Source of the DNA: Candidatus Liptonbacteria bacterium
Lineage (GTDB): Bacteria > Patescibacteriota > Minisyncoccia > UBA6257 > 2-01-FULL-56-20
Reading direction: 5' to 3'
Length of the DNA: 64,000 nucleotides
NCBI GenBank assembly: GCA_016186635.1
Contig: JACPLI010000014.1
Coordinates: 804-64,803 of the forward strand
Program-made: the position numbers and the translations under genes
Shown: positions 1 to 64,000 of the stretch, piece after piece
How the letters are laid out: each line of letters starts with the position of its first letter
How positions within the stretch are numbered: the stretch's first letter is position 1
Notes under the pieces: model-generated
Told to the model about the DNA's origin: nothing
The model's database searches: none
What the model saw: only the letters and a program-made list of their open reading frames with translations

Positions 1-298
1 CGGCGACGATGGGAAATATACGCTCATCATCACCGCACTGTCGGAGCGCGAGGGGAAAACAGTCGGAGTTCCCAACGTGCCGCTCGACGTTGATTTCCAG
101 GGTCAGCTGATCCGGGAAATCCCGAATGGAGCAGGGACGATGGTAAGAATCTCGACGGGGATCGGGGGAAAAATTACGGTTCCCCTGCCGAACTTCAAGG
201 AGCGCGAGAAGTGGGTCACCGTCACCGTTGACAGCGTCATCGGCGCCGGCGTCTCCGCAACAATCAAACTCCTTGGTCCGTGGCAAACCGTAACATAA
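1..298 (+). CDS. hypothetical protein, C-terminal fragment (gene begins upstream of window)
   Basis: Frame open from nt 2 to TAA at 296-298 (ORF 77-298 is its in-frame tail); no domain recognised. Confidence 0.3.
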   Translation, partial: GDDGKYTLIITALSEREGKTVGVPNVPLDVDFQGQLIREIPNGAGTMVRISTGIGGKITVPLPNFKEREKWVTVTVDSVIGAGVSATIKLLGPWQTVT

Positions 299-320
299 CC
301 GAAAACTTCAAAGAAAGGAA

Positions 321-872
321 ATGAATATGAAATGGAATTGGAAAGAATGGCTTGATGCTATTGGCGCTACCGCGGGCATCGGCGCGCTCTGGATGCACTT
401 CAAGGAGTGGGCGAGGGAAACCGCCAAACATCCTGAGATTCAGGCGAAACTGGTAAAAAAGCTCACCGAAGACGAACGCGGCGAGAACATGAAAATTGTC
501 ATCGCCAAGATGCCGCACGACTGGCGGCATCAGCGCTTCATGCACCGGCTCGCGCAAGCGCAAAAACTCGGCCTTGAACACTCGTTCATGATTGGGTTGA
601 ACAAACTCAAGCTGGACGAGATGCAGGAAAATGAAGCAGTGGAAATCCTGCAGGAACTGGGGCAAATGGAGGACACGGAATTCTGGGCATACATGGACTC
701 GCTCCATGATGACCGGTACAGCCAGTTCTTCACTCGTCTCATCCTCGGGACTGCGGAGGTCGTCCGGCGCACCGCACCAATCGCAATCTCGGCAATCATA
801 CCCGTCATCCAGCAAGCGCGGGCGGAAGCCCACAGTCTTGCGGGATGGCTCCGCCAACAGAGAGGAAAATAG
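321..872 (+). CDS. hypothetical protein
   Basis: 183-aa ORF with purine-rich SD-like aaagaaaggaa immediately upstream; no recognisable motif. Confidence 0.45.
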   Translation: MNMKWNWKEWLDAIGATAGIGALWMHFKEWARETAKHPEIQAKLVKKLTEDERGENMKIVIAKMPHDWRHQRFMHRLAQAQKLGLEHSFMIGLNKLKLDEMQENEAVEILQELGQMEDTEFWAYMDSLHDDRYSQFFTRLILGTAEVVRRTAPIAISAIIPVIQQARAEAHSLAGWLRQQRGK

Positions 873-874
873 CC

Positions 875-1933
875 ATGAACATTGACCACATTATGGACGA
901 GGTAGAGCAGTCCGTAAACGCTCTTAAAACTGCCGCGCAGCAAACCTGGCCCGAAGTGAAGACATTCATAACGAACGAGGGCAAGGAATTGTTCGTCGAG
1001 GCCAACCTCTTCACCCGCTACATCCTCCAATGGGTGGGATGTATCGGGTTGCTCATACTCTTCACCATCCTCAACGTCGCCTTGATCTGGGAATCAAGGT
1101 TCTGGACCGCACTCGTGTCGGAGGTGCTCCTCGGAGGAGGATTCGCGGCATTCGTGATGACCTTCCGTTATCCCTTGCTCGTCCCGGTGATTCCCAAAAT
1201 CCCCGGAGGAGCGAAGGTAATGGAATGGCTTGAAGCCATCATCCTCGGACTCCTCGCCGTCGGACTGTTCTTCTCGCTCATACCCTTGGGGTACAAGCAG
1301 GAGTTCTGGACGAAGGTTGAGTACCTCCCCGTGCTCATGCTTGCGGCGACCACCGCAATCGCGACGCACGTGTTCGCGCGGACGCAGACATGGAGCAAAG
1401 GCCTCCGGATTGCGGCATGGGTTGCGGTCATCTGGGCAACTGCCATGCTCTTCTTCGGAGTGAGCGGCAACCCGGAAAACCAGGTAAAGGGCGTGTTCAT
1501 GGGAATCGCGGAAGCGGTGAACGGGAAACCGAAAACGCCACGATCGCCTCCGCCGCCTCCCCAGTACGCCATCTCCCCCGGAGACGGACACTGGGCACCC
1601 CCCATCGCGGGCCTCCACAGAGCTGAGTTCATCATTCAGCCAATGGGGCAGTTGAGTCACTGGATTCTGCCTCCGGAAGGAACGGATTCTGTCATCCTTC
1701 CCGAACGCCTCCCCAGCACGCTCCGCGTGCAATTGGCGTTCGCAAGCGGGATGGTGGGAAACGCATTTTGGGGAAACCCGATGCGGCAGTTCCAGACAAT
1801 GGCTCCCATCACAGGTGTGCGGTTCGAGGTCTCCCAACCGATGACGATACAGCTCGCGTTTGCACAAAAAGATGCGAGAAGTTCGTCGTCATCACAGGGG
1901 GGCTTTTACCTGCGGAACCCGCCGGGGTACTGA
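875..1933 (+). CDS. hypothetical polytopic membrane protein
   Basis: ORF 845-1933; internal ATG at 875 preceded by agagaggaaaa; several hydrophobic helices; Pro-rich segment PRSPPPPPQY. Confidence 0.5.
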   Translation: MNIDHIMDEVEQSVNALKTAAQQTWPEVKTFITNEGKELFVEANLFTRYILQWVGCIGLLILFTILNVALIWESRFWTALVSEVLLGGGFAAFVMTFRYPLLVPVIPKIPGGAKVMEWLEAIILGLLAVGLFFSLIPLGYKQEFWTKVEYLPVLMLAATTAIATHVFARTQTWSKGLRIAAWVAVIWATAMLFFGVSGNPENQVKGVFMGIAEAVNGKPKTPRSPPPPPQYAISPGDGHWAPPIAGLHRAEFIIQPMGQLSHWILPPEGTDSVILPERLPSTLRVQLAFASGMVGNAFWGNPMRQFQTMAPITGVRFEVSQPMTIQLAFAQKDARSSSSSQGGFYLRNPPGY

Positions 1934-1974
1934 CCCCCCGCGCTACGCTGAAATTCGGATGCGAAAGTAACAAT

Positions 1975-2014
1975 CGGCCCTGCAGGTCTCAAACTTGCAG
2001 GGTCGGCCTTTTTT
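1975..2014 (+). terminator. rho-independent terminator
   Basis: GC-rich stem ggccctgcagg/cttgcagggtcggcc followed by TTTTTT, just after stop of 875-1933. Confidence 0.5.
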
Positions 2015-2016
2015 AA

Positions 2017-2106
2017 GGAGTAGTCGCTAATAATGCGAATAAGGGCAAATAACGCAAATAGATTCGCATTATTGAATCCAAATTAGCGTTATTCGCGATT
2101 ACTCCC
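2017..2106. repeat. palindromic interspersed element, AATAAYGCRAAT family, copy 1
   Basis: ggagtagtcgc-taataatgcgaat...attcgcattatt...attcgcgattactcc; same architecture at 26319, 33326, 45557, 52988. Confidence 0.7.
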
Positions 2107-2131
2107 TTATTTTTCAATACTTTTGGCGTGA

Positions 2132-2160
2132 TTGACGAAACTACTTTTGTATGCTATAAT
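2132..2160 (+). promoter_or_regulatory. sigma70-like promoter (TTGACG-17-TATAAT)
   Basis: ttgacg at 2132-2137, 17-nt spacer, tataat at 2155-2160; downstream gene 2259 has SD taaagg 8 nt before ATG. Confidence 0.5.
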
Positions 2161-2258
2161 ATCGGCATCTTTTGGGATCTCGAGACCTCAAAAATCGAGG
2201 GGTCCTAGAAGGGATCCCTTGACAAATCAAAATCAACCTCAAAGTAAAGGATCATAAC

Positions 2259-3101
2259 ATGAGCGCGAGCGCAACAAGCGGAACAGGCACGGGCGGTGGA
2301 ACACCTCCAGCGGGCGGTGGAACACCTCCAGCGGGCGGTGGAACACCTCCAGCGGGCGGTGGAACACCTCCAGCGGGCGGTGGAACACCTCCAGTTCGGC
2401 GGCGTATCCTTATCGGACTCGCAATGGTAGTGGGTGCCGGACTCATCATCTTCGGCGCCTTCACGGCGGGTAAGAAATCAACGAGTGGTCCACCCTCAAA
2501 TCCTCCGGGGGTGGGCGGCGGGAGTACCAATGCGGTGCAACAAACCCAACCCAAGGGACAAAGCATGGCTAATCTCCCGCCTGGGTCGGGAGGGTCCACC
2601 GGCGGCACTGGCACCATCACTGCGGCTCCAGGGTCGGCCCTTGCCATCGGCAACCAACTCCATGTTCACATAGGGAAAGATGGGACGGTAACCACGGGGA
2701 CGAACACACCGTCAGGAGGACCACAAACTCCCGCGACAGGGCGATTCACTGCTGACGGACTCTTCGTGTTCTCATTGGAAGACGGCACAGGAGAAGTTGA
2801 GCCGTTTCCAAACGAACATGAATTCTGGGGGCTTCTCAACTACACCGGCACCAACACCACAAAGTGGGCGACAATTCCGGAGAGAGCACCGGATTTCGCC
2901 GTCACCCCGCAGAACATCGGGTTCTCCGTCCAATTCTCGCGGGGAGACGTGGAAGACCCCACGAACTGGACGCCGTGGTACAAGTTGTCGCCGACGGGGC
3001 CGGACGTTGATATCCCCGGAAAGCCGACGGCGTACCGCCTCCAACACACAAACAGTGTGGCGGCGGCGAGAATTCACCTTCTCTTCAAGAAAAGGTCCTA
3101 G
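2259..3101 (+). CDS. repeat-containing membrane-anchored/secreted protein
   Basis: N-terminus has 5 x GGGTPPA, one TM helix ILIGLAMVVGAGLIIFGAF, then Gly/Thr/Pro-rich ectodomain; no known domain. Confidence 0.6.
   Translation: MSASATSGTGTGGGTPPAGGGTPPAGGGTPPAGGGTPPAGGGTPPVRRRILIGLAMVVGAGLIIFGAFTAGKKSTSGPPSNPPGVGGGSTNAVQQTQPKGQSMANLPPGSGGSTGGTGTITAAPGSALAIGNQLHVHIGKDGTVTTGTNTPSGGPQTPATGRFTADGLFVFSLEDGTGEVEPFPNEHEFWGLLNYTGTNTTKWATIPERAPDFAVTPQNIGFSVQFSRGDVEDPTNWTPWYKLSPTGPDVDIPGKPTAYRLQHTNSVAAARIHLLFKKRS
2293..2398 (+). repeat. perfect tandem repeat 5 x 21 bp inside CDS
   Basis: unit ggcggtggaacacctccagcg repeated 5 times without mismatch, encoding (GGGTPPA)5. Confidence 0.85.
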
Positions 3102-3130
3102 TCCCCGCCGAACGGTGAAAGTTTAGTGCA

Positions 3131-3171
3131 ACAAGCCCTCGAGGGAAATTCTCTCGAGGGTCTTGCTTTTT
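3131..3171 (+). terminator. rho-independent terminator
   Basis: caagccctcgaggg-aaattct-ctcgagggtcttg hairpin followed by cttttt, 30 nt after stop of 2259-3101. Confidence 0.6.
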
Positions 3172-3227
3172 AAGAGGTCCAACTCCACGAGTCACATTCA
3201 CTACACTATCAGAGCGATCGCTCGCGT

Positions 3228-3275
3228 AGTGTAGCAGCCCCCGTTTTTCGACAGTGTAGCAACCCCCGTTTTTCG
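3228..3275 (+). repeat. tandem direct repeat 2 x ~24 bp
   Basis: agtgtagcagcccccgtttttcgac / agtgtagcaacccccgtttttcg, ~75 nt upstream of ORF 3350. Confidence 0.6.
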
Positions 3276-3349
3276 CTGGAAGCCGGATGTCCGGGTACAG
3301 TTGTGGTATCTTACAATCAGTTGTTTCAAACTTTTAACCTTTTGTATTT

Positions 3350-3892
3350 ATGGACGAACGAACCGAAAAGATTCTCACCACACTTGCCGGGCTCTTGAAC
3401 CGCGAGATAGACACCGCTGCCGAAGACACTGCGGCGACATTCTCCAAAGACAGCATTTTGCGCAACCCATTCGTCGCCCGCCTTGTAAGCGCCGGCGGCT
3501 CGTGGGTGGAGGCGCAAGGCAATATCCTACTGAAGATGCTCGGCAATTTCATCGAATTCATGGGGAATAAACTGCCGAAGACATCAAAGGCGGCAACCGC
3601 AGCATTCGGGAATTGGCGCACGCGCTTCTTTGAAGGAATCCCTGAACGGATGAGGACTGCCGCCGCGAATGGCACGCTCGCCGAAGAGAAAGCGCGCATC
3701 GAGACGGAAATCAACGCGATGCAGGAAATCGAAAATTTGCTCTACCCGCCGGGGGAAACACCGAAGTCATTCGATTGGAATGCGTGCTTCTCGAAAGCCA
3801 AGGATGCGGTGCATGCGACGCTCGCCGAGGCAACCCCTGCCGTCACAAGATTCGCCGACTGGGCGGAGACGCTCCCGGGCGCAAAACGCTAA
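3350..3892 (+). CDS. hypothetical protein
   Basis: 180-aa ORF, Ala-rich, predicted helical; no motif recognised. Confidence 0.45.
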   Translation: MDERTEKILTTLAGLLNREIDTAAEDTAATFSKDSILRNPFVARLVSAGGSWVEAQGNILLKMLGNFIEFMGNKLPKTSKAATAAFGNWRTRFFEGIPERMRTAAANGTLAEEKARIETEINAMQEIENLLYPPGETPKSFDWNACFSKAKDAVHATLAEATPAVTRFADWAETLPGAKR

Positions 3893-3966
3893 AACTCTTA
3901 CGGCCTCTTTCGGAAATTTCCAAAGGGGCCGTTCACGTTTCTCAAACATTACCCGCATCAATATTA

Positions 3967-4000
3967 GGAAGTCCGACTTCCTTACGGAAGTCGGACTTCT
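3967..4000. terminator. perfect hairpin between convergent genes (terminator-like, no T tract)
   Basis: ggaagtccgacttcc-ttac-ggaagtcggacttc, 15-bp perfect inverted repeat between 3892 and gyrA stop at 4037. Confidence 0.35.
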
Positions 4001-4036
4001 GCACTCTCACTCGCACCCCAACCACTCAACACTCTT

Positions 4037-6610
4037 CTAAATCACCACCACGCCAGCGACTCTATCGCCGGAGTTGAGGTTCATAATCCGCACGCCCTGC
4101 GCGGAGCGGCCCGTCTGGCGGACGCTTTTGAGCTCCGTGCGGATGACCTGCCCCTTTGCCGAGAGCGCGAGGAGTTCCGTCTCCTCGCCGAGGACGATGC
4201 CCGCAACCACCTTTCCCGTCTTCTCCGTCACCTTCGCCGTGCGAATCCCGGAGCCGCCGCGGTGCTGGGTTTTGTATTCCTTGAGCGGCGTCCGCTTGCC
4301 GAACCCCTTTTCCATCACCGCGAGGAGCTCCGCCGTGTCGCTCTTCTTCACCACGTCGAACCCCGCAACCGCGTCGCCGTGGCGAAGCCGGATGGCGCGC
4401 ACGCCCGCGGCGCCGCGCCCCATGGGCCTCGCCTGCGACTCCGCAAAGCGGATGGACTGGCCCTTCTCCGTCACGAGCACCACTTGGTCATCGCCCTTCG
4501 AGAGCCGGACCCACTTCAGCATGTCGCCTTTTTTTCCGCCGGAGGCGGATCCGGAGGTCCCTTTCCCGCCAGAGGCGGGTCCGCCTCGGGCGGAGGCGGA
4601 GAGCTTCATCCCGATAATCCCCGTGCGCCGGATATTTTCAAAGTCCTTCAAAGCGGTTTTCTTTATCATGCCGTTTTTGGTCACCATCACGAGATAGCGA
4701 TGAGCGATGAGTGATGAGTGATGAGTCTCCGATGCCTTGTTTCTTGCCCCTTGCTCGCCCCGTGGCGAAGCTGTACGGGGTTCCTTGTTACTCGATGGCA
4801 CATTGACGATCGCGCTTATGTTCTCGTCTGCGGGAATCTCAAGGAAATTGTGAATCGCTTTCCCCTTCGCGGTGCGGCTCGCGGCGGGAATCTCATACGC
4901 GCGCGTTTCGAATACTCTCCCGCGGCCGGTGAAGAAGAGTATCCGGTCGTGCGTGTTCGCGTGGAAGAAGTGCGAGAGGAAATCCTCCTCGGCGACATCA
5001 GACCCAATAAGCCCCTTGCCGCCACGCCGCTGGGCTTTGAAGGTGTCGGGCGGGAGGCGCTTCACATACCCCGACGCGGAGAAGGTAATAATTGCCTCTT
5101 CCTCGGGCACGAGGTCCTCGTCGGTCATCTCCTTCAAGGCATGCGCGACCACGTGCGTCCGGCGCGCCTCGCCATACTTCGCCTTGAGTTCCATGAGCTC
5201 CTTTTTCACCACCTCAAGCATCCGCGTGGGACTCTTCAAAATGAGCGTGAGTTCCTTGATGAGCGTGCGTTTTTCTTTAAGCTCGGCTTCGATTTTCTGC
5301 CGCTCCAATGCCGCGAGCGTCTGGAGCTTCATTTCCAAAATCGCGGCTGCCTGCGCCTCCGAGAGCGTGAAGTGCTTCATCAAGTTCGCCCTCGCGTCCT
5401 CGCGGTCCTTCGATTTCTTGATGGTGGCAATCACTTTGTCTATCGCATCAAGCGCCTTTGCGAGCCCCTCCAAAATATGCGCCCGCTCCTCCGCCCGCTT
5501 CAAGTCAAACTGCGTGCGGCGCTTCACCACCTCCCGCCGGTGCGCGACGTACGCGAGGAGCATCTCCTTCAAAGAGAAGAGTTCCGGCTGGATGCCGTCC
5601 CGCAAGGCAATCATGTTGAAATGGAAATCCTTCTGGAGGTCGGAGTGCTGGTAGAGCTGGTTTAAGATTTTCTGCGGCGCGGCATCGGACTTTAGTTCCA
5701 CCACGATGCGGAGCCCCTCGCGGTCGGACTCGTCGCGAAGGTCGCGGATGCCCTCGATTCTCTTCTCCTGCACAAGTTCCGCGATGTGCTTCACGAGCTC
5801 GGACTTGTTCACCTGGTAGGGAATCTCCGTAATCACGATGTCGAACCCCGCGCGCGTACTCTCTCCCTTCTTTCGCTCCACAATCTCCGCCTTCGCCCGG
5901 GTCGTGACCGCCCCCCGTCCCGTCGCGTATGCCGCCTTCACTGCCGCGCGGTCGTAAATCACGCCGCCCGTGGGAAAATCCGGCCCCTTCACATATTCGA
6001 GCAAATCCTCCGCCGCGGCGTTCGGCTTTTCGATAAGGAGCAGGGTTGCATCCACCACCTCCACCAAGTTGTGCGGCGGGATTGAGGTTGCCATCCCCAC
6101 CGCAATGCCCAAGGTGCCGTTCACGAGGAGGTTCGGAACCTTCGCAGGAAGCACCTTCGGCTCATCGCGGGTCGCATCGTAGTTCGGCTGCCAGTCCACC
6201 GTGTCTTTCTCGATATCAAACAGCATCTCCTCCGCGACTTTCGAGAGGCGCGCCTCCGTGTACCGCATCGCGGCGGGAGAATCCCCGTCCTGTGAACCAA
6301 AATTACCCTGGCCCCACACAAGGGGGTATCGCATGGAGAAGTCCTGCGCCATCCGCGCCAGCGTGTCGTAAATCGCCACGTCGCCGTGCGGGTGGTACTT
6401 CGCCATCGTCTCGCCCACCACGTTTGCCGACTTCCTGAATTTCGCGAGATGCGTGAGCCCTATGGACCACATGGTCCACAGCACCCTCCGGTGCACCGGC
6501 TTCAGCCCGTCGCGCACGTCCGGCAGGGCGCGCGCGACAATCACTGACATCGCGTAGTCGAGGTAGGATTCCTTTAACTCACTGGTGATTTCCCGTTTTT
6601 CGATATTCAT
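4037..6610 (-). CDS. gyrA: DNA gyrase subunit A
   Basis: 857 aa; N-terminal EITSELKESYLDYAMSVIVARALPDVRDGLKPVHRRVLW and catalytic-Tyr region AAMRYTEARL are GyrA hallmarks; C-terminal beta-pinwheel repeats. Confidence 0.95.
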   Translation of the reverse strand: MNIEKREITSELKESYLDYAMSVIVARALPDVRDGLKPVHRRVLWTMWSIGLTHLAKFRKSANVVGETMAKYHPHGDVAIYDTLARMAQDFSMRYPLVWGQGNFGSQDGDSPAAMRYTEARLSKVAEEMLFDIEKDTVDWQPNYDATRDEPKVLPAKVPNLLVNGTLGIAVGMATSIPPHNLVEVVDATLLLIEKPNAAAEDLLEYVKGPDFPTGGVIYDRAAVKAAYATGRGAVTTRAKAEIVERKKGESTRAGFDIVITEIPYQVNKSELVKHIAELVQEKRIEGIRDLRDESDREGLRIVVELKSDAAPQKILNQLYQHSDLQKDFHFNMIALRDGIQPELFSLKEMLLAYVAHRREVVKRRTQFDLKRAEERAHILEGLAKALDAIDKVIATIKKSKDREDARANLMKHFTLSEAQAAAILEMKLQTLAALERQKIEAELKEKRTLIKELTLILKSPTRMLEVVKKELMELKAKYGEARRTHVVAHALKEMTDEDLVPEEEAIITFSASGYVKRLPPDTFKAQRRGGKGLIGSDVAEEDFLSHFFHANTHDRILFFTGRGRVFETRAYEIPAASRTAKGKAIHNFLEIPADENISAIVNVPSSNKEPRTASPRGEQGARNKASETHHSSLIAHRYLVMVTKNGMIKKTALKDFENIRRTGIIGMKLSASARGGPASGGKGTSGSASGGKKGDMLKWVRLSKGDDQVVLVTEKGQSIRFAESQARPMGRGAAGVRAIRLRHGDAVAGFDVVKKSDTAELLAVMEKGFGKRTPLKEYKTQHRGGSGIRTAKVTEKTGKVVAGIVLGEETELLALSAKGQVIRTELKSVRQTGRSAQGVRIMNLNSGDRVAGVVVI
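4531..4600. repeat. GC-rich hairpin element inside gyrA (family CCGCCnnaGGCGGaTCC / TCCGCCTCGGGCGGA)
   Basis: ccgccggaggcggatcc ... cgccagaggcgggtccgcctcgggcggaggcgga; same motifs intergenic at 7629 and 33391; here translated as SASARGGPASGGKGTSGSASGGKKG. Confidence 0.55.
4697..4727. repeat. heptamer tandem array (GATGAGY)x4 in frame within gyrA
   Basis: gcgatgagcgatgagtgatgagtgatgagtc; minus-strand reading gives ETHHSSLIAHRY inside GyrA. Confidence 0.8.
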
Positions 6611-6644
6611 AGTGGATGAGTGATGAGTGATGAGTGATGAGTGA
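6611..6644. repeat. heptamer tandem array (TGATGAG)x4 abutting gyrA start codon
   Basis: agtggatgagtgatgagtgatgagtgatgagtga directly 5' of gyrA ATG (6610-6608, minus). Confidence 0.8.
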
Positions 6645-6684
6645 AATTTGCCCGCTCACCACTTGCCACTCCTCACTATTGTTA

Positions 6685-6993
6685 CTATTTCATCGGTTTC
6701 ACAATATATTCCCTGGACCCTTTCAGTAGTTCGCCAATTCGTCCGAAGGCGTCCGCCACATTATCGTAGAGCACGGCGCTCCCGCGCCGCATTGTCGCCC
6801 AAAACGACGCTCCCGTTTCCTCTCCGGCGCCCGCGGTGCGCGCGCCTCCCGCATCCGCAAGGAGGTTGTTGAAGTACACAAGCCACACGTAAAGCACCAC
6901 CACCATTGCCACCGCGGAACCCGCGATGAGCACGCGCCGCTTCGTGGTGGCGTCAGCTCCTTGGAGCCGTTTCAAAAAACCTTCGGTGTTCAT
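6685..6993 (-). CDS. hypothetical small membrane protein
   Basis: 102 aa, one TM helix VLIAGSAVAMVVVLYVWLVYF; same strand upstream of gyrA; preceded by (GGAACAA)n array at 6996-7025. Confidence 0.4.
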   Translation of the reverse strand: MNTEGFLKRLQGADATTKRRVLIAGSAVAMVVVLYVWLVYFNNLLADAGGARTAGAGEETGASFWATMRRGSAVLYDNVADAFGRIGELLKGSREYIVKPMK

Positions 6994-7020
6994 TGATTTT
7001 TGTTCCTTGTTCCTTGTCCC

Positions 7021-7593
7021 TCATGCGGACTTGAGCCCAATGGTTTTTGTCCCCTGCATCGCAACGAGGTCTTTCTTTCGGAAGACAAATTTCTCCTCGG
7101 CTCCGCCGCTTTCACCCATCTCCTTGAGGAATGACGCAGGAGATTTCTCATACGCGGGGATGACCACCTTCGGCTCGAGCTGGCGCACCACCTTCTCCGC
7201 GGCTTCGTCGCTTAAATATTTCGCGCCGAGCCGAAGGAACACCACGTCCGGCTCGTTCAGTTTCTCCAGCGCGTCCGCCTCAAGGCCTTTCGCGAGAGGA
7301 CCTAAAAACGCGAACTTCACATCCTCCCACCGCACGAGATACGCGGTGTGCGCCCGCCCGGCTCCCACCGGAAGCGCAATACCGCGCACTTCTATCCCCT
7401 TGGACTCGTATTCGCCGGGGAACGCGACCTCCGTCTGCGGACCCGGTTCCGCGTCGGGAGCAGGAATTTCTGCGTCGGTTTTCAAGACCACATCGCCCTT
7501 CAAGCGGTTTGATGGGGGGTCAACGAGCACCGAAACATCGCCGCTCTGGATGCGGAACGAACCCTCGCCGAGATAGGTGATAACCACGAGCAT
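7021..7593 (-). CDS. MBL-fold-like protein with degenerate metal-binding motif
   Basis: From internal ATG 7593: MLVVITYLGEGSFRIQSGDVSVLVDP resembles N-terminus of UPF0173/MBL hydrolases but the HxHxDH His ligands are replaced; ORF-track N-terminal 27 aa are translation of a hairpin repeat. Confidence 0.4.
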   Translation of the reverse strand: MLVVITYLGEGSFRIQSGDVSVLVDPPSNRLKGDVVLKTDAEIPAPDAEPGPQTEVAFPGEYESKGIEVRGIALPVGAGRAHTAYLVRWEDVKFAFLGPLAKGLEADALEKLNEPDVVFLRLGAKYLSDEAAEKVVRQLEPKVVIPAYEKSPASFLKEMGESGGAEEKFVFRKKDLVAMQGTKTIGLKSA

Positions 7594-7628
7594 AGTATAG
7601 CCGAAATCCAGGATAATTTCCAATGATT

Positions 7629-7657
7629 CCGCCAAAGGCGGATCCGCCTCGGGCGGA
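7629..7657. repeat. hairpin element ccgccaaaggcggatccgcctcgggcgga
   Basis: two adjacent short hairpins; near-identical copy at 33391-33420, related copy inside gyrA 4531-4600. Confidence 0.6.
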
Positions 7658-7766
7658 CAATTATCAATTTTCAAAAAATGCGTCGTAGAGAACCGATTGA
7701 AAATTGAACATTGATACTTGAAAATTCAGAAACGCGGGCTTGCGTTTCTGGGAAATCCCCGTATAA

Positions 7767-8873
7767 TTGCGAAACATGCCAGAAGCACAAAACAAGGCGG
7801 CGCAGGCAACCCTCCTTGAAACGCTCAAGGCGGCAATCCCCGCGGGCGAGTGGCCGAAGGAGGGAAGCGTCACTGAAGTGAAACTGCTCCGCAAGACGGA
7901 CCGCAAGGTGTTTTTCGACATGGGCAAATTCGGCACCGGCATCGTGTGGGGCGCGGAGCTGATGAACGCGCGGGAGATGGTGAAGAACCTAGAGTCAGGC
8001 GGCACGTGCCTTGCAAAAATCAAGTTGCTCGAATCAGACGACGGCTACATCGAACTTTCGCTCGCTGAAGCAGGCAGGGAACGGCTCTGGCAGCAGGCGA
8101 AGGAACTCCAAGAATCGGGCGAGCTTGCGAAGGTGAAGGTGGTGGGCGCGAATGCCGGGGGGCTCACCGCAATGCTCTTTGACCTCAAGGCGTTCCTGCC
8201 CGTCTCCCAGCTTTCGCAGGAACACTACCCGCGCGTCGAGGACGGCGACCGGCAAAAAATTTTTGACGAGCTCAAGAAATTTATCGGGCAGGAGCTCACG
8301 GTGAAGGTGATTGACGTGAACCCCCGCCACAACAAGTTCATTCTCTCGGAGCGCGAAGTGGTGAGCGGGAATGTGAAGGAGCTCCTGAAGAAATACAAAG
8401 CGGGCGACGATATCCAGGGGCTCGTGACGGGCATCGCTGACTTCGGCGCGTTTGTGCGCTTCGTGGACGAGCCGCAACTCGAGGGACTTATCCATATCTC
8501 CGAACTCTCGCACGCGCTCGTCGAGAACCCGAAAGACGTGCTCAAAGTGGACGAGACGGTGAAGGTGAAAATCATTGACATCCGCGAGGACGGGCGCGTG
8601 TTCCTCTCTTTGAAAGCGCTCCAGCCCGACCCGTGGAGCACACTCGGCGACCGGTTTAAGAAAGGAGGCGAGGTGGAGGGCAAGGGCTATAAGCTCAACC
8701 CCTTCGGCGCGATGGTGGACCTCGGCGGCGGGATTCAGGGCACCGTGCACATCGCGGAGTTCGAGTCTGCGGACGCGATGAAACAGTTGCTCACGCCCGG
8801 CAGCGCGCGCACGTTCGTCATCGAAGCGGTGAAGCCGGAGGAGAAGAGGATTGTGCTCAAGTTGAAGAAATAA
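7767..8873 (+). CDS. rpsA: 30S ribosomal protein S1 (four S1 domains)
   Basis: repeated S1 RNA-binding motifs e.g. GLVTGIADFGAFVRFVDEPQLEGLIHISELSHALVENPKDVLKVDETVKVKIIDI; TATAAT 10 nt before ATG. Confidence 0.8.
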   Translation: MRNMPEAQNKAAQATLLETLKAAIPAGEWPKEGSVTEVKLLRKTDRKVFFDMGKFGTGIVWGAELMNAREMVKNLESGGTCLAKIKLLESDDGYIELSLAEAGRERLWQQAKELQESGELAKVKVVGANAGGLTAMLFDLKAFLPVSQLSQEHYPRVEDGDRQKIFDELKKFIGQELTVKVIDVNPRHNKFILSEREVVSGNVKELLKKYKAGDDIQGLVTGIADFGAFVRFVDEPQLEGLIHISELSHALVENPKDVLKVDETVKVKIIDIREDGRVFLSLKALQPDPWSTLGDRFKKGGEVEGKGYKLNPFGAMVDLGGGIQGTVHIAEFESADAMKQLLTPGSARTFVIEAVKPEEKRIVLKLKK

Positions 8874-8922
8874 CCCCTCGATATCCAATAGGTTTCCAAA
8901 AGGTTCCCGATTGATTTCTACA

Positions 8923-8963
8923 ATTTAGCAAACTACACGCTATAGCGTGTAGTTTGCTAAATT
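8923..8963. repeat. perfect palindrome aatttagcaaactacacgc-tat-gcgtgtagtttgctaaatt
   Basis: 19-bp arms, 50 nt after rpsA stop; related copy at 11531-11572. Confidence 0.65.
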
Positions 8964-9080
8964 GCACAGTCATACAGTTGGTCATCCCAAGAACACCCGG
9001 GGCGGCTTTGGATTCACTCACGTATTGTCGTGTATTGAAGGATTGAAAGAAAACATGTAAGCTGGGTACTGCTAACGCAT

Positions 9081-9488
9081 GCCGCGGTAGCTCAGTGGTA
9101 GAGCATTCGCCTGAACTCTTCGGGCACCGGTTCAGTAATGAGCCGGAGAAAACTGGGTGAATTCGGGGGAACTTCTTTACTTTAAGAACAACCCCGAGCC
9201 AATCCTTCGCTAAAGCTATGGATTGCAAGCAAGCTACATGAGAAGGCTTGCCTGCTGTAGCCTTCGGCGAAGGCAGGTGTAGAGACTATCCCTTCGGGGA
9301 GTACTCTCCGACATGGGTCGGAGCGGAAGCGCCCAGCTCCATGCCAGATTTCAGACACCAGAAATCAGCTATCGGACAATGCATCCGATATCTGAAATCC
9401 GAGATCTAATTTCTGAACGTGGATGATGATATAGTCCAAACTCGCAAGGAAGAGCGATTGGTCGGGTGTTCGATTCACCCCCGCGGCA
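9081..9488 (+). tRNA. tRNA-Phe (anticodon GAA) interrupted by a group I intron; exons about 9081-9112 and 9449-9488
   Basis: exon1 GCCGCGG-TA-GCTC-AGTGGTA-GAGC-A-TTCGC-CT; exon2 GAAGA-GCGAT-TGGTC-GGGTG-TTCGATT-CACCC-CCGCGGC-A; joined gives a canonical cloverleaf with loop CTGAAGA; no CCA encoded. Confidence 0.75.
9113..9448 (+). other. group I intron in tRNA anticodon loop (after U33), ~336 nt, no ORF
   Basis: 5' exon ends in U and its GCCU can pair with intron GGGC (P1 with U.G); P7-like strands AGACTA (approx 9288) and TAGTC (9432-9436); last intron nt G. Confidence 0.65.
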
Positions 9489-9490
9489 CA

Positions 9491-9979
9491 TTATAACGAG
9501 GATAAAAACTCTTGCACGAATGCAGGACTGTTAATTATCAAAGCGCAGTTCTGTAAATTATACCCCTTATATCCCTCAAGCTGCTTGATAACACTGTAAA
9601 TCTGCCGTTTGCTATTTGGCCTGTTAGTGACAAATACCCCGGTGTTATTATCCATTCTTTTATAATCGTGAATCAGGACGCACCGTAAATGCTTGTACAG
9701 AACATTTAAAGAGGAGCCGCACTGTTGCGGACGCTTTTGGTGCAACTGAGAGCATTGAAGCCTACTAATCTGTTTTTTTCTGAGGACGTCATTTTCCTTT
9801 AACTGACGCAGGGTCGTGGGCATATTCTCTTTGATATACCGATCTACACACCCATTAGTAGATAAACTTTCCATAAAACAAAAGGCTATGAGAAGCGCTG
9901 GAACGGGAAGGTTGAGCTCTGAGTACTGGAGTCCCGAAAGAATTTTTCTCGCCTCTCTTTTCAATCTTGACACATCCAT
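9491..9979 (-). CDS. hypothetical protein in AT-rich islet
   Basis: 162-aa ORF inside low-GC segment 9490-10150 flanked by tRNA genes; no motif recognised; may be a fragment of acquired DNA. Confidence 0.3.
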   Translation of the reverse strand: MDVSRLKREARKILSGLQYSELNLPVPALLIAFCFMESLSTNGCVDRYIKENMPTTLRQLKENDVLRKKQISRLQCSQLHQKRPQQCGSSLNVLYKHLRCVLIHDYKRMDNNTGVFVTNRPNSKRQIYSVIKQLEGYKGYNLQNCALIINSPAFVQEFLSSL

Positions 9980-10197
9980 AAGCCAGTTCAGTACCTGTAA
10001 GGACCAGAACCTTGTTCGGGAAGATTATCGAGCCGGTCCCAGTCCTCTTGAGAAAAGTCGTTATAGTAGTCAAACCCAATCCAAAGAAAAAAGATCACGA
10101 ATGCGATGACTACTAACACGGTTATCGCGAGATCCTTGATTCTCCTCATCATTTCTTGATGTTAACACTTCGCCCACACAAAATTTGTAAGCATCTG

Positions 10198-10268
10198 TCG
10201 GGGAGCCGAGAATCGAACTCGGACTACATGCTCCCAAAGCATGCGTACTACCACTATACGACTCCCCG
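10198..10268 (-). tRNA. tRNA-Pro (anticodon TGG)
   Basis: minus-strand cloverleaf CGGGGAG-TC-GTAT-AGTGGTA-GTAC-G-CATGC-TTTGGGA-GCATG-TAGT-CCGAG-TTCGATT-CTCGG-CTCCCCG-A. Confidence 0.85.
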
Positions 10269-10369
10269 GTGTATTTCTAGCGGGGCAAGAAGGACTCGTG
10301 CTACCGTTACACTACAGTCCGAAGCGCCACTTCAAATTACGCCTTTTTTCGGCTAGAATCAAACCGCTT

Positions 10370-10445
10370 GTCCCCGTAGCTTAACGGATAAAGCGGCTCC
10401 CTTCTAAGGAGTAGACTGCAGGTTCAAGTCCTGCCGGGGACACCA
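10370..10445 (+). tRNA. tRNA-Arg (anticodon TCT), CCA encoded
   Basis: GTCCCCG-TA-GCTT-AACGGATA-AAGC-G-GCTCC-CTTCTAA-GGAGT-AGACT-GCAGG-TTCAAGT-CCTGC-CGGGGAC-A-CCA. Confidence 0.9.
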
Positions 10446-11218
10446 TGAAACTCATCTCACTAAACGCGTTCGGCGGCAAGGCGTATGCACCGCTCATGGA
10501 GTTCGTGAAGGAGCATGCTCCAACGACGGACATTTTCTGCCTTCAAGAGATATTTTCTTCGCCATCGCCCGTACACGAGAGCCACGGGGCGCGCATGAAC
10601 CTCTTTGAAGAACTGGGTGCCGCACTTCCTGATTTCCAAGGGCTCCTTGCGTCAGAGCAGGATGGGTGGGACTTCCAAGGACCCGTTGGCTTCCCCGTCT
10701 CCATGGGCAACGCCTTGTTTGTCCGGCGCACATTCCCCATTGCATCGTCGGGTAACTTTTTCGTGTACCTCGCAAAAAATAAAGTGATTGACAACCAACA
10801 CTTTCCGCAAAGCGTCATCTATACACGCCTTGAAATACGGGGTGCGCGGCTCACCGTTGCCAATTTCCACGGCATCCCCCAGCCCGGGCATAAACTCGAC
10901 ACGCCGGAGCGGCTCGCGCAGTCGCAGCGCATTTGCGAGTTTTTGGCGCGCGAACCCGGCGCGAAGATTCTCTGCGGCGATTTCAACCTTCTCCCCGGCA
11001 CGCAGTCCCTTGCGCTGGTTGAGAAAGATATGCGGAACCTCATCACGGAATTCAGCATCGAGCGCACCCGGAGCCGGCTTTCCCCGTTTTTCGGCAAGCC
11101 CGACTTTCAACCCTTCGCGGACTACATATTCACCTCTCCCCGCATACACGCAACGCGCCTTGAAGCGCCCGACGTCCAAATCTCCGACCACTTGCCGCTC
11201 GTGCTCGAGTTTTCGTAA
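10445..11218 (+). CDS. endonuclease/exonuclease/phosphatase (EEP) family protein
   Basis: 257 aa; N-terminal DIFCLQE and C-terminal ISDHLPLVLEF are typical EEP catalytic motifs; ATG overlaps CCA of tRNA-Arg. Confidence 0.75.
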   Translation: MKLISLNAFGGKAYAPLMEFVKEHAPTTDIFCLQEIFSSPSPVHESHGARMNLFEELGAALPDFQGLLASEQDGWDFQGPVGFPVSMGNALFVRRTFPIASSGNFFVYLAKNKVIDNQHFPQSVIYTRLEIRGARLTVANFHGIPQPGHKLDTPERLAQSQRICEFLAREPGAKILCGDFNLLPGTQSLALVEKDMRNLITEFSIERTRSRLSPFFGKPDFQPFADYIFTSPRIHATRLEAPDVQISDHLPLVLEFS

Positions 11219-11225
11219 GAATATG

Positions 11226-11242
11226 TGTGCGCGCTGAGGGGA
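11226..11242. repeat. 17-bp direct repeat of tRNA-Val 3' end (att-like)
   Basis: tgtgcgcgctgagggga matches 11412-11428 (complement of tRNA-Val acceptor/T-stem 3' end). Confidence 0.7.
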
Positions 11243-11413
11243 AATCAAACGTCGCTTCGCTCCCTCACAACCCTCCGCCTACGCTAAAGCTTCGGCGGAC
11301 AAGTCGGTTTCTCCTCCCGCCTGCCCGCCGTAGTTTCATACGGAGGCGGGACCCCTCCTTCGGTTCGATCCCCTCAGCGCACTCAACAAACAAGATGGAT
11401 ATTGCTAATTTTG

Positions 11414-11485
11414 TGCGCGCTGAGGGGATCGAACCCCCGACCTACTGTGTGTAAAACAGTCGCTCTACCACTGAGCTAAGCGCGC
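11414..11485 (-). tRNA. tRNA-Val (anticodon TAC)
   Basis: GCGCGCT-TA-GCTC-AGTGGTA-GAGC-G-ACTGT-TTTACAC-ACAGT-AGGTC-GGGGG-TTCGATC-CCCTC-AGCGCGC-A. Confidence 0.9.
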
Positions 11486-11530
11486 CCGCCCACAATACTT
11501 CCATACAAATCGCAGAAAATCCAGCGCCGC

Positions 11531-11572
11531 AATTTAGCAGATTACATGCGGTCGCGTGTAATTCGCTAAATT
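11531..11572. repeat. imperfect palindrome aatttagcagattacatgcg-gtc-gcgtgtaattcgctaaatt
   Basis: same outer arms AATTTAGCA...TGCTAAATT as 8923-8963. Confidence 0.55.
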
Positions 11573-11727
11573 GACTTCAGATGCCGAAATAATATACTTT
11601 CAACAATTCCCATGCTTCTCACCCGCCGCATCTCAACCTGGTCCAGTTTTGTGAGAATCCCCCTCTCTTTCTGACCCTGCCTTCCGGCAGGCAGGCGAGA
11701 GGCGTTGCACCGTATGCGTGTACGGTA

Positions 11728-11751
11728 CCCCGCCTCCAGGCGGGGTTTTTG
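11728..11751 (+). terminator. rho-independent terminator
   Basis: ccccgcctccaggcgggg followed by TTTTT; a second hairpin ccgtatgcgtgtacgg lies just upstream. Confidence 0.65.
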
Positions 11752-11961
11752 CTTCACAACAAAGCACATATGAAAAACGAAGAAGACGCAGCAAAAATAT
11801 TTGAGATCCAACCAGAAACTCAAAAAGCTCCTCAACAAAATCAAAACACAAACGGAGAAACGTGCGAGAGTCCTCCTCCAAAAAAACAAGACCCGTGTTT
11901 CGATCCGTACTAATTAAAAGAGGATACCTCGGCTATAACCGGGGCATCCTCGCTCACATCA

Positions 11962-12672
11962 ATGCTGGTTATACCCATAAAAACTCGCGTGTTCAGAGAA
12001 GGAGAAAAACTCTTCCCTTTCATAACGCGCTACATTAAAAAAGTTCCGGAGCGCTCGGTCCTTGTAATCACTTCAAAAATTCTCGCGCTTTCTGAAAAAA
12101 GAACTGCGCCTATAAAGAATTCTCGCACGAAAGCTGAACTCATCCGCAAAGAAAGCGAGGTGGCCATTCGCACCAAATACGTGTGGCTCACGATAAAAGA
12201 CGGGATGATGATGGCCTCGGCGGGGATTGATGAATCAAACGCGAACGGCAAACTGATACTCCTCCCCCATGACAGCTTCGCCGCCGCGCACGCACTCCGC
12301 AACGAATTGCGCCGACTCTACCGCATCAAACATCTTGGGGTGCTCATCACCGATAGCCGCACAATACCGCTTCGCCTAGGAGTAACGGGCGTAGCGGTGG
12401 GGTATGCGGGATTCCGGGGCGTGAGAGACTATCGCGGCGCTCCCGACATTTTCGGGAGAAAGTTCAAATTCGCCCGCACGAATGTCGCGGACAGTTTAGC
12501 AACCGCCGCCACGCTCCTTATGGGAGAAGGAAACGAGCAACAGCCGCTGGCACTTATTCAAAATGCGCCGATAGAATTTTGCGAAAAAGTGGCCCTCCGA
12601 GAAACGCACATAGACATTAACGAGGATATGTATAAACCGCTCTTCGTGCGTCTTCCGAAATCGCGCAGGTGA
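11962..12672 (+). CDS. CofE-like protein (F420-0:gamma-glutamyl ligase family fold)
   Basis: 236 aa; MMASAGIDESNANG and GVLITDSRTIPLRLGVTGVAVGYAGF match the conserved CofE/PF01996 core motifs. Confidence 0.7.
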   Translation: MLVIPIKTRVFREGEKLFPFITRYIKKVPERSVLVITSKILALSEKRTAPIKNSRTKAELIRKESEVAIRTKYVWLTIKDGMMMASAGIDESNANGKLILLPHDSFAAAHALRNELRRLYRIKHLGVLITDSRTIPLRLGVTGVAVGYAGFRGVRDYRGAPDIFGRKFKFARTNVADSLATAATLLMGEGNEQQPLALIQNAPIEFCEKVALRETHIDINEDMYKPLFVRLPKSRR

Positions 12673-12676
12673 TTAT

Positions 12677-13693
12677 TCACCGCGCCATGCTTTCCAACAC
12701 TTCAAGATAAAGTTTCTCAACTATTTTCTCCTGCGCACGCCCGGTCGCCACGTAGTGGTCGAGCCCCGGCGCGGCGTTCACTTCAAGCACCCAGTACTCG
12801 CCGGGCTTCTCGGTAATGCTTCCCTTCACCATAATATCCACCCCGCAAAGGCGGAGCCCCATGTCTTTCGTAAGACGCACCGCAATCCGCCGGAATGCCG
12901 GGTGCACATCCTTCGTCACATCCACGGAATCCCCTCCCGTCGAGAGGTTCGCGTTATCAAGCAAATAGATGCGCGCGCCCTCCGGAGGGACGGAGCGGAG
13001 CGTAAGTCCCTGGCGCCGGAGCTTCAGCGCAATGCGCGGGTCGCCGAACTTGAGGCGCGTGTCGCGGCTCGCGGCGACGAACCGGCGCTGTTTTTCTTTA
13101 AGAAGTTGCCGTATGGTGCGCCTCCCGTCCCCCACCACGTGGAGCGGGATGCGTTCGTAGGCGGAGATGACGCGCCCGTCGAGCACGACCACGCGGTAGT
13201 CGGTGCCTTTGACCGGGCGCTGCACGAGCGCCACGCGGTCGCCCGCGAAGCTCGCGCGCATGGCGCGGAAAAACTCCGCGCGCGTATGCGCGAACGCGAC
13301 ATTCGTTCCCTGACTCCCGCTGTTCGGCTTCACCACGACCGGGAACCCGAGTGTGCGCGCGTAGCGGTACGCCGCATCAATGCCGCGGCGCGAACCGATG
13401 GCTTTGCACCAATCATGGGAGAAAAACGCTTTTCCCGGAATCACGGGGTAGCCCATCCGCCGCATAAAAAAATTGGCGTAGTCTTTGTCTTTCGCGATGT
13501 CGGATGCGCCGAGCGGGTTCAGGTCGAGACTCGAATAGCGAAAATAGCGCTTCCTGCCGTTTTTGAAAAGAATCTGCCCGACGATATTCCACTCGGGCTC
13601 GAGCACCACCCGCGCGCCGATTTGCGGGGCGATTTTTTTGAGCACCTTCCCCAAAAGCGGGGCTCGGTAATTCGTTCGCATCTTACTTATCAA
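12677..13693 (-). CDS. ATP-grasp family ligase (RimK/cyanophycin-synthetase-like)
   Basis: 338 aa; FPVVVKPNSGSQGTNV ... RVALVQRPVKGTDYRVVVLDGRVISAYERI ... EVNAAPGL are ATP-grasp motifs. Confidence 0.7.
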   Translation of the reverse strand: MISKMRTNYRAPLLGKVLKKIAPQIGARVVLEPEWNIVGQILFKNGRKRYFRYSSLDLNPLGASDIAKDKDYANFFMRRMGYPVIPGKAFFSHDWCKAIGSRRGIDAAYRYARTLGFPVVVKPNSGSQGTNVAFAHTRAEFFRAMRASFAGDRVALVQRPVKGTDYRVVVLDGRVISAYERIPLHVVGDGRRTIRQLLKEKQRRFVAASRDTRLKFGDPRIALKLRRQGLTLRSVPPEGARIYLLDNANLSTGGDSVDVTKDVHPAFRRIAVRLTKDMGLRLCGVDIMVKGSITEKPGEYWVLEVNAAPGLDHYVATGRAQEKIVEKLYLEVLESMAR

Positions 13694-13717
13694 AGCTCGG
13701 TGAATAATTCGATTTCT

Positions 13718-13741
13718 GTCATTCCCGCGGAAGCGGGAATC
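13718..13741. repeat. hairpin gtcattcccgcggaagcgggaatc
   Basis: family also at 38551, 49086, 49903. Confidence 0.6.
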
Positions 13742-13769
13742 TATATCGTTATCGTTGAAGGGTTCTAGA

Positions 13770-14642
13770 TTATCGGGTCAAGCCCGATAATGACAATTGG
13801 GGGGTGTTATTCACCAAGCTCTTCTCATTCAACTTGTAGAAATTTTCGAAAAGCTTCGCGACAAGGATAGGTCCCGTGCCGCCAGGGGTGGGGGTGTAGG
13901 AAATAGTAGCGAGCGATGAGTGGCGAGTGGCGAGACTGCTGGAATCGAAGTCACCGAGAAGCTTGCCGCCCACGGAGTCGTACCCAAAATCAACCACAAG
14001 CGCGCCTTCTTTAAGCGTCTCTGCATTGAAAAGCCCTGCCTTGCCAGCGCCGGAGATTACCACATCACAGTTCTTGAGGATGGCAAAGTCCGCGCCGCGG
14101 CCCAACACATACAATTCACTCACCTTCCGCATGAGCCAGACCGCAATCGGCTTCCCGATGAGCATCCCCGCACCGATGACCGCCACTCGCTTACCCTTGA
14201 GGTCAACCTTCGCGCGCCGCAGGACCTCCTCCACGGTCGCGACCGCAGGGTGCAATACCTTCGCGCGGTTGTTGTAGTGGGCGCCCAGCGTCCGCTCGCT
14301 CAAGCAATCGGGGTCCTTCTCCGGCGGAATCGCATTCACGATGTAGGTGGCGTTCAGCGGCTCGGGGAGCGGCAGCTGCACAATCACGCCGCCGCAGGTT
14401 TTCCCCGCCGCGAGTTTTCCCACTTTCTCGCGGAGCGCATCATTCCCTAGGGCAGGAGCAAGTTTATAAATACGATAATCAATTCCCAGCCCTTTCGCGG
14501 TGTCCTGCTTTAGTTTTTGAAAACTTTCGGATGCGGGGTCATCGCCAATTAAAACTCCGGCGAAGAATTTCTTCGGCTTTGGCTTTTCTTTGAGGCGCCC
14601 GAGAAGCTCGGCGGCGATTTTTTTCCCGTCAATCATTGGCAT
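13770..14642 (-). CDS. folD: bifunctional methylenetetrahydrofolate dehydrogenase/cyclohydrolase
   Basis: MPMIDGKKIAAEL..., GVIVQLPLP, ...TPTPGGTGPIL FolD motifs; start placed at ATG 14642 (track start is a TTG within a heptamer array); C-terminal tail reads through hairpin repeats. Confidence 0.88.
   Translation of the reverse strand: MPMIDGKKIAAELLGRLKEKPKPKKFFAGVLIGDDPASESFQKLKQDTAKGLGIDYRIYKLAPALGNDALREKVGKLAAGKTCGGVIVQLPLPEPLNATYIVNAIPPEKDPDCLSERTLGAHYNNRAKVLHPAVATVEEVLRRAKVDLKGKRVAVIGAGMLIGKPIAVWLMRKVSELYVLGRGADFAILKNCDVVISGAGKAGLFNAETLKEGALVVDFGYDSVGGKLLGDFDSSSLATRHSSLATISYTPTPGGTGPILVAKLFENFYKLNEKSLVNNTPQLSLSGLTR
13917..13948. repeat. heptamer array (GAGTGGC/GATGAGT) in frame within folD
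   Basis: gtagcgagcgatgagtggcgagtggcgagactg encodes insert SSSLATRHSSLATIS just before the conserved TPxPGGxGP motif. Confidence 0.75.
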
Positions 14643-14644
14643 AG

Positions 14645-14770
14645 CAAGTGGCAAGTGGCAAGTAGTATGTAGCGAGTAGTATGGAGCAGGGAATAAGAAA
14701 AGTAAACGCGAATAAGCAAAAAAACCGCTTCGCTTCGCTATTCGCTACTTGCTACCCGCTACTTGCTCAC
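14645..14770. repeat. inverted pair of heptamer arrays (GCAAGTG)n ... (CTACTTGC)n forming a long hairpin
   Basis: gcaagtggcaagtggcaagtagtatgtagcgagtag ... ctacttgctacccgctacttgctcac; between glyA stop and folD start. Confidence 0.6.
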
Positions 14771-16086
14771 GCATCTATCCCCGGCACCGGGAACTTCGTC
14801 GCAAGCGCTTTCACGCGTTCGCGGATTTTCTTCACTGTTTCATGCCCCTCAAGCGTTTTCTCAAAATCTCTCACCGCCTGCGCGCGCTTCTCTTTCTCAT
14901 CCGGCAACGGAGTTGTCGCGAATGCCTTCACCACTTCCGCAATCCATGTGCCGATGACTACCATTTCCTTTTCCTTCATACCGCGCGTGGTGAGTGCTGG
15001 TGTTCCCAAGCGGATGCCCGAAGGATAAAACGGCACCGAAGGGTCGTTCGGCACCGTCGTGAAGTTCGTGTTGATTTCGGCGGCTTCAAGCGCCTTCGCG
15101 ACAAAGACCCCGCGCCCCGGCCCGAAGGGGCGTAGGTCAATGAGCATGAGGTGGGTTTCGGTCCCACCCGAGACAAGTTTCAACCCCTCTTTAATAAGTG
15201 TCGCGGCAAGAATCGAGGCATTTTTCACAATTTGCGCGGCATAGTCCTTAAATTCCGGCCGCAAGGCCTCCCCCAACGTCACGGCAATCCCCGCAATCGT
15301 GTGCTCGTGAGGCCCACCCTGCATGCCCGGGAACACCGCTTTGTCTATTTTCTCCCGCAGTTCTTCCTTGCAGAAAATCAGCGCCCCCCGCGGCCCGCGC
15401 AACGTCTTGTGCGTGGTAGTCGTCACCACATCCGTTGAGGGGAAAGGCGAGGGGTGTGCGCCGCCGATGACGAGCCCCGAGATATGCGAAATATCCGCCA
15501 TCGAAATTGCGCCGATGGAGCGCGCAATCAAAGCCATTTTTTCAAAATCCACCTTCCGCGGGTACGCGGTAAATCCGGAGAGGATGAGCTGCGGCTTCGT
15601 TTTCTCCGCGAGCTTTTGAATCGCGTCGTAGTCGAGCACTTCCTTCTCCGCATCGAGCGGATAAAACACGAAGTTGAAAAGCTTCCCCGAGGCGTTCACT
15701 GGCGAGCCGTGCGTGAGGTGCCCGCCCTGGTCGAGCCGCAAGGACATGATGGTGTCTCCGGGTTTCAATAACCCGAGGTACACCGCAAGGTTCGCGGGGC
15801 TCCCCGAATACGGCTGGACGTTTACATGATACCCTTCGGCATTGAACGCTTTCAAGGCGCGCGCCTGCGCAAGACGCTCCACCTCGTCAATGTGGACATT
15901 CCCGCTGTAGTAGCGGCGCCCCGGGTACCCCTCGGCATACTTGTCGTTCAAAATGCTCCCCGCCGCCTCAAGCGCGGCGGCAGAGGCGTAGTTCTCCGAA
16001 GGAATCATTTCGAGTCCCTCTTTCTGCCGTTTTTTCTCGCGCTCGATGATGGCGAAAACTTCGGGGTCTTGGGATGCGAGATTCAT
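14767..16086 (-). CDS. glyA: serine hydroxymethyltransferase
   Basis: LEMIPSENY, PLP-site THKTLRGPRG, GMQGGPHEHTIAG; start at ATG 16086 (MNLASQDPEV); upstream track extension is translation of AGTAATT repeats. Confidence 0.95.
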   Translation of the reverse strand: MNLASQDPEVFAIIEREKKRQKEGLEMIPSENYASAAALEAAGSILNDKYAEGYPGRRYYSGNVHIDEVERLAQARALKAFNAEGYHVNVQPYSGSPANLAVYLGLLKPGDTIMSLRLDQGGHLTHGSPVNASGKLFNFVFYPLDAEKEVLDYDAIQKLAEKTKPQLILSGFTAYPRKVDFEKMALIARSIGAISMADISHISGLVIGGAHPSPFPSTDVVTTTTHKTLRGPRGALIFCKEELREKIDKAVFPGMQGGPHEHTIAGIAVTLGEALRPEFKDYAAQIVKNASILAATLIKEGLKLVSGGTETHLMLIDLRPFGPGRGVFVAKALEAAEINTNFTTVPNDPSVPFYPSGIRLGTPALTTRGMKEKEMVVIGTWIAEVVKAFATTPLPDEKEKRAQAVRDFEKTLEGHETVKKIRERVKALATKFPVPGIDA

Positions 16087-16160
16087 AGTAATTGAGTAAT
16101 TAGTAATCAAGTAATTGGGGACGAATTACATATTTACCCAATTACATAATTACAGACGCG
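16087..16160. repeat. heptamer arrays (AGTAATT)x4 and (AATTACA)x3 abutting glyA start codon
   Basis: agtaattgagtaattagtaatcaagtaattgggg...gaattacatatttacccaattacataattacag. Confidence 0.75.
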
Positions 16161-16221
16161 CAAGTATCCGTAGCATATCACGATATTGTGCTATTTCCAG
16201 CCCCGCGATAGAATTGGTTCA

Positions 16222-16815
16222 ATGATTTTGTCCGACCGCGACATTAAGAAACATCTTGCGTCCGGGAAAATAACCATCGAGCCGCTTTTCCCTGATTCTC
16301 TCCAGCCGGCGTCCGTAGATTTGCATCTCGGACCCGACTTCCTCTTTTTCATCACCGACGAGCATGTCTGCATCGACCTTCGGGAGCCGATGGACCACAT
16401 GATGAAAAGCGTGACCATCGACGAAGCGCGCCAGTTTATTCTCCACCCTGGCCAGTTCGCGCTGGGGATGACCCATGAAGTAGTGGGCGTGGGAAACGAC
16501 ATGGTGGGGCGGCTCGAAGGCAAGTCCTCCCTCGGCCGCGTGGGGCTCATCATCCACGCCACCGCCGGATACATTGACCCGGGCAATAAGCTTAAAATCA
16601 CGCTTGAGCTCCACAACATTTCAAGTTTGCCGATAAAGCTCTTCTATAAAATGCCCATCGCGCAGATTTCCTTCTCTCCGCTCTCCTCCGCGGCAGACGT
16701 ACCCTACGGCAGCACGAAATTGGACAGCAAGTACTACGGCTCCATGAAGCCGCAGGCGAGCCAATACTGGAAGAATTTCAAGAACAAAAACTCGTGGATG
16801 AACTTCGGCGCATGA
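16222..16815 (+). CDS. dcd: dCTP deaminase
   Basis: MILSDRDIKKHLASGKITIEP ... QPASVDLHLG matches dCTP deaminase N-terminus; start at internal ATG 16222. Confidence 0.85.
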   Translation: MILSDRDIKKHLASGKITIEPLFPDSLQPASVDLHLGPDFLFFITDEHVCIDLREPMDHMMKSVTIDEARQFILHPGQFALGMTHEVVGVGNDMVGRLEGKSSLGRVGLIIHATAGYIDPGNKLKITLELHNISSLPIKLFYKMPIAQISFSPLSSAADVPYGSTKLDSKYYGSMKPQASQYWKNFKNKNSWMNFGA

Positions 16816-17237
16816 AGGTCAAGATTATTCGCATTGAGAAAGACCTGCCGCTCCCGGAGTACCACACCGAGGGCGCGGTGGCGTTCGACATGTACTCGCG
16901 CATTGACGCCGTGCTCGCGCCAAAAGAACTGAAAATTGTGCCGTCAAACCTCATCATTGAGGTGCCAAAGGGGTATTGCCTTCTCCTTGCGCCGCGGAGC
17001 AGCACGCCCCGGAAGAAAGGGCTTGTACTCCGCGGGAGCAATCTTATCGACCAGGACTACCACGGGCCGAATGACGAAATCGGCCTCGCGCTCTATAACT
17101 TCACCGATGCGCCCGCGGAGATAAAACGCGGGGAGCGCATCGCCCAAGGGCTCATTATTCCCATCGTTCGCGCCGAGTGGGAAGAAGTTGCACAAATAAA
17201 AGAATCCTCGCGAGGAGGGTTCGGGAGTACGGGGTAA
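16812..17237 (+). CDS. dut: dUTP diphosphatase
   Basis: MKVKIIRI..LP.YHTEGAVAFD ... LLAPRSS ... GSNLIDQDYHGPNDEIGLALYN ... RGGFGSTG (all five dUTPase motifs); overlaps dcd stop. Confidence 0.85.
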   Translation: MKVKIIRIEKDLPLPEYHTEGAVAFDMYSRIDAVLAPKELKIVPSNLIIEVPKGYCLLLAPRSSTPRKKGLVLRGSNLIDQDYHGPNDEIGLALYNFTDAPAEIKRGERIAQGLIIPIVRAEWEEVAQIKESSRGGFGSTG

Positions 17238-17342
17238 AGCACTCGCTTAGAGGTGAGGGCAACGAAGCCCGTATTGTCCCTCGGTGCCATACGATGTTTC
17301 TCTATGCCGATACGGGCATCGTCGCCGTAACCCTTCGACCAG

Positions 17343-17963
17343 TCAGCGATTTCTGCTTGTCCAAAGATTCGCCCACCACGCGGAGGGTTCCACTTCATAG
17401 ATTGCCCTGCCAAGTTCCTTTGAGGACTTGAGCTTTAGTTTCTTGAGCTGCGCGTTTGTGCGGAGCTTCCCTTTCCCTTCGTAGAGCCATTTCATCGCCT
17501 CGCGGTTCCCCTGCCACTCGTACTCGCGGAGCAGGAGAATCTCGTCGAGCAGGTCCGCGTCCTTCGCGATAATCGCTTCTTTTTTCTTCCGCGCCTCGTA
17601 CTCGCGCGCGAGCATGTGGAGGTCGCCGAAGGGCAATCCGCCGAGCTGCTCCGTGATAATCTCATCGTTGAACACTTTCATGTACCGCTTGTGCACCCAG
17701 TTGTGGTCATTGCTCCGCGCTTCGCCTAAATCGTGAAGCAATGCCATAAGCACTACTTTTCCCACGTCCGCGCGTTCTTTCCTCGCAAGCGCCCATGCAA
17801 TCAGCGCCACGCGGAAGGAGTGCGAAGCGATGTTGTCCGACATATCGTCAGTCAACAGCGTCTGCCGGTGCACGCGCAAAAGCTTCCGCATTGTCCCCGC
17901 CTCGAAGAGGAAGTTGGCAAGCTTCTCATCGCGGTTCCTGCGGGAATTGCGCCGTTTCGTCAT
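17343..17963 (-). CDS. HD-domain phosphohydrolase (YfbR-like 5'-deoxynucleotidase family)
   Basis: HSFRVALIAWALA ... VLMALLHDLGEARSNDHNW contains the H..HD metal motif; adjacent to dcd/dut. Confidence 0.7.
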   Translation of the reverse strand: MTKRRNSRRNRDEKLANFLFEAGTMRKLLRVHRQTLLTDDMSDNIASHSFRVALIAWALARKERADVGKVVLMALLHDLGEARSNDHNWVHKRYMKVFNDEIITEQLGGLPFGDLHMLAREYEARKKKEAIIAKDADLLDEILLLREYEWQGNREAMKWLYEGKGKLRTNAQLKKLKLKSSKELGRAIYEVEPSAWWANLWTSRNR

Positions 17964-18037
17964 GGGGTGCCCGACGGGGATTGAACCCGTGTCATCCCGG
18001 CCACAGCGGGAAGCTTTGCCACTAAGCTACGGGCACC
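17963..18037 (-). tRNA. tRNA-His (anticodon GTG) with G-1 and encoded CCA
   Basis: G-GTGCCCG-TA-GCTT-AGTGGCA-AAGC-T-TCCCG-CTGTGGC-CGGGA-TGAC-ACGGG-TTCAATC-CCCGT-CGGGCAC-C-CCA; CCA overlaps start codon of HD gene. Confidence 0.9.
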
Positions 18038-18152
18038 ATCTCGCAGGGGAAGTGTACTACAAAGGTTCAACCTTCGGCAATCTCCCCGAAAAGCTCCGCA
18101 CGGGGCAGGCAAGGTGGAACCTTGAATGATTCCGCTTTTTTTCGTATGCTCT

Positions 18153-18190
18153 AGTAGCTGTAGCTAATGGCTATTGGCTAATCGCTATCT
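18153..18190. repeat. 7-nt-periodic array (GCTAATG/GCTATTG/GCTAATC/GCTATCT) abutting ftsH start codon
   Basis: tagtagctgtagctaatggctattggctaatcgctatct directly 5' of ATG 18191. Confidence 0.6.
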
Positions 18191-20026
18191 ATGTCGAATC
18201 TCACTAAAAACATTTTCTGGGCAATCGCCACGCTGTTCGCCATCTCCTTCGTGTTTTCCATGTTCGCGGACACCGCAGGCGCGCCGGAGAAATTAAGTTT
18301 GAGCCAGCTCGCGCAGAAAATTGCGGCGGGGGAGGTGAAGGAAATTACCGTAAACGGCGACGACCTTGTCATCAAACTCCAGGACGGGAAGCCCGCGTCG
18401 GCAAAAAAGGAGAGTGAGGCGGGGCTCACAGAAACCTTCAAAAACCTCGGCGTGGAGCCGGCGATGCTCCAGCGCGTGAACGTGAGCGTACAGAGCCAGT
18501 CGGGGTGGCAGTTTTGGGCAGGAGTCCTTATTCCCACGCTCCTCCCCATCATTCTCATCGGCTTTTTCTTCTGGCTCATGTTCCGGCAGGCGCGCACGGG
18601 CGTAAACCAGGCGTTCAGCTTCGGGCGCTCGAATATCCGCCTCACCACCTTTGACAAGGAAAAAATCACGTTTAAGGACGTGGCAGGACTCAAGGAAGCA
18701 AAAGAAGAGCTTGTGGAAATCGTGGACTTTTTGAAAAATCCGAAAAAGTTCCTTGACCTCGGCGCGCGCATTCCCCGCGGCGTGCTCCTCATGGGTCCTC
18801 CGGGCACGGGGAAAACCTTAATTGCAAGGGCAACCGCGGGCGAGAGCAACGTCCCCTTCTTCCATATCTCGGCGTCGGAATTCGTGGAGATGTTCGTGGG
18901 AGTTGGGGCTTCGCGGACACGGGACGCCTTCACGGTCGCAAAGAAAGCCGCGCCCGCAATCCTTTTTATTGACGAGATTGACGCCGTCGGGCGCCAGCGC
19001 GGCGCGGGGCTCGGAGGCGGGAACGACGAACGCGAGCAAACCTTGAACCAGATTTTGGTGGAGCTTGACGGCTTCGACCGCGATACGAGGGTAATAATTT
19101 TGGCGGCTACGAACCGACCTGATATTTTGGACCCCGCACTCCTCCGCCCCGGACGATTCGACCGGCGCGTGGTCCTCGACCTTCCCGACTTGAACGACCG
19201 CGAGGCAATACTCAAAATCCACGCGAGGGAGAAAACGCTCGCGGGCGCGGTCGACCTCCGGAAAGTCGCCGTGCGCACGCCGGGATTCTCCGGCGCTGAC
19301 CTCGCTAACTTAATGAATGAAGGCGCCATCTTCGCCGCGCGGCAGAATAAGAAGCATATCTCGCAGGACGACCTCTTCAGCTCGGTTGAAAAAGTGCTCC
19401 TCGGCCCCGAGCGAAAAAGCCGCGCCATCAGCCCCCGCGAAAAAGAAATCACCGCCTACCACGAAGCAGGGCATGCCCTGACCGCCGCCTCCCTCAAAGA
19501 CGCGGACCCCGTGCACAAAATTTCCATCATCAGCCGCGGCATGGCGGGGGGATATACGATGAAGCTCCCTCTCGAAGACCAGCATCTCCGCACGCGCCAG
19601 CAGTTCCTCGCCGACCTCGCCATGATGCTCGGCGGCTACGTGTCGGAAAAACTTATGTTTGGAGATATCTCCACCGGCGCCTCGAGCGACCTCAAGGAAG
19701 CGACGCACCTCGCGCGGAAGCTCGTTACCCGCTACGGCATGAGCGAAAAACTGGGGCCGCAAACCTTCGGGAAAACCGAAGAGCTCGTCTTCCTCGGGCG
19801 CGAAATCGCCGTGGAGAAAGATTACTCCGAAAAAGTCGCGGCGGAGATAGACCATGAAGTGCGGTCATTTATCTCCCGCGCGCGCGCCACGGCGGAGAAA
19901 CTCCTCAAAACCCACAAAGCCGCGCTCAAAGCAATCGCCACAACGCTCGTCGAGAAAGAAACGCTTGAGCAGGAAGAATTCCTCGCGGTTTTAAAACCCT
20001 TCAAAATTAAGCCGGTTGCAGCATAG
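18191..20026 (+). CDS. ftsH: ATP-dependent zinc metalloprotease FtsH
   Basis: 611 aa; Walker [13 protein letters not shown] region, zinc motif HEAGHAL; two N-terminal TM helices. Confidence 0.95.
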
Positions 20027-20071
20027 ACGCGGTAAATAGAAAGTGGTGGATAATGGGAGTATACTAGGCGT

Positions 20072-21553
20072 ATGAAGATATCGCGCGGGAGTTGCCCAAC
20101 GACGCTCGTGCTCCTCGCAGCCACTGCGGGGGTAGTGGCAACTATCGCAACGTTTACAAATCCGGCCGCCGCAGCCACGCCCGACACACAGGTGAAGTAT
20201 GACCGGAAAATGCCGCTCCCGCCCGCGGAATTCGTGCCGCTTAGCACAGTGGAAATAAAAAGCATAACCGCGCCGCAGCTGTGCCATGACGCAACTTTCC
20301 AGAATCAATTTAGAGTTGACCCGGCGTTCCAAAAGAAGCACCTTGCCGATTGGAAAAAGCAGGCGCAGTGCGCACAAGGAATCGCGAAAGCGACTGCGCT
20401 TGGGCAAGAAATCTCGGGCATAGACACTGCGGCGTATAACTCTGTTCGAGCGCTTAAAGAATCGCTTGAGCAGACAAAACAAGCTCTTGCAAAAAGAACA
20501 ACAATTGACGGGCTTCTTCTTGTCGCAATTCCAATCGGCGGATTCGTACCGAACGGGTATCAAAGCGCAAAGAGTATCGAGGTGAAATGCGTAAGTGGTG
20601 TAGAAAAGGCCGTCGGTAGGGGCATCTTCACGGAAGGATTTGAGTTTAAACCCGTAACGCCGGAGCAGACTGCGAAAATAGCTGAACTGAAAAAAAATGC
20701 GGCAGAGATTCAAGCGAGATATAACGGACTTGCGACCGACTACGCAAAGAACGGCGGCAAGGGCAGTTTTTTGGAAGCAACCTGGGCGCGCGCGGCGGCT
20801 ATAGCGGCTGATTTCGGTAATTTGCTTAATTCTGCCAAAGCAGATTTTGTGTTGCTCACGCCAGAGGCAGTTGACCTCCGGCATTCGGACTTAAAGCTGG
20901 AGCAAAAGTTTTCTATTTCTTTCAGGATGACTCCTGGCAAGCAGGTAGAGGTACCGTCGCTCCCGAAAATCATACGAGACCACGGAGGCGTGCCTTCCGG
21001 CGCGGTATTCGAAACGGGAACCGTTAAGGTCGGCGACAAAACCTTTTTAGGGCTGCCAATACCGGCGACGCACACTTTGGACGGGTTTCGCAAAGGAGTT
21101 GATATGCTTCTCAAGAGTTTCACCACTGGCGAGTTCTTTGTGTTTGATGAAAAGACTAACGAGTTCGTACCGGATAAAAAAAAGGAAGGGGACATATTCG
21201 CTATCAGTGAAGCCGCATTGAAACTAAGACGCGATGCATTGCAAGCGAAACTAGATGCGCTCAAAACCGAGAATTATAACTGTACAACCTCCGCCACACC
21301 CCCCCCACCCACCAATCTCCAGTCTTCGCTCACTCCAAGCGTCCAGGGATTGAGAGAGTATGTTGAAGAACTTAAAAGAGAGCGCGACGGGCTAAAAGTG
21401 CAGATTGAGGGAATCAGGCGGCAACGGAATTATTCGCCCTCGCCATTGCTGGAGCAACAGTCAAATACCACCCCTTTGCGTCGGCAGCTCGGGGACATTG
21501 CGGAAGCGCTCGGAAATATTCTCAAGGCGCTCCAAGAAGCGAGTATGTTATAG
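20072..21553 (+). CDS. hypothetical secreted protein (paralog A) with conserved C-terminal module
   Basis: signal peptide MKISRGSCPTTLVLLAATAGVVA; C-terminus LKVQIEGIRRQRNYSPSPLLEQQSN shared with 21561-23030. Confidence 0.55.
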   Translation: MKISRGSCPTTLVLLAATAGVVATIATFTNPAAAATPDTQVKYDRKMPLPPAEFVPLSTVEIKSITAPQLCHDATFQNQFRVDPAFQKKHLADWKKQAQCAQGIAKATALGQEISGIDTAAYNSVRALKESLEQTKQALAKRTTIDGLLLVAIPIGGFVPNGYQSAKSIEVKCVSGVEKAVGRGIFTEGFEFKPVTPEQTAKIAELKKNAAEIQARYNGLATDYAKNGGKGSFLEATWARAAAIAADFGNLLNSAKADFVLLTPEAVDLRHSDLKLEQKFSISFRMTPGKQVEVPSLPKIIRDHGGVPSGAVFETGTVKVGDKTFLGLPIPATHTLDGFRKGVDMLLKSFTTGEFFVFDEKTNEFVPDKKKEGDIFAISEAALKLRRDALQAKLDALKTENYNCTTSATPPPPTNLQSSLTPSVQGLREYVEELKRERDGLKVQIEGIRRQRNYSPSPLLEQQSNTTPLRRQLGDIAEALGNILKALQEASML

Positions 21554-21560
21554 TGAAAGG

Positions 21561-23030
21561 ATGCAAAAACTAGCACGAACGGGACTCTTCTTCGCGGGCA
21601 TCGTAGGCATTTTTGTGCTTCTTTCCCTTTACACCCCACACGCACAGGCGCAAACCCCACAAGGAAACGAAGGAGCGGAAATCACGTACCCCTACTACAA
21701 AAAAACAGAGCGATGGGTCAATACCTGCTCCAGTGAAAGTCCGGTGTGTAACTCAAACCAGAGTAAGCGCATAGAGGAAAAAGTGGGGAAGTCCACGCGA
21801 TTTAGTTTCCTTAAAAAACTGGCTACGAATTTGATTCCGGGAAGCAGCCTGTTTACCTCGGCGAATCTCAAAAGTTCGGAGAAGGAAACGACGCTCTACC
21901 AGCCATGGTATGCCAAAAGTTATGGCATTACGAGTTGCAGGAGAGAACATACCTATACCACTTTTTGGGGGGCGCTTTCAATATTGAAGGGGAAAATCGG
22001 CACCTCCGAAGGAAAGACGAGGTCGTTCTGCACTGGAGAAAGAGGAAGGGACGAGGGGATAGAGCTTACCGACGTTCCCCCTGATATCGAAACGCGTTCT
22101 TACCGAGGCGCGCTGACTACCTCCATCCCCTCGCAGGGGATGACCACGGAACACGCGGTGAAAGAAGATTCTCGCGCACTACTCGCGCTCACGGTTCCCG
22201 AAGCGATGACGGTGGCGCCCACCACCATGAGAGAAGTGTGCAAGACATTCGCGAAAAACCTTCCAAAAACCTGCGCAAACACGGCAGTGTCGACTCTTGT
22301 GCCCGGCGGCATGCTCATCACCGCGAGCGGCATACTCGAGCCGATAACCGACGCGATACAACACCTCCTCTTCAAAGATAACCCGAGGTGGCAAGTACCG
22401 CTTTCGGTGCAAGCGTATTCGCTTGTTTCCACTCCGTCCGGAGCAGAAGAAAGGCTGGTTCCGTGCAACGCGGTGAGAGTTGCAGGAAAAACATTAGATG
22501 CGAACTGCGGCGTCACGGTATCGGTAAGTAAGAAGCAGTTGGTGCGAGACGTAACTCCAAGCACGAATGTTCCATACTATCGGTACGAACTCGCCGTTTC
22601 CGGGCCGGCCATAAAACAAGCATCGGCGCCGACTCGCCCGCTTCTCGGAGTTATTTCCCAGTCTCTCGGCATCACACAGGACGACGACGCCGAGGAAGAA
22701 GGAGCAGTTGTCTTCGACCAAGACGGATTCCTTGTGATTGAGGGATGGGACAATGAAGACTTGCCGATCGAGTCCCCTCTCGCGTCGCTCATTCAAGAAC
22801 TCCGCGAGCGCGTGAGAACGCTTGAAACAAGCCGCAATGCGCTCAAGGTGCAGATCGAGGGGATTAGGAAACAGCGGAATTATTCTCCTTCACCATTACT
22901 CGAACAGCAATCAAATGCCGCACCGCAACCACAGCCGTATGCCGCAACGCCGCAACAGCGCGCACAGCTTGGGAACATCATGGAGACACTCCAAAGCATT
23001 CTCGGGGCGATGGAGGAGGCGGTGCGGTAG
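21561..23030 (+). CDS. hypothetical secreted protein (paralog B) with conserved C-terminal module
   Basis: start at ATG 21561 (SD gaaagga); signal peptide LFFAGIVGIFVLLSLYTPHAQA; C-terminus LKVQIEGIRKQRNYSPSPLLEQQSN. Confidence 0.55.
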   Translation: MQKLARTGLFFAGIVGIFVLLSLYTPHAQAQTPQGNEGAEITYPYYKKTERWVNTCSSESPVCNSNQSKRIEEKVGKSTRFSFLKKLATNLIPGSSLFTSANLKSSEKETTLYQPWYAKSYGITSCRREHTYTTFWGALSILKGKIGTSEGKTRSFCTGERGRDEGIELTDVPPDIETRSYRGALTTSIPSQGMTTEHAVKEDSRALLALTVPEAMTVAPTTMREVCKTFAKNLPKTCANTAVSTLVPGGMLITASGILEPITDAIQHLLFKDNPRWQVPLSVQAYSLVSTPSGAEERLVPCNAVRVAGKTLDANCGVTVSVSKKQLVRDVTPSTNVPYYRYELAVSGPAIKQASAPTRPLLGVISQSLGITQDDDAEEEGAVVFDQDGFLVIEGWDNEDLPIESPLASLIQELRERVRTLETSRNALKVQIEGIRKQRNYSPSPLLEQQSNAAPQPQPYAATPQQRAQLGNIMETLQSILGAMEEAVR

Positions 23031-23145
23031 AACTCGTTGTACGTTTTCGGTTTCGCCGCCCGTATCGCTTCACGTTGACGTCTTACATATGCCCACACCG
23101 ATACGGGCTACGACACCGTCACCGCTCAACACCAAGTAAAATAAG

Positions 23146-23210
23146 TGGGCCAGGAAGGACTCGAACCTTCGATCCTCTTGGTATAAGCAAGATGCTTTAG
23201 CCGCTAAGTC
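23146..23210 (-). pseudogene. tRNA-like fragment (anticodon arm with loop CTTATAC, T-arm, acceptor 3' strand) lacking matching 5' half
   Basis: minus strand ...GCA-TCTTG-CTTATAC-CAAGA-GGATC-GAAGG-TTCGAGT-CCTTC-CTGGCCC-A; complementary GGGCCAG occurs only ~520 nt upstream (approx 23663-23669). Confidence 0.4.
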
Positions 23211-23256
23211 CCGACGCTCCGGTCGGGACCCCGACCCTGCAAGGCGTCGGGGCTAC
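23197..23256. repeat. double-hairpin element R copy 1 (CCCCGAC..GTCGGGG / TCCCGACC-GGAGC-GTCGGGA / CTTAGCGGCtAAAGCA)
   Basis: near-identical unit at 23591-23660; related hairpin at 28706-28740. Confidence 0.6.
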
Positions 23257-23258
23257 TG

Positions 23259-23329
23259 TGGGCGCACTAGGAATCGGACCTAGGTCGGGCGTGTATAAGA
23301 CGCCTGCTTTGCCATTAAGCTATGCGCCC
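23259..23329 (-). tRNA. tRNA-Ile with rare anticodon TAT (UAU)
   Basis: GGGCGCA-TA-GCTT-AATGGCA-AAGC-A-GGCGT-CTTATAC-ACGCC-CGAC-CTAGG-TCCGATT-CCTAG-TGCGCCC-A; unusual T-loop TCCGATT. Confidence 0.75.
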
Positions 23330-23583
23330 ATCCTTATCTTCCCATCTCTCACTATCTTCTCAAGATAATCCTTTCTTTTCAACCTTTTCAGTCGCCTTTC
23401 AATCTCGCGAGCTTTTGCAAGCGTTGGAAACTCTTGAGAAAAAACGAACGCGAGATTCCCAAGCCGCATCGTGGACGGCGTATGACCGCCGAAGTGGTGC
23501 GTTAATCTTGCACCAATGTCGGTGGTACTCCCCACGTAAAACCTCCCGTCCCGCCCATTCTGCAATATATACACCCAAGCCAT
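23320..23583 (-). CDS. GIY-YIG nuclease family protein (small YhbQ/UPF0213-like)
   Basis: from ATG 23583: MAWVYILQNGRDGRFYVGSTTDIGARLTHH = GIY-YIG core; stop codon TAG lies inside tRNA-Ile positions 8-10. Confidence 0.7.
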   Translation of the reverse strand: MAWVYILQNGRDGRFYVGSTTDIGARLTHHFGGHTPSTMRLGNLAFVFSQEFPTLAKAREIERRLKRLKRKDYLEKIVRDGKIRMGA

Positions 23584-23590
23584 AGTACCT

Positions 23591-23660
23591 GCTTTGCCGC
23601 TAAGTCCCGACGCTCCGAGGTCGGGAGGCCACACCCCCGACGTGCTAGTCGGGGCGTCGA
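23591..23660. repeat. double-hairpin element R copy 2
   Basis: gctttgccgctaagtcccgacgctccgaggtcggga...cccccgacgtgctagtcgggg. Confidence 0.6.
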
Positions 23661-23687
23661 CCCTACTGGCCCGCGCGCTCCCCACTC

Positions 23688-24275
23688 CTACTGCTTCACT
23701 ATCGCGTCAAACCGGTCCATTGCCTGCCCGGCTTGGCCGTTGAACGTGTTGATTGCCTGCACTTCCGCGTTAATCTGGTTCACGAGCACCGCTACCTGCT
23801 TCGCCGAGCCGGGGACTCCCTTGAAACGCCCCTCGAGCGCCTGCAGGAGCTCGCTCAAGTAGTTGCTGTAGCTGATAAGCTTGTTTAAAAGCGCCAAGCG
23901 GCTCGCGATGGACTCAAGCGCCGCCTGCCGCGCCTCGAAGGACTGAATGCCGGAGAGCGCCTTCGTCATCGCGCCGATTTCGTCTGCGAGCGCCACCGCC
24001 TGGTTGCGAATCGCCTCACTCTGCTTCGTGGCATCGAGTGTAATGGCAAGCGCCTCGGAGAACTTCCCCTTCTTGTCGAGCTCGCTGATTTTCTCGATGC
24101 TCGTTCGGGAATCGTTCGAAAGGTTCACAATGTTTTGGGAGATGAGCGCTCCCCGAAGGCGGGCGTCTTGGAACTCCGAAGGGATTCCTTGCGAGAAGGA
24201 AAAGAGCCGGCTCGCGCCGTAGCCGGCGGCCACAATTACCACAAACGCAAGGAATAATTTGGTGCGGCGGGACAT
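23688..24275 (-). CDS. hypothetical membrane-anchored coiled-coil protein
   Basis: start at internal ATG 24275 (MSRRTKLFLAFVVIVAAGYGAS = TM anchor); remainder Ala/Gln/Leu-rich helical; track N-terminal extension overlaps tRNA-Gly. Confidence 0.45.
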   Translation of the reverse strand: MSRRTKLFLAFVVIVAAGYGASRLFSFSQGIPSEFQDARLRGALISQNIVNLSNDSRTSIEKISELDKKGKFSEALAITLDATKQSEAIRNQAVALADEIGAMTKALSGIQSFEARQAALESIASRLALLNKLISYSNYLSELLQALEGRFKGVPGSAKQVAVLVNQINAEVQAINTFNGQAGQAMDRFDAIVKQ

Positions 24276-24369
24276 GCGTTCTTCTCCTTTGTAGCGCATC
24301 TTGGGGAAATAATCAACGGGTCTTGAGTAAGCGGTAGGGAGTAGGTAGTATGTGGTAGGGAAAACCGAA

Positions 24370-24443
24370 GCGGGCGTAGTATAGTGGCAGTACGGAATCC
24401 TTCCAAGATTCAGGTACGGGTCCGATTCCCGTCGCCCGCTCCA
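24370..24443 (+). tRNA. tRNA-Gly (anticodon TCC), CCA encoded
   Basis: GCGGGCG-TA-GTAT-AGTGGCA-GTAC-G-GAATC-CTTCCAA-GATTC-AGGT-ACGGG-TCCGATT-CCCGT-CGCCCGC-T-CCA; coordinates shifted +1 to agree with ORF track. Confidence 0.85.
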
Positions 24444-24448
24444 CACCA

Positions 24449-25660
24449 CTATTTCACCTTCGCCCGGAAAAAGTGGCGCTTGCCGACTCTGATTGTCTCG
24501 CCGCCGGAAAAAGAAGGCGCCATATGCGGGTCTTTGAGCGCCGCGCCCTCGACATGCACGCCTCCCTGCGCAATGAGCCGCCGCGCCTCGCTTTTACTTT
24601 TCACGACGCCGGTTTTCAGCACCACGTCAAGGAGAGGCAACTTCCCCACTTCCAGATAGGGAATATCCGCATTGTTCACGTCTCTCTCCGAAAAAATTTT
24701 TTTCCAGTCCTTTCGGGCTTTTTCTGCATTTTTCTCACTACAGTATGTCTTTACAACCTCAAAGGCCAAGGCAAGCTTTGCGTCTCGAGGATTATCAAAC
24801 TCTTTAAGCTTCCTAATCTCATCAAGTGGCATAGACGTTGACAATTCTGCAACTCCAGAAATCATCCCATCCGGCATAGCCATCACTCGCCCGAACATTT
24901 CACCCGGGCTATCGTCAAGATTCACTAAACTTGCCTCAGTTTTACTCAATTTTTTCCCAGTATTGGAATCCACGAGCAATTTCACCGCAACAAAGAAATT
25001 ATCCTTCCACACTTGGTCTCGAAAAGCGCGGCCGACATTCATATTAAATATCTGGTCACGACCACCAATTTCTACATTCACTCCAAGTTCTCTACCGTCC
25101 CATCCCTGCAAAAGGGGGTAAATAAATTCTCTTAGTTCTATAGATTTATGTTCTTCTAATCTCTTCTTAAAATCAGCTCGCTCTAACAAATTCTGAACAG
25201 AAAAAGCACCAAGTAGGGATTTGAAAAAATCTTCGAACTTCATCTTTCCAAACCACTCCGAGTTATATCTTACTTGTGCAGCATTCTCGCCTGAAAAATT
25301 CAGAATGCGAGATACCTGCTTCTTGAAAGTCTTCCAGTTCTCTTTAATCTGTTTTGGCGTGAGGGGTTGCCGCGGCGCCATCTTATCCGTCGGGTCTCCA
25401 ACCCGAGCAGTAAAATCTCCGATAAGCAGAATCGCTTTATGGCCAAGATCCTGAAATCTACGAAGGGTCCATAAGCCCGCCGCATGGCCAAGGTGAAGAT
25501 GCGAGCTAGTGGGATCGATACCGAAGTAGAAAGACAGCCGCCGACCGCTTAACAACTCTTTCTCAAACGCTTCAACGGATGGGTACACCATACTGAGCGA
25601 TCGCGTAAGAGCCTCTCTAACAAGCCTTTTGTCTTTCTTCGCCCCCATTTCTTTCTCCAT
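24449..25660 (-). CDS. tyrS: tyrosine--tRNA ligase
   Basis: GIDPTSSHLHLGH (HIGH region), KLSKT (KMSKS), C-terminal S4-like domain; start placed at ATG 25660. Confidence 0.9.
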   Translation of the reverse strand: MEKEMGAKKDKRLVREALTRSLSMVYPSVEAFEKELLSGRRLSFYFGIDPTSSHLHLGHAAGLWTLRRFQDLGHKAILLIGDFTARVGDPTDKMAPRQPLTPKQIKENWKTFKKQVSRILNFSGENAAQVRYNSEWFGKMKFEDFFKSLLGAFSVQNLLERADFKKRLEEHKSIELREFIYPLLQGWDGRELGVNVEIGGRDQIFNMNVGRAFRDQVWKDNFFVAVKLLVDSNTGKKLSKTEASLVNLDDSPGEMFGRVMAMPDGMISGVAELSTSMPLDEIRKLKEFDNPRDAKLALAFEVVKTYCSEKNAEKARKDWKKIFSERDVNNADIPYLEVGKLPLLDVVLKTGVVKSKSEARRLIAQGGVHVEGAALKDPHMAPSFSGGETIRVGKRHFFRAKVK

Positions 25661-25735
25661 ATCTAGGCTACATTCTACACAAAAAAGCCTCATCCCGTAA
25701 GAGCGGCTTTTTTTCTCACGCACTCACCTTCATAT

Positions 25736-26317
25736 TTACGAACTCTTCACAATCTGGTCGAGAAGCCCGTACTCCTTCGCTTCCGCGGCGGTCATATAGA
25801 AATCGCGGTCGGTGTCTTTTTCGATTTTTCCGATGGGCTGGCCCGTGTGCTTCGCTAGAATCTGGTTGATGTTGTCTTTTATTTTGATGATGTGCCGCGC
25901 CGTGATTTCCACCTCAATCGCCTGTCCCTCCACGCCGCCCATGACTTGGTGGAGAAGGATTTCGGAATTCGGCAGGGCAAAACGTTTCCCTTTCTTCCCT
26001 GCGGCGAGGAGCACCGCGCCCATCGAAGCCGCCATGCCGACGCACATCGTGGCGACATCCGGCTTCACATACTGCATCGTGTCGTAAATCGCCATGCCCG
26101 CGGTGACCGAGCCGCCGGGAGTGTTCAAATACAGCTTGATGTCTTTCTTCGGGTCCTCGTGCTCAAGGAAAAGAAGCTGTGCGATAATATTGTTCGCCAC
26201 CGCGTCCGTGACCGGACCGCCTAAGAAAATGATGCGTTCCTTAAGAAGCCGCGAGTAGATGTCGTAGGCGCGCTCGCCGTACTGCGATTTTTCGATGACG
26301 GTGGGAACAAGGTTCAT
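25736..26317 (-). CDS. clpP: ATP-dependent Clp protease proteolytic subunit
   Basis: 193 aa; active-site [14 protein letters not shown] region and conserved ClpP fold motifs. Confidence 0.95.
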
Positions 26318-26318
26318 A

Positions 26319-26472
26319 GGAGTAATCGCTAATAATGCGAATTATAATTTAATAACGCGAATTATTCAAACGTGGGAGGAGTATTCGCGAATAATGCAAA
26401 TATGGATTAAATAATGCGAATGGAATCTATTTGCATTATTTGCCGGAGATTCGCGATATTCGCGATTACTCC
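26319..26472. repeat. palindromic AATAAYGCRAAT-family element, copy 2 (longest, ~155 bp)
   Basis: ggagtaatcgctaataatgcgaat...attcgcgaataatgcaaat...aataatgcgaat...attcgcgatattcgcgattactcc between hppA 3' end and clpP 5' end. Confidence 0.7.
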
Positions 26473-26665
26473 TAGAGGAACGGCACCAGAAGTAAAGCAA
26501 TAATGTTGATTATCTTGATTACCGGATTGATTGCGGGTCCCGCCGTGTCCTTGTAGGGGTCGCCCACGTCGCTCGCTTCACTCACTCCCTCACAACCTCT
26601 CGGTTTTGAGTGATTTCCTACACGGTGAAACTCCCGTTTCCCCGACCCCCTTCCCGTGGGCGACC

Positions 26666-28690
26666 CTAGAGAAAAGGAACAAGCAACAGCGCAATTATAT
26701 TAATAATCTTTATCACAGGATTTATGGCTGGTCCAGCAGTATCTTTATACGGGTCGCCCACCGTGTCGCCCGTAACCGCCGCTTTATGCGCCACAGACCC
26801 CTTCCCGCCGAGATTCCCCTCTTCAATATATTTTTTCGCGTTATCCCACGCAGCGCCGCCGGAAGTCATTGCGAGCGCCACGAAAAGCCCCGTCACGATA
26901 GAACCCAAGAGAAGTCCTCCAAGCGCCGCCGCGCCGAGCGCCCATGCGACGAGTATGGGGATCACGACCGGCAAGAGCGCCGGCACCACCATTTCCCGAA
27001 TCGCCGCGCGCGTCACGATATCCACGCACTTCGCATAGTCCGGCAACGCTTTTCCCTCCATAATTCCAGGAATCTCCCTAAACTGCCGGCGCACTTCAAC
27101 CACTACGCTCCCCGCCGCCTTCCCCACCGCGCGCATCGAGATTGAAGCGAAGAGATAGGGGATGAGCCCGCCGATGAAGAGTCCTGCGATTACCTTCGGG
27201 TCGGTGAGGTCAAACGACTGCCCCGCATACTTCGCGCCGAGGTCGTGCACATACGAGGCGAAGAGCACCACCGCCGCAAGCCCTGCCGAGCCGATGGCAT
27301 ACCCCTTTGTTACCGCCTTTGTCGTGTTTCCCACGGAGTCAAGCGCATCCGTCACTTCGCGCACCGAGTCGGGAAGCCCCGCCATCTCCGCAATGCCGCC
27401 CGCATTGTCCGTAATCGGACCGAAGGCGTCAATCGCGACCACAATTCCTGTCATCGAGAGCATGCTCATCACCGCGAGCGCCACGCCGTAGAGTCCGGAG
27501 ACGGCATACGCACCAAGGATGCCCCCCACAATCACCAGCACGGGGAGTGCCGTCGCCTCCATTCCCACCGCGAGACCGGCGATGACGTTCGTGCCGTGGC
27601 CGGTTTCGGATGCCTGTGCAATCGCACGCACCGGACGGAACTTTTTCGACGTGTAGTACTCCGTAATAAGCACGATGAGCGCGGTCACTGCAATCCCGAG
27701 TACCATGGGGAGAAAAAGCTCCCATTGGCTCAGCGCGCCGCCTGCTCCCCCGGAGGACTGAAAGAGTCCCGCAACGCGGCCGCTCACGAACCAAAACCCG
27801 ATAAGCGCAAGCGCGCTTGCACCCGCAAGTCCCTTATACAGCGCCCCCATAATATACGCGCTCTTCGCGGAGCTCCCCGCAGGAAGGTGGACAAAGAAAA
27901 GCCCCAGCACCGACGCAATCGCGGCGACCCCCCCCATGAGAAGAGGGAGCGTTACCGCAACAGCGGTGCCGGGGAACGTAAGCGCCCCAAGAATCATTGC
28001 GGCAATCGCCGTCACTGCATACGTCTCAAAAAGGTCTGCCGCCATACCCGCGCAGTCTCCCACGTTGTCGCCGACATTGTCGGCAATCACCGCCGGGTTC
28101 CGCGGGTCGTCTTCAGGAATCCCCGCTTCCACTTTGCCTACAAGGTCCGCGCCCACATCGGCCCCCTTCGTAAAAATGCCGCCGCCCAAACGGGCGAAGA
28201 CAGATATCAAGCTTCCCCCGAAACCGAGTCCGATCAAGGCGCTCACGTTGTTCGTCGCCGCATAGAATCCCGCAACCGAGAGCAGCGCAAGCCCTACCAC
28301 GAGCAAACCCGTCACCGCGCCTCCTTCAAACGCCACCGCAAGCGCATCTTTAAATCCCCGCTTCGCCGCCTCCGCGGTTTTCACGTTCGCGCGGACGGAC
28401 ACGTGCATACCAACATACCCTGCCGCTCCCGACGCAACCGCCCCCACAATAAAACCGGCCATCGTTGTTGCATCCACGAGTACCCCAATGAGCGCCGCAA
28501 TGACGACTGCCACTCCCGCAATGGTCTTGTACTGCCGGTTCAAAAACGCCTTCGCGCCCGTGCGTATCGCACCCGCAATTTCTTCCATACGCGCATCGCC
28601 CCCGGGACGCTTCGCAATCCGCCCGCCAAGCCACGCGGCAACAAGAATGGAGAGCGCGCCCGCACCTACCGCAAATGATACTGGATTCAT
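26666..28690 (-). CDS. hppA: membrane-bound H+-translocating pyrophosphatase
   Basis: 674 aa, ~16 TM; [20 protein letters not shown] and [11 protein letters not shown] motifs. Confidence 0.95.
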
Positions 28691-28705
28691 ATTTTGGGTA
28701 ATAAC

Positions 28706-28800
28706 CCCGACGCTTCGGTCGGGGCTCCGACTCCCGCCGCAACGGGACGCCGGAGCTAATAACTTATGACTTATGACAAATGACCTTTCTCACTCTCACT
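28706..28800. repeat. hairpin ccccgacgcttcggtcgggg plus heptamer arrays (CTTATGA, CTCACTC, CTCTTAC)
   Basis: between hppA start and nusA stop; nusA C-terminal tail [14 protein letters not shown] is encoded by the arrays. Confidence 0.5.
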
Positions 28801-30012
28801 CTTACTCTTACTTTCATCCCCATGCTCATTTGTATTCTCGCTTTCGGTTTCGACAACGCCCGCCACTCCTCCTTCCTGAGATTCCTCGGGGCGCGTCTGC
28901 GAGCGCACGTCGAGTTTCCACCCGGTGAGCTTCGCCGCGAGCCGCACGTTCTGCCCGCCCTTGCCGATTGCCAAACTCAACTGGTCCTCGGGCACATAGA
29001 CGCGCGCCTCGCGCCGCGGCAAAACCTCAACCTTCTCCGCCTTCGCCGGAGAGAGCGCATTCCCCACAAACGTTCCCGAATCCTCCGACCACTCAATGAT
29101 GTCCACCTTCTCGGGACCAAGCTCGTTCGTCACCGCCATCACCCGCGTGCCGCGCTGACCCACAAGCGCCCCTACCGGGTCCACTCCCTCTGCCTTCGAC
29201 GCAACTGCAACCTTCGTGCGGTTCCCCGCCTCACGCGCAATCGCCTTTACCTCAACCACCCCTTCCGCGAGTTCGGGCACCTCGAGTTCAAAAAGCTTCG
29301 CAACAAATTTCGGGTGTGAGCGGGAGAGCACAATGCCGGGCAAGCGCGTGTCTTCCTGCACCGCGAGCACGAGGAACCGGAGCCGCTCCCCGGAGCGGTA
29401 GTGCTCTCCCGGAATGGACTCATTTGCGAACATCACTCCCACCGTCCGCCCCAAGTCCACATACACGTGCCCGCGCTCGAACCGCTGGACGATGCCGCTC
29501 ACAATCTGCCCTTCCTTATCCCGCCACTCGGAGAGGATGGAGTCACGCTCCGACTCCCGGAGTTTCTGCAAAATGATTTGCTTCGCGGTCTGCGCCGCGA
29601 TGCGGCTGAAGTCCTCGTGCGTCTCAAGCGGGAACAGCATTTCGTCGCCGAGTTTCGCGTTCGGCTTCACTTTTTTTGCTTCGTCTAAAAATACGTGGCG
29701 CTCGGGATTATAGCGCGGCAACACGGTTATCCCCTCTTCGCCCTGCGGCGCAGCCTCCGGCGGCGCCTCTTCCGTCCCCTCTTCCACAATGCGCACGGTG
29801 GATTCATCCACCACGGTTTTCACATGCCAAAAACGCAGCTCTCCTGATTTTGAATCGAGCTTCGCGCGCACCACATCACCCCGCGCCCCATACTCTTTTT
29901 TGTATGCGGCAGCAATGGAAGATTCGATTGCCTCAAGCACACGCTCGGGCTGAAGCCCTTTCTCCTCCGCAACTTGCTTGAGCGCGCGGGATATATCTTT
30001 GATATTCAGCAT
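28771..30012 (-). CDS. nusA: transcription termination/antitermination factor NusA
   Basis: N-terminal domain, S1 and KH domains (e.g. [32 protein letters not shown]). Confidence 0.9.
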
Positions 30013-30230
30013 CGAAATATTCTAATTAAAAATTCCGCATACGCGGAATTAAAATCCTTAACCTCATCTTACCCCCACAGAGAACGCCCGTCAAACGGCG
30101 CTTGTCCTATTTCCTGCGGGGACGCTGTCTGCGGCGGGCTGCCGCAACGCTCACTCTCGTGCCGCCGCACTGCGAGAAGCCCCGCAAGAAACAGGACTGC
30201 GCACTATTGGAAATATAACAAGGAACGTAA

Positions 30231-30593
30231 CTAGCACACATTCTCATAGTGGCGGATGTCCTCTCCCCCGTCATCCAGGAGCGTAATCGCCACGAGGTCA
30301 ATGCGCCAACCCCTTTTGTCGCGGAAAAGCTCGGCGTGCTCGTTCGCGAATAGTGAGCACGTTCTCCTCATCTTTGCAATCTTCGCCCGCGACATTTGGT
30401 CTTCCGGCTGGAGCCGCCCCTCCCGCATCGTCTTTACCTCCACAAACACAAGTGTCCCGTTGGGACTCTTTGCCACAATATCCAGTTCCCCCCATGGCTT
30501 GCGATAGTTTCTCTCCAAAACCCGATAGCCCTTTTTAGAAAGGGATTTGCAGGCGATTTCTTCGCCGAGTTTCCCGATTTCACTCTTTTCCAT
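30231..30593 (-). CDS. yraN: YraN/UPF0102 family endonuclease
   Basis: GKLGEEIACKSLSKKGYRVLERNYRKPWGELDIVAKSPNGTLVFVEVKTMREG matches UPF0102 motif. Confidence 0.75.
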   Translation of the reverse strand: MEKSEIGKLGEEIACKSLSKKGYRVLERNYRKPWGELDIVAKSPNGTLVFVEVKTMREGRLQPEDQMSRAKIAKMRRTCSLFANEHAELFRDKRGWRIDLVAITLLDDGGEDIRHYENVC

Positions 30594-30630
30594 TACATTG
30601 TGTGCACGCGTTAAACATTATATGATTTAT

Positions 30631-31071
30631 ATGAATCGTAAAGCGATAAACATGGAATTATCCTACGAATACATACGCGGTGTGGTTGAAGGAGAAGGAT
30701 GTTTTACATTCTCAAAGTCAAACGGGAGAAAAATTCCTGCTTTTGCAATAAGAATGCACATTCGAGACAAGAGCTTGATATGTGCAATACGAGATACTCT
30801 TGGATTAAGAAATAAGGTTTATGTCTATGATTATCAAGCAAAGGACAGGATAGAAAGAGCACCACAGGCAACGCTGATAGTAAGAGAATTTGGTCAACTC
30901 AAAAACATAATAGTTCCATTCTTTTACAAAAGGTTAAGGGGGAACAAACGAAATCAGTTTGAACTGTGGTTAGAGAAGATAGGTAACGATCCAAGCGTAC
31001 CAGAGAGTTTTAAATTCATATACAAGATTTACAAAGCAGGGTTCTATGATAAGAATCCAAAGTTTCCATAG
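30631..31071 (+). CDS. LAGLIDADG-family homing endonuclease (single-motif, free-standing)
   Basis: YIRGVVEGEGCFTF is a LAGLIDADG motif variant; ~147 aa; sits in AT-rich islet 30594-31290; start could also be ATG 30622 or 30652. Confidence 0.65.
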   Translation: MNRKAINMELSYEYIRGVVEGEGCFTFSKSNGRKIPAFAIRMHIRDKSLICAIRDTLGLRNKVYVYDYQAKDRIERAPQATLIVREFGQLKNIIVPFFYKRLRGNKRNQFELWLEKIGNDPSVPESFKFIYKIYKAGFYDKNPKFP

Positions 31072-31170
31072 GGTAGCATTGAAAGTTTGGACTAGTACAG
31101 ACGTTTGCCGCTTGACAAAGATATTCAATGAAAATTTATATAAAATTGAGAACCGCATTATTTTCCAATG

Positions 31171-31227
31171 GTTTGTCAGTGTTTTACAAGATTTTCCCAA
31201 TTTCTGACAAACAAAAAAGTTTGTCAG
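31171..31227. promoter_or_regulatory. three TTTGTCAG sites in inverted arrangement (putative operator)
   Basis: gtttgtcag (31171-31179), ctgacaaac (31204-31212), gtttgtcag (31219-31227) upstream of dksA-like gene. Confidence 0.35.
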
Positions 31228-31444
31228 GACTGTATGTGAGGAGAGAATTTTGAGCTAATTTTCCATATTTTTGCCGGATTAACTCGGCAAAGGATTGCCT
31301 ATTTTACCTGCCTCTTTCTTGCCGATTTATCCACCTACTCTTGCCGCATACAGGGGATTATCCACAGAATCGTGCACAGATGGGGGCGACCGGCCAATCA
31401 ACCGCCACTCAGCAACTTCATCGAGATTGTGGGTGGGGGAGCAT

Positions 31445-31798
31445 ATGCAGTGTGGTATGCTAGTCCCTATGGACACAAAAAATCTTGCACACTACAAAAC
31501 GCTCCTTGAGCGGCAGAAAGAAGAACTGCTTCGGGAAATCGCCTCCCACGCACAGAAGGAAGATTTCGGGAGCGATGTGGATTCCTCCGACGAGGCAACC
31601 GATGAAGCAGAAGAGGCGGGCAATCGGCTCGCAATCGTCGAGTCGCTCAAGGAAGATGTCGGTGAAATAGATTCCGCGCTCGAGAAAATCCGCCGAGGAA
31701 CCTACGGCGTCTGCGAGCGCTGCGGCGCATCAATTGAAGAAGAAGTGCTCACTACTGCGCCCGAATCTGCAGTATGCCGCTCGTGCAAGAAAAAATAG
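31445..31798 (+). CDS. DksA/TraR-family C4 zinc-finger protein
   Basis: C-terminal GTYGVCERCGASIEEEVLTTAPESAVCRSC four-Cys finger plus coiled-coil; start ATG uncertain (31445, 31457 or 31469). Confidence 0.65.
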   Translation: MQCGMLVPMDTKNLAHYKTLLERQKEELLREIASHAQKEDFGSDVDSSDEATDEAEEAGNRLAIVESLKEDVGEIDSALEKIRRGTYGVCERCGASIEEEVLTTAPESAVCRSCKKK

Positions 31799-31807
31799 GC
31801 ACGTCCG

Positions 31808-33331
31808 ATGCGCGACCACCTCGCCCGCGTGCACTCCGCAGAACTTGAGGGAATTAACGCGCGCCCCATCGAAGTTGAAGTTGACCTCAACGTCGGCCTC
31901 CATGCGTTCAACATTGTGGGACTCGCCGACAAGGCGCTGAACGAAGCGCGGGAGCGCGTGAACTCCTCGCTCAAAAATTCCGGCGTAAAGCCGCCGAACA
32001 GGGAAAACCGGAAGATTACGGTGAACCTCGCTCCCGCTGACGTAAAAAAAACGGGTTCGCAGTACGACCTTGCAATCGCGATAGGGTACCTCCTCGCCAC
32101 GCACCAGATAAAAGATTTTGACGCGAGCGACAAGCTTTTTATGGGAGAACTCGCGCTTGACGGCAGGCTCCGTCCGGTGCACGGAGCGCTCTGCATCAGC
32201 CACATGGCAGCGCAGTCCGGTTTCCGCTACCTCTTCCTCCCCGCGTCGAACGCCAACGAGGCCTCGGTAGTGCCCGACACGCACGTGGTTCCGGTTGAAA
32301 CACTGAATGATGCGATTGCATTCCTTGAGGGAAACCGCTCGCTCGCGCGTCACGCGTACCGCCCCGCCGAGCCGCCCACCGCGAATGTCCCCGACTTCGC
32401 CGACGTCAAAGGGCAGGAGAACGCGAAACGCGCGCTCATCATTGCGGCGGCGGGAGGGCACAATCTCCTCATGAGCGGGCCTCCCGGAGTAGGAAAGAGT
32501 CTCCTCGCGCACGCAATGGTGGGAATACTCCCCGCAATGGAGCCGGAGGAGTCCATTGAAGTTACAAAAATCTGGAGCGCCGCGGGGTTCCCTATGGCGG
32601 GGCTCCTTGCCGCACGGCCGTTCCGCGCGCCGCACCAAACCGCCACGCTTCCTGCAATCGTGGGAGGCGGCAGCGACCCCAAACCAGGCGAAATCAGCCT
32701 TTCGCACCGCGGCGTCCTTTTTCTCGATGAGTTTCCTGAATTTCAGCGTCACATTCTCGAAGCGCTCCGCGCGCCTCTCGAATCAGGCACCGTGCACGTC
32801 GCGCGCGCAAAGGGCGCGCTCACGTTCCCCGCGCGGTTTACGCTTATCGCCGCCATGAACCCCTGCCCGTGCGGATATCACGGCGACCCGGAAAAGGACT
32901 GCAAGTGTGCGCCGTACGAAGTGGTCCGTTACCAGAAGAAAATTTCCGGGCCGCTCACCGACCGCATTGACTTGCACGTCACCGTGCCGCGCGTGCCGAT
33001 TGAGCATCTCCGCGCGCCGCATGCCGCGGCGCTCACGAGCGCGGATGCGCGCGCCGTAATCGAGGCCGCGCGCGCCCGCCAGCGCGAACGGCTCAGCACA
33101 CTCCACATCACCACCAACGCCGACATGAGCTCCAAACACACCGAGTTGCTCGTGCGCATGGACCGGGGAGGGGAGGAGTTTGTGAGCACTCTCACACACA
33201 AAAAAATTTCTCCCCGCGCCTATTACCGCATTTTAAAAACCGCCCGCACGATTGCTGACATAGAAAATGCAGAATGCGTGTCTTCGGGGCACCTCGCGGA
33301 AGCGTGGAGTTACAGGGTGCGCGAGGAGTAA
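31808..33331 (+). CDS. comM: YifB/ComM-family Mg-chelatase-like AAA+ ATPase
   Basis: 507 aa; N-terminal Lon-like domain, Walker A GPPGVGKSL, sensor regions, C-terminal ChlI-like domain. Confidence 0.9.
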   Translation: MRDHLARVHSAELEGINARPIEVEVDLNVGLHAFNIVGLADKALNEARERVNSSLKNSGVKPPNRENRKITVNLAPADVKKTGSQYDLAIAIGYLLATHQIKDFDASDKLFMGELALDGRLRPVHGALCISHMAAQSGFRYLFLPASNANEASVVPDTHVVPVETLNDAIAFLEGNRSLARHAYRPAEPPTANVPDFADVKGQENAKRALIIAAAGGHNLLMSGPPGVGKSLLAHAMVGILPAMEPEESIEVTKIWSAAGFPMAGLLAARPFRAPHQTATLPAIVGGGSDPKPGEISLSHRGVLFLDEFPEFQRHILEALRAPLESGTVHVARAKGALTFPARFTLIAAMNPCPCGYHGDPEKDCKCAPYEVVRYQKKISGPLTDRIDLHVTVPRVPIEHLRAPHAAALTSADARAVIEAARARQRERLSTLHITTNADMSSKHTELLVRMDRGGEEFVSTLTHKKISPRAYYRILKTARTIADIENAECVSSGHLAEAWSYRVREE

Positions 33332-33453
33332 AAGTATCGCGAATATCGCAAATCGGCGGCAAATAATGCGAATGGATTCGCGTTATTTCCGCCAAAGGCG
33401 GATCCACCTCCGGCGGAGAATCAACCGTAATTCGCATTATTCGCGAATACTCC
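33326..33453. repeat. composite palindromic element (AATAAYGCRAAT family copy 3 fused with CCGCCAAAGGCGGATCC hairpin)
   Basis: ...tatcgcgaatatcgcaaat...aataatgcgaat...ccgccaaaggcggatccacctccggcgga...attcgcattattcgcgaatactcc between convergent comM and M23 peptidase. Confidence 0.7.
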
Positions 33454-34481
33454 TATTTGGCGAACGGGTTCACCGCTCCCAATACTTCAAAGTGCGCGTG
33501 GCACCCCGCCGCATCTCCCGTATCGCCCATCCTGCCGATTTCCTGCCCTTGTTTTACATACTCGCCCACATCCACCGACGCGGATTTAAGGTGCGCGTAG
33601 CGTGTCCGGACGTTGGCGCCCGCGGGGTGCTCGATCAGTACAAATGTCCCGTAGCCGCCGTTCCATCCGCCGCTCCCCTCGCCGTATTGCGCATCGGGCA
33701 CCGCAAGCCCCTCCGCCGCCGCGACGACTGGCGTGCCGCACACGCCCGCGATGTCCACTGCGTTCACCGGGTGGAGATTCCCGAGATTAAATCCGGACGC
33801 CGGCATCATAAAGTATCCCTTGAGCGCGGGAAGCGGCTTTCCATTTTCCCTCACGCGCGCGGCGAGCACGCCGGGGATAATGGGCCGGGCTCCCGGACCG
33901 AGCATCGCCACATTCACAGAGCGGTTTGCGTCCGCGATGTCCTTCGCCGCGACGCCGAACGCGTCCGCAACCGATTCAAGCGTTTCCCCTTCTTTGGTAA
34001 AGTAAACCGTCCCTGATACCGGGGGAATCTGAAGCGCCATCCCCACCGCAAGCCGGTTTGCCTTGACGTCCGGATTCGCCCGAAGCACGGTTTCGAGCGA
34101 TACCCCGAACTTTGCCGCAATCCCCGAAAACGTGTCGCCGCGTGCCACCTTATAGGTGGCAAATTCGGTGCGCGGCGAGAAACCCGGGGCGCTCCCGAAG
34201 GCACTAAGCGCGGCGAGGCGCACTCCCTGTGCCGCAGCGCGCTCGCCCGCCCGGTGCGCCGGAGACATGCCAAGCCGCGGGCGGCTCGCCATCGCCACGC
34301 TCACCGATTGAGCGCCCCGCGCGTGTAGCGCCGGCCCCCCCCACACCCCTTTCGCAAGAACCCGTGGGAGCTCTCCCGAAGAGTCAAGAATTCCCGCAGT
34401 GGCAAGTGCAACAAGCAACAAAACCGCGGCCACAAAAGGCGTGCGCTCCTCATGAAGCGATAGAATCATACTAATATTCAT
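33453..34481 (-). CDS. LysM-domain M23-family peptidase
   Basis: signal/TM, LysM YKVARGDTFSGIAAKFGVSLETVLRANP, M23 motifs GGYGTFVLIEHPAGANVRTRYAHL and HAHFEV. Confidence 0.8.
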   Translation of the reverse strand: MNISMILSLHEERTPFVAAVLLLVALATAGILDSSGELPRVLAKGVWGGPALHARGAQSVSVAMASRPRLGMSPAHRAGERAAAQGVRLAALSAFGSAPGFSPRTEFATYKVARGDTFSGIAAKFGVSLETVLRANPDVKANRLAVGMALQIPPVSGTVYFTKEGETLESVADAFGVAAKDIADANRSVNVAMLGPGARPIIPGVLAARVRENGKPLPALKGYFMMPASGFNLGNLHPVNAVDIAGVCGTPVVAAAEGLAVPDAQYGEGSGGWNGGYGTFVLIEHPAGANVRTRYAHLKSASVDVGEYVKQGQEIGRMGDTGDAAGCHAHFEVLGAVNPFAK

Positions 34482-34522
34482 AGTATACTCCCGAACGCGG
34501 AGTTTTCAACTCCTCTTGCATC

Positions 34523-36388
34523 ATGGACGCTCCTCTGAACCCGGAACAGCAGAAAGCCGCTTCCGCCCCGCACGGACCCCTCCTCATTGTTGCAGGGGCA
34601 GGCACCGGCAAGACGAAGACGCTCACGAGCCGGCTCCTCCGCCTCATAGAGGAAGGAGTTGTCCCGTCTTGCATCTGTGCGCTCACGTTTACGAACAAGG
34701 CGGCGAAGGAAATGGCGAACCGCGTCGCGACGATGACGAATGACCATAACGATGACGGCGGTCATAGTCATCGTCATAGTCATCGTATGAACGACCTGCC
34801 CTTCATCGGCACATTCCACTCGCTCGGGGCAAAAGTTCTCCGCGCTGAAGCGCGTGCAGTGGGGCGAACGCAGGGTTTCACCATCTTCGACGACGGCGAC
34901 TCGCTCTCCGCAATGAAGAAAGTTATGAAAGAACTTGACTTCCGCACGGGCAAACCCGCACAGGCGCTCCGCTACATTTCGTGGAAAAAAAGCGGGGCGG
35001 GAGAAGGCGTGGATGCCGGCACGCGTGACGACAAAAAGATATTTGAGCGTTACGAGGCATTCCTCGCCCGCGCAAACGCATTCGACTTCGATGACCTCAT
35101 CGCAAAGACAGTTGCGCTCTTCGAGCACAGCCCCGAGACGCTCGCGCGATATCAGAAGCGTTATACGCACATCCTCGTTGACGAATACCAAGACGTGAGC
35201 CCCGCGCAATACACGCTCGTGCGGCTCCTCGCGGGACGGCGCGCCCACGTGAGCGTCGTAGGAGACGACGCGCAGATGATTTACGGGTGGCGCTACGCAA
35301 ATCTCGACACGTTCCTTCACTTTGAGCGCGACTGGCCCGGCGCCCGCGTCGTGCTCCTCGAAGAAAACTACCGCTCTACCGCAATAATCGTCCGCGCCGC
35401 CTCTGCCGTCGCCGCGCAGAATGCGTTCGCCCGCAAAAAAGAACTCTGGACGCGGAATCCCGACGGAGAGCTCCTCACTATTGCCGAAACCGCGGACGAG
35501 GACGATGAAGCGGAGTGGGTGGGCGCGCAAATTGCGCGCACTATGACAGATGACGATCACCATGACGCCGGTTATCGTCATAGTCATGGTCATGGTCACG
35601 CCGGCAACTCCGTTGCCGTGCTCTACCGCACGAACGCCCAGTCGCGCGCGCTCGAGCAGGCGCTCCTCCGCCGCAACATTACGTACAAAATTTATGGAGG
35701 TCTGAAGTTCTACGAACGCCGCGAAATAAAAGACATCGTGGCGGGACTTCGTCTTGCGATAAACCCTCGAGACGAAATGAGCCGCGACCGCTTAGAAAAG
35801 GCCTTCCGGGTACGCGTGTTTGAAAACGTCGTGGCTACACTCACGAAGTGCGGTGGAACTTCCCCGCGCGCAGCAATCGAGAAGTTTCTTGCCGCTACGG
35901 ACTATTTTGAACATCTCGAGCGCGAAACCACGAACGCGGAAGAGCGCCGGGAAAACATCACCGAACTCCTCCGTTTTGCGGAGGGCTTCACCAACCTTGC
36001 TGATTTTCTCGAGCACGTTTCCCTTGTGCAGTCCACCGATGATGTGAACGCGAATTGCCAATTGCCAATTGCCAATTGCCAACCAGTGGTACATCTCTCC
36101 ACCATCCACCTCGCCAAGGGGCTTGAGTTCGACCGGGTGTTCCTCGCGGGATGTGCGGAAGGGCTCCTCCCGCACGCCCGCTCCATAGAAACGGAAGATG
36201 CAACAGAAGAAGAACGGCGGCTTATGTATGTGGGGATGACGCGCGCGCGGAAGAAGCTCTCGATTTCATTCTTCGGGATTCCCTCGAGGTTCCTTGGAGA
36301 AATCCCGGAAGATCTCATGGCGTACGAGAAAACCTCCGGCGCGGCCGATGATGAAAATAGTGAGGGGGCAGCGATTCAACTCAACTAG
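34523..36388 (+). CDS. UvrD/PcrA-family ATP-dependent DNA helicase
   Basis: Walker A GAGTGKT, motifs ILVDEYQD, VGDDAQMIYGWR, TIHLAKGLEFD, VGMTRAR; carries three in-frame heptamer-array inserts. Confidence 0.9.
   Translation: MDAPLNPEQQKAASAPHGPLLIVAGAGTGKTKTLTSRLLRLIEEGVVPSCICALTFTNKAAKEMANRVATMTNDHNDDGGHSHRHSHRMNDLPFIGTFHSLGAKVLRAEARAVGRTQGFTIFDDGDSLSAMKKVMKELDFRTGKPAQALRYISWKKSGAGEGVDAGTRDDKKIFERYEAFLARANAFDFDDLIAKTVALFEHSPETLARYQKRYTHILVDEYQDVSPAQYTLVRLLAGRRAHVSVVGDDAQMIYGWRYANLDTFLHFERDWPGARVVLLEENYRSTAIIVRAASAVAAQNAFARKKELWTRNPDGELLTIAETADEDDEAEWVGAQIARTMTDDDHHDAGYRHSHGHGHAGNSVAVLYRTNAQSRALEQALLRRNITYKIYGGLKFYERREIKDIVAGLRLAINPRDEMSRDRLEKAFRVRVFENVVATLTKCGGTSPRAAIEKFLAATDYFEHLERETTNAEERRENITELLRFAEGFTNLADFLEHVSLVQSTDDVNANCQLPIANCQPVVHLSTIHLAKGLEFDRVFLAGCAEGLLPHARSIETEDATEEERRLMYVGMTRARKKLSISFFGIPSRFLGEIPEDLMAYEKTSGAADDENSEGAAIQLN
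34761..34789. repeat. heptamer array (GTCATAG/TCATCGT)x4 in frame in helicase
   Basis: gtcatagtcatcgtcatagtcatcgtatg encodes GHSHRHSHRM; antisense gives spurious MTMTMT ORF. Confidence 0.8.
35571..35599. repeat. heptamer array in frame in helicase
   Basis: gttatcgtcatagtcatggtcatggtcac encodes YRHSHGHGH. Confidence 0.8.
36053..36075. repeat. heptamer array (AATTGCC)x3 in frame in helicase
   Basis: aattgccaattgccaattgccaa encodes NCQLPIANCQ immediately before conserved TIHLAKGLEFD. Confidence 0.8.
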
Positions 36389-36444
36389 GATCAACCCCCA
36401 TGCACCACTTTTTATCCCACGTGGGATAAAAAGTGGTGCATATT

Positions 36445-37638
36445 TTACTTGCTCGCGCCAGTCATAAAGATAGGAGCTCCTTCTTTCCAAACGCCCTCGC
36501 ACTCATCCGAGTAGTCAAGACAAGGAACCACACCAGGAGTATAGAGCCCCAGCCACCACACGCTCGCGCGCAGGGTCTTGAACGCAAAAAAGAGAGGAGA
36601 GGAGAGAAATGTCTTCGGCACAAAGAGCGCGCCGTTCGGCGGCGCCACCGGCCCGCTCACGGGCACCCAGTACGCGTTTTCACATTCGCAGGTCAAGGGC
36701 TGCCCCAACGTAACCCCAAACGGAGGGTTTGCGGCGAAGGCGGGGAGAGCGCCGAAGAGCCCGAGCACGCGCTCAAAGAAACCCCCGTGCTCCCGAAGCG
36801 CGGTGAGCTGGAACTGCCGTGAAAATTCTTTGTTCTCATGCTGCGCAGTCGCCATAAATTTCTCGAAGAAAGTTTTGAGCTCGGCGCTCTCCGCTGCGCC
36901 CCGCTCCGCCGCAAGCGCCTTCTCAATGAGCGCAAGCGTGAGCCGGTCAAACCCGAGCATTCTCTTCTGCACCGCCACCGCTTCTCCGTACACTTTTATT
37001 CCGCGCATGAACGCGAGCTTCGCAGTGATGAAATCCTTCCACGCAAGGAGCGAATCGCGGATTGCGGCAAATAAGCCGTCCCCGAGCGCCCGCGCCACAA
37101 GGTCCGCGGGGAGGAGCTCCACGCCGTCATCGTTCCGGAGTGCCGCCCGGAACCGCTTTGCATCAAAGCGCACCTCGCGCGAGTGCGAGACAAAATACTG
37201 CACATATGCCTCGGGTGTGCGTACGCCGGAAGCATCAATCGTAGTCTCCGCATCCGCAACTGCCGGCAGGGGGAGCATTTCCGCTTGCGGAGAGGGGAGG
37301 GGGAGCATCGCCGCGACTTCTTCCTTGACCTGCTTGAGCGTGGGAATTGAAACTGAATAGGGAGTTCCCTCCGAGCGAGCGCGGGGAGCGGCCCCCCCGT
37401 TATTCTCACGAGGCGCTGCGTGCCCCGTATCGCCTTGCTGCGGGGCAAGCCACCCTCCGCGGGAGCCCACAAACGCATTTCCCGGCGCCGCGGCGGCTCG
37501 CGGCGCTTCGCGCGGCGGCTCCACCACTTCGGCGCGGCGTGATGAGAAAAAACGGGGCACGAACACCACTATTGTCACTGCGATAACTGCTGCGGCACAG
37601 ATTATCATTACCCGCCACAGCTTCGGATTACCTGCCAT
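36445..37638 (-). CDS. hypothetical membrane-anchored protein
   Basis: 397 aa; N-terminal TM VMIICAAAVIAVTIVVFV; Ala/Pro-rich linker; no known domain. Confidence 0.45.
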   Translation of the reverse strand: MAGNPKLWRVMIICAAAVIAVTIVVFVPRFFSSRRAEVVEPPREAPRAAAAPGNAFVGSRGGWLAPQQGDTGHAAPRENNGGAAPRARSEGTPYSVSIPTLKQVKEEVAAMLPLPSPQAEMLPLPAVADAETTIDASGVRTPEAYVQYFVSHSREVRFDAKRFRAALRNDDGVELLPADLVARALGDGLFAAIRDSLLAWKDFITAKLAFMRGIKVYGEAVAVQKRMLGFDRLTLALIEKALAAERGAAESAELKTFFEKFMATAQHENKEFSRQFQLTALREHGGFFERVLGLFGALPAFAANPPFGVTLGQPLTCECENAYWVPVSGPVAPPNGALFVPKTFLSSPLFFAFKTLRASVWWLGLYTPGVVPCLDYSDECEGVWKEGAPIFMTGASK

Positions 37639-37662
37639 CCCTCTATTATATATAATGCACGC

Positions 37663-38502
37663 ATGCCAGGAGCAAGATTAGGCCAGCACTTCCTCCGTGA
37701 CCAAGGCGCCCTCCGCGCGGTTGCGGCGGCGCTCGAGCTCGCGCCGGGCGACACCATTATCGAAATCGGCGCGGGGCATGGGGAGCTCACGGAAGAGTTG
37801 ATGAGTGAAAAGTGGAAAGTGAAGAGTGGAGAAAAAATACAAGTTCTTGCCATAGAAAAAGATTCGCGGCTTGCAAGAACGCTTCGAGAAAAATACTCGC
37901 GAAGCAGGAACATTGAAATAGTCGAGGGCGATGTGCGAACCGTATTGCCCTCCTTACTCACCACTTCTCACTCATCACTCGCCACTCGCCACTCGCCACT
38001 CGTTTACAAGCTCTGCGGCAACATCCCCTACTACCTCACTGGGTTTCTCTTCCGCATCGTGAGCGAACTTGAGCCGCTCCCCGCGCGGGCGGTGTTCACC
38101 ATTCAGAAAGAAGTTGCGGAGCGAATTGATGCAAAACCGCCGCACATGAATCAGCTTGCGGCGAGCGTGCAGTTCTGGGCGGAGCCGAAAATAATCCGCG
38201 TGGTTCCTCGGAGCGCGTTCTCACCGGCGCCAAAAGTGGACTCGGCGATTCTATTACTCAACCCTGTCATAAAAAAGGGAGAAAGAGGAGAAAAGGGGGA
38301 AAGGGGGAAATACTATGCGGCGGTCCATGCGCTCTTCTCCCAACCCCGCAAGACCATTCTGAACAACGTGGCGGCGGCGCTCCACGTGCCGAAAGAAGAA
38401 GCCGCACACACGCTTCATGAAGCGGGGATAGCTCCTCTCGCCCGCGCGCAGAACCTTTCTGTTGCAGATATCAAAAAGATATCCTCGCTTTTCCCGCTTT
38501 GA
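37663..38502 (+). CDS. rsmA: 16S rRNA (adenine1518/1519-N6)-dimethyltransferase
   Basis: GQHFLRD, SAM motif IIEIGAGHGELT, GNIPYY; contains three low-complexity in-frame inserts (37797-37835, 37952-38002, 38275-38315). Confidence 0.85.
   Translation: MPGARLGQHFLRDQGALRAVAAALELAPGDTIIEIGAGHGELTEELMSEKWKVKSGEKIQVLAIEKDSRLARTLREKYSRSRNIEIVEGDVRTVLPSLLTTSHSSLATRHSPLVYKLCGNIPYYLTGFLFRIVSELEPLPARAVFTIQKEVAERIDAKPPHMNQLAASVQFWAEPKIIRVVPRSAFSPAPKVDSAILLLNPVIKKGERGEKGERGKYYAAVHALFSQPRKTILNNVAAALHVPKEEAAHTLHEAGIAPLARAQNLSVADIKKISSLFPL
37952..38002. repeat. heptamer array (CTCAYCA/CTCGCCA)x7 in frame within rsmA
   Basis: ccttactcaccacttctcactcatcactcgccactcgccactcgccactcg encodes SLLTTSHSSLATRHSPL between conserved EGDV and KLCGNIPYY. 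Confidence 0.8.
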
Positions 38503-38550
38503 AATAAGGAATGTGCCGCCCGCCATCCCCTCACGCCATACGGCACGATT

Positions 38551-38576
38551 GTCATCCCCGCATTCGCGGGGATGAC
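38551..38576. repeat. hairpin gtcatccccgcattcgcggggatgac
   Basis: variant of GTCATTCCCGCG...CGCGGGAATC family. Confidence 0.5.
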
Positions 38577-38706
38577 GGAGGGGATAAGATTGCGTATTCA
38601 GGGGAAAGATTGCGGGGGTGTGCACAAAAACCACGGGCTTGAGATTGTGCGCAAGGTATAATGAGTATGGCGTATTCTATCCACCGCCGCTCCACACCTT
38701 TTCCAC

Positions 38707-41463
38707 ATGGACATCAAGAGACTTATCGCAGGATTCCTCGTCTTCGCCGGGCTCGCCGCGGCGCTCGCGCTCGCCATCCCCTCCCTCTTCTCGCCGCCCG
38801 CCGTTCCCGCCACGCAGAAAACAAAATCAGCGGTAGCTCAAAACGCGTTCCTTTCACAATCAGGAGGCGGCGCGCAGGAAGCATACATTACATCTTCCCG
38901 CTCCGCCGCAAGAACGCCAGGCGCGTCCGCAAATCTCACTCAAAAGCTCGGCACCCTGCTTGCACAGGAGGTCATCCGCACCAACGAAGCGGCGGGGACT
39001 TTACAGGGCCCGCCCTCAGGGCTCATTATCCCCGCACGGAAAACGCTTGAAGCGGCGATAGAGGAGAATATTTCGAGCGCCGCGCAGGCCGCCTCATTCC
39101 TCCCGCGGTTTGACGAACCCGTGCCGGACCGCGAACTCCGCGTTCTTCGAACGCCGCGCGCGGAGGACTTCGCGGCATACATGAACGCCGCCGCGCACAC
39201 GCTCGGGGAAACCGTGGGGAGCAGCGCGTTCGAGAAACTCCTCGAAGGGACGCCGAATATGGAAGCGGCATACACCGCCGCCGCGGTCTACGGGAACGCC
39301 GCGCAGGGACTCGCGCGCACCCCCGTGCCGGAACCCTTTGTGCCGCTTCATAAGAGTATCCTCGCGGCAGTCAAGAACCGGAAGGCGCTTGTTGACCTCG
39401 CGCTCGGAGACCCGTCCGACCCGCTCAAATCCCTTGCGGCGCTCCGGAGCGTCGAAAACCGCGTTGGCGAAATCCTTGACCGCGACGCCGACGCCATCGA
39501 AAAGGAAGCGGGGCTGCTCCAGCGCATCTCGTTCTCTGTCCCAGAAGACGGGCGGGGCGCCTTCGCGCGCCTCCTCGGAATCGAGCGCGCATTTGCGCAA
39601 GGCGCGGTGGTGCCGGTGAACGACGCGAAGCTCAACGCGACCACCGCCACGCTCACGAAGCAAAAGGTGAAAGACGATACGAGGAGCTGGTTCCAGCGGC
39701 TCAAAGACCTGTCGCTCAAGATGTTTCTCCAACAGCTCAAGAACCAGCTCATCGCCATGCTCGAGCAGCAAATCGTAAACTGGATTAACGGAGGCGGTTC
39801 GCCACAGTTTATCACCGACTGGAAGGGGTTCCTCGGAAACGCATTCAACAATGCGGTGGGGGCGGAAATCGAAAGAGTGCTTCCGGAGCTCTGCCAGCCG
39901 ATGTCGCCGCTCCTCCGCGTTACCTTCACCCTGCCGAGCGTGAACATCCCCGTCTACAGCGGCTGTACGCTGAACCAAATCGTGGATAACGTGAAGAACT
40001 TCTACCGCGACTTTCGGAATGGCGGGTGGATTCAGTACGGCGTCACCTTCGAGCCCACGGGAAACTATTTCGGCGCGCTCATCGAGGGGCACGACCGCGC
40101 GACGCGCGAAGCGCTCGCCGCCCTCGGCGCCGAGCGGGACAAGGCGATTGCCGCAGCAGGATTTTTGAGTTCGTCGGTATGCCCCTCCACCGGAAAACCG
40201 CCGGATGAGAAAAAGGGATGCCCGGGCGGCGAATCGCCGCTCGTAAAGACCCCCGGGAAACTCCTGGGAGACGCCGTTTCAAAAGCGGTGGTTGACTCGC
40301 CCTTCGAGCTTATCGTGAATGCGGACGATATCGCAGGACTGGTGCAGACCGTCGCGAATGCCGCGCTGAACCGGCTCGTGATGCTCGGCATTGACGCCGC
40401 CTCCGGAAGGTCCACCGGCAAAGGACTTACCTCCATTACCCCTGCCACAGCGCCCCCCGCAAACACCGCCGATTCCCTCTGCTACGGCACCACTGGCGCC
40501 GCGCGGACGGAGTGCCTGCGCAAGGCCCAAAGTGCTTCAAGCACGCAGGGGCAATCGCCGCTCGCAGACCAGACCTCCTGCAGTTCCCTCGCCGACCCCG
40601 CGCTCCGCGCGAACTGCGAGGCCACCCAGCGCGAAGCGGCGGAGACCGCCGCGTCCATCGGAGAAGGCGGCACGCTTCCCGGCTTCGAGAGCCAGCCGGC
40701 ACGGGTGGACCTTAGCGGCGCAACCGCGTCCCAAAGCCGCTCGCGGCATCCTACCTACGACGCCTCCGCCGCAATCGACGGGTCTCCGCAGACATATTCC
40801 GACACGTGGCCCGGTTCTCCCTCATGGTGGGAACTCACGCTCGCCGCACCCGAGTATCTCGAATTCGCCCACATCGTAACGCATGGAACTGTCCCGCTTA
40901 GAGGATTCGCGCGGGCGAGAATCCCCGTAGAACCCTTCCTCACGCTCTTTGAGCCGGGCGGCGCGGCATGGACAGTTGATTTGCCAAGCGGGGTATCGGA
41001 CATGCAAATATATCTCAACACCGAGCAGGCGCGGAATACCGGCACAGGAACTATTCTCCCCGCGTCGAGCATCCGCGTGAACAAACTCCGCATCGATGCG
41101 GAGCGCCTTGCGCTTGCCACTGTGGAACTCTTCCGCCGCATGGCGCCGGTGCTCGACCTCTCGAAGGTGCTCGCCACGCTCACGAAAGCGGAGGCAGTGA
41201 GGTTCTTTCCGCTCCCGTGGGCGACGGCGACCTACTACCCCACCTACAACAGCCCGACGCCCGCGCCCGCCTCCGCGATTTCGCTCGTGATTGCCGAGAA
41301 CAGCGCGCGGGGAAGTACGTTCCCGCCGGTTGAGGAGAACCTTACCCGCCCCGAACTCACTCGCTACCAGCTTGACTTGCCAGGGCAGTACCGCTTCACC
41401 TACACCGTGGACATCGGCGGCGTGAGCGCCTCGCGCACGCGCATTGTCACCGTTACCGAGTAA
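38707..41463 (+). CDS. large secreted/membrane-anchored hypothetical protein, first gene of T4SS-like cluster
   Basis: 918 aa; N-terminal TM/signal LIAGFLVFAGLAAALALAIPSLF; Cys-containing extracellular region; no known domain. Confidence 0.5.
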   Translation: MDIKRLIAGFLVFAGLAAALALAIPSLFSPPAVPATQKTKSAVAQNAFLSQSGGGAQEAYITSSRSAARTPGASANLTQKLGTLLAQEVIRTNEAAGTLQGPPSGLIIPARKTLEAAIEENISSAAQAASFLPRFDEPVPDRELRVLRTPRAEDFAAYMNAAAHTLGETVGSSAFEKLLEGTPNMEAAYTAAAVYGNAAQGLARTPVPEPFVPLHKSILAAVKNRKALVDLALGDPSDPLKSLAALRSVENRVGEILDRDADAIEKEAGLLQRISFSVPEDGRGAFARLLGIERAFAQGAVVPVNDAKLNATTATLTKQKVKDDTRSWFQRLKDLSLKMFLQQLKNQLIAMLEQQIVNWINGGGSPQFITDWKGFLGNAFNNAVGAEIERVLPELCQPMSPLLRVTFTLPSVNIPVYSGCTLNQIVDNVKNFYRDFRNGGWIQYGVTFEPTGNYFGALIEGHDRATREALAALGAERDKAIAAAGFLSSSVCPSTGKPPDEKKGCPGGESPLVKTPGKLLGDAVSKAVVDSPFELIVNADDIAGLVQTVANAALNRLVMLGIDAASGRSTGKGLTSITPATAPPANTADSLCYGTTGAARTECLRKAQSASSTQGQSPLADQTSCSSLADPALRANCEATQREAAETAASIGEGGTLPGFESQPARVDLSGATASQSRSRHPTYDASAAIDGSPQTYSDTWPGSPSWWELTLAAPEYLEFAHIVTHGTVPLRGFARARIPVEPFLTLFEPGGAAWTVDLPSGVSDMQIYLNTEQARNTGTGTILPASSIRVNKLRIDAERLALATVELFRRMAPVLDLSKVLATLTKAEAVRFFPLPWATATYYPTYNSPTPAPASAISLVIAENSARGSTFPPVEENLTRPELTRYQLDLPGQYRFTYTVDIGGVSASRTRIVTVTE

Positions 41464-41468
41464 ACCCT

Positions 41469-44114
41469 ATGAAAAGCCCCTTCGCTATAGTCCATCACTT
41501 CATCCGCCGCATTGGGGGAATCTTCCGCTCTGCTTCCCGGCGCACGCGGCTCACCGCCGTGCTCTGTGCTGGTTTCTTCGTACTCGCCGCAGTGCTCCTT
41601 CCTTCGCCAGCGCACGCAGGCGTAGCCGACTTCCTCGGCAGCCTTACCAACACCTTCATCGGCGGCATACTGGGAGGAACCGTCGGGTTTGTCGGATTCG
41701 TCATCTCCTACATCGTGAGCGCCGTGGTCGGCTTCTTCACCGCGCTCGTCGTCTTCGGCATCGGGGTGGTGCTCCAGCTCAACACGAACATCATAAACTC
41801 CGTCGCCGTGCAGGAGGGATTCAAGGTGACACTCTCCATCGCGAACCTCGGCTTCGTCCTCGGCATCATCATTATTGCGATTGCCACCATTCTGCGGTAC
41901 GAGCACTACGGCATGAAGCGCCTCCTCATCAAGCTCATCGCGGCGGCGCTCCTCGTGAACTTCAGCTTGGTCATCGGCGGCGCCATCGTGAACTTCTCCG
42001 ACCGGATGTCCGGCGTGTTCCTCTCCGCCTTCCCGGGCGGCGGAGGCGGCGCCACCGCTTTCGCAGACGCATTCGCCGGAGCATTCGGTCCCCAGCGCCC
42101 CTTCCTCAACCAAACCATCAAGGATGCGGACACCATCTCAAGCGCCGAGGATTTGGAAAAAGTCGCGGGCGCCGGCTCCGCAGGACAAAGTTTGGGCACG
42201 CTCTTCGTGCCGCTCATCAACCTCATCTTCGTCGCCGCCATCCTTATTGTGATGTTCATCACAATAGCCACGTTCTTCTTCATGCTCCTTGTCCGCTATG
42301 TATATCTCGGCATGCTCCTCATCCTCATGCCTTTCGCGTGGCTCCTGTGGGTCTTCCCCTTGACCGAAGGCATCTGGAAGAAGTGGTGGGATAAATTCCT
42401 CAAGTGGACGTTCTTCGCGCCGATTTCGCTCTTCTTTATGTGGCTCGTGATTATCACGGGGCAGGTAATGTCCTCGGGGAATGCGGCGGACCCGTCCCAG
42501 GGGCTCCAAGGGCTCGCGTACATCGCGCCGCCCGACAGCTACGCGCGTGGCTTGAAGAGCTTCGTGGGGAGCGCCGCGAACCAGGTGATGGGCACCTTCC
42601 TCCAGGCGGCGGTTCTCGTGGGGCTTGCCATCGGCGGCCTCATCGCCGCGGAGAAATTCTCCATCACGGGGTCCCACGCGGCGATGGGCGCGGTAAAGGG
42701 CATCGGAAAAGCGGCACAGGGGTATGTGGGGAAACGCGCGAGACAGGCGGGCGGAGCGATTCTCCAAAAAGCGGGGGTGCAAAATGCCGCGACCGCACTC
42801 CAGCAAAAAGGAGCTGCTGCGCTTCGGCAAAGTAACATTAATCTCGGCGCAGGAAGCAAGAGCAGAATCCTTAGGGCCGTAGCAAAGCCGTTTAATTTTG
42901 CCGCGAACGCGGCGGCAAAAGCTCTCGGTTACACCGTCGGGTATGCTCCCGGGGCAGATTATGTCGCGGCGCGTACGGGTCGTGTGATTCAGGCAGGCGT
43001 CGCCGGAGGGCGGAGCGGCTTGATGGGCGGCGCGGAAGCGGATGTGAAAGATGCAACCAAAGGACTCACCGAAGAACAGCAGGCGAACCTCGCAAGCACC
43101 ATGACCGCGCCGCAACGGGTGGCGCTTGTTAAAAAGGCGACAAAGGAAGGATGGCTCGACAAAATTGACAGCAAGTACTACGGCCCCGAAGAAAAGGAGC
43201 GGACATTCAAAGCGCTCGGCCAGGAAAAGGCGTATGACGATGCATTTAAGGCGAGCCAAGGGGCAGGAGAAAAGAAACCATACGCGGAAGAACAAGATAA
43301 GGCGAGAGGAGTGGCAAAACAAGAAGCGGAAATGTGGGCAGAAAGACAGGGTCTCCCCCACAAGACCGATATTTCAGAAGCGGGGAGGATAGCGTATGAG
43401 ACCGCAAAAACACATGGGGATAGCGATAAAGACGCGGAGGAAAGGCGAAATAAAGCAATAGCAGTCGCAAGATACAGAAAGGGTCAGGTTGCGTATGAAG
43501 AAGCAAAAGCGCACGGAGATAGTGATGAAGATGCAGAAAAAGCTAGGGGAAAGGCGCTCGAAAAAGCCCAAGAGCCCTCCGAATACGAAAAGTTTGTAAA
43601 AGAAAAAGTAAAGAAAGCGGAAGAAGAAACAATGGCTGATGAAGTAGACCCGGAGACAGGGAAGAAAACCGGAAGAAAAGTAAACGCACAGGAGAAAATC
43701 AAAGAAATTACAGGCAAAGCTACGGAAGACTTAAAGAAAGGAGACAAAGTGCAGTATAAAGAAATCTTCGGCGACAAGGCGGCGTTTGGATTGAGCAAAG
43801 AAAGCATCAAAGCGATGGGCGAGGTATTTGCCCAAAAAGTGGCTTACTCGAACCAACAACTCATCCCGAATATCATCTCTAAGATGAGTGCGAAGCAATT
43901 TGATGGATTTAAGAAAATGTATACAAAAATCCTCAAAGACGGCATCGCCTCCACGAGCGGCGACCAAAAGAAGTATTTAGAAGAAGGTCTCGACAGATTC
44001 ACCAAGAAAATCCTTGCACACCACATGACAGGCGCCGCGCACGAAGGAGGAGGAGGTGAAGAAGAACACGCCGCGCCCGCGCCCCCTCCTCCTAGCGGCG
44101 GAGGCACAACTTAA
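41469..44114 (+). CDS. VirB6/TrbL-like polytopic membrane protein with long K/E-rich C-terminal extension
   Basis: 881 aa; N-terminal ~420 aa with >=6 TM helices in the arrangement typical of VirB6/TrbL, then hydrophilic charged tail; immediately upstream of PrgI-like and VirB4-like genes. Confidence 0.5.
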   Translation: MKSPFAIVHHFIRRIGGIFRSASRRTRLTAVLCAGFFVLAAVLLPSPAHAGVADFLGSLTNTFIGGILGGTVGFVGFVISYIVSAVVGFFTALVVFGIGVVLQLNTNIINSVAVQEGFKVTLSIANLGFVLGIIIIAIATILRYEHYGMKRLLIKLIAAALLVNFSLVIGGAIVNFSDRMSGVFLSAFPGGGGGATAFADAFAGAFGPQRPFLNQTIKDADTISSAEDLEKVAGAGSAGQSLGTLFVPLINLIFVAAILIVMFITIATFFFMLLVRYVYLGMLLILMPFAWLLWVFPLTEGIWKKWWDKFLKWTFFAPISLFFMWLVIITGQVMSSGNAADPSQGLQGLAYIAPPDSYARGLKSFVGSAANQVMGTFLQAAVLVGLAIGGLIAAEKFSITGSHAAMGAVKGIGKAAQGYVGKRARQAGGAILQKAGVQNAATALQQKGAAALRQSNINLGAGSKSRILRAVAKPFNFAANAAAKALGYTVGYAPGADYVAARTGRVIQAGVAGGRSGLMGGAEADVKDATKGLTEEQQANLASTMTAPQRVALVKKATKEGWLDKIDSKYYGPEEKERTFKALGQEKAYDDAFKASQGAGEKKPYAEEQDKARGVAKQEAEMWAERQGLPHKTDISEAGRIAYETAKTHGDSDKDAEERRNKAIAVARYRKGQVAYEEAKAHGDSDEDAEKARGKALEKAQEPSEYEKFVKEKVKKAEEETMADEVDPETGKKTGRKVNAQEKIKEITGKATEDLKKGDKVQYKEIFGDKAAFGLSKESIKAMGEVFAQKVAYSNQQLIPNIISKMSAKQFDGFKKMYTKILKDGIASTSGDQKKYLEEGLDRFTKKILAHHMTGAAHEGGGGEEEHAAPAPPPPSGGGTT

Positions 44115-44122
44115 ACACGCTC

Positions 44123-45544
44123 ATGAACAACCCAACCGTAATACCCGAAGAAAAAATCTTCCAGCGCTGGGATATGCTCCCCGAGGGACTCCGCGAGGCG
44201 CTTGTCTCTGAAAAATACGGCGATATTCTCTGGAAAACCTGCGCGGCGGAGCATCTCTCCGAGGAAAAAACGGGCGAGGTCGCCCGCATCGCTTCGTGGG
44301 TGTTTCTGGGATTCCTCCACCCCGAGGACATCGCGCGCGAGGTGCAGCTTTCGACCGGCATCCACGCCGAGGTTGCAAACGCGATTGCCGCGGCGCTCCA
44401 CGCGAAGATTTTCGCGCCGCTCCGCGAGACGCTCGAGTCCTCCTACGCCCCTCCGGGAACCACGCCCCGCTACGGCGAGGCGCCTGCGGGGCCCGTCATG
44501 CTTGAGGATATTCGCTCCATGGAAGACCGCGAGGGCGCGCCTGCTTCGCCGGAGCTCCCGCGAGGCGCGCAGGGCGCTTCTCTCTCTCACGGGATGGAAG
44601 CAACGCTCGAGAAGCTCCGCCCCTCCGCCGCAGAAGAGCCATTCTTCAAAGAAACGCCCGTAGCGCTTGAGGCGCTTAAGGAACAAGGAACAAGGAACAA
44701 GGAACAAGGAGAAGCCTTTGAAGTACCACCAGCATTCGAGATGCCGCCTCCCGAAAGAATGAGTGATGCGGGAAGAGTGATAAGTGATGAAGCGACCCGT
44801 CCCTCACCCCTCACCACTCAAAACTCATTCTCGCCACTCGCCACTCAACCCTCGCCACTTGAAACTTCCCCCTTCATCCTCCACGAAGAAGCCCCCGCGC
44901 CTTCGCTCCCGAACGTCGGCGACTTTTCGCTCGACATCAGGCCGGAAGAGTTCGGCCCCTCGGAGCAGGAACTGCAGAAAGCCCCGCAGGCGGACATCGA
45001 GATAGGGGGAGCAACAGAAGGAATAAGGAATAAGGAACAAGGAACAAGCGAGGAAGAAAAGGAATCGAGAATCGTTCACTACGGAGACTTGCGCACGCCG
45101 CTCGAAAGCGTGAGTGGCGAGGGAAAAGTGATGAGTGATGAGGCAACTCTCCTCTCACCCCTCACCCCTCAACACTCATCACTAGATGCAACTCCCGTTC
45201 CAAGCCCGACGTTTGCAGCGTTCAACCTCTCCGACCTTGCAGGGCTGGATGCTCCGCCTCCTCCACCTCCCGCCGCAACCGCGCCCGAGCCGGACGTGCC
45301 CCCGCCTCCGCCCGCCACTCAACCCTCGCCACTCGAAACTTCTCCAAAAAAGCAAGGGTTCTTTGCGCGGCTTTTCGGAAGAAGAGGAAGGGGGACTCTA
45401 GAACCTTCGGATGCCCAAGGTTCGACCTTGGAAGCAACCCCGGAACCCGACCTGCCTCCGCCTCCGCCCGATGAGCCACCCGTGCCGCCTCTACCCCCTG
45501 CTACCGGCGCCGACACGATAAACTTAGATTCTTTCAAGTCCTGA
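44123..45544 (+). CDS. hypothetical protein with folded N-domain and Pro-rich low-complexity tail
   Basis: 473 aa; tail contains AAGGAAC and GTGATGA-type heptamer arrays translated as EQGTRNKEQG, SDEATRPSPLTTQ etc. Confidence 0.45.
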   Translation: MNNPTVIPEEKIFQRWDMLPEGLREALVSEKYGDILWKTCAAEHLSEEKTGEVARIASWVFLGFLHPEDIAREVQLSTGIHAEVANAIAAALHAKIFAPLRETLESSYAPPGTTPRYGEAPAGPVMLEDIRSMEDREGAPASPELPRGAQGASLSHGMEATLEKLRPSAAEEPFFKETPVALEALKEQGTRNKEQGEAFEVPPAFEMPPPERMSDAGRVISDEATRPSPLTTQNSFSPLATQPSPLETSPFILHEEAPAPSLPNVGDFSLDIRPEEFGPSEQELQKAPQADIEIGGATEGIRNKEQGTSEEEKESRIVHYGDLRTPLESVSGEGKVMSDEATLLSPLTPQHSSLDATPVPSPTFAAFNLSDLAGLDAPPPPPPAATAPEPDVPPPPPATQPSPLETSPKKQGFFARLFGRRGRGTLEPSDAQGSTLEATPEPDLPPPPPDEPPVPPLPPATGADTINLDSFKS

Positions 45545-45556
45545 CTCGGAAAACCT

Positions 45557-45602
45557 TAATTCGCGTTATTTGCCCCAATTCGCATTATTCGCGATTACTC
45601 CT
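45557..45602. repeat. palindromic AATAAYGCRAAT-family element, copy 4
   Basis: taattcgcgttatttgccccaattcgcattattcgcgattactcc ending 1 nt before ATG 45603. Confidence 0.65.
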
Positions 45603-46109
45603 ATGCAATTCCAAGTTCCCCAATTTATCGAGACGGAAGACAAGATTGTGGGGCCTTTCACGCTCAAGCAGTTTATCGCGGTCGGCGCCGCAGTAGGCGT
45701 CTCGCTTGTCCTGTACCTCGTCGTCGTGCCGTGGCTCTGGCTCGTGCTCTCTATTCCCCTCGTCGGCGGCGGGATTGCCTTCGCCTTCGTGAGGGTAGGG
45801 GGGCGCGCGCTCCCTTCGGTCGCGCTCGCGGCGCTCCGCTATCTCTGGAAACCGCAAACGTACGTGTGGCAGCCGGAAGCGCAAGGAACAAGGGACAAGG
45901 AACAAGGAACGAAAACGGAAGAAAAGACGGGCGGGCTTTCGCTTGAGGAAGTGCTCTCGGGACTCTCCCTGCGGCGGACATGGCAGAAGCTCCAAACCGG
46001 CGCGGAGAAGCTCTCGCCGGGGCTCTTCCTCGCTCAGCGCGACCGCTACTCCATCTACCGGAAGCGGAGCGGGGAGAGGAGCGCCGCGAGGAGGATAGAT
46101 TACCGCTAG
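45603..46109 (+). CDS. PrgI/VirB3-like small membrane protein
   Basis: start at ATG 45603; two TM helices FIAVGAAVGVSLVLYLVVVPWLWLVLSIPLVGGGIAFAFV; position directly upstream of VirB4-like ATPase as in Gram-positive-type T4SS. Confidence 0.5.
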   Translation: MQFQVPQFIETEDKIVGPFTLKQFIAVGAAVGVSLVLYLVVVPWLWLVLSIPLVGGGIAFAFVRVGGRALPSVALAALRYLWKPQTYVWQPEAQGTRDKEQGTKTEEKTGGLSLEEVLSGLSLRRTWQKLQTGAEKLSPGLFLAQRDRYSIYRKRSGERSAARRIDYR

Positions 46110-46112
46110 AGG

Positions 46113-46168
46113 ACAAGTGGTGAGTGATGAGTGGTGAGTGGGGAGTGGTTAAGTGGCGAGTGATGAGG
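46113..46168. repeat. heptamer array (GTGGTGA/GTGATGA/GTGGGGA...)x8
   Basis: ggacaagtggtgagtgatgagtggtgagtggggagtggttaagtggcgagtgatgagg. Confidence 0.8.
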
Positions 46169-46582
46169 GAATACAATGCAATGCAAATCAAATCGTATAA
46201 AGAACTTACTGTTTGGAAAAAATCGGTTGTTCTTGTGGAAGAAGTTTACTGTTGCACCGCAAAACTTCCGAAGGAGGAGTTATATGGTCTCGTTATGCAA
46301 GCGCGCCGCGCAGTAGTTTCAATCCCGTCAAGCATCGCCGAAGGTTCGAGAAGGAAAAACGGCATGGAATATCTGCAGTACATAAGGATTGCGGATGGAT
46401 CATCGGCAGAACTTGAGACACAACTCATCATAATAAAACGCCTCTACCCTCACGTAAATGTCGCGAGAGCAGAACAGCTGCTTGATGAAGTGCAACGAAT
46501 GCTGCACGCAATGCGGCGGACTCTCGAATCTAAAATCAGGCTTACCCGAACACCTCCAAGCGAGTACAATGATAAAGAATAG
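46163..46582 (+). CDS. four-helix-bundle protein (23S rRNA intervening-sequence protein family)
   Basis: KSYKELTVWKKSVVLVEEVY...LPKEELYGLVMQARRAVVSIPSSIAEGSRR...ADGSSAELETQL matches PF05635-type proteins; lower-GC islet; start 46163 or 46181. Confidence 0.65.
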   Translation: MREYNAMQIKSYKELTVWKKSVVLVEEVYCCTAKLPKEELYGLVMQARRAVVSIPSSIAEGSRRKNGMEYLQYIRIADGSSAELETQLIIIKRLYPHVNVARAEQLLDEVQRMLHAMRRTLESKIRLTRTPPSEYNDKE

Positions 46583-46652
46583 CCACCACTTCCCTCACCC
46601 CTCACCACTTATCGCTCATCACTTATCACTCGCCACTTATCACTCAAAACTC
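46582..46652. repeat. heptamer array (CCTCACC/ACTTATC/ACTCGCC...)x10 abutting virB4-like start codon
   Basis: ccaccacttccctcacccctcaccacttatcgctcatcacttatcactcgccacttatcactcaaaactc then ATG 46653. Confidence 0.8.
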
Positions 46653-49079
46653 ATGCCCAAAGAATTCGCCAACGCCCAGGACCTCGTCGCGGTCAAGGAA
46701 ATCCGAGACGGGACGCTCATCTTGAAGGACGGCGGCCTCCGCCAGATACTTATGGTGAGCGGCGTGAACTTCGCGCTCCGCTCGGAGACGGAGCAAGGCA
46801 TCATCACCGCCAGCTACCAGAACTTTTTGAACACGCTCGATTTCCCCCTGCAGCTCATCATCCACTCCCGGAAAATCAACATTGATACATATCTCGAGAA
46901 GCTCGCCGCGTACGAGCAGAAAGAGCCCTCCCCCCTCCTCCGCAACCAAAACGCCGAGTACCGCGAGTTCATCAAGGGGTTCGTGGACAAAAACGCGATT
47001 ATGGAGAAAACATTCTTCGTGGTCGTGCCGTGGACGACCGTCTCACTCCCCACCACGAGGAGTCTTATGCGATTCATCCCGTTTCTCGGGAGAAGCAAGG
47101 GGGCGGAAGCGGCAGAGGCGAAAGAGAAGGAAGAGTCCTTCGAGGAGTCGCTGGAACAGCTCCAGCAGCGCGTCTCCCAGGTCGCCGAGGGGCTTGCCGC
47201 CGTGGGGCTTGAAGCGGTCCCTCTGGGCGACCGCGAGCTTGCGGAGATGCTCTACAACTTCTACAACCCCGAATCCGTCGAGCGCGAAAACCTTGCGCTT
47301 CCCGCCGACGAGAAAGGCGGGGCGAATGCAACGGCCCAAACCCAAGGCGCGGAGAAACCCGTGAAGAAGGGCGGAATTGGCGATGTCTCAAAAATCATTG
47401 CGCCGGCAGGCGCGGAGGTGACGCCGAATTTCGTCAAAATCGGCAGCAAGCTCGCAAAAACGTTTTTCGCGCTCTCCTACCCGAGGTACCTTGCAACCGG
47501 CTGGTTTGAGCCCATCGTGAACCTCCCCAGCCTTCTCGACGTCTCCATCTTCGTGAATCCCATGAACACGGGGGATGCCCTCAAAAACCTCCGCAAGAAA
47601 GCCGCCCAGCTCGAATCGCAAATCGCGGATACGGAAGAGAAAGGGCTCGTGCGCGACCCCCTGCTCGAAACCGCGCTCCGCGACGTGGAATCCCTTCGGG
47701 ACACGCTCCAGCAATCGGAGGAAAAGCTCTTCCACGCCGCCCTCTACATCACGATTTACGCGGACGCGCCGGACCAGCTTGCGCGGCTTGAGGGGCAAAT
47801 CACTTCGCTCATGGAAGCGAAGCTTGTTTACATCAAACCCGCCCTCTTCGAGCAGCTTGAGGGGCTCCTCTCGGTTTTTCCCTTCGGAGGCGACCGCCTC
47901 AATATCGGGACGCCGATGAACTCGAGCCCCATCTCCTCTTTTTTCCCATTCGTCTCCGAAGACCTCACCTCGAACGAGGGCATCATGTACGGCATCAACC
48001 GCCACAACAATAGCTTGGTCATATTCGACCGGTTTTCTCTCGAGAACGCAAATCAGGTCGTCTTTGCAAAATCCGGCTCCGGAAAATCCTACTCCACGAA
48101 ACTCGAAATCATCCGTTCGCTCATGGTGGGCGCCGAAGTCATCGTGATTGACCCCGAGAACGAATACCAGCGCCTCGCGGAGGCTTTGGGCGGGAGCTTC
48201 TTCAGCATTTCGCTCTCGTCCGAAGAGCACATCAACCCGTTCGACATCCCCATCATTCCGGAAGGGGAGTCTCCTTCGGACATCCTCCGGTCGCACGTCG
48301 TGAACCTCGCGAGCTTGGTGAAGCTCATGCTCGGGAAAATCACGCCCGAGGAAGACGCGCTCCTCGACCGCGCGATTACCGAAACCTACGCCTCGCGCGA
48401 AATCGTGGCGGGGGAAGATTTTTCCGGCAAGGAAGCCCCGCTCCTTGAGGACCTCGAAACCGTGCTCCGCAACCTTGAGGGCGGGCGCGCGATGGCGGAA
48501 CGGCTCTATAAGTACACGAAGGGGTCCTTCGCGGGATTCGTAAACCAGCACACGAATATCGACATCGGCAACCGCTTCATCGTCTTCTCCATCCGCGACC
48601 TTGAGGAGGAGCTCCGCCCGATTGCGATGTTCGTCATCCTGAACTTCATCTGGAACCTCATCCGCGCGAAGTTGAAACGCCGGATTCTCATGATTGACGA
48701 AGCATGGATTATGATGAAAAACGAAGACTCCGCCACGTTCCTCTTTGGGCTCGTGAAGCGCGCCCGGAAGTACTACCTTGGCGTTTCCACCATCACGCAG
48801 GACGTCGAGGACTTCCTGAGGTCTCCCTACGGCAGGCCCATCATCACGAATTCCTCGGTACAGCTCCTTTTGAAACAAGCGCCTGCGACGATTGATATCG
48901 TGGCAAAAGCGTTTGACCTCACGGAAGCCGAAAAATCGCTTCTCTTGGGCGCGGAGGTCGGCACGGGGCTCTTCTTCGCGGGGAAAAAGCACGTCGCCAT
49001 CCAGATTGTCGCCTCGTATTTCGAGGACCAGATTGTAACGACAAACCCCGCACAGCTCCTTGAGGAAAAATCCCGCTAG
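46653..49079 (+). CDS. VirB4/TrbE/PrgJ-family T4SS ATPase
   Basis: start at ATG 46653 (MPKEFANAQDLVAVKEIRDGTLILKDGG = typical Gram-positive-type VirB4 N-terminus); Walker A FAKSGSGKSYS; Walker B LMIDEAW; C-terminal VirB4 domain. Confidence 0.85.
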   Translation: MPKEFANAQDLVAVKEIRDGTLILKDGGLRQILMVSGVNFALRSETEQGIITASYQNFLNTLDFPLQLIIHSRKINIDTYLEKLAAYEQKEPSPLLRNQNAEYREFIKGFVDKNAIMEKTFFVVVPWTTVSLPTTRSLMRFIPFLGRSKGAEAAEAKEKEESFEESLEQLQQRVSQVAEGLAAVGLEAVPLGDRELAEMLYNFYNPESVERENLALPADEKGGANATAQTQGAEKPVKKGGIGDVSKIIAPAGAEVTPNFVKIGSKLAKTFFALSYPRYLATGWFEPIVNLPSLLDVSIFVNPMNTGDALKNLRKKAAQLESQIADTEEKGLVRDPLLETALRDVESLRDTLQQSEEKLFHAALYITIYADAPDQLARLEGQITSLMEAKLVYIKPALFEQLEGLLSVFPFGGDRLNIGTPMNSSPISSFFPFVSEDLTSNEGIMYGINRHNNSLVIFDRFSLENANQVVFAKSGSGKSYSTKLEIIRSLMVGAEVIVIDPENEYQRLAEALGGSFFSISLSSEEHINPFDIPIIPEGESPSDILRSHVVNLASLVKLMLGKITPEEDALLDRAITETYASREIVAGEDFSGKEAPLLEDLETVLRNLEGGRAMAERLYKYTKGSFAGFVNQHTNIDIGNRFIVFSIRDLEEELRPIAMFVILNFIWNLIRAKLKRRILMIDEAWIMMKNEDSATFLFGLVKRARKYYLGVSTITQDVEDFLRSPYGRPIITNSSVQLLLKQAPATIDIVAKAFDLTEAEKSLLLGAEVGTGLFFAGKKHVAIQIVASYFEDQIVTTNPAQLLEEKSR

Positions 49080-49085
49080 AGCCCT

Positions 49086-49153
49086 GTCATTCCCGCGTAT
49101 GCGGGAATCCAGGAAAGTGAGATAAGGTTCTGGGTTCCCGCTTCCGCGGGAAC
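49086..49153. repeat. ~70-bp double-hairpin element, left copy (GTCATTCCCGCGtatGCGGGAATC ... GGTTCCCGCTTCCGCGGGAAC)
   Basis: direct repeat of 49903-49968 (about 85% identical); the pair brackets gene 49189-49854. Confidence 0.7.
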
Positions 49154-49188
49154 AACAGAAAGAATACATTCGACCCCTGCACACTACC

Positions 49189-49854
49189 ATGGAACCCGAG
49201 CCAAAAATCTCCGTCGTTGAGGCGATATGGATAGGAACCGTATTCGCGCTCATAGACATTGCGGAAGTCGCCATTGTATTCTTCGGGCTCGACGATTTCT
49301 GGATTCTCGACGCGCTCGCGTCAACGATATTTGTGTATCTCGTCCTCAAGACAATCCCGCCGTTCCGCCAGCTCATCACATGGATTGGAGAACTCTTCCC
49401 GTATGTGGGCGCGCTCCCGCTCCTCACCGCAGGATGGCTCTGGACCACGTGGGCAGACTGGCATCCCGAGGGACTCGGCGCGAAGACGCTCGCCGTGGCG
49501 GAAACGGCGGCGTCCGCGGCAAAGGGAGGAGGGGGAGGAAAAGGCGCCGCGGAAGGCGGGGGAGGGGGCACAGCGGGCGCGCCCGCGCAGGCGCCGCAGG
49601 CACGCGCCGCCGAACAAGCCCCAGCCGGCGCGGGAACAACCGCAGAATCCGCTCCGGCATCCGCCGCGCCGGGCGGAGCGCCGGGAGCGCAACCGGTTCC
49701 CGATGAGGCGCTTGGGGTTCAAAAAGAGCCGATGGAAAAGGTACGGGAGCTCATGGAAAAACCGCTCCCGCCGGAAGAACCCGTCTCCTCAACCGAACCG
49801 CCAGCGCCCCCTCCTCCGAAACTTGAGGATGTGCGCCGGAGGGAAATGCTCTAG
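49189..49854 (+). CDS. hypothetical membrane protein with Gly/Ala/Pro-rich tail
   Basis: 221 aa; 3 TM helices; KGGGGGKGAAEGGGGGTAG low complexity; flanked by direct repeats. Confidence 0.45.
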   Translation: MEPEPKISVVEAIWIGTVFALIDIAEVAIVFFGLDDFWILDALASTIFVYLVLKTIPPFRQLITWIGELFPYVGALPLLTAGWLWTTWADWHPEGLGAKTLAVAETAASAAKGGGGGKGAAEGGGGGTAGAPAQAPQARAAEQAPAGAGTTAESAPASAAPGGAPGAQPVPDEALGVQKEPMEKVRELMEKPLPPEEPVSSTEPPAPPPPKLEDVRRREML

Positions 49855-49867
49855 AATGAAGGAGGAT

Positions 49868-50641
49868 ATGAATACCCGCGAATTACAACCTCCTCTTCCT
49901 TGTCATTCCCGCGAAAGCGGGAATCTAGGGGCACTAAGGGAGATCCTGGGTTCCCGCTTCTGCGGGAACGACAGAACGGCTCGCTTTATCGTCTCAGTTG
50001 CATTGCTTATTGTAATCGCAATGCTTCTGCCGCACGCGTACGCGCAAACCGAGCCGCAGGTCATCATCAGCTGGCAGGCGCACACCTATACCCCTCCCGG
50101 CTACGCCGGAAAGGCGCTCTCGACTGGCGGCTCAAAAGTGAGCGCGTCGCTTGATGTGCTCCACGGAGGGAAGCTTGCCGACCTCTCCGGAGAGACCTTC
50201 TACTGGTACCTCAACAACCGCCTCATTTCGCGCGGCAGGGGGCTCACGAGCGTTTCGCTCCGCGCGCCGGAGGAACTGCGCGGCTCATTTTCGCTCCGCG
50301 TCGAAGCCCTTTCTTACCGCGGCGGCGCCCTGCTCCGCGCCGTGAACATCCCCATCGTCCGCCCCGAGGCCGTGCTTGCGGCGCCTTTCCCCGACGCAAA
50401 AGTTTCCTCGCCGCTCTCCCTCCGCGGCATACCCTTTTTCTTCAACGTCACGGACCCCTTGGAGCTCGTCACGCGGTGGACGGTGAACGGCGCGCCCGCG
50501 TCGCAGACAGGCAACCCCACGGAACTCACTGCAACCATCCAAGGCGCCGCCGGCAGCGCGCTCTCCATAGCGCTCTCGTTCCTCAATCCCGCGTTTGATT
50601 TCGAGGCCGCGCAGGCGTCGGCAACATTCACGCTCAAATGA
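49868..50641 (+). CDS. hypothetical secreted protein
   Basis: ATG 49868 (or 49856) after aaggagga; N-terminal 40 aa are translated hairpin repeat, then signal-like FIVSVALLIVIAMLLPHAYA-QTEP; true start uncertain. Confidence 0.4.
   Translation: MNTRELQPPLPCHSRESGNLGALREILGSRFCGNDRTARFIVSVALLIVIAMLLPHAYAQTEPQVIISWQAHTYTPPGYAGKALSTGGSKVSASLDVLHGGKLADLSGETFYWYLNNRLISRGRGLTSVSLRAPEELRGSFSLRVEALSYRGGALLRAVNIPIVRPEAVLAAPFPDAKVSSPLSLRGIPFFFNVTDPLELVTRWTVNGAPASQTGNPTELTATIQGAAGSALSIALSFLNPAFDFEAAQASATFTLK
49903..49968. repeat. ~70-bp double-hairpin element, right copy
   Basis: gtcattcccgcgaaagcgggaatc...ggttcccgcttctgcgggaac. Confidence 0.7.
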
Positions 50642-51747
50642 AGTCCCCGCTCTCCGCACTCGCGCTCTTCCTCCTTGCCTCCGCCAGCTGGCGGACCGCC
50701 GCCTTTGCCTCGACCATCAACACGAACATCCCCGGCACCGCCCCCACCACAAGTCCCGCAGGGTTCGTCGCAAACTTCTACCAGTTCGCCTTGATGCTGG
50801 GCGGCATTCTCGCCTTCGGCGCCATCGTCTACGGCGCGATTCTCTACGCCGTCTCCGCGGCGAGCCCCGAACTGCGGAGCAGGGGGAAGGACCACATCAT
50901 ACAAGCGCTCATGGGGCTCGCGCTTCTCATGGGCGCGGTCCTCATCATCAACTACGTGAACCCCGACATCATCACGCATCCGCCGGGCACGGTAACGTTT
51001 ACGCTCAAAGATGTGAATTTGGAAGGTTTGAAGGCAAAAACCGGAACCCCGCCGGCGTACAACCCCTCGTCGATAGTGGACTACAATAAGCTGAATGAAG
51101 AAGCGAAAGAAGCAAGAAGGGAGGCCCAGAGGCTGGAAACGAGGGCGGCGGACCTCCGCAGAGAAGCATTACTCCTTGAGGAAGATGCGTTGTATGACCC
51201 GTCAGTTAAAACGAGGATAGACCAGCTGAATAAAGAGGCGGGTGACATAGAGCGCCAGCTCATCGGAAAAACGGCGCTGGCGTGGGCAAAGCGTCACGAC
51301 CTGGATTCCCGCGTCGCGCTCGAGAACAACGACCCTGCAGAAGCGGCGCGCCTCAGAGACGCGCGCGACAGGAGATTGGGAACTGCGGCGGTAAATCTGA
51401 ACGGCGCGGGAGACGCCGCAGGGGCTGCCGGCCTCCTCGTTGATAAGTTTAAGTACGGCGTCCAGTTCGACGCCGATGCCGCCGCGCGGGACGTCGCGGA
51501 ACGCATGAAGGTAACCGGCCAAGGAGCCGTAATCGCAAAGTCAACGGCGGAGTCCCAAGCAAAATCCGTGATGGAAAAAATAGTGACGAACGCAAAAACA
51601 AAGGCGGCCGAGGTGGAGAAAATCTCCCCGGGAAGCGGACAAAAAGTGCGTGATGAGGCAAAAATTGCGATAGATAAAATCAAAACTATCTGCGCGCAAA
51701 ACTCATTAAGAAGTTGCGCCGGCTTTACGTACGACCCTTCAAAATGA
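50638..51747 (+). CDS. pilin-like protein (VirB2/TrbC-like topology) with coiled-coil C-terminal extension
   Basis: signal peptide LALFLLASASWRTAAFA then two hydrophobic helices FYQFALMLGGILAFGAIVYGAILYAV / IIQALMGLALLMGAVLIINYV, typical of T4SS pilins; C-terminal ~220 aa charged/helical. Confidence 0.45.
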   Translation: MKSPLSALALFLLASASWRTAAFASTINTNIPGTAPTTSPAGFVANFYQFALMLGGILAFGAIVYGAILYAVSAASPELRSRGKDHIIQALMGLALLMGAVLIINYVNPDIITHPPGTVTFTLKDVNLEGLKAKTGTPPAYNPSSIVDYNKLNEEAKEARREAQRLETRAADLRREALLLEEDALYDPSVKTRIDQLNKEAGDIERQLIGKTALAWAKRHDLDSRVALENNDPAEAARLRDARDRRLGTAAVNLNGAGDAAGAAGLLVDKFKYGVQFDADAAARDVAERMKVTGQGAVIAKSTAESQAKSVMEKIVTNAKTKAAEVEKISPGSGQKVRDEAKIAIDKIKTICAQNSLRSCAGFTYDPSK

Positions 51748-52988
51748 AACGCCTCCTCTATCTCCTCATCATCCTCGCAGTCGCGGGCGCCGTCGTCCTC
51801 GCCGGGTTTTTCCTGCGCTACCGCAATGAGCCGGTTGCGCCTTCTCCGGCGGAAGAAATGGCGGGAGAAGAGCTCCCCGCGCCAGAGCTTGCCCCGACTG
51901 AAACGTCGGGGGGCGCCACCGCCGAGATGCCTCCCGCGCCCGCCTCTCCTTCCGAGCCCGTCCTCCTCGGCGACGGACTCCGCATCTTGTATCAAAACCC
52001 TGTTTTTGCACTTGCGCCCGCTCCAAACGGCGGCGTGCTGGTGATGGGCATCGACGGGGCGGTTGCCGCAGTGCGGGACACCGCCGCCACCTTGAGCCCC
52101 ACGCCGATTGCAGAGCTCCAAAAAGCGCTTTTTTCCGCGGGCGGCGTAAAGGCGCTTGCGCTCTTCGGCGACCGCACTGCGCCGCAAGCGGGCGTCTTCG
52201 ATGTCGCCTCGAAAACGTGGCAGCCGTTCCCATTCTCCATCATTGACGCGGCGTGGTCGCCGAACGACTCCCGCGCCGCATATCTCGCGCGGCAGAACAG
52301 CGGCGCTGTCGTGCTGGGAGTGCTCGATCTCGCGAACGCGAAGGCAAAACCCCAGGAACTTCTTCGCGCGCGCTTCGCGGACATCACGCTTGCATGGCCC
52401 TTGCCCGACCTTATCTTTCTCCAAGAGCGCCCCAGCGCGGCGGTTCCGGCGCGCGCGTGGATTTTTGACATGAAAAAGAAAATGCTTGCGCCGTTCGCGG
52501 AAGAACAGCGCGGACTCGCAGTGCGGTGGCCTGCCCCGGCCGGAGCGTCGGGGCCCCCGGGAGAATGGCTCGCCTTCGCCGCGGGAGATGCGGGACGGGG
52601 CGGGCGGCTGTACCTCGTCTCACCGCAGGGGACCATCCGCGAGGAGCTTACCTTCCTCACGCTTCCGCAAAAGTGCGCCTCCTTCGGCGGCGGCGCGGCG
52701 CCAAAGGCAGCCTCCGCGGCGCCCTCATCCGCTCCCGCCACTCTTATCTGCGCCGTCCCGCGCGACGCAGATACGCTCAATGTGAGCGCGCTCCCGGACG
52801 CGTACTGGAAACGGGCGCTTTTCACTGAAGATGTCTTCTTAATGATAAACCTTGCGACGGGCGCGACCCGAACTCTCTTTGACGATGCCGCTCGCCCGCT
52901 CGACGCCGACATGCTCGCCGTCTCGGGCGACACGCTCTATTTCATAAACCGCTACGACCAGAAACTGTACTCGCTCCAGATTAAATAG
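51744..52988 (+). CDS. hypothetical membrane-anchored/secreted protein, last gene of T4SS-like cluster
   Basis: start ATG 51744; TM LLYLLIILAVAGAVVLAGFFL; Ala/Pro-rich; no known domain. Confidence 0.45.
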   Translation: MKRLLYLLIILAVAGAVVLAGFFLRYRNEPVAPSPAEEMAGEELPAPELAPTETSGGATAEMPPAPASPSEPVLLGDGLRILYQNPVFALAPAPNGGVLVMGIDGAVAAVRDTAATLSPTPIAELQKALFSAGGVKALALFGDRTAPQAGVFDVASKTWQPFPFSIIDAAWSPNDSRAAYLARQNSGAVVLGVLDLANAKAKPQELLRARFADITLAWPLPDLIFLQERPSAAVPARAWIFDMKKKMLAPFAEEQRGLAVRWPAPAGASGPPGEWLAFAAGDAGRGGRLYLVSPQGTIREELTFLTLPQKCASFGGGAAPKAASAAPSSAPATLICAVPRDADTLNVSALPDAYWKRALFTEDVFLMINLATGATRTLFDDAARPLDADMLAVSGDTLYFINRYDQKLYSLQIK

Positions 52989-53038
52989 GGAGTAATCGCG
53001 AATAATGCGAATCTGGACTTCAATAACGCGAATTCATT
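52988..53038. repeat. palindromic AATAAYGCRAAT-family element, copy 5
   Basis: gggagtaatcgcgaataatgcgaatctggacttcaataacgcgaattcatt immediately after stop of 51744-52988. Confidence 0.65.
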
Positions 53039-53195
53039 CCCAACCCACCCGAGGATAGGCGCCCGCCACACGGTTCCGAGGGAACAGCGGAGATAACGGG
53101 ATTGCGCCAACTGTTCCCGCTCGCGCACTCACTCGCGGACAGTTGCGGGACTGGAGGCGAGCGACCCGTCCCCCGGAACCGCGTGCGGGCGCTCC

Positions 53196-53624
53196 CTATC
53201 CGACCGGCTTCACCACCACGTAACGCTCCTTCCCTTCTCCCACGCTCTCCGTCGTCACCTCGGGGTGCACCGCAAGGGCGGTGTGGACAATTCTGCGCTC
53301 ATAGGAGTTCATCACTGGCAGCGGAACCTCGGCTCTCGTCATGTGCACTTTTTTCGCCGCCGCCTTGGCGAGTTCAACGATTAAATTTTCCCGCTCCTGC
53401 CGGTAGTTGTTTACGTCAAAAATCACCGGGGGGATGCCGTGCTTCCGCCCGACGAGCTGCACCACGTGGTTCAAACTGGCAACCAGCGCAGGGAGCGCTT
53501 CCTTCACCAGCGCTTGATTGTCGTAAATGAAAACGGTGCCGCGCCGCTCCTCGCGCACTTCAACATGAAAGTCACGGAATCCCATCCGCTCAAAAAGCTC
53601 TTGTACGAAATTTCGAAAGTCCAT
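53196..53624 (-). CDS. jag: Jag/SpoIIIJ-associated KH + R3H RNA-binding protein
   Basis: start ATG 53624; R3H motif YERRIVHTAL; conserved position downstream of yidC. Confidence 0.75.
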   Translation of the reverse strand: MDFRNFVQELFERMGFRDFHVEVREERRGTVFIYDNQALVKEALPALVASLNHVVQLVGRKHGIPPVIFDVNNYRQERENLIVELAKAAAKKVHMTRAEVPLPVMNSYERRIVHTALAVHPEVTTESVGEGKERYVVVKPVG

Positions 53625-53649
53625 ATTCTCATTATGTGCTCGATTCGCG

Positions 53650-54387
53650 CTATTCGCGCCTGCCCGCCTCTGGCGGGATTCCTCCTTGGGCAAGCTGCCG
53701 ATTCACGATGAGCTGCTGTACCACCGAAAACGCCGAGGAAACCGCCCAGTACAAGCTCACTGCCGCCGGGAACTGCCAGAACACCACGAGCGTAATGAGC
53801 GGCGCAATGTACACCATGTTCCGCCCCATCCGCTCGGCGTCGGTGGGAGAGTGCCCACCTCCCCGCAGCGCAGGAAGCGCCATGCGCCCCTGAATATACT
53901 GCGCAAGTGCCGCCAAACCCACCATGAAGATACTCTGCTCACTTAAATTAAGCAAGCCGAAAAAGCTCGGCGTGAGCGTTTCCGGCGCATGCACGAAACT
54001 ATAGACTTCCTTCGCAACCACCTGCGGGTCGAGTATGCCGGAGAATACCTGATAGAGCGCGATGAGCACGGGGAGCTGCACGAGAAGAAGGAGAAATCCG
54101 GAGAAGGGGTTGATGCGGTGCGCGCGGTAAAGCTCGAGCATCGCTTTCGCCTGCCGCTCGCGGTCTTTCGCATGCTGCTCCTGGATTTTTTTGAGCTCCG
54201 GCTGCAGGCGCTGCATCACCACCTGATGGCGGACGCTTTTGTGAAACAGCGGGAAAAGAATGAGGCGGATGGCGATAGTAAGGAATATGATGGCAAGCCC
54301 CAGGTCCTGAAACGCAAGGGAATTGTAAAGCGCGACGAGCGCGTTTAAGAGCGGCTGGTAGAAAAAGGTGTCGTAGAGATAGACCAT
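53650..54387 (-). CDS. yidC: membrane protein insertase YidC (short form)
   Basis: 245 aa, 5 TM; conserved YidC/Oxa1 core (FLTIAIRLILFPL..., ...LVQLPVLIALYQVF). Confidence 0.9.
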   Translation of the reverse strand: MVYLYDTFFYQPLLNALVALYNSLAFQDLGLAIIFLTIAIRLILFPLFHKSVRHQVVMQRLQPELKKIQEQHAKDRERQAKAMLELYRAHRINPFSGFLLLLVQLPVLIALYQVFSGILDPQVVAKEVYSFVHAPETLTPSFFGLLNLSEQSIFMVGLAALAQYIQGRMALPALRGGGHSPTDAERMGRNMVYIAPLITLVVFWQFPAAVSLYWAVSSAFSVVQQLIVNRQLAQGGIPPEAGRRE

Positions 54388-54416
54388 TGGGATATTATAG
54401 TGGGGAGTGATAAGTG

Positions 54417-54755
54417 TTACGTGATACGGGATGCCTGCACTGCCGCATCGCGAGCGCGGTCAAGTTCCGCACGCAACTCTCCCGAAGAAAGGCGCGCCGC
54501 GGGGCGTGCGAGGATAACCACAAAGTCCGAGGAAAGGGAAGAGGGCCATGCGCGCATCGCCGCACACACCACGCGCTTCAGCCGATGGCGCACCACGGAA
54601 CGCGCATCTACCGCGGCGCCTGCCACTACCCCGAATCTGTTATGCCCCGCCTTGTTCGCCTGTGCTTTGAGAGTAACGGCGGGAGAAACATAGAGCGCGC
54701 GCACGCGCACCCTCAAGAGTTCGGCTACAGGCGCCCGAAACCGCCGAGCAAGCAT
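54417..54755 (-). CDS. rnpA: ribonuclease P protein component
   Basis: 112 aa basic protein with RNR-like motif region HRLKR...; located between rpmH and yidC as in most bacteria. Confidence 0.8.
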   Translation of the reverse strand: MLARRFRAPVAELLRVRVRALYVSPAVTLKAQANKAGHNRFGVVAGAAVDARSVVRHRLKRVVCAAMRAWPSSLSSDFVVILARPAARLSSGELRAELDRARDAAVQASRIT

Positions 54756-54764
54756 AGCACTTCC

Positions 54765-54899
54765 TTACACAGTGAGGGAGTGCCGCTTTTTAAGGCGCCT
54801 CCGGCGCAGCACCGCGCGCCCGCCCGGGCGGCGCTGGCGGGAAAGAAATCCGTGTGTGCGGGCTCGTTTCTTCTTCTTTGGCTGATAGGTGCGAGACAT
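54765..54899 (-). CDS. rpmH: 50S ribosomal protein L34
   Basis: 44 aa [44 protein letters not shown] (compare MKRTFQPS..KRNRSHGFRARM...GR.VLA.RR.KGRKRLTV); below ORF-track size cutoff. Confidence 0.85.
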
Positions 54900-55242
54900 G
54901 CATTCATGGTATCACGATTACTCCTCCATGCCAACCCCTAGGGCTCAAAAAATGCGTTGTGCACAGAAAATCCCCAAACTCGCGCGCAAGAGACTTTTGA
55001 CGGCTTCCAAATTCCACCTACAATGAATCCATCGGCGATGGAAGTTTCGCCCCCGCAGAATGAAGCCCGTGAGGGGCTCGCGCCGCCCGCACCGCATGAA
55101 GCTGCGCGTTTCATGGAATGAATCCTGTGAGAAGCAACAAAACTATGCACTATACATCTCGCCGCGCACCGCACCGGAAAAGCGTCGCAGGGGGTAAATA
55201 TAACTTGCTGCGGTTGTCCGAGGACAACCTGCTTCTAACGGG

Positions 55243-56604
55243 ATGAACCTCGAAGAACTGTGGCAATCAACACTCGCTGAGATGGAGGTGCAGCTCTCGC
55301 GGGCAAACTTCTCCACATGGCTGAAGAGCAGCCGGCTTGTCGACAAACAAGACGGCACGCTCTATATCGCGCTTCCCAACAACTTCGCCAAGGAGTGGGT
55401 GGAAAACAAGTATCACAAGAATCTTTTGGGGATTATCCGCAATTTCGATGCATCGGCGCGCAAATTAGAGTTTGTAGTGGCGCCCCATCACCTCGAAGCA
55501 ACTGCTCCCGGCGCCGCCCTCTCGCATCATCCCCAGCGGATGGAAACGAACGTGGGGGGGCTTGACCTTGCAGTTGACCCTGAATCAAACTTAAATCCCC
55601 GCTACTCGCTTTCCTCGTTCGTCGTTGGCCCCTCGAACGAGCTTGCGTTCGCGGCGGCATCGGCGATCGTGAACGATGTCGGGCGAAAATACAACCCGTT
55701 TTTCGTCTACGGCGGCGTGGGATTGGGGAAAACCCACCTCATCCAGGCAATCGGAAACGAGGTGAAGCTTAAGTATAAGAACAGCATCCGCCCCAAGTAC
55801 GTCCCCTCGGAGCGCTTCACGAGCGACGTGGTATGGGCAATCCGCAACAAACGGATGGAAGATATAAAAAAGAAATACCGGGACGTGGACCTTCTTATTA
55901 TTGACGACATTCAGTTTATCGGCGGGAAGGAAAAGACCGAGGAGGAGTTTTTCCACACCTTCAACGCGCTCTACGAAGGCAACAAGCAAATCATCATCTC
56001 GTCGGACCGCCCTCCCCAGTCAATTCCCACGCTTGAGGAAAGGCTGCGGTCGCGGTTTGAGGGAGGGCTTATCGCGGACATCAGCTACCCGGAATATGAA
56101 ATGCGGGTGGCAATCATCAGAAGCAAGCTTCAGGAGGTAAACCAAACCCTTCCCGACGGGGTGGTGGAGCTCGTCGCGAAGCGCGTCAAGAAGAATATCC
56201 GCGAACTCGAGGGAATTTTGAACAAGATTCTCTTCTATCAGGAACGGAAGCAGGCGCAGATTGCGGAGTCGGTTGCGGAAGAGATTATTGAGAAGTCGGC
56301 ACAAAGCCTTTCGCGCCGCGTGACGGATGCCCAAATCCTCAAAGCGGTTGCGGAGTTTTTCAACATCAGCGCGGACGACCTCATCACCCACAACCGCCGG
56401 AAGGAAGTGGTGGAGCCGCGGCAGATTGCGATGTACCTGCTTCGGGATATGCTGGAGTTATCCTATCCGTCGATTGGGGAAAGGCTGGGGAGGGACCACA
56501 CCACGGCGATACACGCCTATGAAAAAATCAACCGTGATGTGAATAAGTATGCACTGCTGAACCAAAAAATTCTCATGATAAAAGACCTTATTCATAAGGG
56601 GTAA
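55243..56604 (+). CDS. dnaA: chromosomal replication initiator protein DnaA
   Basis: 453 aa; Walker A GGVGLGKTHL, Walker B LLIIDDIQF, sensor motifs, C-terminal DNA-binding domain HTTAIHAYEKI. Confidence 0.95.
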   Translation: MNLEELWQSTLAEMEVQLSRANFSTWLKSSRLVDKQDGTLYIALPNNFAKEWVENKYHKNLLGIIRNFDASARKLEFVVAPHHLEATAPGAALSHHPQRMETNVGGLDLAVDPESNLNPRYSLSSFVVGPSNELAFAAASAIVNDVGRKYNPFFVYGGVGLGKTHLIQAIGNEVKLKYKNSIRPKYVPSERFTSDVVWAIRNKRMEDIKKKYRDVDLLIIDDIQFIGGKEKTEEEFFHTFNALYEGNKQIIISSDRPPQSIPTLEERLRSRFEGGLIADISYPEYEMRVAIIRSKLQEVNQTLPDGVVELVAKRVKKNIRELEGILNKILFYQERKQAQIAESVAEEIIEKSAQSLSRRVTDAQILKAVAEFFNISADDLITHNRRKEVVEPRQIAMYLLRDMLELSYPSIGERLGRDHTTAIHAYEKINRDVNKYALLNQKILMIKDLIHKG

Positions 56605-56739
56605 CCCACACACCATCCCCACCCCTCTTGCCATTTCCTCTTTGCGCTATATGCATGCCGCCGCTCCATCCCCATATCCACACACCTAACAGTAACAGCA
56701 GTAACAATAATCTATTTATCCTTTATACTACTTATTACT
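56605..56739. promoter_or_regulatory. dnaA-dnaN intergenic region, candidate oriC segment
   Basis: DnaA-box-like tatccaca at 56675-56682, ttatcc at ~56716; AT-rich; heptamer array (AGTAACA)x3 ... TTATTAC abutting dnaN ATG. Confidence 0.4.
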
Positions 56740-57849
56740 ATGAAAGCGGTTGTATTGCGGGCAGGAGTTGTGGAAGCGGTTTCCGCGGCGGGGCGTGCCG
56801 CAGGAGGAGATACGCTTCCGGCGCTGAAGCATATTCTTATCGAAGCGCACGGCAATAAGCTGGTATTTACCGGTACGAATCTTGAACTGGCGGTGCAATA
56901 CAGCGTGTCGGGGAAAGTGATTGAAGCGGGAAGGGTCACCGTACCCGCCCGCCCGTTTACGGAGGTTCTTGCGACACTTCGGAGTGAGCGGATTAATCTT
57001 GAACAGAAAGGCGCAAACCTTTCGCTTGCCTCCGACAACTACCGCGCCACATTCCAAGGGCTTCCCGCCGAGGAATTCCCTTTAATCCCCAAACTGCAAA
57101 GCACGAGGGCATGCATTGAGTGCAAAGCGCCCGCATTGCGGGATGCGCTTAGTGCGGTGCTCATTGCCACGGAGTTTTCCGACCTCCGCCCCGAACTCAA
57201 CAGCGTATTGCTCCATGTTGCACCCGAGCGGATGGCGTGTGCGGCAACCGACAGTTTCCGGCTTGCCGAACAGCAGATCCCTCCCTCGCAATTCTCCGCG
57301 GGAGAAACGCGCGAGTTTCGCGCCCTCATTCCTTTAAAAACAAGCCGCGAGCTTCTCCGCGTGCTTGGGGATGAGGGCAATGCGAAGGTCTGCGTGGACG
57401 AGAATCAAATCCTCGTTTCCGCCGGAGCGGCGGAGTGCATTTCCCGGCTTGTTGACGGGGCGTTTCCCGAGTACTCCGCGATCGTTCCCACATCGTTTAA
57501 AAGCGAACTCACGGTGGGCCGCGAGAACCTTCTCGAAGCCATCAAGCTCGCAAGCGTGTTCAACGACCGAAACAGCGAAGTTCGGTTTGCGTATTCCCGG
57601 GAGCGGAAGGTGCTTGAGGTGAGCGCTGCCGCACAGGGCGCGGGAGAGAACGTATATGCGCTCCCCGCAGCCGTTCGGGGAGAAGACGGGGATGTTCTCT
57701 TCAACGGGCGATACATTAATGACATGCTGCGCGTGGCGCGCGGGAGCGAGGTGTCCATCGGGCTGAACGACGAAGCCTCCCCCGCGCTTTTCCGCTCCCA
57801 AGGGGACGCATCGTATTTTTATATCGTGAAGCCGATTCTCAAAACCTAG
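56740..57849 (+). CDS. dnaN: DNA polymerase III subunit beta
   Basis: 369 aa three-domain sliding clamp; conserved N-terminal LEAHGNKLVFTGTNLELAV and C-terminal motifs. Confidence 0.9.
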   Translation: MKAVVLRAGVVEAVSAAGRAAGGDTLPALKHILIEAHGNKLVFTGTNLELAVQYSVSGKVIEAGRVTVPARPFTEVLATLRSERINLEQKGANLSLASDNYRATFQGLPAEEFPLIPKLQSTRACIECKAPALRDALSAVLIATEFSDLRPELNSVLLHVAPERMACAATDSFRLAEQQIPPSQFSAGETREFRALIPLKTSRELLRVLGDEGNAKVCVDENQILVSAGAAECISRLVDGAFPEYSAIVPTSFKSELTVGRENLLEAIKLASVFNDRNSEVRFAYSRERKVLEVSAAAQGAGENVYALPAAVRGEDGDVLFNGRYINDMLRVARGSEVSIGLNDEASPALFRSQGDASYFYIVKPILKT

Positions 57850-60341
57850 CGATAGAAAATTACCTGGGTTTTCGCGAGCACCTCATTCCCGTCGGCGGCC
57901 TCCACCTCGAGAAGGTTTTGTTGCCGCGCCTCTCTGAGCGGGATGCTGCGGGTGAGCGTGCTCCCCGTCGGGAAAGGCCCTTGGACATTTTCGAGGAGCG
58001 CCCCGTTGAGTCGGATGCGCATCTCCTGCGCGGCGCGGGGGCCTAAGAAGCGCGCGAGGAGAGGAATCGAGCTGCCCTGCGCGACAAAACCATTCTCCGG
58101 GGTTTCAATGATGAGCTGCGCAATTCCTATTGTGGAGGAGGCATTGTAGTTGCCGAAGTCGGGCATAAAGCGCGCCGCCCAGCTCAAGACACCCGTTTCC
58201 CAATTTTCGAACTGCGGGTCTTGCGCGGGGTCGGCGGGCGGGGGACCGGTGGGGTCATCCTTGTCCACGGAGTAGAGGATGGTGTGAATCTCGCGGTTTG
58301 CGCGGTAGTCCCCCGCGAGGATTGGCTTTGAGGGGGCTACGGGGTCGGGGCGGGGGAATGCTTCTGCGGGGAAATTTTGGGAGGCGTGAGCAGCTTGGAA
58401 AAACGCGCTCCAAATCGGCACGGCCGCGAATATGCTCGAGCCGCTTTTGTGCATGGGAGTGTTCTCGTTGCTGCCCGCCCATACTCCCGCGACGAGCGTC
58501 GGGGTATACCCAATCGCCCACGCGTCGCGGTAATCGTTTGATGTGCCGGTTTTCATGGCGACGTCGCGGTCGGCGAGCGTGGTGTACGAGGTGCTGTTGC
58601 CGAAAAGCCCCCGGCGCGCCTCCACGTCGGTCAAGATATCATTCACCAAGCGGACGGATTGCGCGTCGGCAACGCGTACGGGCGCGTCTTGATATGACTC
58701 GATAATCTCCCCATTGCTCGCATACACTTGGAGGATGTAGCTCTGCGCGTGCCGCACGCCGTCGTTGGCGAGCGCGGCGTAGGCGCCTACAAGTTCTGAG
58801 AGGTGCACGGCGCCGCCGCCTAAGACGAGAGAAAGCCCGTAGGCGCCGGGGTCGGTGAGTGTGGCAATGCCGAAGCGCTTGGTGTTCTCGAGGACGTCGC
58901 GGAGGCCGGCGAGGTAAAGCATCTTGACCGCAGGGAGGTTGCGCGAGCGCGCGAGCGCTTCTCGGATGGACATCGGTCCGCGGAACGAGCCGTCGAAGTT
59001 GTGCGGGTGGAAACAGGTGGAAGGCCCTGTGCTCGAAGCAGCAGCTTCCTCATATGCGGGGATTGAGGGGCAGTCCGGGTCCCGCGCCGCAAACTCTGTG
59101 GGGACGTCAAAGAGCACGGTGTCCGGCGCATACCCTTTCTCGAATGCGGTGAGGTATACGAAGGGCTTTAGGGCTGACCCGGGTTGGCGCAGCCCTTGGG
59201 TTGCCACATTAAAATTGCCGTCATGCTCGACATCGAAGTAATCGCGCGACCCGGCAAGCGCAAGAATTTGCCCTGTTGCAGGGTCCTCCGCCACAAGCGC
59301 CGCATTATTCCCCCCGTAGAGCGCCTCGTTTCGGTCCGCTCCTTCCCGCACCGCGGTTTCGGCAAGTTGCTGGAGTCCCCAGTTCAGTGTCGTGAGCACG
59401 CGGAGCCCTCCCTTCTGGACGAGGTCCTCGCCGTACTTCTGTGTGAGATAATCTTGCACGAGCATCACGAAATGGGGCGCTTTAATAGATTGCCCCTGCG
59501 GAGCGAACGTAATCTGCTCTTGTTCAGCCGTTTCGTGCTCTTGCACCCCGATTTTTCCGGCACCCCGCATTTTTTTCAGGATGAATTTCGCCCGCGCGAG
59601 AAGTTCGTTCCGGTGGGTGCCCCACGGCGAGTAGTAGGTGGGCGCTTTCGGGAGCGCGGCAAGCACCGCCGCCTCTCCCAGCGTGAGCGCACTCGCATTT
59701 TTCCCGAAAAACGTTTGGCTCGCCGCCTCCACGCCATAGGCGGTGGGACCATAGGGGATTTCGTTCAGGTACAGCTCCAGAATTTGATCCTTTGAGTATT
59801 GGCGGTTGATGTTGGTTGCAAGAATAAGCTCTTTGAGTTTCCGTGTGATAGTTTGCTCCGGCGAAAGGAAGGCGTTTTTTGCAAGCTGTTGTGTGATGGT
59901 GGACCCCCCTTGGACGATTCTCCCGCGCTCCACGTTTGCGAGGAGGGAGCGGAGGATTGCCTTCCAGTCAAACGCCGGCTCGTTATAAAAGTTTTCATCT
60001 TCCACCGTAATGGTTGCACTCTTCAGATAGGAGGGGATATCCGCGAGCGGAACGACAGTTCGCCGTTCGCCGCCGCTTACCTCATAGAGCAGTACCTTCC
60101 CGCTCCGGTCGTAAATTTTTGTTGACTGGGCGACCTTGCGGTGGCGTATTTCTTCGATTGACGGGAGGTCTTTTGCGAGGATGGAATAAGCGAGTGTGCC
60201 CGCGACGGCGGCGAGTGCGATGCCGCAGAGGAGCGCCGCGATGGCGCGTATAGTCCACGTGCGCAGTGCGGACGGGCGGCGGCGTGCATGGCGAAGATGT
60301 GCCATGGTTCGTATTGTAGCCCGCGGGGAAGAGAGTTTCAA
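57846..60341 (-). CDS. class A penicillin-binding protein (transglycosylase + transpeptidase)
   Basis: GT51 motifs EDENFYNEP, GGSTITQQLAKN; transpeptidase SxxK/SxN/KTG region (KTGTSND); N-terminal TM anchor. Confidence 0.9.
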   Translation of the reverse strand: MKLSSPRATIRTMAHLRHARRRPSALRTWTIRAIAALLCGIALAAVAGTLAYSILAKDLPSIEEIRHRKVAQSTKIYDRSGKVLLYEVSGGERRTVVPLADIPSYLKSATITVEDENFYNEPAFDWKAILRSLLANVERGRIVQGGSTITQQLAKNAFLSPEQTITRKLKELILATNINRQYSKDQILELYLNEIPYGPTAYGVEAASQTFFGKNASALTLGEAAVLAALPKAPTYYSPWGTHRNELLARAKFILKKMRGAGKIGVQEHETAEQEQITFAPQGQSIKAPHFVMLVQDYLTQKYGEDLVQKGGLRVLTTLNWGLQQLAETAVREGADRNEALYGGNNAALVAEDPATGQILALAGSRDYFDVEHDGNFNVATQGLRQPGSALKPFVYLTAFEKGYAPDTVLFDVPTEFAARDPDCPSIPAYEEAAASSTGPSTCFHPHNFDGSFRGPMSIREALARSRNLPAVKMLYLAGLRDVLENTKRFGIATLTDPGAYGLSLVLGGGAVHLSELVGAYAALANDGVRHAQSYILQVYASNGEIIESYQDAPVRVADAQSVRLVNDILTDVEARRGLFGNSTSYTTLADRDVAMKTGTSNDYRDAWAIGYTPTLVAGVWAGSNENTPMHKSGSSIFAAVPIWSAFFQAAHASQNFPAEAFPRPDPVAPSKPILAGDYRANREIHTILYSVDKDDPTGPPPADPAQDPQFENWETGVLSWAARFMPDFGNYNASSTIGIAQLIIETPENGFVAQGSSIPLLARFLGPRAAQEMRIRLNGALLENVQGPFPTGSTLTRSIPLREARQQNLLEVEAADGNEVLAKTQVIFYR

Positions 60342-60385
60342 AAATAAAACCCCGCCTGTCCATGGACAGGCGGGGGCAATAGCGG

Positions 60386-60568
60386 CTAGTCGTTCAACCC
60401 GAACCGGTCTTCGCGCCGCTCACCCTCCTCTTCCTGTTCCTCGCTTTCGAGAGGGGGGGTTGTTTCCTCTAACTCGTCATCAAATGTCGTGAGACCGTCA
60501 TTCTCGTCGTCCTCGTCGCTCAAGCCGCGCGACAGCTCTATGAGATGGACCCGTTCCATAAGTAGCAC
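60386..60568 (-). CDS. small acidic hypothetical protein
   Basis: 60 aa, Asp/Glu-rich; weak support. Confidence 0.2.
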   Translation of the reverse strand: MLLMERVHLIELSRGLSDEDDENDGLTTFDDELEETTPPLESEEQEEEGERREDRFGLND

Positions 60569-60661
60569 GTTATTCTCGACCTTTCATCAGCACCATCACT
60601 TTGTTATAGAGGAGTCCATTTTGTTGTCAACCCCTCACTGCAACGAGGAGGAAGTGAGGGG

Positions 60662-61141
60662 TCAATCCCGACCGAATGCTTTTATAAAGTGCGCGGCGAG
60701 CGCAGCTGCAAGCGCGTCGCTTACATCGTCAATCACGGAGAGCGAGGGGCATTTCAGGATGATGCGCACCATTTTTGCGACAGAGGATTTGTCCGCGGCG
60801 CCGTATCCGGTAAGGTGAGATTTTATTTCGCCGGGACCGAATTCAGCAATCGGGAGATTGTGCTCCGCGGCGGCGAGGAGGATTACCCCCCGGGCTTGCG
60901 CCACGGCAATGCCCGTTTTCTGGTTCCTCGTGACGAAGAGTTTCTCGACGGCGATGCCCGCGGGGCGGAATGCCCCAATCACCGTATCCATCCCGCGCTT
61001 GATATCTCTGAGGCGCAGATGCGCTTCTTCGTGGCGCGCAGGGAGGAGCCCCGCGCCGACATAGCGGCACTCGTTCCGGGAACTTTCGATAACGCCGTAT
61101 CCGGCGCGATGCGTGCCGGGGTCGATGCCGAGAATTACCAT
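60662..61141 (-). CDS. ruvC: crossover junction endodeoxyribonuclease RuvC
   Basis: MVILGIDPGTHRAGYGVIE... catalytic Asp/Glu motifs of RuvC fold. Confidence 0.9.
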   Translation of the reverse strand: MVILGIDPGTHRAGYGVIESSRNECRYVGAGLLPARHEEAHLRLRDIKRGMDTVIGAFRPAGIAVEKLFVTRNQKTGIAVAQARGVILLAAAEHNLPIAEFGPGEIKSHLTGYGAADKSSVAKMVRIILKCPSLSVIDDVSDALAAALAAHFIKAFGRD

Positions 61142-61213
61142 GACGATGACTGATGACTATGACGTAAGGATGGATTGTGGGCAGTCATTGTCATGTGTCA
61201 TAGTCATCGTACG
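61142..61213. repeat. inverted heptamer arrays (GACGATG/ACTGATG ... GTCATTG/TCATAGT) abutting ruvC start codon
   Basis: gacgatgactgatgactatgacg...cagtcattgtcatgtgtcatagtcatcgtacg between yebC stop and ruvC ATG. Confidence 0.75.
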
Positions 61214-61734
61214 TTGGTATACACTTTCTGCACATCCTGGTGCTCATGGAGTGCGGCGACGAGCGCGGCGAGCTTCCGTGCATCATCCGGCGCGAGTTCG
61301 ACGGGAAACTTTGCGCTCCATGCGCCCGCGCCTTTGTCCTCAAATGCCCACCGGACGCTCCCCGGCTCTGCCCACTTGCCCCCCGATTCATGCAAAATAT
61401 TTTTTACTTCCGCAACCGCACGGTTCTTGTTATCACTCGTTACTTCAATGAGAAGCGCGGCGCCCCCCGGCCCATATGCCTCAAAGAGCAGTTCCTCCAT
61501 GGTTGAGCCATCCTCGTGCGCCCGCCCGATGGCGCGCGTGATGTTCGCGGCAGGGACGTTTTCCGCGCGCGCTTTCTCGACCGCCGTGCGGAGGCGGGGG
61601 TTGAAGTCCGGATTCGGGTCCTTTTGTGCGGCGGCGGTAATCGCCGAGAGGAGCTTTGAGAATGCCGCCCCGCGTTTCTTATCCGCAATTTCCTTTTTAT
61701 GCTTGATTCCCGCCCAGTGCGAGTGGCCAGCCAT
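61204..61734 (-). CDS. YebC/PmpR-family transcriptional regulator (short form)
   Basis: MAGHSHWAGIKHKK N-terminus diagnostic of YebC family; 176 aa. Confidence 0.85.
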   Translation of the reverse strand: MAGHSHWAGIKHKKEIADKKRGAAFSKLLSAITAAAQKDPNPDFNPRLRTAVEKARAENVPAANITRAIGRAHEDGSTMEELLFEAYGPGGAALLIEVTSDNKNRAVAEVKNILHESGGKWAEPGSVRWAFEDKGAGAWSAKFPVELAPDDARKLAALVAALHEHQDVQKVYTNVR

Positions 61735-61885
61735 AGTGCTAGCATATAATTTTCAATTATCAATTTCCAATTTTCAAAATACTGAACTATTGGAGTCTCT
61801 CTGGGAAGTTGTAGTTGCTTTGAAAATTGATAATTGAACCTTGAAAATTTGCCGTGCAAGCAGCAAGAAGTATAGAATAGAGCAT

Positions 61886-63580
61886 ATGTCTCAAGTTGCT
61901 GCCCCTACTCCCTTAAACGAAGAACTGATAAAGCTCCGGCGGGAGGGCGAAGAGCGCGCCGCGAAGCGGCTGGGGGGAGAATTGGGGTACCCCTACGTGG
62001 ATATCGGCAAGACCCCCGCGTCGTTTGAAGCGGTTACCGCCATTCCTGAGCCGCAGGCGCGAGAAGCCCTTGCGGTGGGGCTTGAGCGCGGAGACCGCAC
62101 GCTTGCCGTGGCGGTGGCGGACCCCCGCCTTCCGCCGACACTCCGGCTCCTTGTCGAGTTAAGAAAGCAATTCCCCGCGCTCAAAGTGGTGATTGCGTCG
62201 AGGTCGGGAATCGCCCAGTTGTGGCATATGTACTCGTTTTCCGTAAAGGAGGCGAAAGGCATCACGGGAAAGGTGGAATTTGAGGCGCGGCTTGCCGAGC
62301 TCATGCGCAAACTCCCCAACTTCCGCGCGGTGAAGGAAGCGTTTGGAGCGCTTGATTTTGCCAAGGAGAGCACCACGGACTTTCTCGAAATGCTTCTTGC
62401 GGGAGCCCTTGCGAACGAAGCGTCCGACGTGCACTGCGAAGCCGAGGAAGAGCAGGCGAAATTCAGGTTTCGCATCGACGGGCGCCTCCACGACGTAGCG
62501 ACCAATATCCCTCTCAAAAACTACGAAGCACTCCTCGCACGCTTCAAACTTCTTGCAGGGTTAAAGATTAATGTCCGGGACGAGGCGCAAGACGGGCGTT
62601 TTACCGTGCGCGCGGCGAGCGATAAGGAGATAGAAATCCGCGTTTCCATTGTCCCGTCCGAGTTCGGGGAGACGGTGGTGATGCGGATTCTTGACCCGAA
62701 GGAAATCATCCTCACCTTTGCAGACCTTGGCCTCCGCGAGGACGACCTTGTGATTGTGAACGCCGAACTCGCGAAGCCGAACGGGCTTATCTTAAACACC
62801 GGTCCTACCGGCTCGGGAAAAACCACCACACTCTACGCCTTCTTACGGAAGCTGAACGACCCCGAGGTGAAGATTATTACGGTTGAGGACCCGATTGAGT
62901 ACCGCGTGGAGGGCATCGAGCAGACGCAGGTGGACGCGGAAGCGGGATACACCTTCGCGAGCGGGCTCCGGGCAATCGTGCGGCAGGACCCCGACGTGGT
63001 TCTCGTGGGGGAAATCCGCGACACGGAGACCGCGGACATCGCGCTCCAAGCGGCTTTGACTGGGCACCTCGTGCTTTCGACGTTGCACACGAACGATGCG
63101 GTAGGGGCAGTGCCGCGGCTCACCAATTTAGGCGTCAAGCCCGCGACCATCGGGGCAGCGGTTTCTCTCGTAATTGCCCAGCGCCTTGTACGGAAGCTGT
63201 GCGAGAAGTGCAAAAAAGAAGTGCCGCTCACTCCGGAAACAGAGGCGCATATCGCTTCGTTCCTGAAGCGGATTCCCTCTCGGGTTGACCGGGCGCCCTA
63301 CGCGCACCCTACGCTCTTTGAGCCGGCGGGGTGCGGCGCGTGCAACCACTTTGGGTACAAAGGCCGCATCGGGATTTTCGAGTTTTTCCGCGGCGGTCTC
63401 GAGCTCGAAGAAGTAATCCTTCAAGAGGTGGCGGAGACGGTGCTGGTACAGCTTGCCGTGAAACAGGGCATGGTGCGGATGCAGGAAGACGGAGTCCTTA
63501 AGGCTCTTCGCGGACTCACTAGTTTGAAGGAAGTGGAGGAAGTGACGGGCCCTTTGGAGTGGCAGTCGACTGGGATCTGA
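61886..63580 (+). CDS. GspE/PilB-family secretion/pilus assembly ATPase
   Basis: start ATG 61886; Walker A GPTGSGKTTT, Asp box, Walker B VLVGEIRD, His box LVLSTLHTNDA, C-terminal CxxC...CxxC zinc finger. Confidence 0.85.
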   Translation: MSQVAAPTPLNEELIKLRREGEERAAKRLGGELGYPYVDIGKTPASFEAVTAIPEPQAREALAVGLERGDRTLAVAVADPRLPPTLRLLVELRKQFPALKVVIASRSGIAQLWHMYSFSVKEAKGITGKVEFEARLAELMRKLPNFRAVKEAFGALDFAKESTTDFLEMLLAGALANEASDVHCEAEEEQAKFRFRIDGRLHDVATNIPLKNYEALLARFKLLAGLKINVRDEAQDGRFTVRAASDKEIEIRVSIVPSEFGETVVMRILDPKEIILTFADLGLREDDLVIVNAELAKPNGLILNTGPTGSGKTTTLYAFLRKLNDPEVKIITVEDPIEYRVEGIEQTQVDAEAGYTFASGLRAIVRQDPDVVLVGEIRDTETADIALQAALTGHLVLSTLHTNDAVGAVPRLTNLGVKPATIGAAVSLVIAQRLVRKLCEKCKKEVPLTPETEAHIASFLKRIPSRVDRAPYAHPTLFEPAGCGACNHFGYKGRIGIFEFFRGGLELEEVILQEVAETVLVQLAVKQGMVRMQEDGVLKALRGLTSLKEVEEVTGPLEWQSTGI

Positions 63581-63773
63581 GGGCATATCCGGCTTGCGCC
63601 GGATGATGGGTCTGTCCGATTAATACCGGGCAGGATAGAATTACTTCGAGGATGGGCTTCGCCGAAGCCAAGCCGTCCTGAATAATATTAGAAATAATTC
63701 CAGCCCTCAGATCTCAGGCGGGTGCGCCATTGCGGTGCGGAGATAGTAGCATAAAAAATATTTATTGTCAAGC

Positions 63774-64000
63774 ATGCCCAATATATCCTCCAGAAAGCTT
63801 AAAAATGATGACGGCACCGCTGATCAGGCACTTCGTCCTGCTACATGGGAGGCGTATGTGGGGCAGGAGCGGGTAAAGGACAATTTGAAAATCCTCATCG
63901 AAGCCGCGAAGAAACGGGGAGAGGCGGCGGATCACCTTCTCTTCTCCGGACCCGCGGGTTTGGGGAAGACGACGCTCGCGCACCTCGTCGCGCGGGAGCT
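63774..64000 (+). CDS. ruvB: Holliday junction DNA helicase RuvB (5' part; continues beyond window)
   Basis: [69 protein letters not shown] matches RuvB N-terminus and Walker A. Confidence 0.85.

Follow-up and report, generated by a model that had tools for sequence, protein, structure and literature searches.

The resident tRNA-Ile(UAU) gene of a Candidatus Liptonbacteria bacterium, an ultra-small member of the CPR/Patescibacteria, appears to have been split by a homing-type GIY-YIG cassette that brought its own replacement tRNA; drawn by analogy with SegB of phage T4, this reading is given a probability of about two in three. The locus lies on the minus strand of the window, as the whole stretch of 64,000 nucleotides that was analysed is called here, and the cassette is best read as a unit of ~450 nt, made of a double hairpin with a short D-arm remnant, a gene for an 87-aa GIY-YIG nuclease and a complete tRNA-Ile(UAU). 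The literature on GIY-YIG nucleases and tRNA in CPR, on UPF0213/COG2827 proteins and on palindromes in Patescibacteria was searched and this arrangement was not found described; as far as could be found, the nuclease-tRNA cassette design, which recurs across CPR, is apparently undescribed.

Read on the minus strand from 23672 to 23146, the locus begins with positions 1-10 of the resident tRNA (GGGCCAG TAG, 23663-23672), an orphaned 5' piece with the same letters as positions 1-10 of the intact tRNA of a relative, L173. There follow double hairpin A (23605-23662; CCCCGAC..GTCGGGG, then TCCCGAC..GTCGGGA), a copy of D-arm positions 11-26 (CTTAGCGGCAAAGCA, 23590-23604), which is a direct repeat of 23208-23193 with one indel, and the spacer GGTACT (23584-23589), the short 5' leader of the nuclease ORF, which is the same in a second relative, L172, and reads TTACT in L005, a locus from Wildermuthbacteria. 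The ORF (23320-23583) and the inner tRNA (23259-23329) come next, and then CAGTAG (23253-23258), a second copy of resident positions 5-10 with similar junctions in L124, L088 and L136, double hairpin B (23209-23252), and the orphaned 3' piece (positions 11-76, 23146-23208), which runs from tRNA position 11 to the discriminator base and matches the intact L173 tRNA in its acceptor and D arm. The break thus falls in the D stem and separates position 10 from position 11 (10|11). The earlier note had taken the double hairpins as brackets of the unit; both copies are present, the second hairpin of B and its flank being nearly identical to those of A, but they are more than brackets, since each sits exactly at 10|11 and both belong to a wider palindrome family.

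The tRNA-like 3' piece without a 5' half, and the matching GGGCCAG ~520 nt away, had already been pointed out from the letters, and the two do belong together: the latter complements CTGGCCC at 23153-23147 perfectly, forming the resident acceptor stem GGGCCAG/CTGGCCC, and when 23672-23663 is joined to 23208-23146, the result folds as a perfect cloverleaf whose acceptor stem is Watson-Crick paired at 7/7 positions and whose D stem has 4 bp. The contiguous stretch 23146-23217 is reported as a whole tRNA by both ARAGORN and Rfam, weakly (38.1 bits); in this version a hairpin arm stands in for the acceptor strand, there is one C-C mismatch, two pairs are G-U and the D stem is of 3 bp. The best reading of this second tRNA is that it is a remnant, and if so, because tRNA finders call the leftover piece a second tRNA-Ile, CPR tRNA counts would be inflated at such loci. 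An assembly artefact is ruled out by L001, a Logan contig from an independent assembly (run SRR12113385) that is identical to window positions 18980-23775; another, L002 (SRR12113420), has the ORF at the corresponding position, and its neighbouring genes agree at the level of gene calls. A scan for promoters and terminators over 22900-24500 gave no signal above shuffled expectation near the locus. Regarding its history, there may have been a target duplication of ~22 nt (positions 5-26) followed by hairpin hits, or a hairpin-bounded unit may have been inserted at 10|11.

As for the inner tRNA, ARAGORN and Rfam (65.6 bits, E=1.7e-13) agree on a complete gene and a clean cloverleaf, with the acceptor GGGCGCA/TGCGCCC and the anticodon UAU that had been read from the letters, by which AUA would be decoded without lysidine; all of its stems differ from those of the resident tRNA. 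The accompanying claim that this anticodon is rare does not hold in CPR, where tRNA-Ile(UAU) was found on at least eight fetched contigs. The 64-kb window alone contains no ORF with the SGGxDS PP-loop (tilS) and no CAU tRNA, a result uninformative for the whole genome. The inner tRNA is presumably the replacement carried by the cassette and the working gene. It overlaps the ORF by 10 nt, so that the last 10 nt of the ORF are tRNA positions 1-10 and the ORF stop codon TAG is U8-A9-G10 of the tRNA; from this overlap, co-transcription of the two is plausible.

The product of the ORF consists of the catalytic domain only. It matches Pfam PF01541 with E=7.4e-14 and 52.3 bits (cutoff 22.6) over residues 1-71, and the identification of a GIY-YIG gene whose stop lies inside the tRNA stands. 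Residues Y5, Y16, G18, R26, H30 and E62 are invariant across 20 homologues, which share 41-89% identity with the window protein, and this set includes the GIY and YIG tyrosines, the catalytic Arg, the His and the metal-binding Glu; the Arg and Glu were the residues on whose conservation the earlier note had made its assignment depend, and neither this condition nor its other one, a tRNA with a different anticodon, refutes the note. Comparison with L172 gives a dN/dS of 0.16, and the ORF is, to judge from its codons, under purifying selection. Neither Pfam nor NCBIfam detected a further domain in the 87-aa protein, in which, unlike in I-TevI or SegB, a DNA-binding module for a long target is absent; sequence-specific homing is therefore not assured. 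In a tree of the ORF, for which the protein is too short to be firm, clustering by tRNA partner is only partial (the Arg-GCG group; the window and L172), and a tblastn search against 50,697 phage records gave zero matches.

The same site is empty in L173, where tRNA-Ile is intact, ORF and hairpin are lacking, and GGGCCAGTAGCTTAGCGGTTAAAGCA...CTGGCCCA runs uninterrupted. The gene order is that of the window, with TyrRS, tRNA-Gly, a 203-aa neighbour protein (89% identity) and tRNA-Ile and, beyond it, a large protein on the opposite strand followed by FtsH. L172 is filled, with a left junction as in the window (GGGCCAGTAG, hairpins, CTTAGTGGCAGAGCA, GGTACT, and the ATG of the ORF) and an ORF that overlaps its inner tRNA by 10 nt. 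Hence, one locus with conserved synteny is polymorphic for presence and absence, being filled in the window and L172 and empty in L173. The last 366 nt of the neighbour gene, which are the sole basis for a sister relationship of the three, are 86.6% identical to the window in L173 and 82.8% in L172. These relatives were found through the neighbour protein instead of TyrRS, which as a query against species-representative genomes returned only matches of 38-43% identity on short contigs and no usable syntenic relative.

The arrangement recurs at other tRNA genes. When approached through the ORF homologues, all eight of the other distinct loci (8/8) have the ORF, an adjacent tRNA on the same strand and a hairpin-interrupted tRNA fragment; the hairpins led to 10 further loci with those three parts. 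The overlap of exactly 10 nt between ORF and tRNA is found in 10 of 19 loci, the gene neighbourhoods of the ORF loci are unrelated, and the partners include at least 10 tRNA species (Ile-UAU, Ile-GAU, Val-GAC/CAC/UAC, Arg-GCG/UCU, Met-CAU, Asn-GUU and Lys-UUU). Two loci, L124 (Ile-GAU) and L088 (Arg-GCG), have the complete window design: in each, one outer half pairs with the other (6/7, and 7/7 with one G-U), and the acceptor of the inner tRNA differs. The unit has the same boundaries in the window and L172 on one side and in L005, which has other flanking genes, on the other: homology sets in at the hairpin that directly follows TAG and ends where the inner tRNA ends on its 3' side. With the empty and the filled relative, this recurrence bears out the suggestion that the locus is the scar of a mobile GIY-YIG/tRNA module. 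Most loci retain only one resident half, and hairpins are on one side only in L005, L009, L010, L015, L019 and L025. In L088, the inner and resident tRNAs are the same over positions 8 to 65, with the difference confined to the acceptor stem, and two hairpin pairs, unlike in type and order, sit at 15|16, which suggests independent hits on a hot spot. Finally, loci that lack the ORF are common, and consist of a 5' fragment, a hairpin, a D-arm remnant, a few nucleotides and a full tRNA.

Regarding the hairpins, their stems are CCCCGAC/GTCGGGG and NNCCGAC/GTCGGNN; the pattern CCCGAC..GTCGGG occurs 6 times in the window (0.18 expected), and the 21-nt GGAGCGTCGGGACTTAGCGGC, common to hairpins A and B, is found in two exact copies (0 expected). 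Hairpin A has homologues at the corresponding junction of L172 and L005; these two loci also have in common (34/35) a nested form of the second hairpin that is absent elsewhere among ~170 loci, although the synonymous sites of the ORF are saturated. The palindrome family is dispersed in CPR-like contigs, with at least 120 metagenome loci, and 34 of 128 occurrences lie inside long ORFs; 26 of these 34 have a length divisible by 3, with in-frame examples within dnaK, uvrA, dnaE, recG and purL. The insertions are precise, produce no target duplication and have the palindromic flank consensus T-Y-A-R|Y-W-G-A, and they are strongly associated with D-arm positions 10|11 and 15|16 in orphan tRNA fragments and with the GIY-YIG gene. 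The pattern was also matched 25 times in viral contigs, all with 59-71% GC and none with a GIY-YIG or tRNA context; these were rejected as members of the family, and look like chance or unrelated matches.

In the preferred reading, the cassette would insert between D-stem positions 10 and 11, thereby splitting the resident gene and orphaning its pieces, and the inner tRNA would take over the function of the gene destroyed. As for the cleavage target and the chemistry of integration, both of which are proposed here by analogy, the nuclease would behave like T4 SegB, as a free-standing homing endonuclease, with conserved D-arm DNA of tRNA genes as its target, cut at 10|11 or 15|16, and the break would be repaired off a cassette-bearing copy; a hairpin at the cut position would remove the target from the leftover pieces. 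The presence of a whole replacement tRNA would make invasion possible even where the 5' part of the cassette mismatches the resident 3' acceptor strand. By cleaving where the inner tRNA begins, RNase P would strip the ORF of its last three codons and stop codon, and this may hold nuclease expression low.

It should be noted that some observations run against homing. Members of the hairpin family are also found far away from GIY-YIG genes, protein genes included, and in the window resident positions 5-26 and a hairpin are duplicated on both sides of the cassette, which simple homing does not predict. Given the identity over positions 8 to 65 in L088, a D-arm target would also lie within the cassette's own tRNA, and ORF-less loci of the same layout are not easily derived through deletion of the ORF.

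Alternatively, the nuclease and hairpins would form one transposon-like system, similar to the REP/RAYT 'REPtron', with a GIY-YIG nuclease replacing the tyrosine transposase. The nuclease, small and probably dimeric, would then have the hairpins or their palindromic target as its substrate; the unit hairpin-cargo-hairpin, a composite element, would have entered the resident tRNA at TAG|CTT, and hairpins without an ORF would be its non-autonomous derivatives. In agreement with it, the cassettes of the window and L124 have a hairpin pair on either side, the two being homologous and in direct orientation, and hairpin insertion is precise, without target duplication, at T-Y-A-R|Y-W-G-A. Moreover, the hairpin beside the ORF is far more conserved than the synonymous sites of the ORF, which are saturated, a structured DNA partner would make sense for a catalytic-domain-only protein, and a GIY-YIG match lies within ~120 nt of 13 of the 128 sampled hairpin pairs. 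However, ~90% of these pairs have no GIY-YIG gene close by, many ORF loci have one-sided hairpins, the unlike hairpin pairs at 15|16 in L088 suggest independent hits, and we know of no GIY-YIG transposase; this alternative is considered unlikely.

A related claim, also of one system and rather unlikely, is that the nuclease cuts T-Y-A-R|Y-W-G-A and that hairpin DNA is copied into the breaks, immunising them, with the D arm offering two palindromic sites at 10|11 and 15|16. If true, it would be a nuclease-driven counterpart of REP/RAYT, and would account together for the split tRNA genes, the replacement tRNAs and the in-frame hairpins of dnaK, uvrA, dnaE, recG and purL across CPR bacteria.

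An ordinary host locus, in which a housekeeping GIY-YIG nuclease is co-transcribed with tRNAs and nothing is mobile, the fragments being tandem duplicates that decayed and into which a genome-wide palindromic repeat later spread, would suit the purifying selection on the ORF, the independent spread of the hairpin family and the occurrence of small UPF0213-type GIY-YIG proteins in ordinary bacteria. Against it stands the empty site of a close relative with conserved synteny, and in three loci each outer half has its pairing partner in the other half, not in the inner tRNA, which requires insertion into a gene and not tandem decay. The ORF is, in addition, found at the at least 10 tRNA species in unrelated neighbourhoods, with unit boundaries common to different CPR lineages, and this explanation is therefore very improbable.

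Finally, an intron-containing tRNA, the other option of the earlier note, or a split one, with the ~455 nt between positions 10 and 11 spliced out or the halves joined in trans, can be dismissed almost entirely: the joined halves do make a perfect tRNA, pairing is still complete in the anticodon and T stems of the 3' piece, with compensatory changes relative to L173, and the ends of the insertion, read directly, can pair over ~6 bp (CGACGC/GCGTCG), but the Rfam scan of 22500-24600 at E<=1 returned only tRNAs and two chance matches, with no group I/II intron core or other ribozyme, the break is inside the D stem and bacterial tRNA introns are in the anticodon loop (PMC13011429), a single half survives at most loci, and the outer tRNA is redundant because a complete one with the same anticodon is inside the insertion. 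None of the 128 hairpin pairs elsewhere is within an otherwise complete tRNA, which also rules out the hairpin as a tolerated intron of such a tRNA.

In conclusion, if the homing-type reading holds, a selfish element of ~0.45 kb can disrupt a tRNA gene that is both essential and single-copy in a minimal genome, and this would be possible because the cassette supplies a tRNA that works in its place, on whose U8-A9-G10 the reading frame ends. The widespread, function-less small GIY-YIG (UPF0213-like) proteins would thereby gain a testable role, and would be linked to a palindrome family that lies in frame in CPR core genes.

Among known proteins, the nearest solved structures are those of the UPF0213/URI-domain proteins BH0048 (1zg2) and EF2693 (1ywl), which likewise have a single GIY-YIG domain and are of the same size class (~90-107 aa), although their similarity to the window protein is low and detectable only at E=3e-5 and 8e-5, respectively. 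To our knowledge, the function of UPF0213 proteins is unassigned and they have no reported link to tRNA genes, fragments or hairpins. GIY-YIG homing endonucleases are carried by some group I introns; unlike group I tRNA introns, the window insertion has no detected ribozyme core and is placed at D-stem 10|11, and splicing is unnecessary since the insertion contains a whole tRNA. The bacterial tRNA introns reported so far are in the anticodon loop, at position 35/36 for the new class from Patescibacteria (PMC13011429). Like the tRNA introns of CPR, the window insertion lies in a tRNA gene, and its removal restores a perfect tRNA.

Phages and islands of the attP type insert in a tRNA gene and duplicate a segment of it, so that a working tRNA is kept and an orphan fragment left; they rely on a tyrosine or serine integrase, are kilobases in length and usually duplicate the 3' part of the tRNA. 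The window element differs in being ~0.45 kb long, in carrying a GIY-YIG nuclease and no integrase, and in duplicating or replacing the 5' part of the tRNA or the whole of it. The hairpins resemble REP and the Rickettsia palindromic elements (RPE) as short, GC-rich, repeated and often paired palindromes that are intergenic as well as in frame in conserved genes; they are unlike them in stem sequence, in the D-arm positions 10|11 and 15|16 and in the association with GIY-YIG, and a RAYT (IS200/IS605-type) transposase was not noticed near the loci that were read. REP families, some of them without a known mobilising enzyme, have been reviewed (PMC3733652).

The closest parallel to the cassette is SegB of phage T4, a free-standing GIY-YIG homing endonuclease encoded in a tRNA gene cluster, which recognises a conserved motif of tRNA genes and spreads itself together with the neighbouring tRNA genes (PMC2330249). 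There are differences: the SegB target is a T-loop motif at the 3' end of the tRNA gene, whereas the window cassette breaks the D arm, and the host is a phage for the former and a CPR bacterium for the latter; unlike with SegB, the window ORF overlaps a tRNA, the resident gene is split and the pieces carry hairpins. SegB is also much larger than the 87-aa protein and has a DNA-binding region. Nevertheless, as with SegB and the other Seg proteins, the GIY-YIG gene of the window lies outside any intron and among tRNA genes, and the locus is, likewise, present in some and absent from other close relatives.

The tRNA-Ile(UAU) locus of the window is best explained by a mobile cassette, made of a GIY-YIG nuclease gene and a tRNA, that split a resident tRNA-Ile(UAU) gene and supplies a working copy of it, a reading that is well supported. 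All parts lie on the minus strand: positions 1-10 of the resident tRNA (GGGCCAG TAG, 23672-23663) are followed by double hairpin A (23662-23605), a copy of D-arm positions 11-26 (CTTAGCGGCAAAGCA, 23604-23590), the spacer GGTACT (23589-23584), and an 87-aa ORF (23583-23320). The ORF runs into a complete inner tRNA-Ile(UAU) (23329-23259, acceptor GGGCGCA/TGCGCCC), after which come CAGTAG, a copy of resident positions 5-10 (23258-23253), double hairpin B (23252-23209), and the remainder of the resident tRNA, position 11 through the discriminator (23208-23146), with anticodon loop CTTATAC and 3' acceptor strand CTGGCCC. A segment of positions 5-26 plus hairpin is duplicated, on both sides of the cassette, and a 21-nt exact repeat spans the border between hairpin and D-arm.

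ARAGORN and Rfam each called two tRNA-Ile(UAU) genes; the Rfam score was 65.6 bits for the inner tRNA versus 38.1 bits for the downstream call, which took its acceptor strand from a hairpin arm and had one C-C mismatch, two G-U pairs, and a 3-bp D stem. Joined together, 23672-23663 and 23208-23146 form a flawless cloverleaf. The Rfam search detected no intron and no other RNA family in the insertion, and the hairpin motif was strongly enriched (6 matches, 0.18 expected).

As for the ORF, its product is a GIY-YIG domain with catalytic residues invariant in the homologue alignment, and the dN/dS of 0.16 between the window and L172, a relative with a filled site, indicates purifying selection. 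The C-terminal tail beyond DGxI(K/R) is variable, as it should be if translation continues into the tRNA that happens to come next. A database record for the exact protein names it a GIY-YIG nuclease and assigns it to a MAG of Candidatus Liptonbacteria (CPR/Patescibacteria). Mis-assembly was ruled out as the origin of the arrangement, because Logan contigs of separate runs agree: window 18980-23775 is base-for-base equal to the independently assembled L001 (SRR12113385), and a second contig, from another run, has the same ORF, with neighbouring genes that agree by gene calls.

Comparison with relatives identified the resident gene. In L173, an empty-site relative, the gene order is that of the window (TyrRS, tRNA-Gly(UCC), neighbour gene, tRNA-Ile(UAU), large other-strand protein, FtsH), the neighbour-protein homologue is 89% identical, and the tRNA-Ile(UAU) is intact (GGGCCAGTAGCTTAGCGGTTAAAGCA CCGAG CTTATAC CTCGG ... 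CTGGCCCA), with neither ORF nor hairpin at the site; since this tRNA has the acceptor and D arm of the window's outer pieces, these are the resident gene. L172 has an ORF 90% identical to that of the window after the same upstream gene, the same left junction (GGGCCAGTAG|hairpins|CTTAGTGGCAGAGCA GGTACT ATG), and the same 10-nt ORF overlap with its inner tRNA; the resident 3' half is absent. At 82-87% nucleotide identity in the final 366 nt of the upstream gene, the window, L172, and L173 stand about equally close to one another, so filled and empty states are polymorphic among close relatives. Regarding the upstream neighbour, its longest ORF (23688-24449, minus) overlaps the oppositely oriented tRNA-Gly(UCC) (24370-24443, plus); close database homologues have products of 195-203 aa, which places the real start downstream, near 24275-24299. 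On the other side, two adjoining large ORFs (20072-21553 and 21405-23030, plus) have no Pfam matches and resemble each other almost exactly in a C-terminal stretch (..LKVQIEGIR[RK]QRNYSPSPLLEQQSN..); L173 has a single 863-aa gene in their place.

The transferable unit was delimited by aligning the window and L172 with L005, a Wildermuthbacteria locus with other flanking genes: similarity extends from the first hairpin base past TAG to the 3' end of the inner tRNA. In L005 and L172 the second hairpin takes a nested form of its own, absent elsewhere among about 170 loci and identical at 34/35 positions between these two despite saturated synonymous sites in the ORF between window/L172 and L005, which argues that the hairpin is a conserved component of the unit and not a random later hit.

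The arrangement recurs at other tRNA genes. Eight further distinct loci, found through ORF homologues 49-67% identical to the window protein (L005, L009, L010, L011, L015, L019, L021, L025), all have the ORF adjoining a same-strand tRNA and a fragment of that tRNA into which the same pair of hairpins intrudes; ten more ORF loci came from scanning metagenomes for the hairpin pair. In the resulting 19-locus set, which includes the window and L172, the partners are tRNAs Ile-UAU, Ile-GAU, Val-GAC/CAC/UAC, Arg-GCG/UCU, Met-CAU, Asn-GUU, and Lys-UUU, and the exact 10-nt overlap, with the stop on U8-A9-G10, occurs in 10 loci. Hairpin positions are exact, either 10|11 (after TAG) or 15|16 (after GCTCAG or GTTCAA), and the loci examined show no duplication of the target. 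Two loci, L124 and L088, reproduce the whole design of the window: resident 5' piece, ORF, complete inner tRNA of the same anticodon, and resident 3' piece. The outer halves pair mutually and are unlike the acceptor of the inner tRNA; in L088, inner and resident tRNA have a common D arm. tRNA-Ile(UAU) is common on CPR contigs (L005 2755-2829, L131, L165, L172 717-789, L173 3729-3802, L175 4300-4371, L086, L160) and thus not unusual within CPR. A gene cut by the locus end (L025 3110-3282), adjoining tRNA-Gly(GCC) and with Pfam matches to GIY-YIG and TsaD, and a faint LAGLIDADG-like ORF directly after tRNA-Val(UAC) (L005 4182-4892) are possible additional cases of a nuclease gene joined to a tRNA gene.

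At least 120 metagenome loci contain the double hairpin; those listed are mostly of 35-58% GC, and many are from groundwater. Among the matches listed, a GIY-YIG gene is near only about 10% of occurrences and a tRNA lies within 150 nt of about a quarter; in about a fifth, a second copy of the flanks lies close by, and nearly all such flanks are pieces of a tRNA next to an intact one. Many ORF-less loci consist of a 5' fragment, hairpin, D-arm remnant, few nucleotides, and full tRNA. ORF-less loci have either, a few nucleotides upstream of an intact tRNA, an orphan 5' fragment whose hairpin is at 10|11 or 15|16, or else an intact tRNA and then a hairpin-broken second copy (L072, L085, L095, L097, L098, L108, L113, L115, L135, L089; L136, L118). 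No hairpin pair was found in an otherwise complete tRNA among the occurrences examined. The flanks of 128 pairs (L052-L171) have a palindromic preference, T-Y-A-R|Y-W-G-A, to which the D-arm sites GTAG|CTCA and TCAG|TTGG are two partial matches; such a consensus would fit a dimeric enzyme. The main rival explanation is that nuclease and hairpins form one transposon-like system.

Hairpins lie inside long ORFs in 34 of these 128 cases, with lengths mostly divisible by three. Judging from translations, they are in frame in the housekeeping genes DnaE, PurL, UvrA, RecG, and DnaK (L155, 4541-4582; L067; L056; L073; L140, 6792-6833), adding about 14-18 residues, e.g., PRREAVGVPTKASGK in DnaK. They resemble the Rickettsia palindromic elements, and no report of in-frame palindromes of this kind in CPR bacteria was found in the literature searched. 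In the window, a pair of the same family lies between two minus-strand genes (28700-28750, minus) with TTATTA on either side, and hairpins of that stem type occur singly at 3971-3996, 9306-9323, and 51892-51911; in this genome the family is thus not confined to the tRNA locus.

Two other readings, that the outer tRNA halves are spliced together into the cloverleaf they can form, and that the ORF and its adjoining tRNA are an ordinary host operon, are unlikely. For the cassette, the mechanism is inferred by likeness to T4 SegB (PMC2330249): the nuclease would cut the conserved DNA of tRNA genes within the D arm, repair would draw on a cassette-bearing copy, and the hairpin at the cut position would spoil the target in the leftover tRNA pieces; the cassette would carry a whole replacement tRNA, a chimeric acceptor stem being unable to pair. 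This model has weak points: a domain profile search found no DNA-binding domain in the ORF product, the L088 inner tRNA has the D arm of the resident, ORF-less versions are common, and simple homing would not predict the doubling of positions 5-26 with the hairpin.

Among known systems, T4 SegB, a free-standing GIY-YIG homing endonuclease of phage, is a precedent for a GIY-YIG element at tRNA genes (PMC2330249), group I introns are known in Patescibacteria tRNAs (PMC13011429), and classifications of REP palindromes have been published (PMC3733652). No description of this GIY-YIG/tRNA cassette was found in the literature searched, the SegB, intron, and REP papers included. We place the cassette, as a variant, among the free-standing elements of the GIY-YIG homing type that lie at tRNA genes.

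Follow-up and report, generated by a model that had tools for sequence, protein, structure and literature searches.

What is an intact gene of the homing-endonuclease type doing on its own in a bacterial chromosome? LAGLIDADG genes that stand alone in the chromosome of a bacterium are, to our knowledge, rare and poorly understood, and a full-text literature search found no description of the family considered here or of its arrangement with yraN. The gene in question lies in a 64-kb stretch of DNA from Candidatus Liptonbacteria (contig JACPLI010000014.1 of assembly GCA_016186635.1, positions 804 to 64,803), which we call the window. Its neighbour on one side is yraN (30231..30593, minus strand), encoding a UPF0102 protein of the PD-(D/E)XK nuclease type (Pfam PF02021, E=6.6e-22, and the NCBIfam YraN models); on the other side, beyond an AT-rich islet, come a zinc-finger gene of the dksA/traR type (ending at 31798, with 31469 as its likely start) and comM (31808-33331), both on the plus strand and both assigned by Pfam. 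YraN has been described as a D-loop nuclease of transformation and a partner of ComM (bioRxiv 10.1101/2024.02.06.579203).

The open frame spans 30547..31071 on the plus strand and holds in-frame ATGs at 30622, 30631 and 30652. We favour the last of these (MELSYEYIRGVVEGEGCFTF; a gene at 30652..31071, 139 aa, against 146 aa from 30631) because of the alignment of homologues (A2) and because a conserved 16-mer abuts that ATG. Depending on the start codon chosen, the gap to the divergent yraN is 28, 37 or 58 nt; the initial annotation had put it at 29-40 nt. The same annotation had read the frame as a free-standing single-motif LAGLIDADG gene, to be doubted if no LAGLIDADG profile matched; that doubt falls away, since Pfam PF00961 (LAGLIDADG_1) matches with E=2.4e-8 and a score of 35.2 bits (cut-off 23.1), over profile positions 3-100 of 102. 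Sequence matches in the PDB are I-HjeMI, the bI3 maturase and I-AniI. The AlphaFold2 model (pLDDT 92.3) has the topology alpha-beta-beta-alpha-beta-beta-alpha (helix 12-22, strands 23-30 and 33-43, helix 44-57, strands 63-66 and 79-84, helix 87-98), and the top 50 Foldseek matches in the PDB are all LAGLIDADG proteins, with the bI3 maturase as the best structural match. The motif, IRGVVEGEG, keeps the catalytic Glu, and Lys106 (counting from ATG 30631), nearly invariant in the alignment of homologues, stands opposite K94, the residue at which the match to the I-AniI N-domain ends; we take K94 to be an active-site lysine. Profile, fold and catalytic Glu together confirm an intact, free-standing, single-motif LAGLIDADG gene, and with one domain, no HTH and the catalytic Glu present the protein does not look like a WhiA-type regulator. 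It is the only LAGLIDADG copy in the window, where no silent donor copies were seen. Proteins of this superfamily carry out Mg-dependent, site-specific cleavage that leaves 4-nt 3' overhangs; the single-domain size implies a homodimer here, a putative one with putative cleavage activity.

The gene belongs to a family of compact proteins (135-161 aa), which we sampled as 74 unique metagenome loci with search patterns that favoured intact copies, and which is confined to a Patescibacteria clade comprising Liptonbacteria, Niyogibacteria and relatives. At 66 of the 74 loci (about 90%) it stands head-to-head with yraN, five others lying between rpsT and uppS with the downstream repeats still kept, and the same repeat-rich non-coding block always follows it. 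The order yraN/LAGLIDADG/dksA/comM is common to L001-L011 and was found in all six of the first contexts examined, while linkage to dksA-comM is not constant over the 74 loci. The gene's niche is always the same: it sits at that edge of an AT-rich, non-coding, parS-like array upstream of yraN which is nearest to yraN. Presence in that niche is patchy and the gene is optional: among five contexts sampled through YraN it is present in two and absent from three, and in a GTDB scan of more distant ComM loci (identity <=55%) none of the 80 among the matches listed carries it. The homologue at L180 scores 42.8 bits against PF00961; a 223-aa ORF upstream of yraN in L182, suspected of being LAGLIDADG-like for its LYWAEGGK motif, gave no match in Pfam, NCBIfam or the PDB.

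Did the AT-rich islet arrive with the gene? The low-GC block of about 700 bp noticed at the outset is real. The islet, gene and repeat block together, occupies 30577..31300, and at 0.35 its GC is lower than anywhere else in the window. No other 700-bp stretch of the 64 kb is as poor in GC as 30577-31276, the runner-up having 0.406, and 30594-31300 has 0.356 against 0.57 for the window as a whole. An equivalent islet is low in GC in all six relatives measured and also in L184, which has the order PPase-nusA-yraN, a 553-bp gap and dksA-comM. This gap (GC 0.347 vs 0.578) bears the same repeats as the gene-carrying loci, and L184 gives no LAGLIDADG hit at a threshold as lax as E<=1. Because L184 has the block in the same gene order without the gene, the AT-rich array is shown to be a host feature, and import of the islet together with the gene is not what the relatives indicate. 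The initial annotation had held that an islet present with identical composition in all relatives would refute its reading, and this applies by half: the islet is indeed present in every relative examined, L184 included, but the gene is not. L184 is highly diverged from the window, only the palindromes align between the two, and the insertion junction is not mappable. A replication origin, considered as another identity for the islet, was rejected, there being no GC-skew switch, a cumulative skew that falls on both sides and only two DnaA-box-like 9-mers.

The gene is foreign in composition. Its GC3 in the window is 0.35 against 0.57-0.72 in the neighbours, and across seven genomes 0.23-0.46 against 0.35-0.73, so that its codon composition is AT-rich and non-host-like in every host (host GC 43-57%). 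Its genealogy is shown to be uncoupled from the adjacent genes in both directions: LAGLIDADG identity is hardly correlated with YraN identity (Spearman 0.20) or ComM identity (0.11), the synonymous divergence in one pair of genomes (L118/L129) is 0.25 for the LAGLIDADG gene vs 1.22 for the adjacent yraN, and in another (L152/L132) yraN has a dS of 0.76 with the LAGLIDADG dS saturated. ComM proteins that are 94% identical (L097/L123) accompany LAGLIDADG proteins at 57%. Closely related genomes carry alleles merely 48-58% identical between conserved flanks; in one alignment (A3) the flanks are 93-97% identical and the ORF about 55-60%, and another (A4) again sets very different alleles between conserved flanks. 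The differences concentrate in the beta1-beta2 hairpin, with a 7-aa indel, and in beta3-beta4, that is, on the DNA-reading surface. The mosaic breakpoints coincide with repeats: similarity between L118 and L129 ends exactly after GTGAAACA-N7-TGTTTCACA. Between L108 and L110 it ends about 100 bp past the stop codon. Some of these mosaics may be chimeric contigs that metagenome assembly put together at repeats. Of the origins initially offered (degraded intron, degraded intein, homing cassette), the homing cassette fits best, given the absence from syntenic L184, the uncoupled genealogy and synonymous divergence, and the divergent alleles between conserved flanks. A phage origin was also considered and rejected: viral contigs hold distant relatives only, with identity <=33% over the aligned domain, and viral matches of up to 42% identity are limited to fragments of 30-40 residues.

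The repeats themselves are of several kinds. At the 5' end of the gene a parS-like 16-mer, CGTAAAGCGATAAACA, occupies 30637..30652 on the plus strand, its last A being the A of the likely start codon; it is the best match in the 64 kb both to GTAAANCNNNAAACA and to TGTWWWNCGNNAAACA. A degenerate copy, TGTCAAGCGGCAAACG, with two mismatches, lies on the minus strand at 31102..31117, 31 nt after the stop codon, and in relatives the first 100 bp past the stop hold one to four copies, oriented either way. Over the 74 loci the consensus TGTAAAnCGnnAAACA has 55 hits within 100 bp upstream of the ORF, 55 within the same distance downstream and about 10 elsewhere, and in most loci the ORF ends abut 16-mers within 0-40 nt. 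The upstream and downstream copies agree per locus at their variable positions, 25 of 58 being fully identical vs 3.5 expected (maximum of 12 in 2000 permutations). The flanking target-site duplication that had been suggested as something to look for is absent in its classical kind, since the flanking 16-mers, often multiple, are inverted as often as direct; what brackets the ORF is parS-like 16-mers in either orientation.

Further downstream, a cluster of parS-like half-sites (31170..31227) comprises gGTTTGTC at 31170-31177, TGTTTTAC at 31180-31187, and the palindrome GACAAACA-AAAA-aGTTTGTC at 31206-31225, with a 4-bp centre. The three GTTTGTCAG sites initially pointed out in the block are all here, at 31171 (+), 31204 (-) and 31219 (+), and the window has no further exact copy. 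As TTTGTCAG sites they are present as claimed; their identity is another matter, for they are half-sites (TGTTTGTC) of a repeat family common to relatives. We argue that they act as DNA rather than RNA sites, because direct-repeat versions occur in relatives; an RNA hairpin or attenuator formed by them was rejected, the fold being unexceptional (z=-0.85) and without a terminator-like tail. A palindrome of the form GnnAAACA-N4-TGTTTnnC occurs 65-180 bp after the stop in 32 of the 74 loci, with complementary arms in 21 of 36. Intact palindromes persist in gene-carrying genomes, which is unexpected for a cleavable homing site. TTGCCG(G/A)AT repeats extend over 31271..31347 (forward at 31271, 31319 and 31341, in reverse at 31285), and the core TTGCCG also occurs at 31105; relatives have 3-8 copies in both orientations, and the gene-free L184 carries the repeat as well. 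On the other side of the gene, the divergent intergenic with yraN (30594..30651), a putative promoter region judging from its sequence, contains AT-rich -10-like hexamers and an imperfect palindrome, TGTGTGCACGCGTTAAACA, at 30599-30617; relatives have palindromes TGTTnnnC-N(0-3)-GnnnAACA and TATAAT boxes at the same position.

We lean, with moderate confidence, towards a homodimer-type free-standing LAGLIDADG gene that behaves as a mobile, homing-type cassette. The target site and mechanism we infer as follows. The homodimer would recognise parS-like pseudo-palindromes of the array, the candidate targets being the 16-mers that bracket the ORF, the 20-bp palindrome with its 4-bp centre, or both. 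Homodimers of the I-CreI type have as their targets pseudo-palindromes some 20 bp long around a 4-bp centre, and the palindrome beside the gene matches this geometry. Cutting of such a site in a chromosome with no cassette, or with a rival one, would then let recombinational repair copy the cassette in, from DNA perhaps supplied by natural transformation; the 16-mer on the gene's own start codon might serve as an operator that keeps expression low. Unlike what a classical homing cycle leaves behind, no degenerate copies were seen, all 74 ORFs being intact in a sample whose search patterns favoured intact ones.

The homing-type reading has to be weighed first against a passenger in a ParB centromere, in which the repeats are ordinary parS variants, the gene landed in a tolerant array and its real target is elsewhere or gone. 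The repeats may be bound by ParB instead of the LAGLIDADG protein, because they resemble parS and a relative from Wolfebacteria (L181) has at this position, upstream of yraN, seven perfect sites, plus three near-perfect ones, matching TGTTTCACGTGAAACA; L080 has one perfect parS 30 bp upstream of yraN. That the repeats persist without the gene in L184 would suit a passenger, as would their failure to track the LAGLIDADG alleles in L008, L132 and L152: L008 and L132 have identical 16-mers with LAGLIDADG proteins just 55% identical and different beta1-beta2 hairpins (L132 is of the short-hairpin type, L152 of the long-hairpin type), so the 16-mers are not strictly allele-specific, and allele specificity as a proof of self-recognition had to be given up. 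However, a passenger does not account for ORF ends that abut 16-mers or for the per-locus match of upstream and downstream copies, nor for recombination breakpoints that coincide with the sites. The canonical parS, the 16-bp palindrome TGTTNCACGTGAAACA, moreover has no match in the window within 3 mismatches, and TGTAAAnC, which forms the left half of the 16-mer, does not correspond to a half-site of parS. We consider a passenger somewhat unlikely, if a serious contender.

Slightly less probable still, to our mind, is domestication, that is, a host DNA-binder on parS-like sites for which cleavage is dispensable, for example a repressor of yraN and itself or an accessory factor of a centromere-like array. 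Selection on the gene is strongly purifying (dN/dS 0.04-0.17 in close pairs) with no pseudogenes in the 74 loci, and among seven loci the protein is conserved like ComM (64% vs 67%). Six of the 74 copies have K, R or A in place of the catalytic Glu, through at least four independent losses (ESKG, EGKG, EGRG, ESAG), and one such lineage (L003/L102) is still under strong purifying selection (omega 0.07), its K-variant L003 sitting at the usual position; the loss of the acid in six copies together with this omega points to a non-catalytic role. The operator-like 16-mer on the start codon and the palindrome in the divergent promoter could likewise be read as a regulator's sites. Against a domesticated host gene stand its absence from syntenic or related genomes that retain the islet, its non-host-like codons in every host, the decoupling of genealogy and dS from the adjacent genes in both directions, and the retention of the catalytic Glu in 68 of 74 copies (about 92%).

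A hypervariable conflict locus, where diversifying selection would act on a nuclease that serves defence, addiction or exclusion, strikes us as improbable. Very divergent alleles in close genomes, differing at the DNA-reading surface, would be expected of it, the module borders strain-variable genes, and toxin-antitoxin and Abi genes are near in L180 and L183; but dN/dS is low within allele lineages, and neither the contexts nor the 74 loci show a conserved adjacent immunity partner or methylase gene.

That the gene is not inside an rRNA, tRNA, intron or intein, as initially stated, is borne out. At gathering thresholds Rfam places no family on the region, rRNA, tRNA and introns included, a scan of 29950-31850 at E<=10 likewise gave no match of these kinds, and the seven tRNAs of the window are all more than 6 kb from the gene; a group I intron or split tRNA, an idea taken from PMC13011429, was dropped, the Rfam scan at E<=10 and ARAGORN both being empty. 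A relic of a group I intron or intein with a decayed host gene, one of the origins initially named as usual for such genes, is effectively refuted, even though the closest solved relatives (bI3 maturase, I-AniI, I-HjeMI) are intron-encoded and CPR rRNA genes commonly bear LAGLIDADG-encoding insertions (PMC11270868), by the lack of any Intron_gpI or RNA-gene signal, by an ORF with its own start and stop and no extein fusion, and by a free-standing layout that recurs in more than 70 loci, the 74 sampled copies all being intact and subject to purifying selection.

Returning to the homing-type cassette, we would extend it, as a conjecture that we ourselves rather doubt, to a homodimer that cuts parS-like palindromes and, seated in the yraN promoter region, thereby causes its own cassette to be exchanged along with strain-variable DNA next to it. 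Such a homing element would live on natural transformation and a conserved non-coding palindrome and not on an essential gene, and its catalytically dead variants would be site-occluding immunity proteins or regulators. Irrespective of the details, the whole family keeps to a single niche and comes in dozens of natural alleles, with an allele that lacks the gene for comparison and candidate palindromic targets close at hand. Together these allow one to test how an element of the homing type can last when it has neither intron nor intein and does not target an essential gene. The niche, a parS-like repeat array beside yraN and comM, hints that a selfish nuclease, natural transformation and the sites of chromosome segregation may be connected in these ultra-small uncultured bacteria, and the proteins are compact natural scaffolds, putatively homodimeric, with varied DNA-reading hairpins, for nuclease engineering.

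Among known systems, the protein resembles the homodimeric intron-encoded enzymes I-CreI, I-MsoI, I-CeuI and I-ShaI, the last a homing endonuclease of CPR rRNA insertions (PMC11270868), in its single domain of about 140-170 aa, its motif-helix catalytic acid and its fold. It is nearer to the mitochondrial PF00961 group (bI3, I-AniI, I-OnuI) than to I-CreI, and unlike the I-CreI type its gene lies outside any intron or rRNA gene, in a non-coding repeat array and not at a conserved coding or rRNA site. LAGLIDADG maturases such as bI3 need intron RNA, of which there is none at this locus. The repeats are like parS in their TGTTT...AAACA arms and 16-bp length, and unlike it in being hybrids (TGTAAAnC-GnnAAACA) or outward-facing half-sites with a 4-bp spacer. 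With WhiA and other domesticated LAGLIDADG proteins the family shares members that lack the catalytic acid yet are conserved, though WhiA has two degenerate LAGLIDADG domains and an HTH and the window protein one domain. Yeast HO is likewise a free-standing LAGLIDADG-type nuclease tied to cassette replacement between conserved flanks, a resemblance only, for HO derives from an intein, has two domains and zinc fingers, and cleaves MAT instead of the locus that encodes it, whereas in the present family the nuclease gene is itself what is swapped. The intronless homing of the Seg and Mob endonucleases in T4-like phages also offers a stand-alone gene patchily present between conserved genes, with co-conversion of flanks and close genomes that differ at one intergenic slot; those enzymes, however, are GIY-YIG or HNH nucleases of phage genomes, and the one described here is a LAGLIDADG protein of a bacterial chromosome.

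The product of the ORF belongs to the LAGLIDADG superfamily by profile, motif and fold alike, which upholds the free-standing LAGLIDADG gene of the initial annotation. Translated from ATG 30631, one of three in-frame ATGs (30622, 30631, 30652) of the open frame 30547..31071 on the plus strand, it has 146 aa and scores 35.2 bits with Pfam LAGLIDADG_1, above the cut-off of 23.1. It matches an NCBI MAG entry at 100% identity, its contig being from Candidatus Liptonbacteria (Patescibacteria/CPR), and retains the catalytic acid in the motif IRGVVEGEG. The I-HjeMI, bI3 maturase and I-AniI N-domains are its best PDB sequence matches. An AlphaFold2 model from a 39-sequence alignment (pLDDT 92.3) predicts an alpha-beta-beta-alpha-beta-beta-alpha core with three C-terminal helices, and the best 50 matches listed by Foldseek against the PDB are all LAGLIDADG proteins.

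The family is small. Exhaustive HMMER searching of 1.84 billion cluster representatives gave only 298 homologues at E<=1e-3, and a word-indexed search 208, nearly all of 135-180 aa and 52-80% identity. Its niche is fixed, at the edge of a parS-like array beside yraN: all six homologues on long contigs are arranged as yraN (reverse), LAGLIDADG gene (forward), a gap of 290-590 bp and dksA-comM, and in about 90% of 74 unique metagenome loci the gene and yraN stand head-to-head. This pairing persists where dksA-comM is missing downstream, or is located on the far side of yraN; in five loci the rpsT-uppS interval houses the gene instead, and in every context a repeat-rich non-coding block of one kind trails it. 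YraN was recently reported to be a nuclease resolving transformation D-loops with the ComM helicase (bioRxiv 10.1101/2024.02.06.579203). Strain-variable, poorly characterised genes often border the module, and in two relatives AbiEii and HicA/HicB genes are no more than 3 kb away (L180:4811-5467, L183:5420-5909). In a further relative, the gyrA close to this locus (L007:1-3479) has an intein bearing a LAGLIDADG_3 domain, a second and unrelated LAGLIDADG element of the neighbourhood.

In the window, yraN (30231..30593, minus strand) is divergent from the gene at a spacing of 28-58 nt, and some 400 bp downstream come a dksA/traR-type gene and then comM. No other 700-bp stretch of the window is as poor in GC as the islet 30577-31276 (0.351 vs a mean of 0.57); the low-GC block and divergent yraN first noticed there both stand. 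Further low-GC stretches occur at 24656-25355 (0.41), 9491-10190 (0.42) and 43316-44015 (0.44), the last strongly AT-skewed (about 0.5), and a tandem pair of tRNA-Ile genes (anticodon TAT) at 23145-23329, the second scoring only 38 bits in Rfam. A gene-free, GC-rich gap of 218 bp (30013-30230) separates nusA from yraN; in relatives, small uncharacterised ORFs of 128-136 aa are found at this place (L005:3988-4374, L008:4077-4487). Upstream of dksA, region 31327-31366 holds the DnaA-box-like 9-mers TTATCCACC (31327) and TTATCCACA (31358). A conserved, extended -10-like TGGTATGCT (within 31450-31471 in the window) stands 7-8 nt before the ATGGAC start of dksA in the window, L001, L095 and L106, suggesting that the dksA mRNA may be leaderless.

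Both sides of the ORF carry a 16-mer, consensus TGTAAAnCGnnAAACA, which has in common with parS its length, the TGT...ACA ends, the central CG and the right half. Across the loci, 55 matches lie in the 100 bp before the ORF and another 55, in either orientation, in the 100 bp that follow the stop codon; about ten are elsewhere. At its four variable positions, the upstream and downstream copies of one locus are fully identical in 25 of 58 cases vs 3.5 expected (highest count in 2000 permutations, 12). In the window, the last base of the upstream copy (30637-30652) is the A of ATG 30652, which, together with the homologue alignment, makes this ATG the likely start codon; the downstream copy (31102-31117) is degenerate. 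Further downstream, 32 of the 74 loci carry GnnAAACA-N4-TGTTTnnC, a 20-bp palindrome with an A/T centre of 4 bp, the arms being complementary in 21 of 36 cases. That of the window (31206-31225) reads GACAAACA-AAAA-aGTTTGTC, and its RNA hairpin would be unremarkable (z=-0.85). Three TTTGTCAG sites had been counted here originally; the number is right, exactly three copies of GTTTGTCAG occurring in the window, only at 31171, 31204 (minus strand) and 31219, but given the palindrome's sequence we reread them as its half-sites. Beyond it lies a third repeat type, TTGCCG(G/A)AT.

Presence of the gene is optional. Among five contexts reached via YraN homologues, not via the LAGLIDADG protein, it is present in L180 (Niyogibacteria) and L183 and absent from L181, L182 and L184. 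L184 is syntenic with the window (PPase-nusA-yraN, a 553-bp gap, dksA-comM), and a search relaxed to E<=1 finds nothing similar to LAGLIDADG in it; its gap, of GC 0.347 vs 0.578 for the locus, retains the palindromes along with the TAGGTTTT element and the TTGCCGGATT repeats. In L181 (Wolfebacteria), a 1.28-kb gap upstream of yraN contains copies of canonical parS, TGTTTCACGTGAAACA, seven of them perfect and three near-perfect, and in a Saccharibacteria locus (L080) a single perfect parS stands 30 bp upstream of yraN; parS-yraN linkage may thus be general in Patescibacteria. The window has no parS within three mismatches. Taken together, the gene-less repeats of L184 and the parS sites of L181 and L080 suggest that the best reading of the islet is a diverged parS-like array, with the LAGLIDADG gene inserted at its yraN-proximal edge and the islet not imported together with it. 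The parS copies of L181 lie within 1990-2920, and the gene-free gap also has outward-facing half-site pairs and a tRNA-like sequence. In L182, a 223-aa ORF directly upstream of yraN (2306-2977), in a low-GC stretch (0.32 vs 0.44), has an 'LYWAEGGK' motif and an HTH-like segment at its N-terminal end, and no match by sequence in Pfam, NCBIfam or PDB.

The gene behaves as a mobile cassette, and composition and genealogy set it apart from its neighbours. Its GC3 is 0.23-0.46 where neighbouring genes of its hosts have 0.35-0.73 (window, 0.35 vs 0.57-0.72), and its pairwise identities correlate poorly with those of YraN (Spearman 0.20, 1711 pairs) and ComM (0.11). LAGLIDADG proteins are 57% identical where ComM is 94% (L097/L123), 56% where ComM is 92% (L008/L152), and 48% where YraN is 91% (L152/L132); L118/L129 show the opposite contrast (dS 0.25 vs 1.22 for adjacent yraN). 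Between L152 and L132, yraN and the distal repeat block are 93-97% identical, and the interval that begins at the promoter, includes the ORF and ends at the last 3' 16-mer only about 55-60% (alignment A3); L008 and L132 likewise have conserved flanks around a divergent cassette (alignment A4). The L118/L129 alignment is a mosaic of four parts: identity is 100% left of yraN, divergence sets in within yraN, identity returns to 90-100% between the promoter and a point 93 bp beyond the LAGLIDADG stop, and exactly after GTGAAACA-N7-TGTTTCACA the sequences are unrelated, with different genes beyond. In L108 vs L110, similarity ends about 100 bp past the stop. Misassembly at repeats could have produced some of the mosaics as chimeras, but the pattern is seen repeatedly across projects and sample types. 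These alignments show allelic cassette replacement with breakpoints at the repeats. The divergent yraN of L118 (2501-2923; 75% aa identity to L129, dS 1.2), placed between a left flank of 100% and a LAGLIDADG module of 95% identity, suggests that yraN alleles may also be exchanged. Allelic differences in the protein cluster in the beta1-beta2 hairpin, where a 7-aa indel separates short and long classes, and in beta3-beta4, elements that make up the DNA-reading surface, with conservation in the C-terminal half.

We lean, by a little over even chances, towards a homing-type element, a reading drawn from sequence comparison. A homodimer would recognise the parS-like pseudo-palindromes of the array, breaks there would seed recombinational copying of the cassette, natural transformation would supply the DNA, and the 16-mer on the start codon would act as an operator. 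Against this, the 16-mers fail to track alleles in L008 and L132, carriers keep intact palindromes, and the real binder of the repeats may be ParB. As to which protein binds them, that the gene is a passenger in a ParB centromere is a serious though doubtful answer. A domesticated DNA binder is unlikely, and has its argument in the catalytic acid, lost in 6 of 74 copies (ESKG three times, EGKG, EGRG, ESAG). All 74 sampled ORFs are intact (135-161 aa), in a sample that favours such copies, since the loci were found with DNA patterns encoding conserved motifs, and dN/dS of 0.04-0.17 in close pairs indicates strong purifying selection; in the lineage L003/L102, which has lost the acid, omega is still 0.07, a misfit with a purely selfish nuclease. 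Conserved lineages with a dead site thus tell against the homing-type reading too, and a binding-only role (autorepressor, yraN regulator or site occlusion) is kept open. A conflict or defence locus seems quite improbable. A relic of an intron or intein is scarcely credible: no RNA family, intron or tRNA overlapping the region was found even at E<=10, as the initial annotation had held for rRNA, tRNA and introns.

Full-text literature searches returned no description of this family or its yraN linkage, nor of any homing endonuclease tied to parS. The window protein is neither WhiA-like nor a maturase. In predicted mode of action it comes closest to homodimeric enzymes of the I-CreI type, and in lifestyle the gene is similar to Seg and Mob, free-standing endonucleases of T4-like phages; unlike these, it is of another catalytic family and resides in a bacterial chromosome, within a non-coding repeat array.

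Follow-up and report, generated by a model that had tools for sequence, protein, structure and literature searches.

How do tandem repeats with a seven-nucleotide unit come to lie, in frame, within the conserved enzymes of a bacterium? Coding sequence is, to our knowledge, generally regarded as closed to repeats with a unit length not divisible by three. The window analysed here, a 64,000-nt stretch of DNA, comes from Candidatus Liptonbacteria, an uncultured groundwater-type bacterium with many blocks of about 30 bases made of 6-8-base tandem repeats; these blocks are often paired as hairpin arms, and some lie in frame within surface loops of housekeeping enzymes (Table 1). Our own scan of the window gave 13 tandem arrays of period 7, against 0-2 at periods 5, 6, 8 and 9, and the TRF output contains about 28 period-7 rows. 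The pattern (CACTCNN)3 has 35 matches at about 12 loci where 0.06 are expected, and the GTCAT pattern has 8 where 0.04 are expected. This genome has the repeat families (CACTCNN)n, (AAGGAAC)n, (ATGACN)n/(NGTCAT)n, AATTGCC and AATTTTC. Segments that an initial annotation had picked out in several genes were recovered at or near the positions it gave, with the same in-frame translations, and Pfam assigns the hosts of the in-frame arrays to UvrD/PcrA, GyrA, FolD and RsmA. The antisense ORF at 34478-35599 is spurious, as had been proposed, lying as it does opposite the Pfam-supported uvrD.

Table 1. Repeat-bearing features of the window, in order of position (nt).
Feature	Position	Strand	Description
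GyrA C-terminal-domain loop	4696..4760	-	(ACTCATC)x4 on coding strand (4696-4726), adjoining a decayed GCAAGRR array
Hairpin directly 5' of the gyrA start codon	6615..6678		(GATGAGT)x4+GA arm, 30 nt perfect; other arm degenerate CTCACCA/CTTGCCA/CTCCTCA; inverted partner p < 0.005; DNA fold z = -4.1
FolD loop ahead of the TPxPGG motif	13911..13950	-	Degenerate CACTCGC/CACTCAT heptamer array, translated SSSLATRHSSLATIS
Long hairpin, glyA-folD intercistronic region	14643..14767		GCAAGTG-type and GCTACTT-type heptamer arms; inverted partner p < 0.005; fold z = -2.7
NusA C-terminal tail	28788..28816	-	Period-6 array TCTCAC/TCTTAC (TRF)
UvrD/PcrA helicase CDS, 621 aa	34523..36388	+	Pfam PF00580, PF13361
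Hairpin element 1, helicase site 1	34729..34786	+	5' arm (ATGACN)n, loop GGCG, 3' arm GTCATAGTCATCGTCATAGTCATCGT, period 6/12; translated TMTNDHNDDGGHSHRHSHR; DNA fold z = -2.5
Hairpin element 2 at helicase site 2, directly ahead of motif IV	35540..35599	+	ATGAC-type and GTCAT-type arms, TRF period 6; translated TMTDDDHHDAGYRHSHGHGH; fold z = -2.4
Perfect heptamer array, helicase site 3	36053..36082	+	(AATTGCC)x4 + AA, 30 nt; TRF 4.3 copies, 100% matches
RsmA loop 1	37797..37835	+	GAGTGAA/AAGTGGA heptamer arm, translated MSEKWKVKSGEK
RsmA loop 2	37955..38002	+	CACTCGC/CACTCAT heptamer arm, translated TTSHSSLATRHSPL
Repeat-rich middle of conserved hypothetical ORF 44123-45544	44678..45334	+	(AAGGAAC)n at 44678 and 45018
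CACTC/CCCTC-type arrays, ORF 44123-45544	44761-44860, 45112-45184, 45316-45334		Both orientations
Array inside PrgI-family gene	45882..45910	+	(CAAGGAA)x4; TRF, Pfam
Inverted pair of CACTC-family arrays	46115..46652		Inverted partner p < 0.005
GAGTG-type array	46115-46169		Intergenic
CACTC/CACTTAT-type array	46592-46652		5' end of VirB4/TraG-like ORF
Third ATGAC/GTCAT-family hairpin	61134..61210		Directly upstream of ruvC (60662-61141, minus strand); z = -3.1
Hairpin with 30-nt arms	61748..61849		Arms (AATTTTC)n and (TTGAAAA)n, 42-nt loop; z = -4.6; spans start of pilB-like ATPase gene (61841-63580)

The helicase gene hosts two hairpin elements and one heptamer array. The repeats at 34761-34789 and 35571-35599, first read as heptamers, have a TRF period of 6/12 (GTCATN), and each is the 3' arm of a hairpin with an (ATGACN)n 5' arm. 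The array at site 3, just before motif V, is heptameric; it encodes the peptide NCQLPIANCQ and does not fold significantly when taken alone (z = -0.35). The helicase motifs are invariant in our UvrD alignment (A1). Compared with PcrA (1PJR), the helicase has 13 extra residues at site 1, 13 at site 2 and no more than 3 at site 3, and all three sites fall among the low-confidence segments of an AlphaFold model of moderate quality (mean pLDDT 66.5). An identical UvrD protein (P0001), from a Candidatus Liptonbacteria MAG, is a singleton cluster in our protein collection. The hairpin arms are written in the codons GGT, CAT, AGT and CGT, whose shares of their codon families in this genome are 7%, 28%, 7% and 6%, and this use of rare codons indicates that the DNA sequence dictates the peptide. 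Peptide sharing among orthologs had been put forward as the sign of ordinary sequence; it does occur in part, a peptide of the form MT(N/D)D...GHSHRH being found at site 1, 2 or 3 in orthologs of 51-70% identity. What it reflects is a common DNA hairpin family in rare codons and not ordinary conserved protein sequence. The ATGAC/GTCAT hairpin occurs three times in the window, with further copies in relatives, the sites seen being confined to uvrD (at least 6 genomes) and the region upstream of ruvC; a protein search with a 48-residue concatenate of the hairpin peptide returned no candidates for other hosts.

The gyrA repeat loop is part of a window-specific insert of 23 residues (614-636), at a loop where E. 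coli GyrA has about 8 residues; the 83% identical GyrA P0151 lacks the insert and holds (AGCGACA)x4+AG in the same loop. The FolD loop is a net 5 residues longer than that of FolD 6V6Y, and the net differences of the three RsmA segments are +8, +6 and 0 residues. The third of these (38274-38310) is a purine-rich stretch to which TRF assigns period 8, and the NusA tail, outside the region aligned in relatives, has period 6. The claim of heptamer arrays within enzymes thus holds for UvrD site 3, GyrA, FolD and RsmA loops 1 and 2, and fails for helicase sites 1 and 2, the third rsmA segment and the NusA tail. That they are inserts is likewise true in part: UvrD sites 1 and 2, FolD and two RsmA segments carry extra length, but several arrays bring no net gain, among them uvrD site 3 and rsmA loop 2 in two relatives (L003 and L005).

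Comparison with related loci bears out the proposal that the segments are lineage-specific, repeat-encoded and placed between conserved motifs, in loops of variable length among orthologs. Simple one-off insertion into otherwise conserved enzymes was rejected, as in relatives these loops are filled by different arrays built on different units (uvrD sites 1-3, rsmA loops 1-2, the gyrA loop and PrgI). The 30-nt slot of uvrD site 3, for instance, is non-repeat in one relative (L001) and (AGCGACA)x4+AG in another (L017), and in the PrgI-family gene the same two genomes carry related but different units. The conserved hypothetical ORF has orthologs in L001, L002, L004 and L017. Period 7 is dominant in the window and six related loci, one lineage (L005) is built on period 8, and arrays are absent from three related loci. 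Among 120 UvrD orthologs, peptide repeats are enriched at a 7-residue spacing (52, compared with 13-31 for the other spacings).

Array lengths had been described as multiples of 21 or 28 nt, which does not hold: the uvrD heptamer array measures 30 nt, that of gyrA 31 nt and those of rsmA 35 to 47 nt. Across 334 kb of sequence of this clade, 7 of the 13 perfect period-7 arrays of at least 26 nt are exactly 30 nt long, and none span 22-25 nt. The two long octamer arrays measure 31 nt, and a block of about 30 nt recurs for 6-, 7- and 8-nt units. All heptamer units found inside CDSs are free of stops in all three coding-strand phases, and several intergenic units contain stops; in RsmA loop 1, where the ideal unit GAGTGAA would place a TGA in frame, AAGTGGA is used at that phase. 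Of the two causes first suggested for frame preservation, selection therefore finds support and a quantum of 21 or 28 nt does not; in the reading preferred below, the frame would be kept by a selection filter together with a 10-codon block size and not by a 21-nt insertion mechanism. As just one perfect 30-mer is clearly intergenic, selection and mechanism are inseparable as causes of the 30-nt mode, which could result from a 9-nt seed (a unit plus 2 nt of microhomology) extended by three units under frame selection. A 'breathing' model, with arrays passing between 9 and 30 nt in 21-nt steps, was discarded on the finding that loop lengths in relatives do not differ by 7 residues. As a control, a metagenome scan for (AAGGAAC)x3 gave 120 contigs from many unrelated organisms (GC 0.32-0.65), in which array lengths fell off smoothly without peaking at 30 nt, and coding arrays did not stand out cleanly from non-coding ones.

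Ordinary local simple-sequence repeats might produce much of this: slippage would act in place and selection would leave only in-frame (+21 nt), stop-free arrays in tolerant loops, with no copying between loci. The heptamer bias of long simple repeats in prokaryotes is already known, the stop-free units inside CDSs are as such a process would leave them, and the 30-nt peak with its empty interval at 22-25 nt fits a 9-nt seed plus three units. One copy-number change was also seen, a 6-nt (HG) difference in a (GH)n tract between P0020 and the otherwise identical UvrD proteins P0124 and P0125. What counts against local slippage is the sharing of units between loci. The 28 arrays fall into 17 unit classes with 18 coincident pairs, against 0.55 expected, a number reached in none of 20000 simulations. 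An identical 30-mer, AGCGACAAGCGACAAGCGACAAGCGACAAG, occupies the gyrA loop (L261), uvrD site 1 (L001) and uvrD site 3 (L017) with the same boundaries; the L001 UvrD (P0004) is recorded on the same 84,562-bp contig as the L261 gyrA, which places the 30-mer in both genes of a single genome, its three loci being spread over two genomes. Arrays of this unit on viral contigs, taken as a control, span 22-75 nt with other boundaries. Furthermore, an inverted partner lies within 600 nt of about 17 of 44 arrays (about 40%) at p <= 0.03 (most at p <= 0.01), whereas direct partners are rare. Loop sequence is replaced without added length at several arrays, essential gyrA would need a +21-nt event in a single step, and the 31-nt octamer arrays misfit a seed unit plus three added units, which gives at least 32 nt. 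We consider purely local slippage unlikely.

Gain or loss of single 7-nt units that toggles genes, as at phase-variable (contingency) loci, is a far weaker candidate and seems extremely improbable. Such switching, usually of surface or antigen genes, classically acts on repeat units of a length not divisible by three, and heptamer cases exist in Haemophilus influenzae and in E. coli neuO. The hosts in the window are housekeeping genes, essential gyrA included, with the arrays mid-gene in loops and all in frame. Nine other UvrD clusters of at least 90% identity contain neither frameshifts nor repeat-number indels, from which turnover appears to be slow, and the gene for P0002 is the same in three assemblies. 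Assembly artefact is a further candidate. All sequences come from metagenome assemblies, and a fixed length of 30 nt could suggest collapsed or chimeric repeats; yet the arrays are shorter than reads and than the usual final assembler k-mers, they are present in independent assemblies from different groups, with uvrD DNA the same in three, the reading frames are intact and loop lengths agree with those of orthologs, making an assembly origin barely credible. G-quadruplexes (there are no G tracts) and DNA-uptake sequences (the units are too many and too different) were rejected, and restriction-site effects and relatives of the DnaA box were considered and found without support.

Inverted pairing extends to rsmA, whose loop 2 has its inverted partner (p < 0.005) in loop 1, about 150 nt upstream, with an inverted match of 28 nt. 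Inverted tracts of 28-31 nt join the two loops in five genomes, each with its own unit (diagonal scores 13-24 against 6.4 +/- 2.3 off the diagonal). Within four of these genomes the duplexes have energies of -29 to -43 kcal/mol (-40 kcal/mol for the window pair), whereas cross-genome pairings average -15.5 +/- 7. In L006 the inverted tract runs on into the non-repeat flank. Complementarity that persists while the units change is what selection for structure would leave, and the hairpins with arms of about 30 nt could be RNA or DNA structures, or protein-binding arrays, with co-evolving arms, regulating the genes that they precede (gyrA, folD, ruvC, pilB) or sit within (uvrD, rsmA). Start codons directly adjoin several hairpins, fold z-scores run from -2.4 to -4.6, and the 3' arm of hairpin element 1 is the same as that of L014 at 26/26 nt, the two proteins being 70% identical. 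The ATGAC/GTCAT hairpin, moreover, is associated with two DNA-repair genes, uvrD and ruvC. Yet the antisense strand folds better than the mRNA strand in every comparison and the mRNA mismatches are A-C, which argues against selection on mRNA structure. Arm positions in rsmA shift by up to 12 nt between genomes, one genome contains many unrelated units, many arrays are without a partner, some related loci are without arrays altogether, and no Rfam family besides tRNAs was matched in the window. That the blocks are functional structured elements is, on this evidence, improbable.

Palindromic, multi-copy elements also recall miniature mobile elements of the MITE or RPE (Rickettsia palindromic element) type, moved by a transposase in trans and tolerated in frame. 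RPEs are palindromic, lie in frame in unrelated metabolic and housekeeping genes and add a peptide compatible with folding, much as here, and so offer a precedent for in-frame insertion (PMC10969869). Dispersed palindromic copies do exist (ATGAC/GTCAT and other hairpins). The termini ACGATGAC...GTCATCGT are common to the window, L258 and L014 (3' end), the position within the gene differs from lineage to lineage, and 13 residues are added relative to PcrA. RPEs, however, measure about 150 bp, lack short tandem units and encode a conserved peptide. The elements of the window measure 30-75 nt (55-75 nt for the palindromic copies), consist of 6-8-nt repeats, often add no length and have arms that conserved coding sequence can separate; in rsmA about 120 nt of it lies between the arms, so that one insertion cannot yield both. 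No target-site duplication is visible at the flanks examined, and in place of discrete filled and empty sites several arrays replace sequence. Including the longest hairpin, the elements span 30-125 nt against the roughly 100-400 bp of elements with a partner transposase, and a Pfam scan of about 40 window ORFs gave no transposase, RAYT-type (REP-associated tyrosine transposase) or Y1 (HUH-type) domain. The hairpin family, in uvrD and upstream of ruvC, is not scattered. REP/BIME sequences, intergenic imperfect palindromes of 20-40 nt that go with RAYTs, differ as well, many copies here being within genes. We judge mobility of this kind very unlikely.

The reading that we tentatively prefer, without placing it above even chances, is that these blocks belong to genome-wide families of dispersed tandem repeats, which arise by slippage, are probably copied by short-patch template switching and persist, through selection, only in tolerant loops. 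Heptamer slippage during replication would first give rise to arrays. Short-patch copying, most likely by polymerase template switching over about 30 nt, would then carry them to near or distant sites in either orientation, overwriting existing sequence and creating inverted pairs, that is, hairpins. A copy within a gene would survive only in a sequence-tolerant loop, with a length change that is a multiple of three and no stop in the three coding-strand phases. This account draws on the period bias, block size, unit reuse, shared 30-mer, loop turnover, overwriting, inverted partners, codons, stop avoidance and the literature. Among the long simple repeats of prokaryotes, heptamers are the commonest class, with polymerase slippage as the suggested origin (Mrazek 2007, in the summary of PMC4679880), and template switching is, according to PMC8794818, able to create and maintain hairpins. 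Inverted tracts of 28-31 nt and length-neutral replacement would fit such switching, although a single event is our inference. We further infer that the blocks have no function. Against neutral copying stands the GTCAT arm, conserved across species at 51-70% protein identity to a greater degree than it predicts, and the restriction of the ATGAC/GTCAT hairpins to uvrD and the ruvC upstream region hints at function; nor does the dispersed-block reading explain why the unit is 7 nt. A bolder version, which we think unlikely, holds that the blocks of about 30 nt are an undescribed self-propagating micro-element, or a form of templated overwriting, in Patescibacteria; proteins would have 10-codon blocks written into their loops, and long-range stems of about 30 bp would be kept intact across coding sequence (rsmA loops 1 and 2, the uvrD hairpins). 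The covariation of stems between species would then imply that lineage-specific machinery recognises them, or a regulatory RNA or DNA structure.

The known systems closest to these blocks share some of their properties. By TRF and our own scans they are head-to-tail copies of a 1-11-nt unit, and by the period and pattern counts they are commoner than chance, as are long simple sequence repeats (LSSRs). The LSSR heptamers of Mrazek et al. (2007), with such examples as GGGNATC of Xanthomonas and Nostoc and TAACTGA of Beggiatoaceae, likewise have over-represented 7-nt units at many loci. Four units are preferred for the GGGNATC arrays in Xanthomonas and Nostoc (PMC4692102), like the arrays of about four copies here, and LSSRs often lie just upstream of start codons, as do some of ours, with slippage proposed as their origin in the account given by PMC4679880. 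LSSRs are, however, mostly intergenic and under-represented in coding sequence, with one unit per case and a proposed G-quadruplex or binding-site role, whereas the Liptonbacteria arrays combine many coexisting units, lie to a large extent in frame inside housekeeping enzymes and often form hairpin arms, and one related lineage has 8-nt units. The cyanobacterial STRR (short tandemly repeated repetitive) sequences are dispersed heptanucleotide tandem arrays with several unit families per genome (CCCCAGT, TTGGTCA and CAACAGT among them) and are described as intergenic. They belong to another phylum and use other units than those found here (CACTCNN, AAGGAAC, AATTGCC and others), so that our arrays are not STRRs. 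STRR heptamers are mentioned in PMC4692102, and we found no report in the literature of in-frame STRRs in enzyme loops.

The amino-acid tandem repeats (aaTRs) of Borg elements (PMC9879509) are recent, independent tandem DNA repeats within ORFs that yield disordered segments, with repeats at the same place in homologs, as here. Their in-ORF units are always divisible by three; ours have 7 or 8 nt, read in three phases to give a peptide period of 7 residues, in short arrays of about 4 copies, and only the hexamer arrays obey the Borg unit-length rule. In template-switch hairpins (Monttinen and Loytynoja 2022, PMC8794818), one event copies a nearby tract as its reverse complement with length kept, which fits our inverted tracts of about 30 nt; they are reported for RNA genes and for generic sequence, and are not known to us from coding loops or from arms made of tandem repeats. 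We found no description in the literature of such repeat blocks in candidate-phyla-radiation bacteria.

Repeats whose units are not a multiple of three here occupy loops of essential enzymes across a clade of these bacteria, rewriting the loops with lineage-specific peptides, and repeat DNA sets the protein sequence down to rare codons. In practice, the arrays yield spurious antisense ORFs and make alignments of marker genes, gyrA for one, look more divergent than they are; they could also serve as strain or lineage markers. If block size, unit reuse and inverted pairing do reflect a copying mechanism, it would represent a simple and testable route by which protein surfaces are remodelled and hairpins created, one that would apply to genomes with small repair repertoires.

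Tandem repetition at a 7-nt period is a real feature of the window, far beyond chance: our own scan finds 13 arrays at 7 nt against 0–2 at 5, 6, 8 and 9 nt, and TRF returns ~28 period-7 rows. Pfam confirms all four host ORFs named in the initial annotation (UvrD/PcrA, GyrA, FolD and RsmA), the peptides quoted there for the repeat segments are correctly translated, and the antisense 'MTMTMT' ORF is indeed a spurious by-product of the repeat, since it lies opposite the Pfam-supported uvrD. The same annotation counted three heptamer arrays in the helicase; this holds for site 3 alone, (AATTGCC)x4 plus AA, whereas TRF assigns the arrays at sites 1 and 2 a period of 6/12 (GTCATA GTCATC...). Neither the third rsmA segment nor the NusA tail, both also taken for heptamers, has a 7-nt period by TRF, and the proposal that array lengths are multiples of 21 or 28 nt is wrong, the uvrD heptamer array, for example, measuring 30 nt. 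Different in kind from the heptamer arrays is (CGGGCGGTGGAACACCTCCAG)x5, a perfect 21-nt tandem repeat whose unit is seven codons in frame.

Host genes, repeat-bearing sites, hairpins and neighbouring features in the window
Feature	Position	Strand	Basis or context
(CGGGCGGTGGAACACCTCCAG)x5 repeat	2290-2394		within ORF 2259-3101, without Pfam match
GyrA	4037-6610	-	Pfam
gyrA loop	4696-4760		C-terminal-domain site
Hairpin	6615-6678		directly 5' of gyrA
FolD	13770-14654	-	Pfam
Hairpin	14643-14767		glyA-folD interval
tRNA-Ile (anticodon TAT), called twice	23145-23329		neighbouring genes; Rfam score of one just 38 bits
ORF overlapping tRNA-Gly	23688-24449		tRNA-Gly at 24370-24443
LAGLIDADG endonuclease ORF	30547-31071		free-standing
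UvrD/PcrA	34523-36388	+	Pfam
Helicase site 1	34729-34786		hairpin inside uvrD
Helicase site 2	35540-35599		hairpin inside uvrD
Helicase site 3	36053-36082		30 nt; sole heptamer array among helicase sites
RsmA/KsgA	37663-38502	+	Pfam
rsmA loop 1	37797-37835		
rsmA loop 2	37955-38002		
Type IV secretion/conjugation-like cluster	44123-52988		synteny in all relatives
ORF in this interval	44123-45544		at least six arrays, both orientations
14-nt super-period array	46592-46652		within first 65 codons of VirB4/TraG-like ORF, true start uncertain
yidC	53650-54387	-	
CACTC-family array	54398-54416		yidC-dnaA spacer
Weak period-7 repeat	54407-54432		yidC-dnaA spacer
dnaA	55243-56604	+	
dnaN	56740-57849	+	
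Hairpin	61134-61210		upstream of ruvC
Hairpin	61748-61849		across pilB start

The window (64 kb) derives from a Candidatus Liptonbacteria genome (Patescibacteria, candidate phyla radiation), and its helicase and GyrA are each identical to a protein in an NCBI metagenome-assembled genome of that name. The window's G+C content is 57%, and the presence of dnaA, dnaN and yidC together with a cumulative GC-skew minimum at ~53–54 kb places a replication origin near 54–55 kb. In the secretion-like cluster, a hypothetical ORF crowded with repeats is joined by PrgI, a VirB4/TraG-like ATPase and a T4SS pilin; in the super-period array (CACTTATCACTCGC), CACTTAT alternates with CACTCGC, and three related loci (L258–L260) have a separate TraC-like gene upstream of the ATPase. 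The LAGLIDADG ORF occupies the identical syntenic position in L014, L017 and L260 and so looks domesticated rather than mobile. Given its tRNA-Gly overlap, the 5' part of ORF 23688-24449 is probably spurious.

The arrays had also been read as insertions in surface loops, which is borne out in part: helicase sites 1 and 2 and GyrA gain length, whereas site 3 and the third rsmA segment gain little or none. Comparison with PcrA places sites 1–3 in the motif Ia–TFHS interval, directly before motif IV and directly before motif V, respectively (motif names as in SF1 helicases), and an AlphaFold model, moderate overall (mean pLDDT 66.5), has all three among its low-confidence segments. Relative to Geobacillus PcrA (1PJR), sites 1 and 2 carry 13 extra residues each and site 3 just three; the three RsmA segments differ by +8, +6 and 0 residues, and the FolD repeat loop by a net +5 against FolD 6V6Y. 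GyrA has a window-specific 23-residue insert (residues 614–636) in a C-terminal-domain loop that is ~8 residues long in most of 110 orthologs. The 30-nt uvrD array represents zero gain over the related locus L001, whose same slot holds 30 nt of non-repeat sequence, and L017 has a different 30-nt array that begins at the identical nucleotide position. In L003 and L005, rsmA loop 2 is 11 residues long and filled by an array; array-free relatives have 10 residues there. In several cases, 'overwriting' fits better than 'insertion'. A second window-specific GyrA insert, the Gly/Ser-rich SASARGGPASGGKGTSGSASGG (residues 671–692, window ~4535-4600), is missing from most of the 110 orthologs and has no detected tandem repeat. 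Several Patescibacteria homologues (P0207, P0212, P0225, P0229, P0237, P0241 and others) reach 1,120–1,290 residues and contain intein or homing-endonuclease domains (PF14890, PF14528), of which the window GyrA has none.

Across synteny-checked loci from 15 related genomes, helicase sites 1–3, both rsmA loops, the gyrA loop and the PrgI site bear arrays in many relatives, with differing units: (GCGACAA)x4, (AAGAGTC)x4 or (ATCAGTC)x4 in uvrD, for example, and (AAGGAAC)x4, (CTCAAAG)x4 or GGTCTCY in rsmA. Three related loci (L002, L007 and L008) have no arrays at all. L005 uses octamers (ACGAGCTT) throughout; at DATLTV010000021.1 6400-13520, 8-nt units (ACGAGCTT, ATTGCCGG) replace 7-nt units in the same protein loops, inverted partners included, so the preferred period is lineage-specific. 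The 120 best UvrD homologues contain 52 peptide repeats spaced by 7 residues (~10 of which are conserved helicase motifs and not repeat footprints) against 13–31 at other spacings; they cluster at sites 2 and 3, and some also fall at site 1. At the strain scale turnover is slow: nine UvrD clusters sharing at least 90% identity have no internal indels, the sole difference within one further cluster is one HG (6 nt) of a (GH)n tract, and the gene for the homologue P0002 is identical across three assemblies. The same observations make assembly artefact, the last of the rivals by weight, very unlikely; phase variation, ranked just before it, is very improbable.

Units are reused well beyond expectation. 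The window's 28 period-7 arrays fall into just 17 unit classes (rotations and reverse complements pooled), giving 18 coincident pairs against 0.55 expected, a number reached in 0 of 20,000 simulations. The (CACTCNN)n superfamily occupies ~12 loci, with members in gyrA, its 5' leader, folD, both rsmA loops, ORF 44123-45544, the PrgI–VirB4 spacer and a near-origin site. One 30-mer, AGCGACAAGCGACAAGCGACAAGCGACAAG, has identical boundaries in the gyrA loop of L261 and at uvrD site 1 of L001 (whose UvrD, P0004, is recorded on the same 84,562-bp contig as the L261 gyrA), and recurs in a second genome, L017, at uvrD site 3; viral-contig arrays of this unit span 22–75 nt with different boundaries. Local slippage plus selection alone, the weightiest rival and still an unlikely one, leaves this unit reuse, the identical 30-mers and the inverted pairing of arrays unexplained. 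Among perfect period-7 arrays in 334 kb from the clade, 32 span 16–21 nt, none 22–25 nt, two 26 nt, seven 30 nt, and one each 27, 28, 32 and 33 nt; hexamer arms run to 26–29 nt, and both long octamer arrays to 31 nt. (AAGGAAC)n arrays sampled from metagenomes in general have no 30-nt peak. As 30 nt is ten codons, frame is kept whether a block is added or swapped in. The mode could also reflect expansion, by three units and under frame selection, of a 9-nt seed consisting of one unit and 2 nt of microhomology; mechanism and selection are inseparable here because only a single perfect 30-mer (6615-6644) is clearly intergenic.

For approximately 17 of 44 arrays, a reverse-complement partner lies no more than 600 nt away (p <= 0.03, most p <= 0.01, unit-shuffle null), and direct-orientation partners are rare. 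Hairpins with tandem-repeat arms occur in six places in the window (DNA fold z -2.4 to -4.6). Those at helicase sites 1 and 2 are imperfect, with the arrays as 3' arms and (ATGACN)n as 5' arms; site 1 reads ACGATGACGAATGACCATAACGATGAC-GGCG-GTCATAGTCATCGTCATAGTCATCGT. In L259 (1483-3606), site 1 holds a different long palindrome of CGAATNN/NNATTCG heptamers, translated in frame, with a predicted RNA folding energy of ~ -59 kcal/mol. The rsmA arms lie in two separate protein loops ~150 nt apart with conserved coding sequence between. In five genomes, each with its own unit, the loop 1 tract (28–31 nt) is the reverse complement of the loop 2 tract: inverted alignment scores are 13–24 within genomes against 6.4 +/- 2.3 cross-genome (same-orientation control 4–13), and the duplexes have energies of -29 to -43 kcal/mol in four of the five, compared with -15.5 +/- 7 across genomes. 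This splitting of the arms, with no target duplication and no transposase domain among ~40 window ORFs scanned with Pfam, renders a MITE- or RPE-like mobile element, third among the rivals, highly doubtful.

In the hairpin arms, the DNA sequence and not the peptide is specified. The arm reads GGT (CAT AGT CAT CGT)x2, from codons GGT, CAT, AGT and CGT, whose shares of their respective families across this genome are 7%, 28%, 7% and 6%, and the GTCAT arm is identical at 26/26 nt between the window and L014, despite 70% protein identity and differences at synonymous sites on either side. ATGAC/GTCAT hairpins recur at UvrD site 1, 2 or 3 in genomes down to 51% identity, the peptide signature is present in 9/120 UvrD homologues, and the GTCAT pattern has 8 matches in the window where 0.04 are expected, each of them lying in uvrD or upstream of ruvC. 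For the uvrD and rsmA hairpins (window, L014 and L017), the antisense strand is predicted to be more stable than the mRNA strand in every comparison because the arm mismatches are A–C on the sense strand; this is evidence against mRNA structure being under selection. That the hairpins are functional, or the arrays binding sites, is the second rival and improbable: conservation of the GTCAT arm and the rsmA loop 1/2 complementarity speak for it, this strand asymmetry, the unit diversity and the shifting positions against it. Heptamer arrays are read in all three phases, and the units inside CDSs are all stop-free in three phases on the coding strand, whereas stops do occur in several of the intergenic units. 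An ideal complement in rsmA loop 1, GAGTGAA, would place a TGA in frame; at that phase the array switches to AAGTGGA. Both observations are evidence for a selective filter.

The best-supported reading, which we advance tentatively, treats the arrays as a population of short repeat blocks dispersed throughout the genome and shaped by slippage, short-patch template switching and selection. Slippage would create the blocks; prokaryotic simple repeats have a heptamer bias (Mrazek 2007, as summarised in PMC4679880) and GGGNATC heptamer arrays a four-unit preference (PMC4692102). Template switching over short patches of ~30 nt would then copy blocks in either orientation, a process described in PMC8794818 as creating and maintaining hairpins. 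Selection would keep only stop-free copies in tolerant loops whose length change is a multiple of three. The nearest known systems are heptanucleotide long simple repeats and cyanobacterial STRRs, Rickettsia palindromic elements (PMC10969869), Borg amino-acid tandem repeats (PMC9879509) and template-switch hairpins. None of these unites the four features found here, namely in-frame non-triplet units in housekeeping enzymes, ~30-nt blocks, hairpin pairing and loop-specific clade turnover, and our search of the CPR/Patescibacteria literature found no description of such arrays. Their presence in the same loops of many relatives makes them a property of the clade and not the quirk of a single genome.
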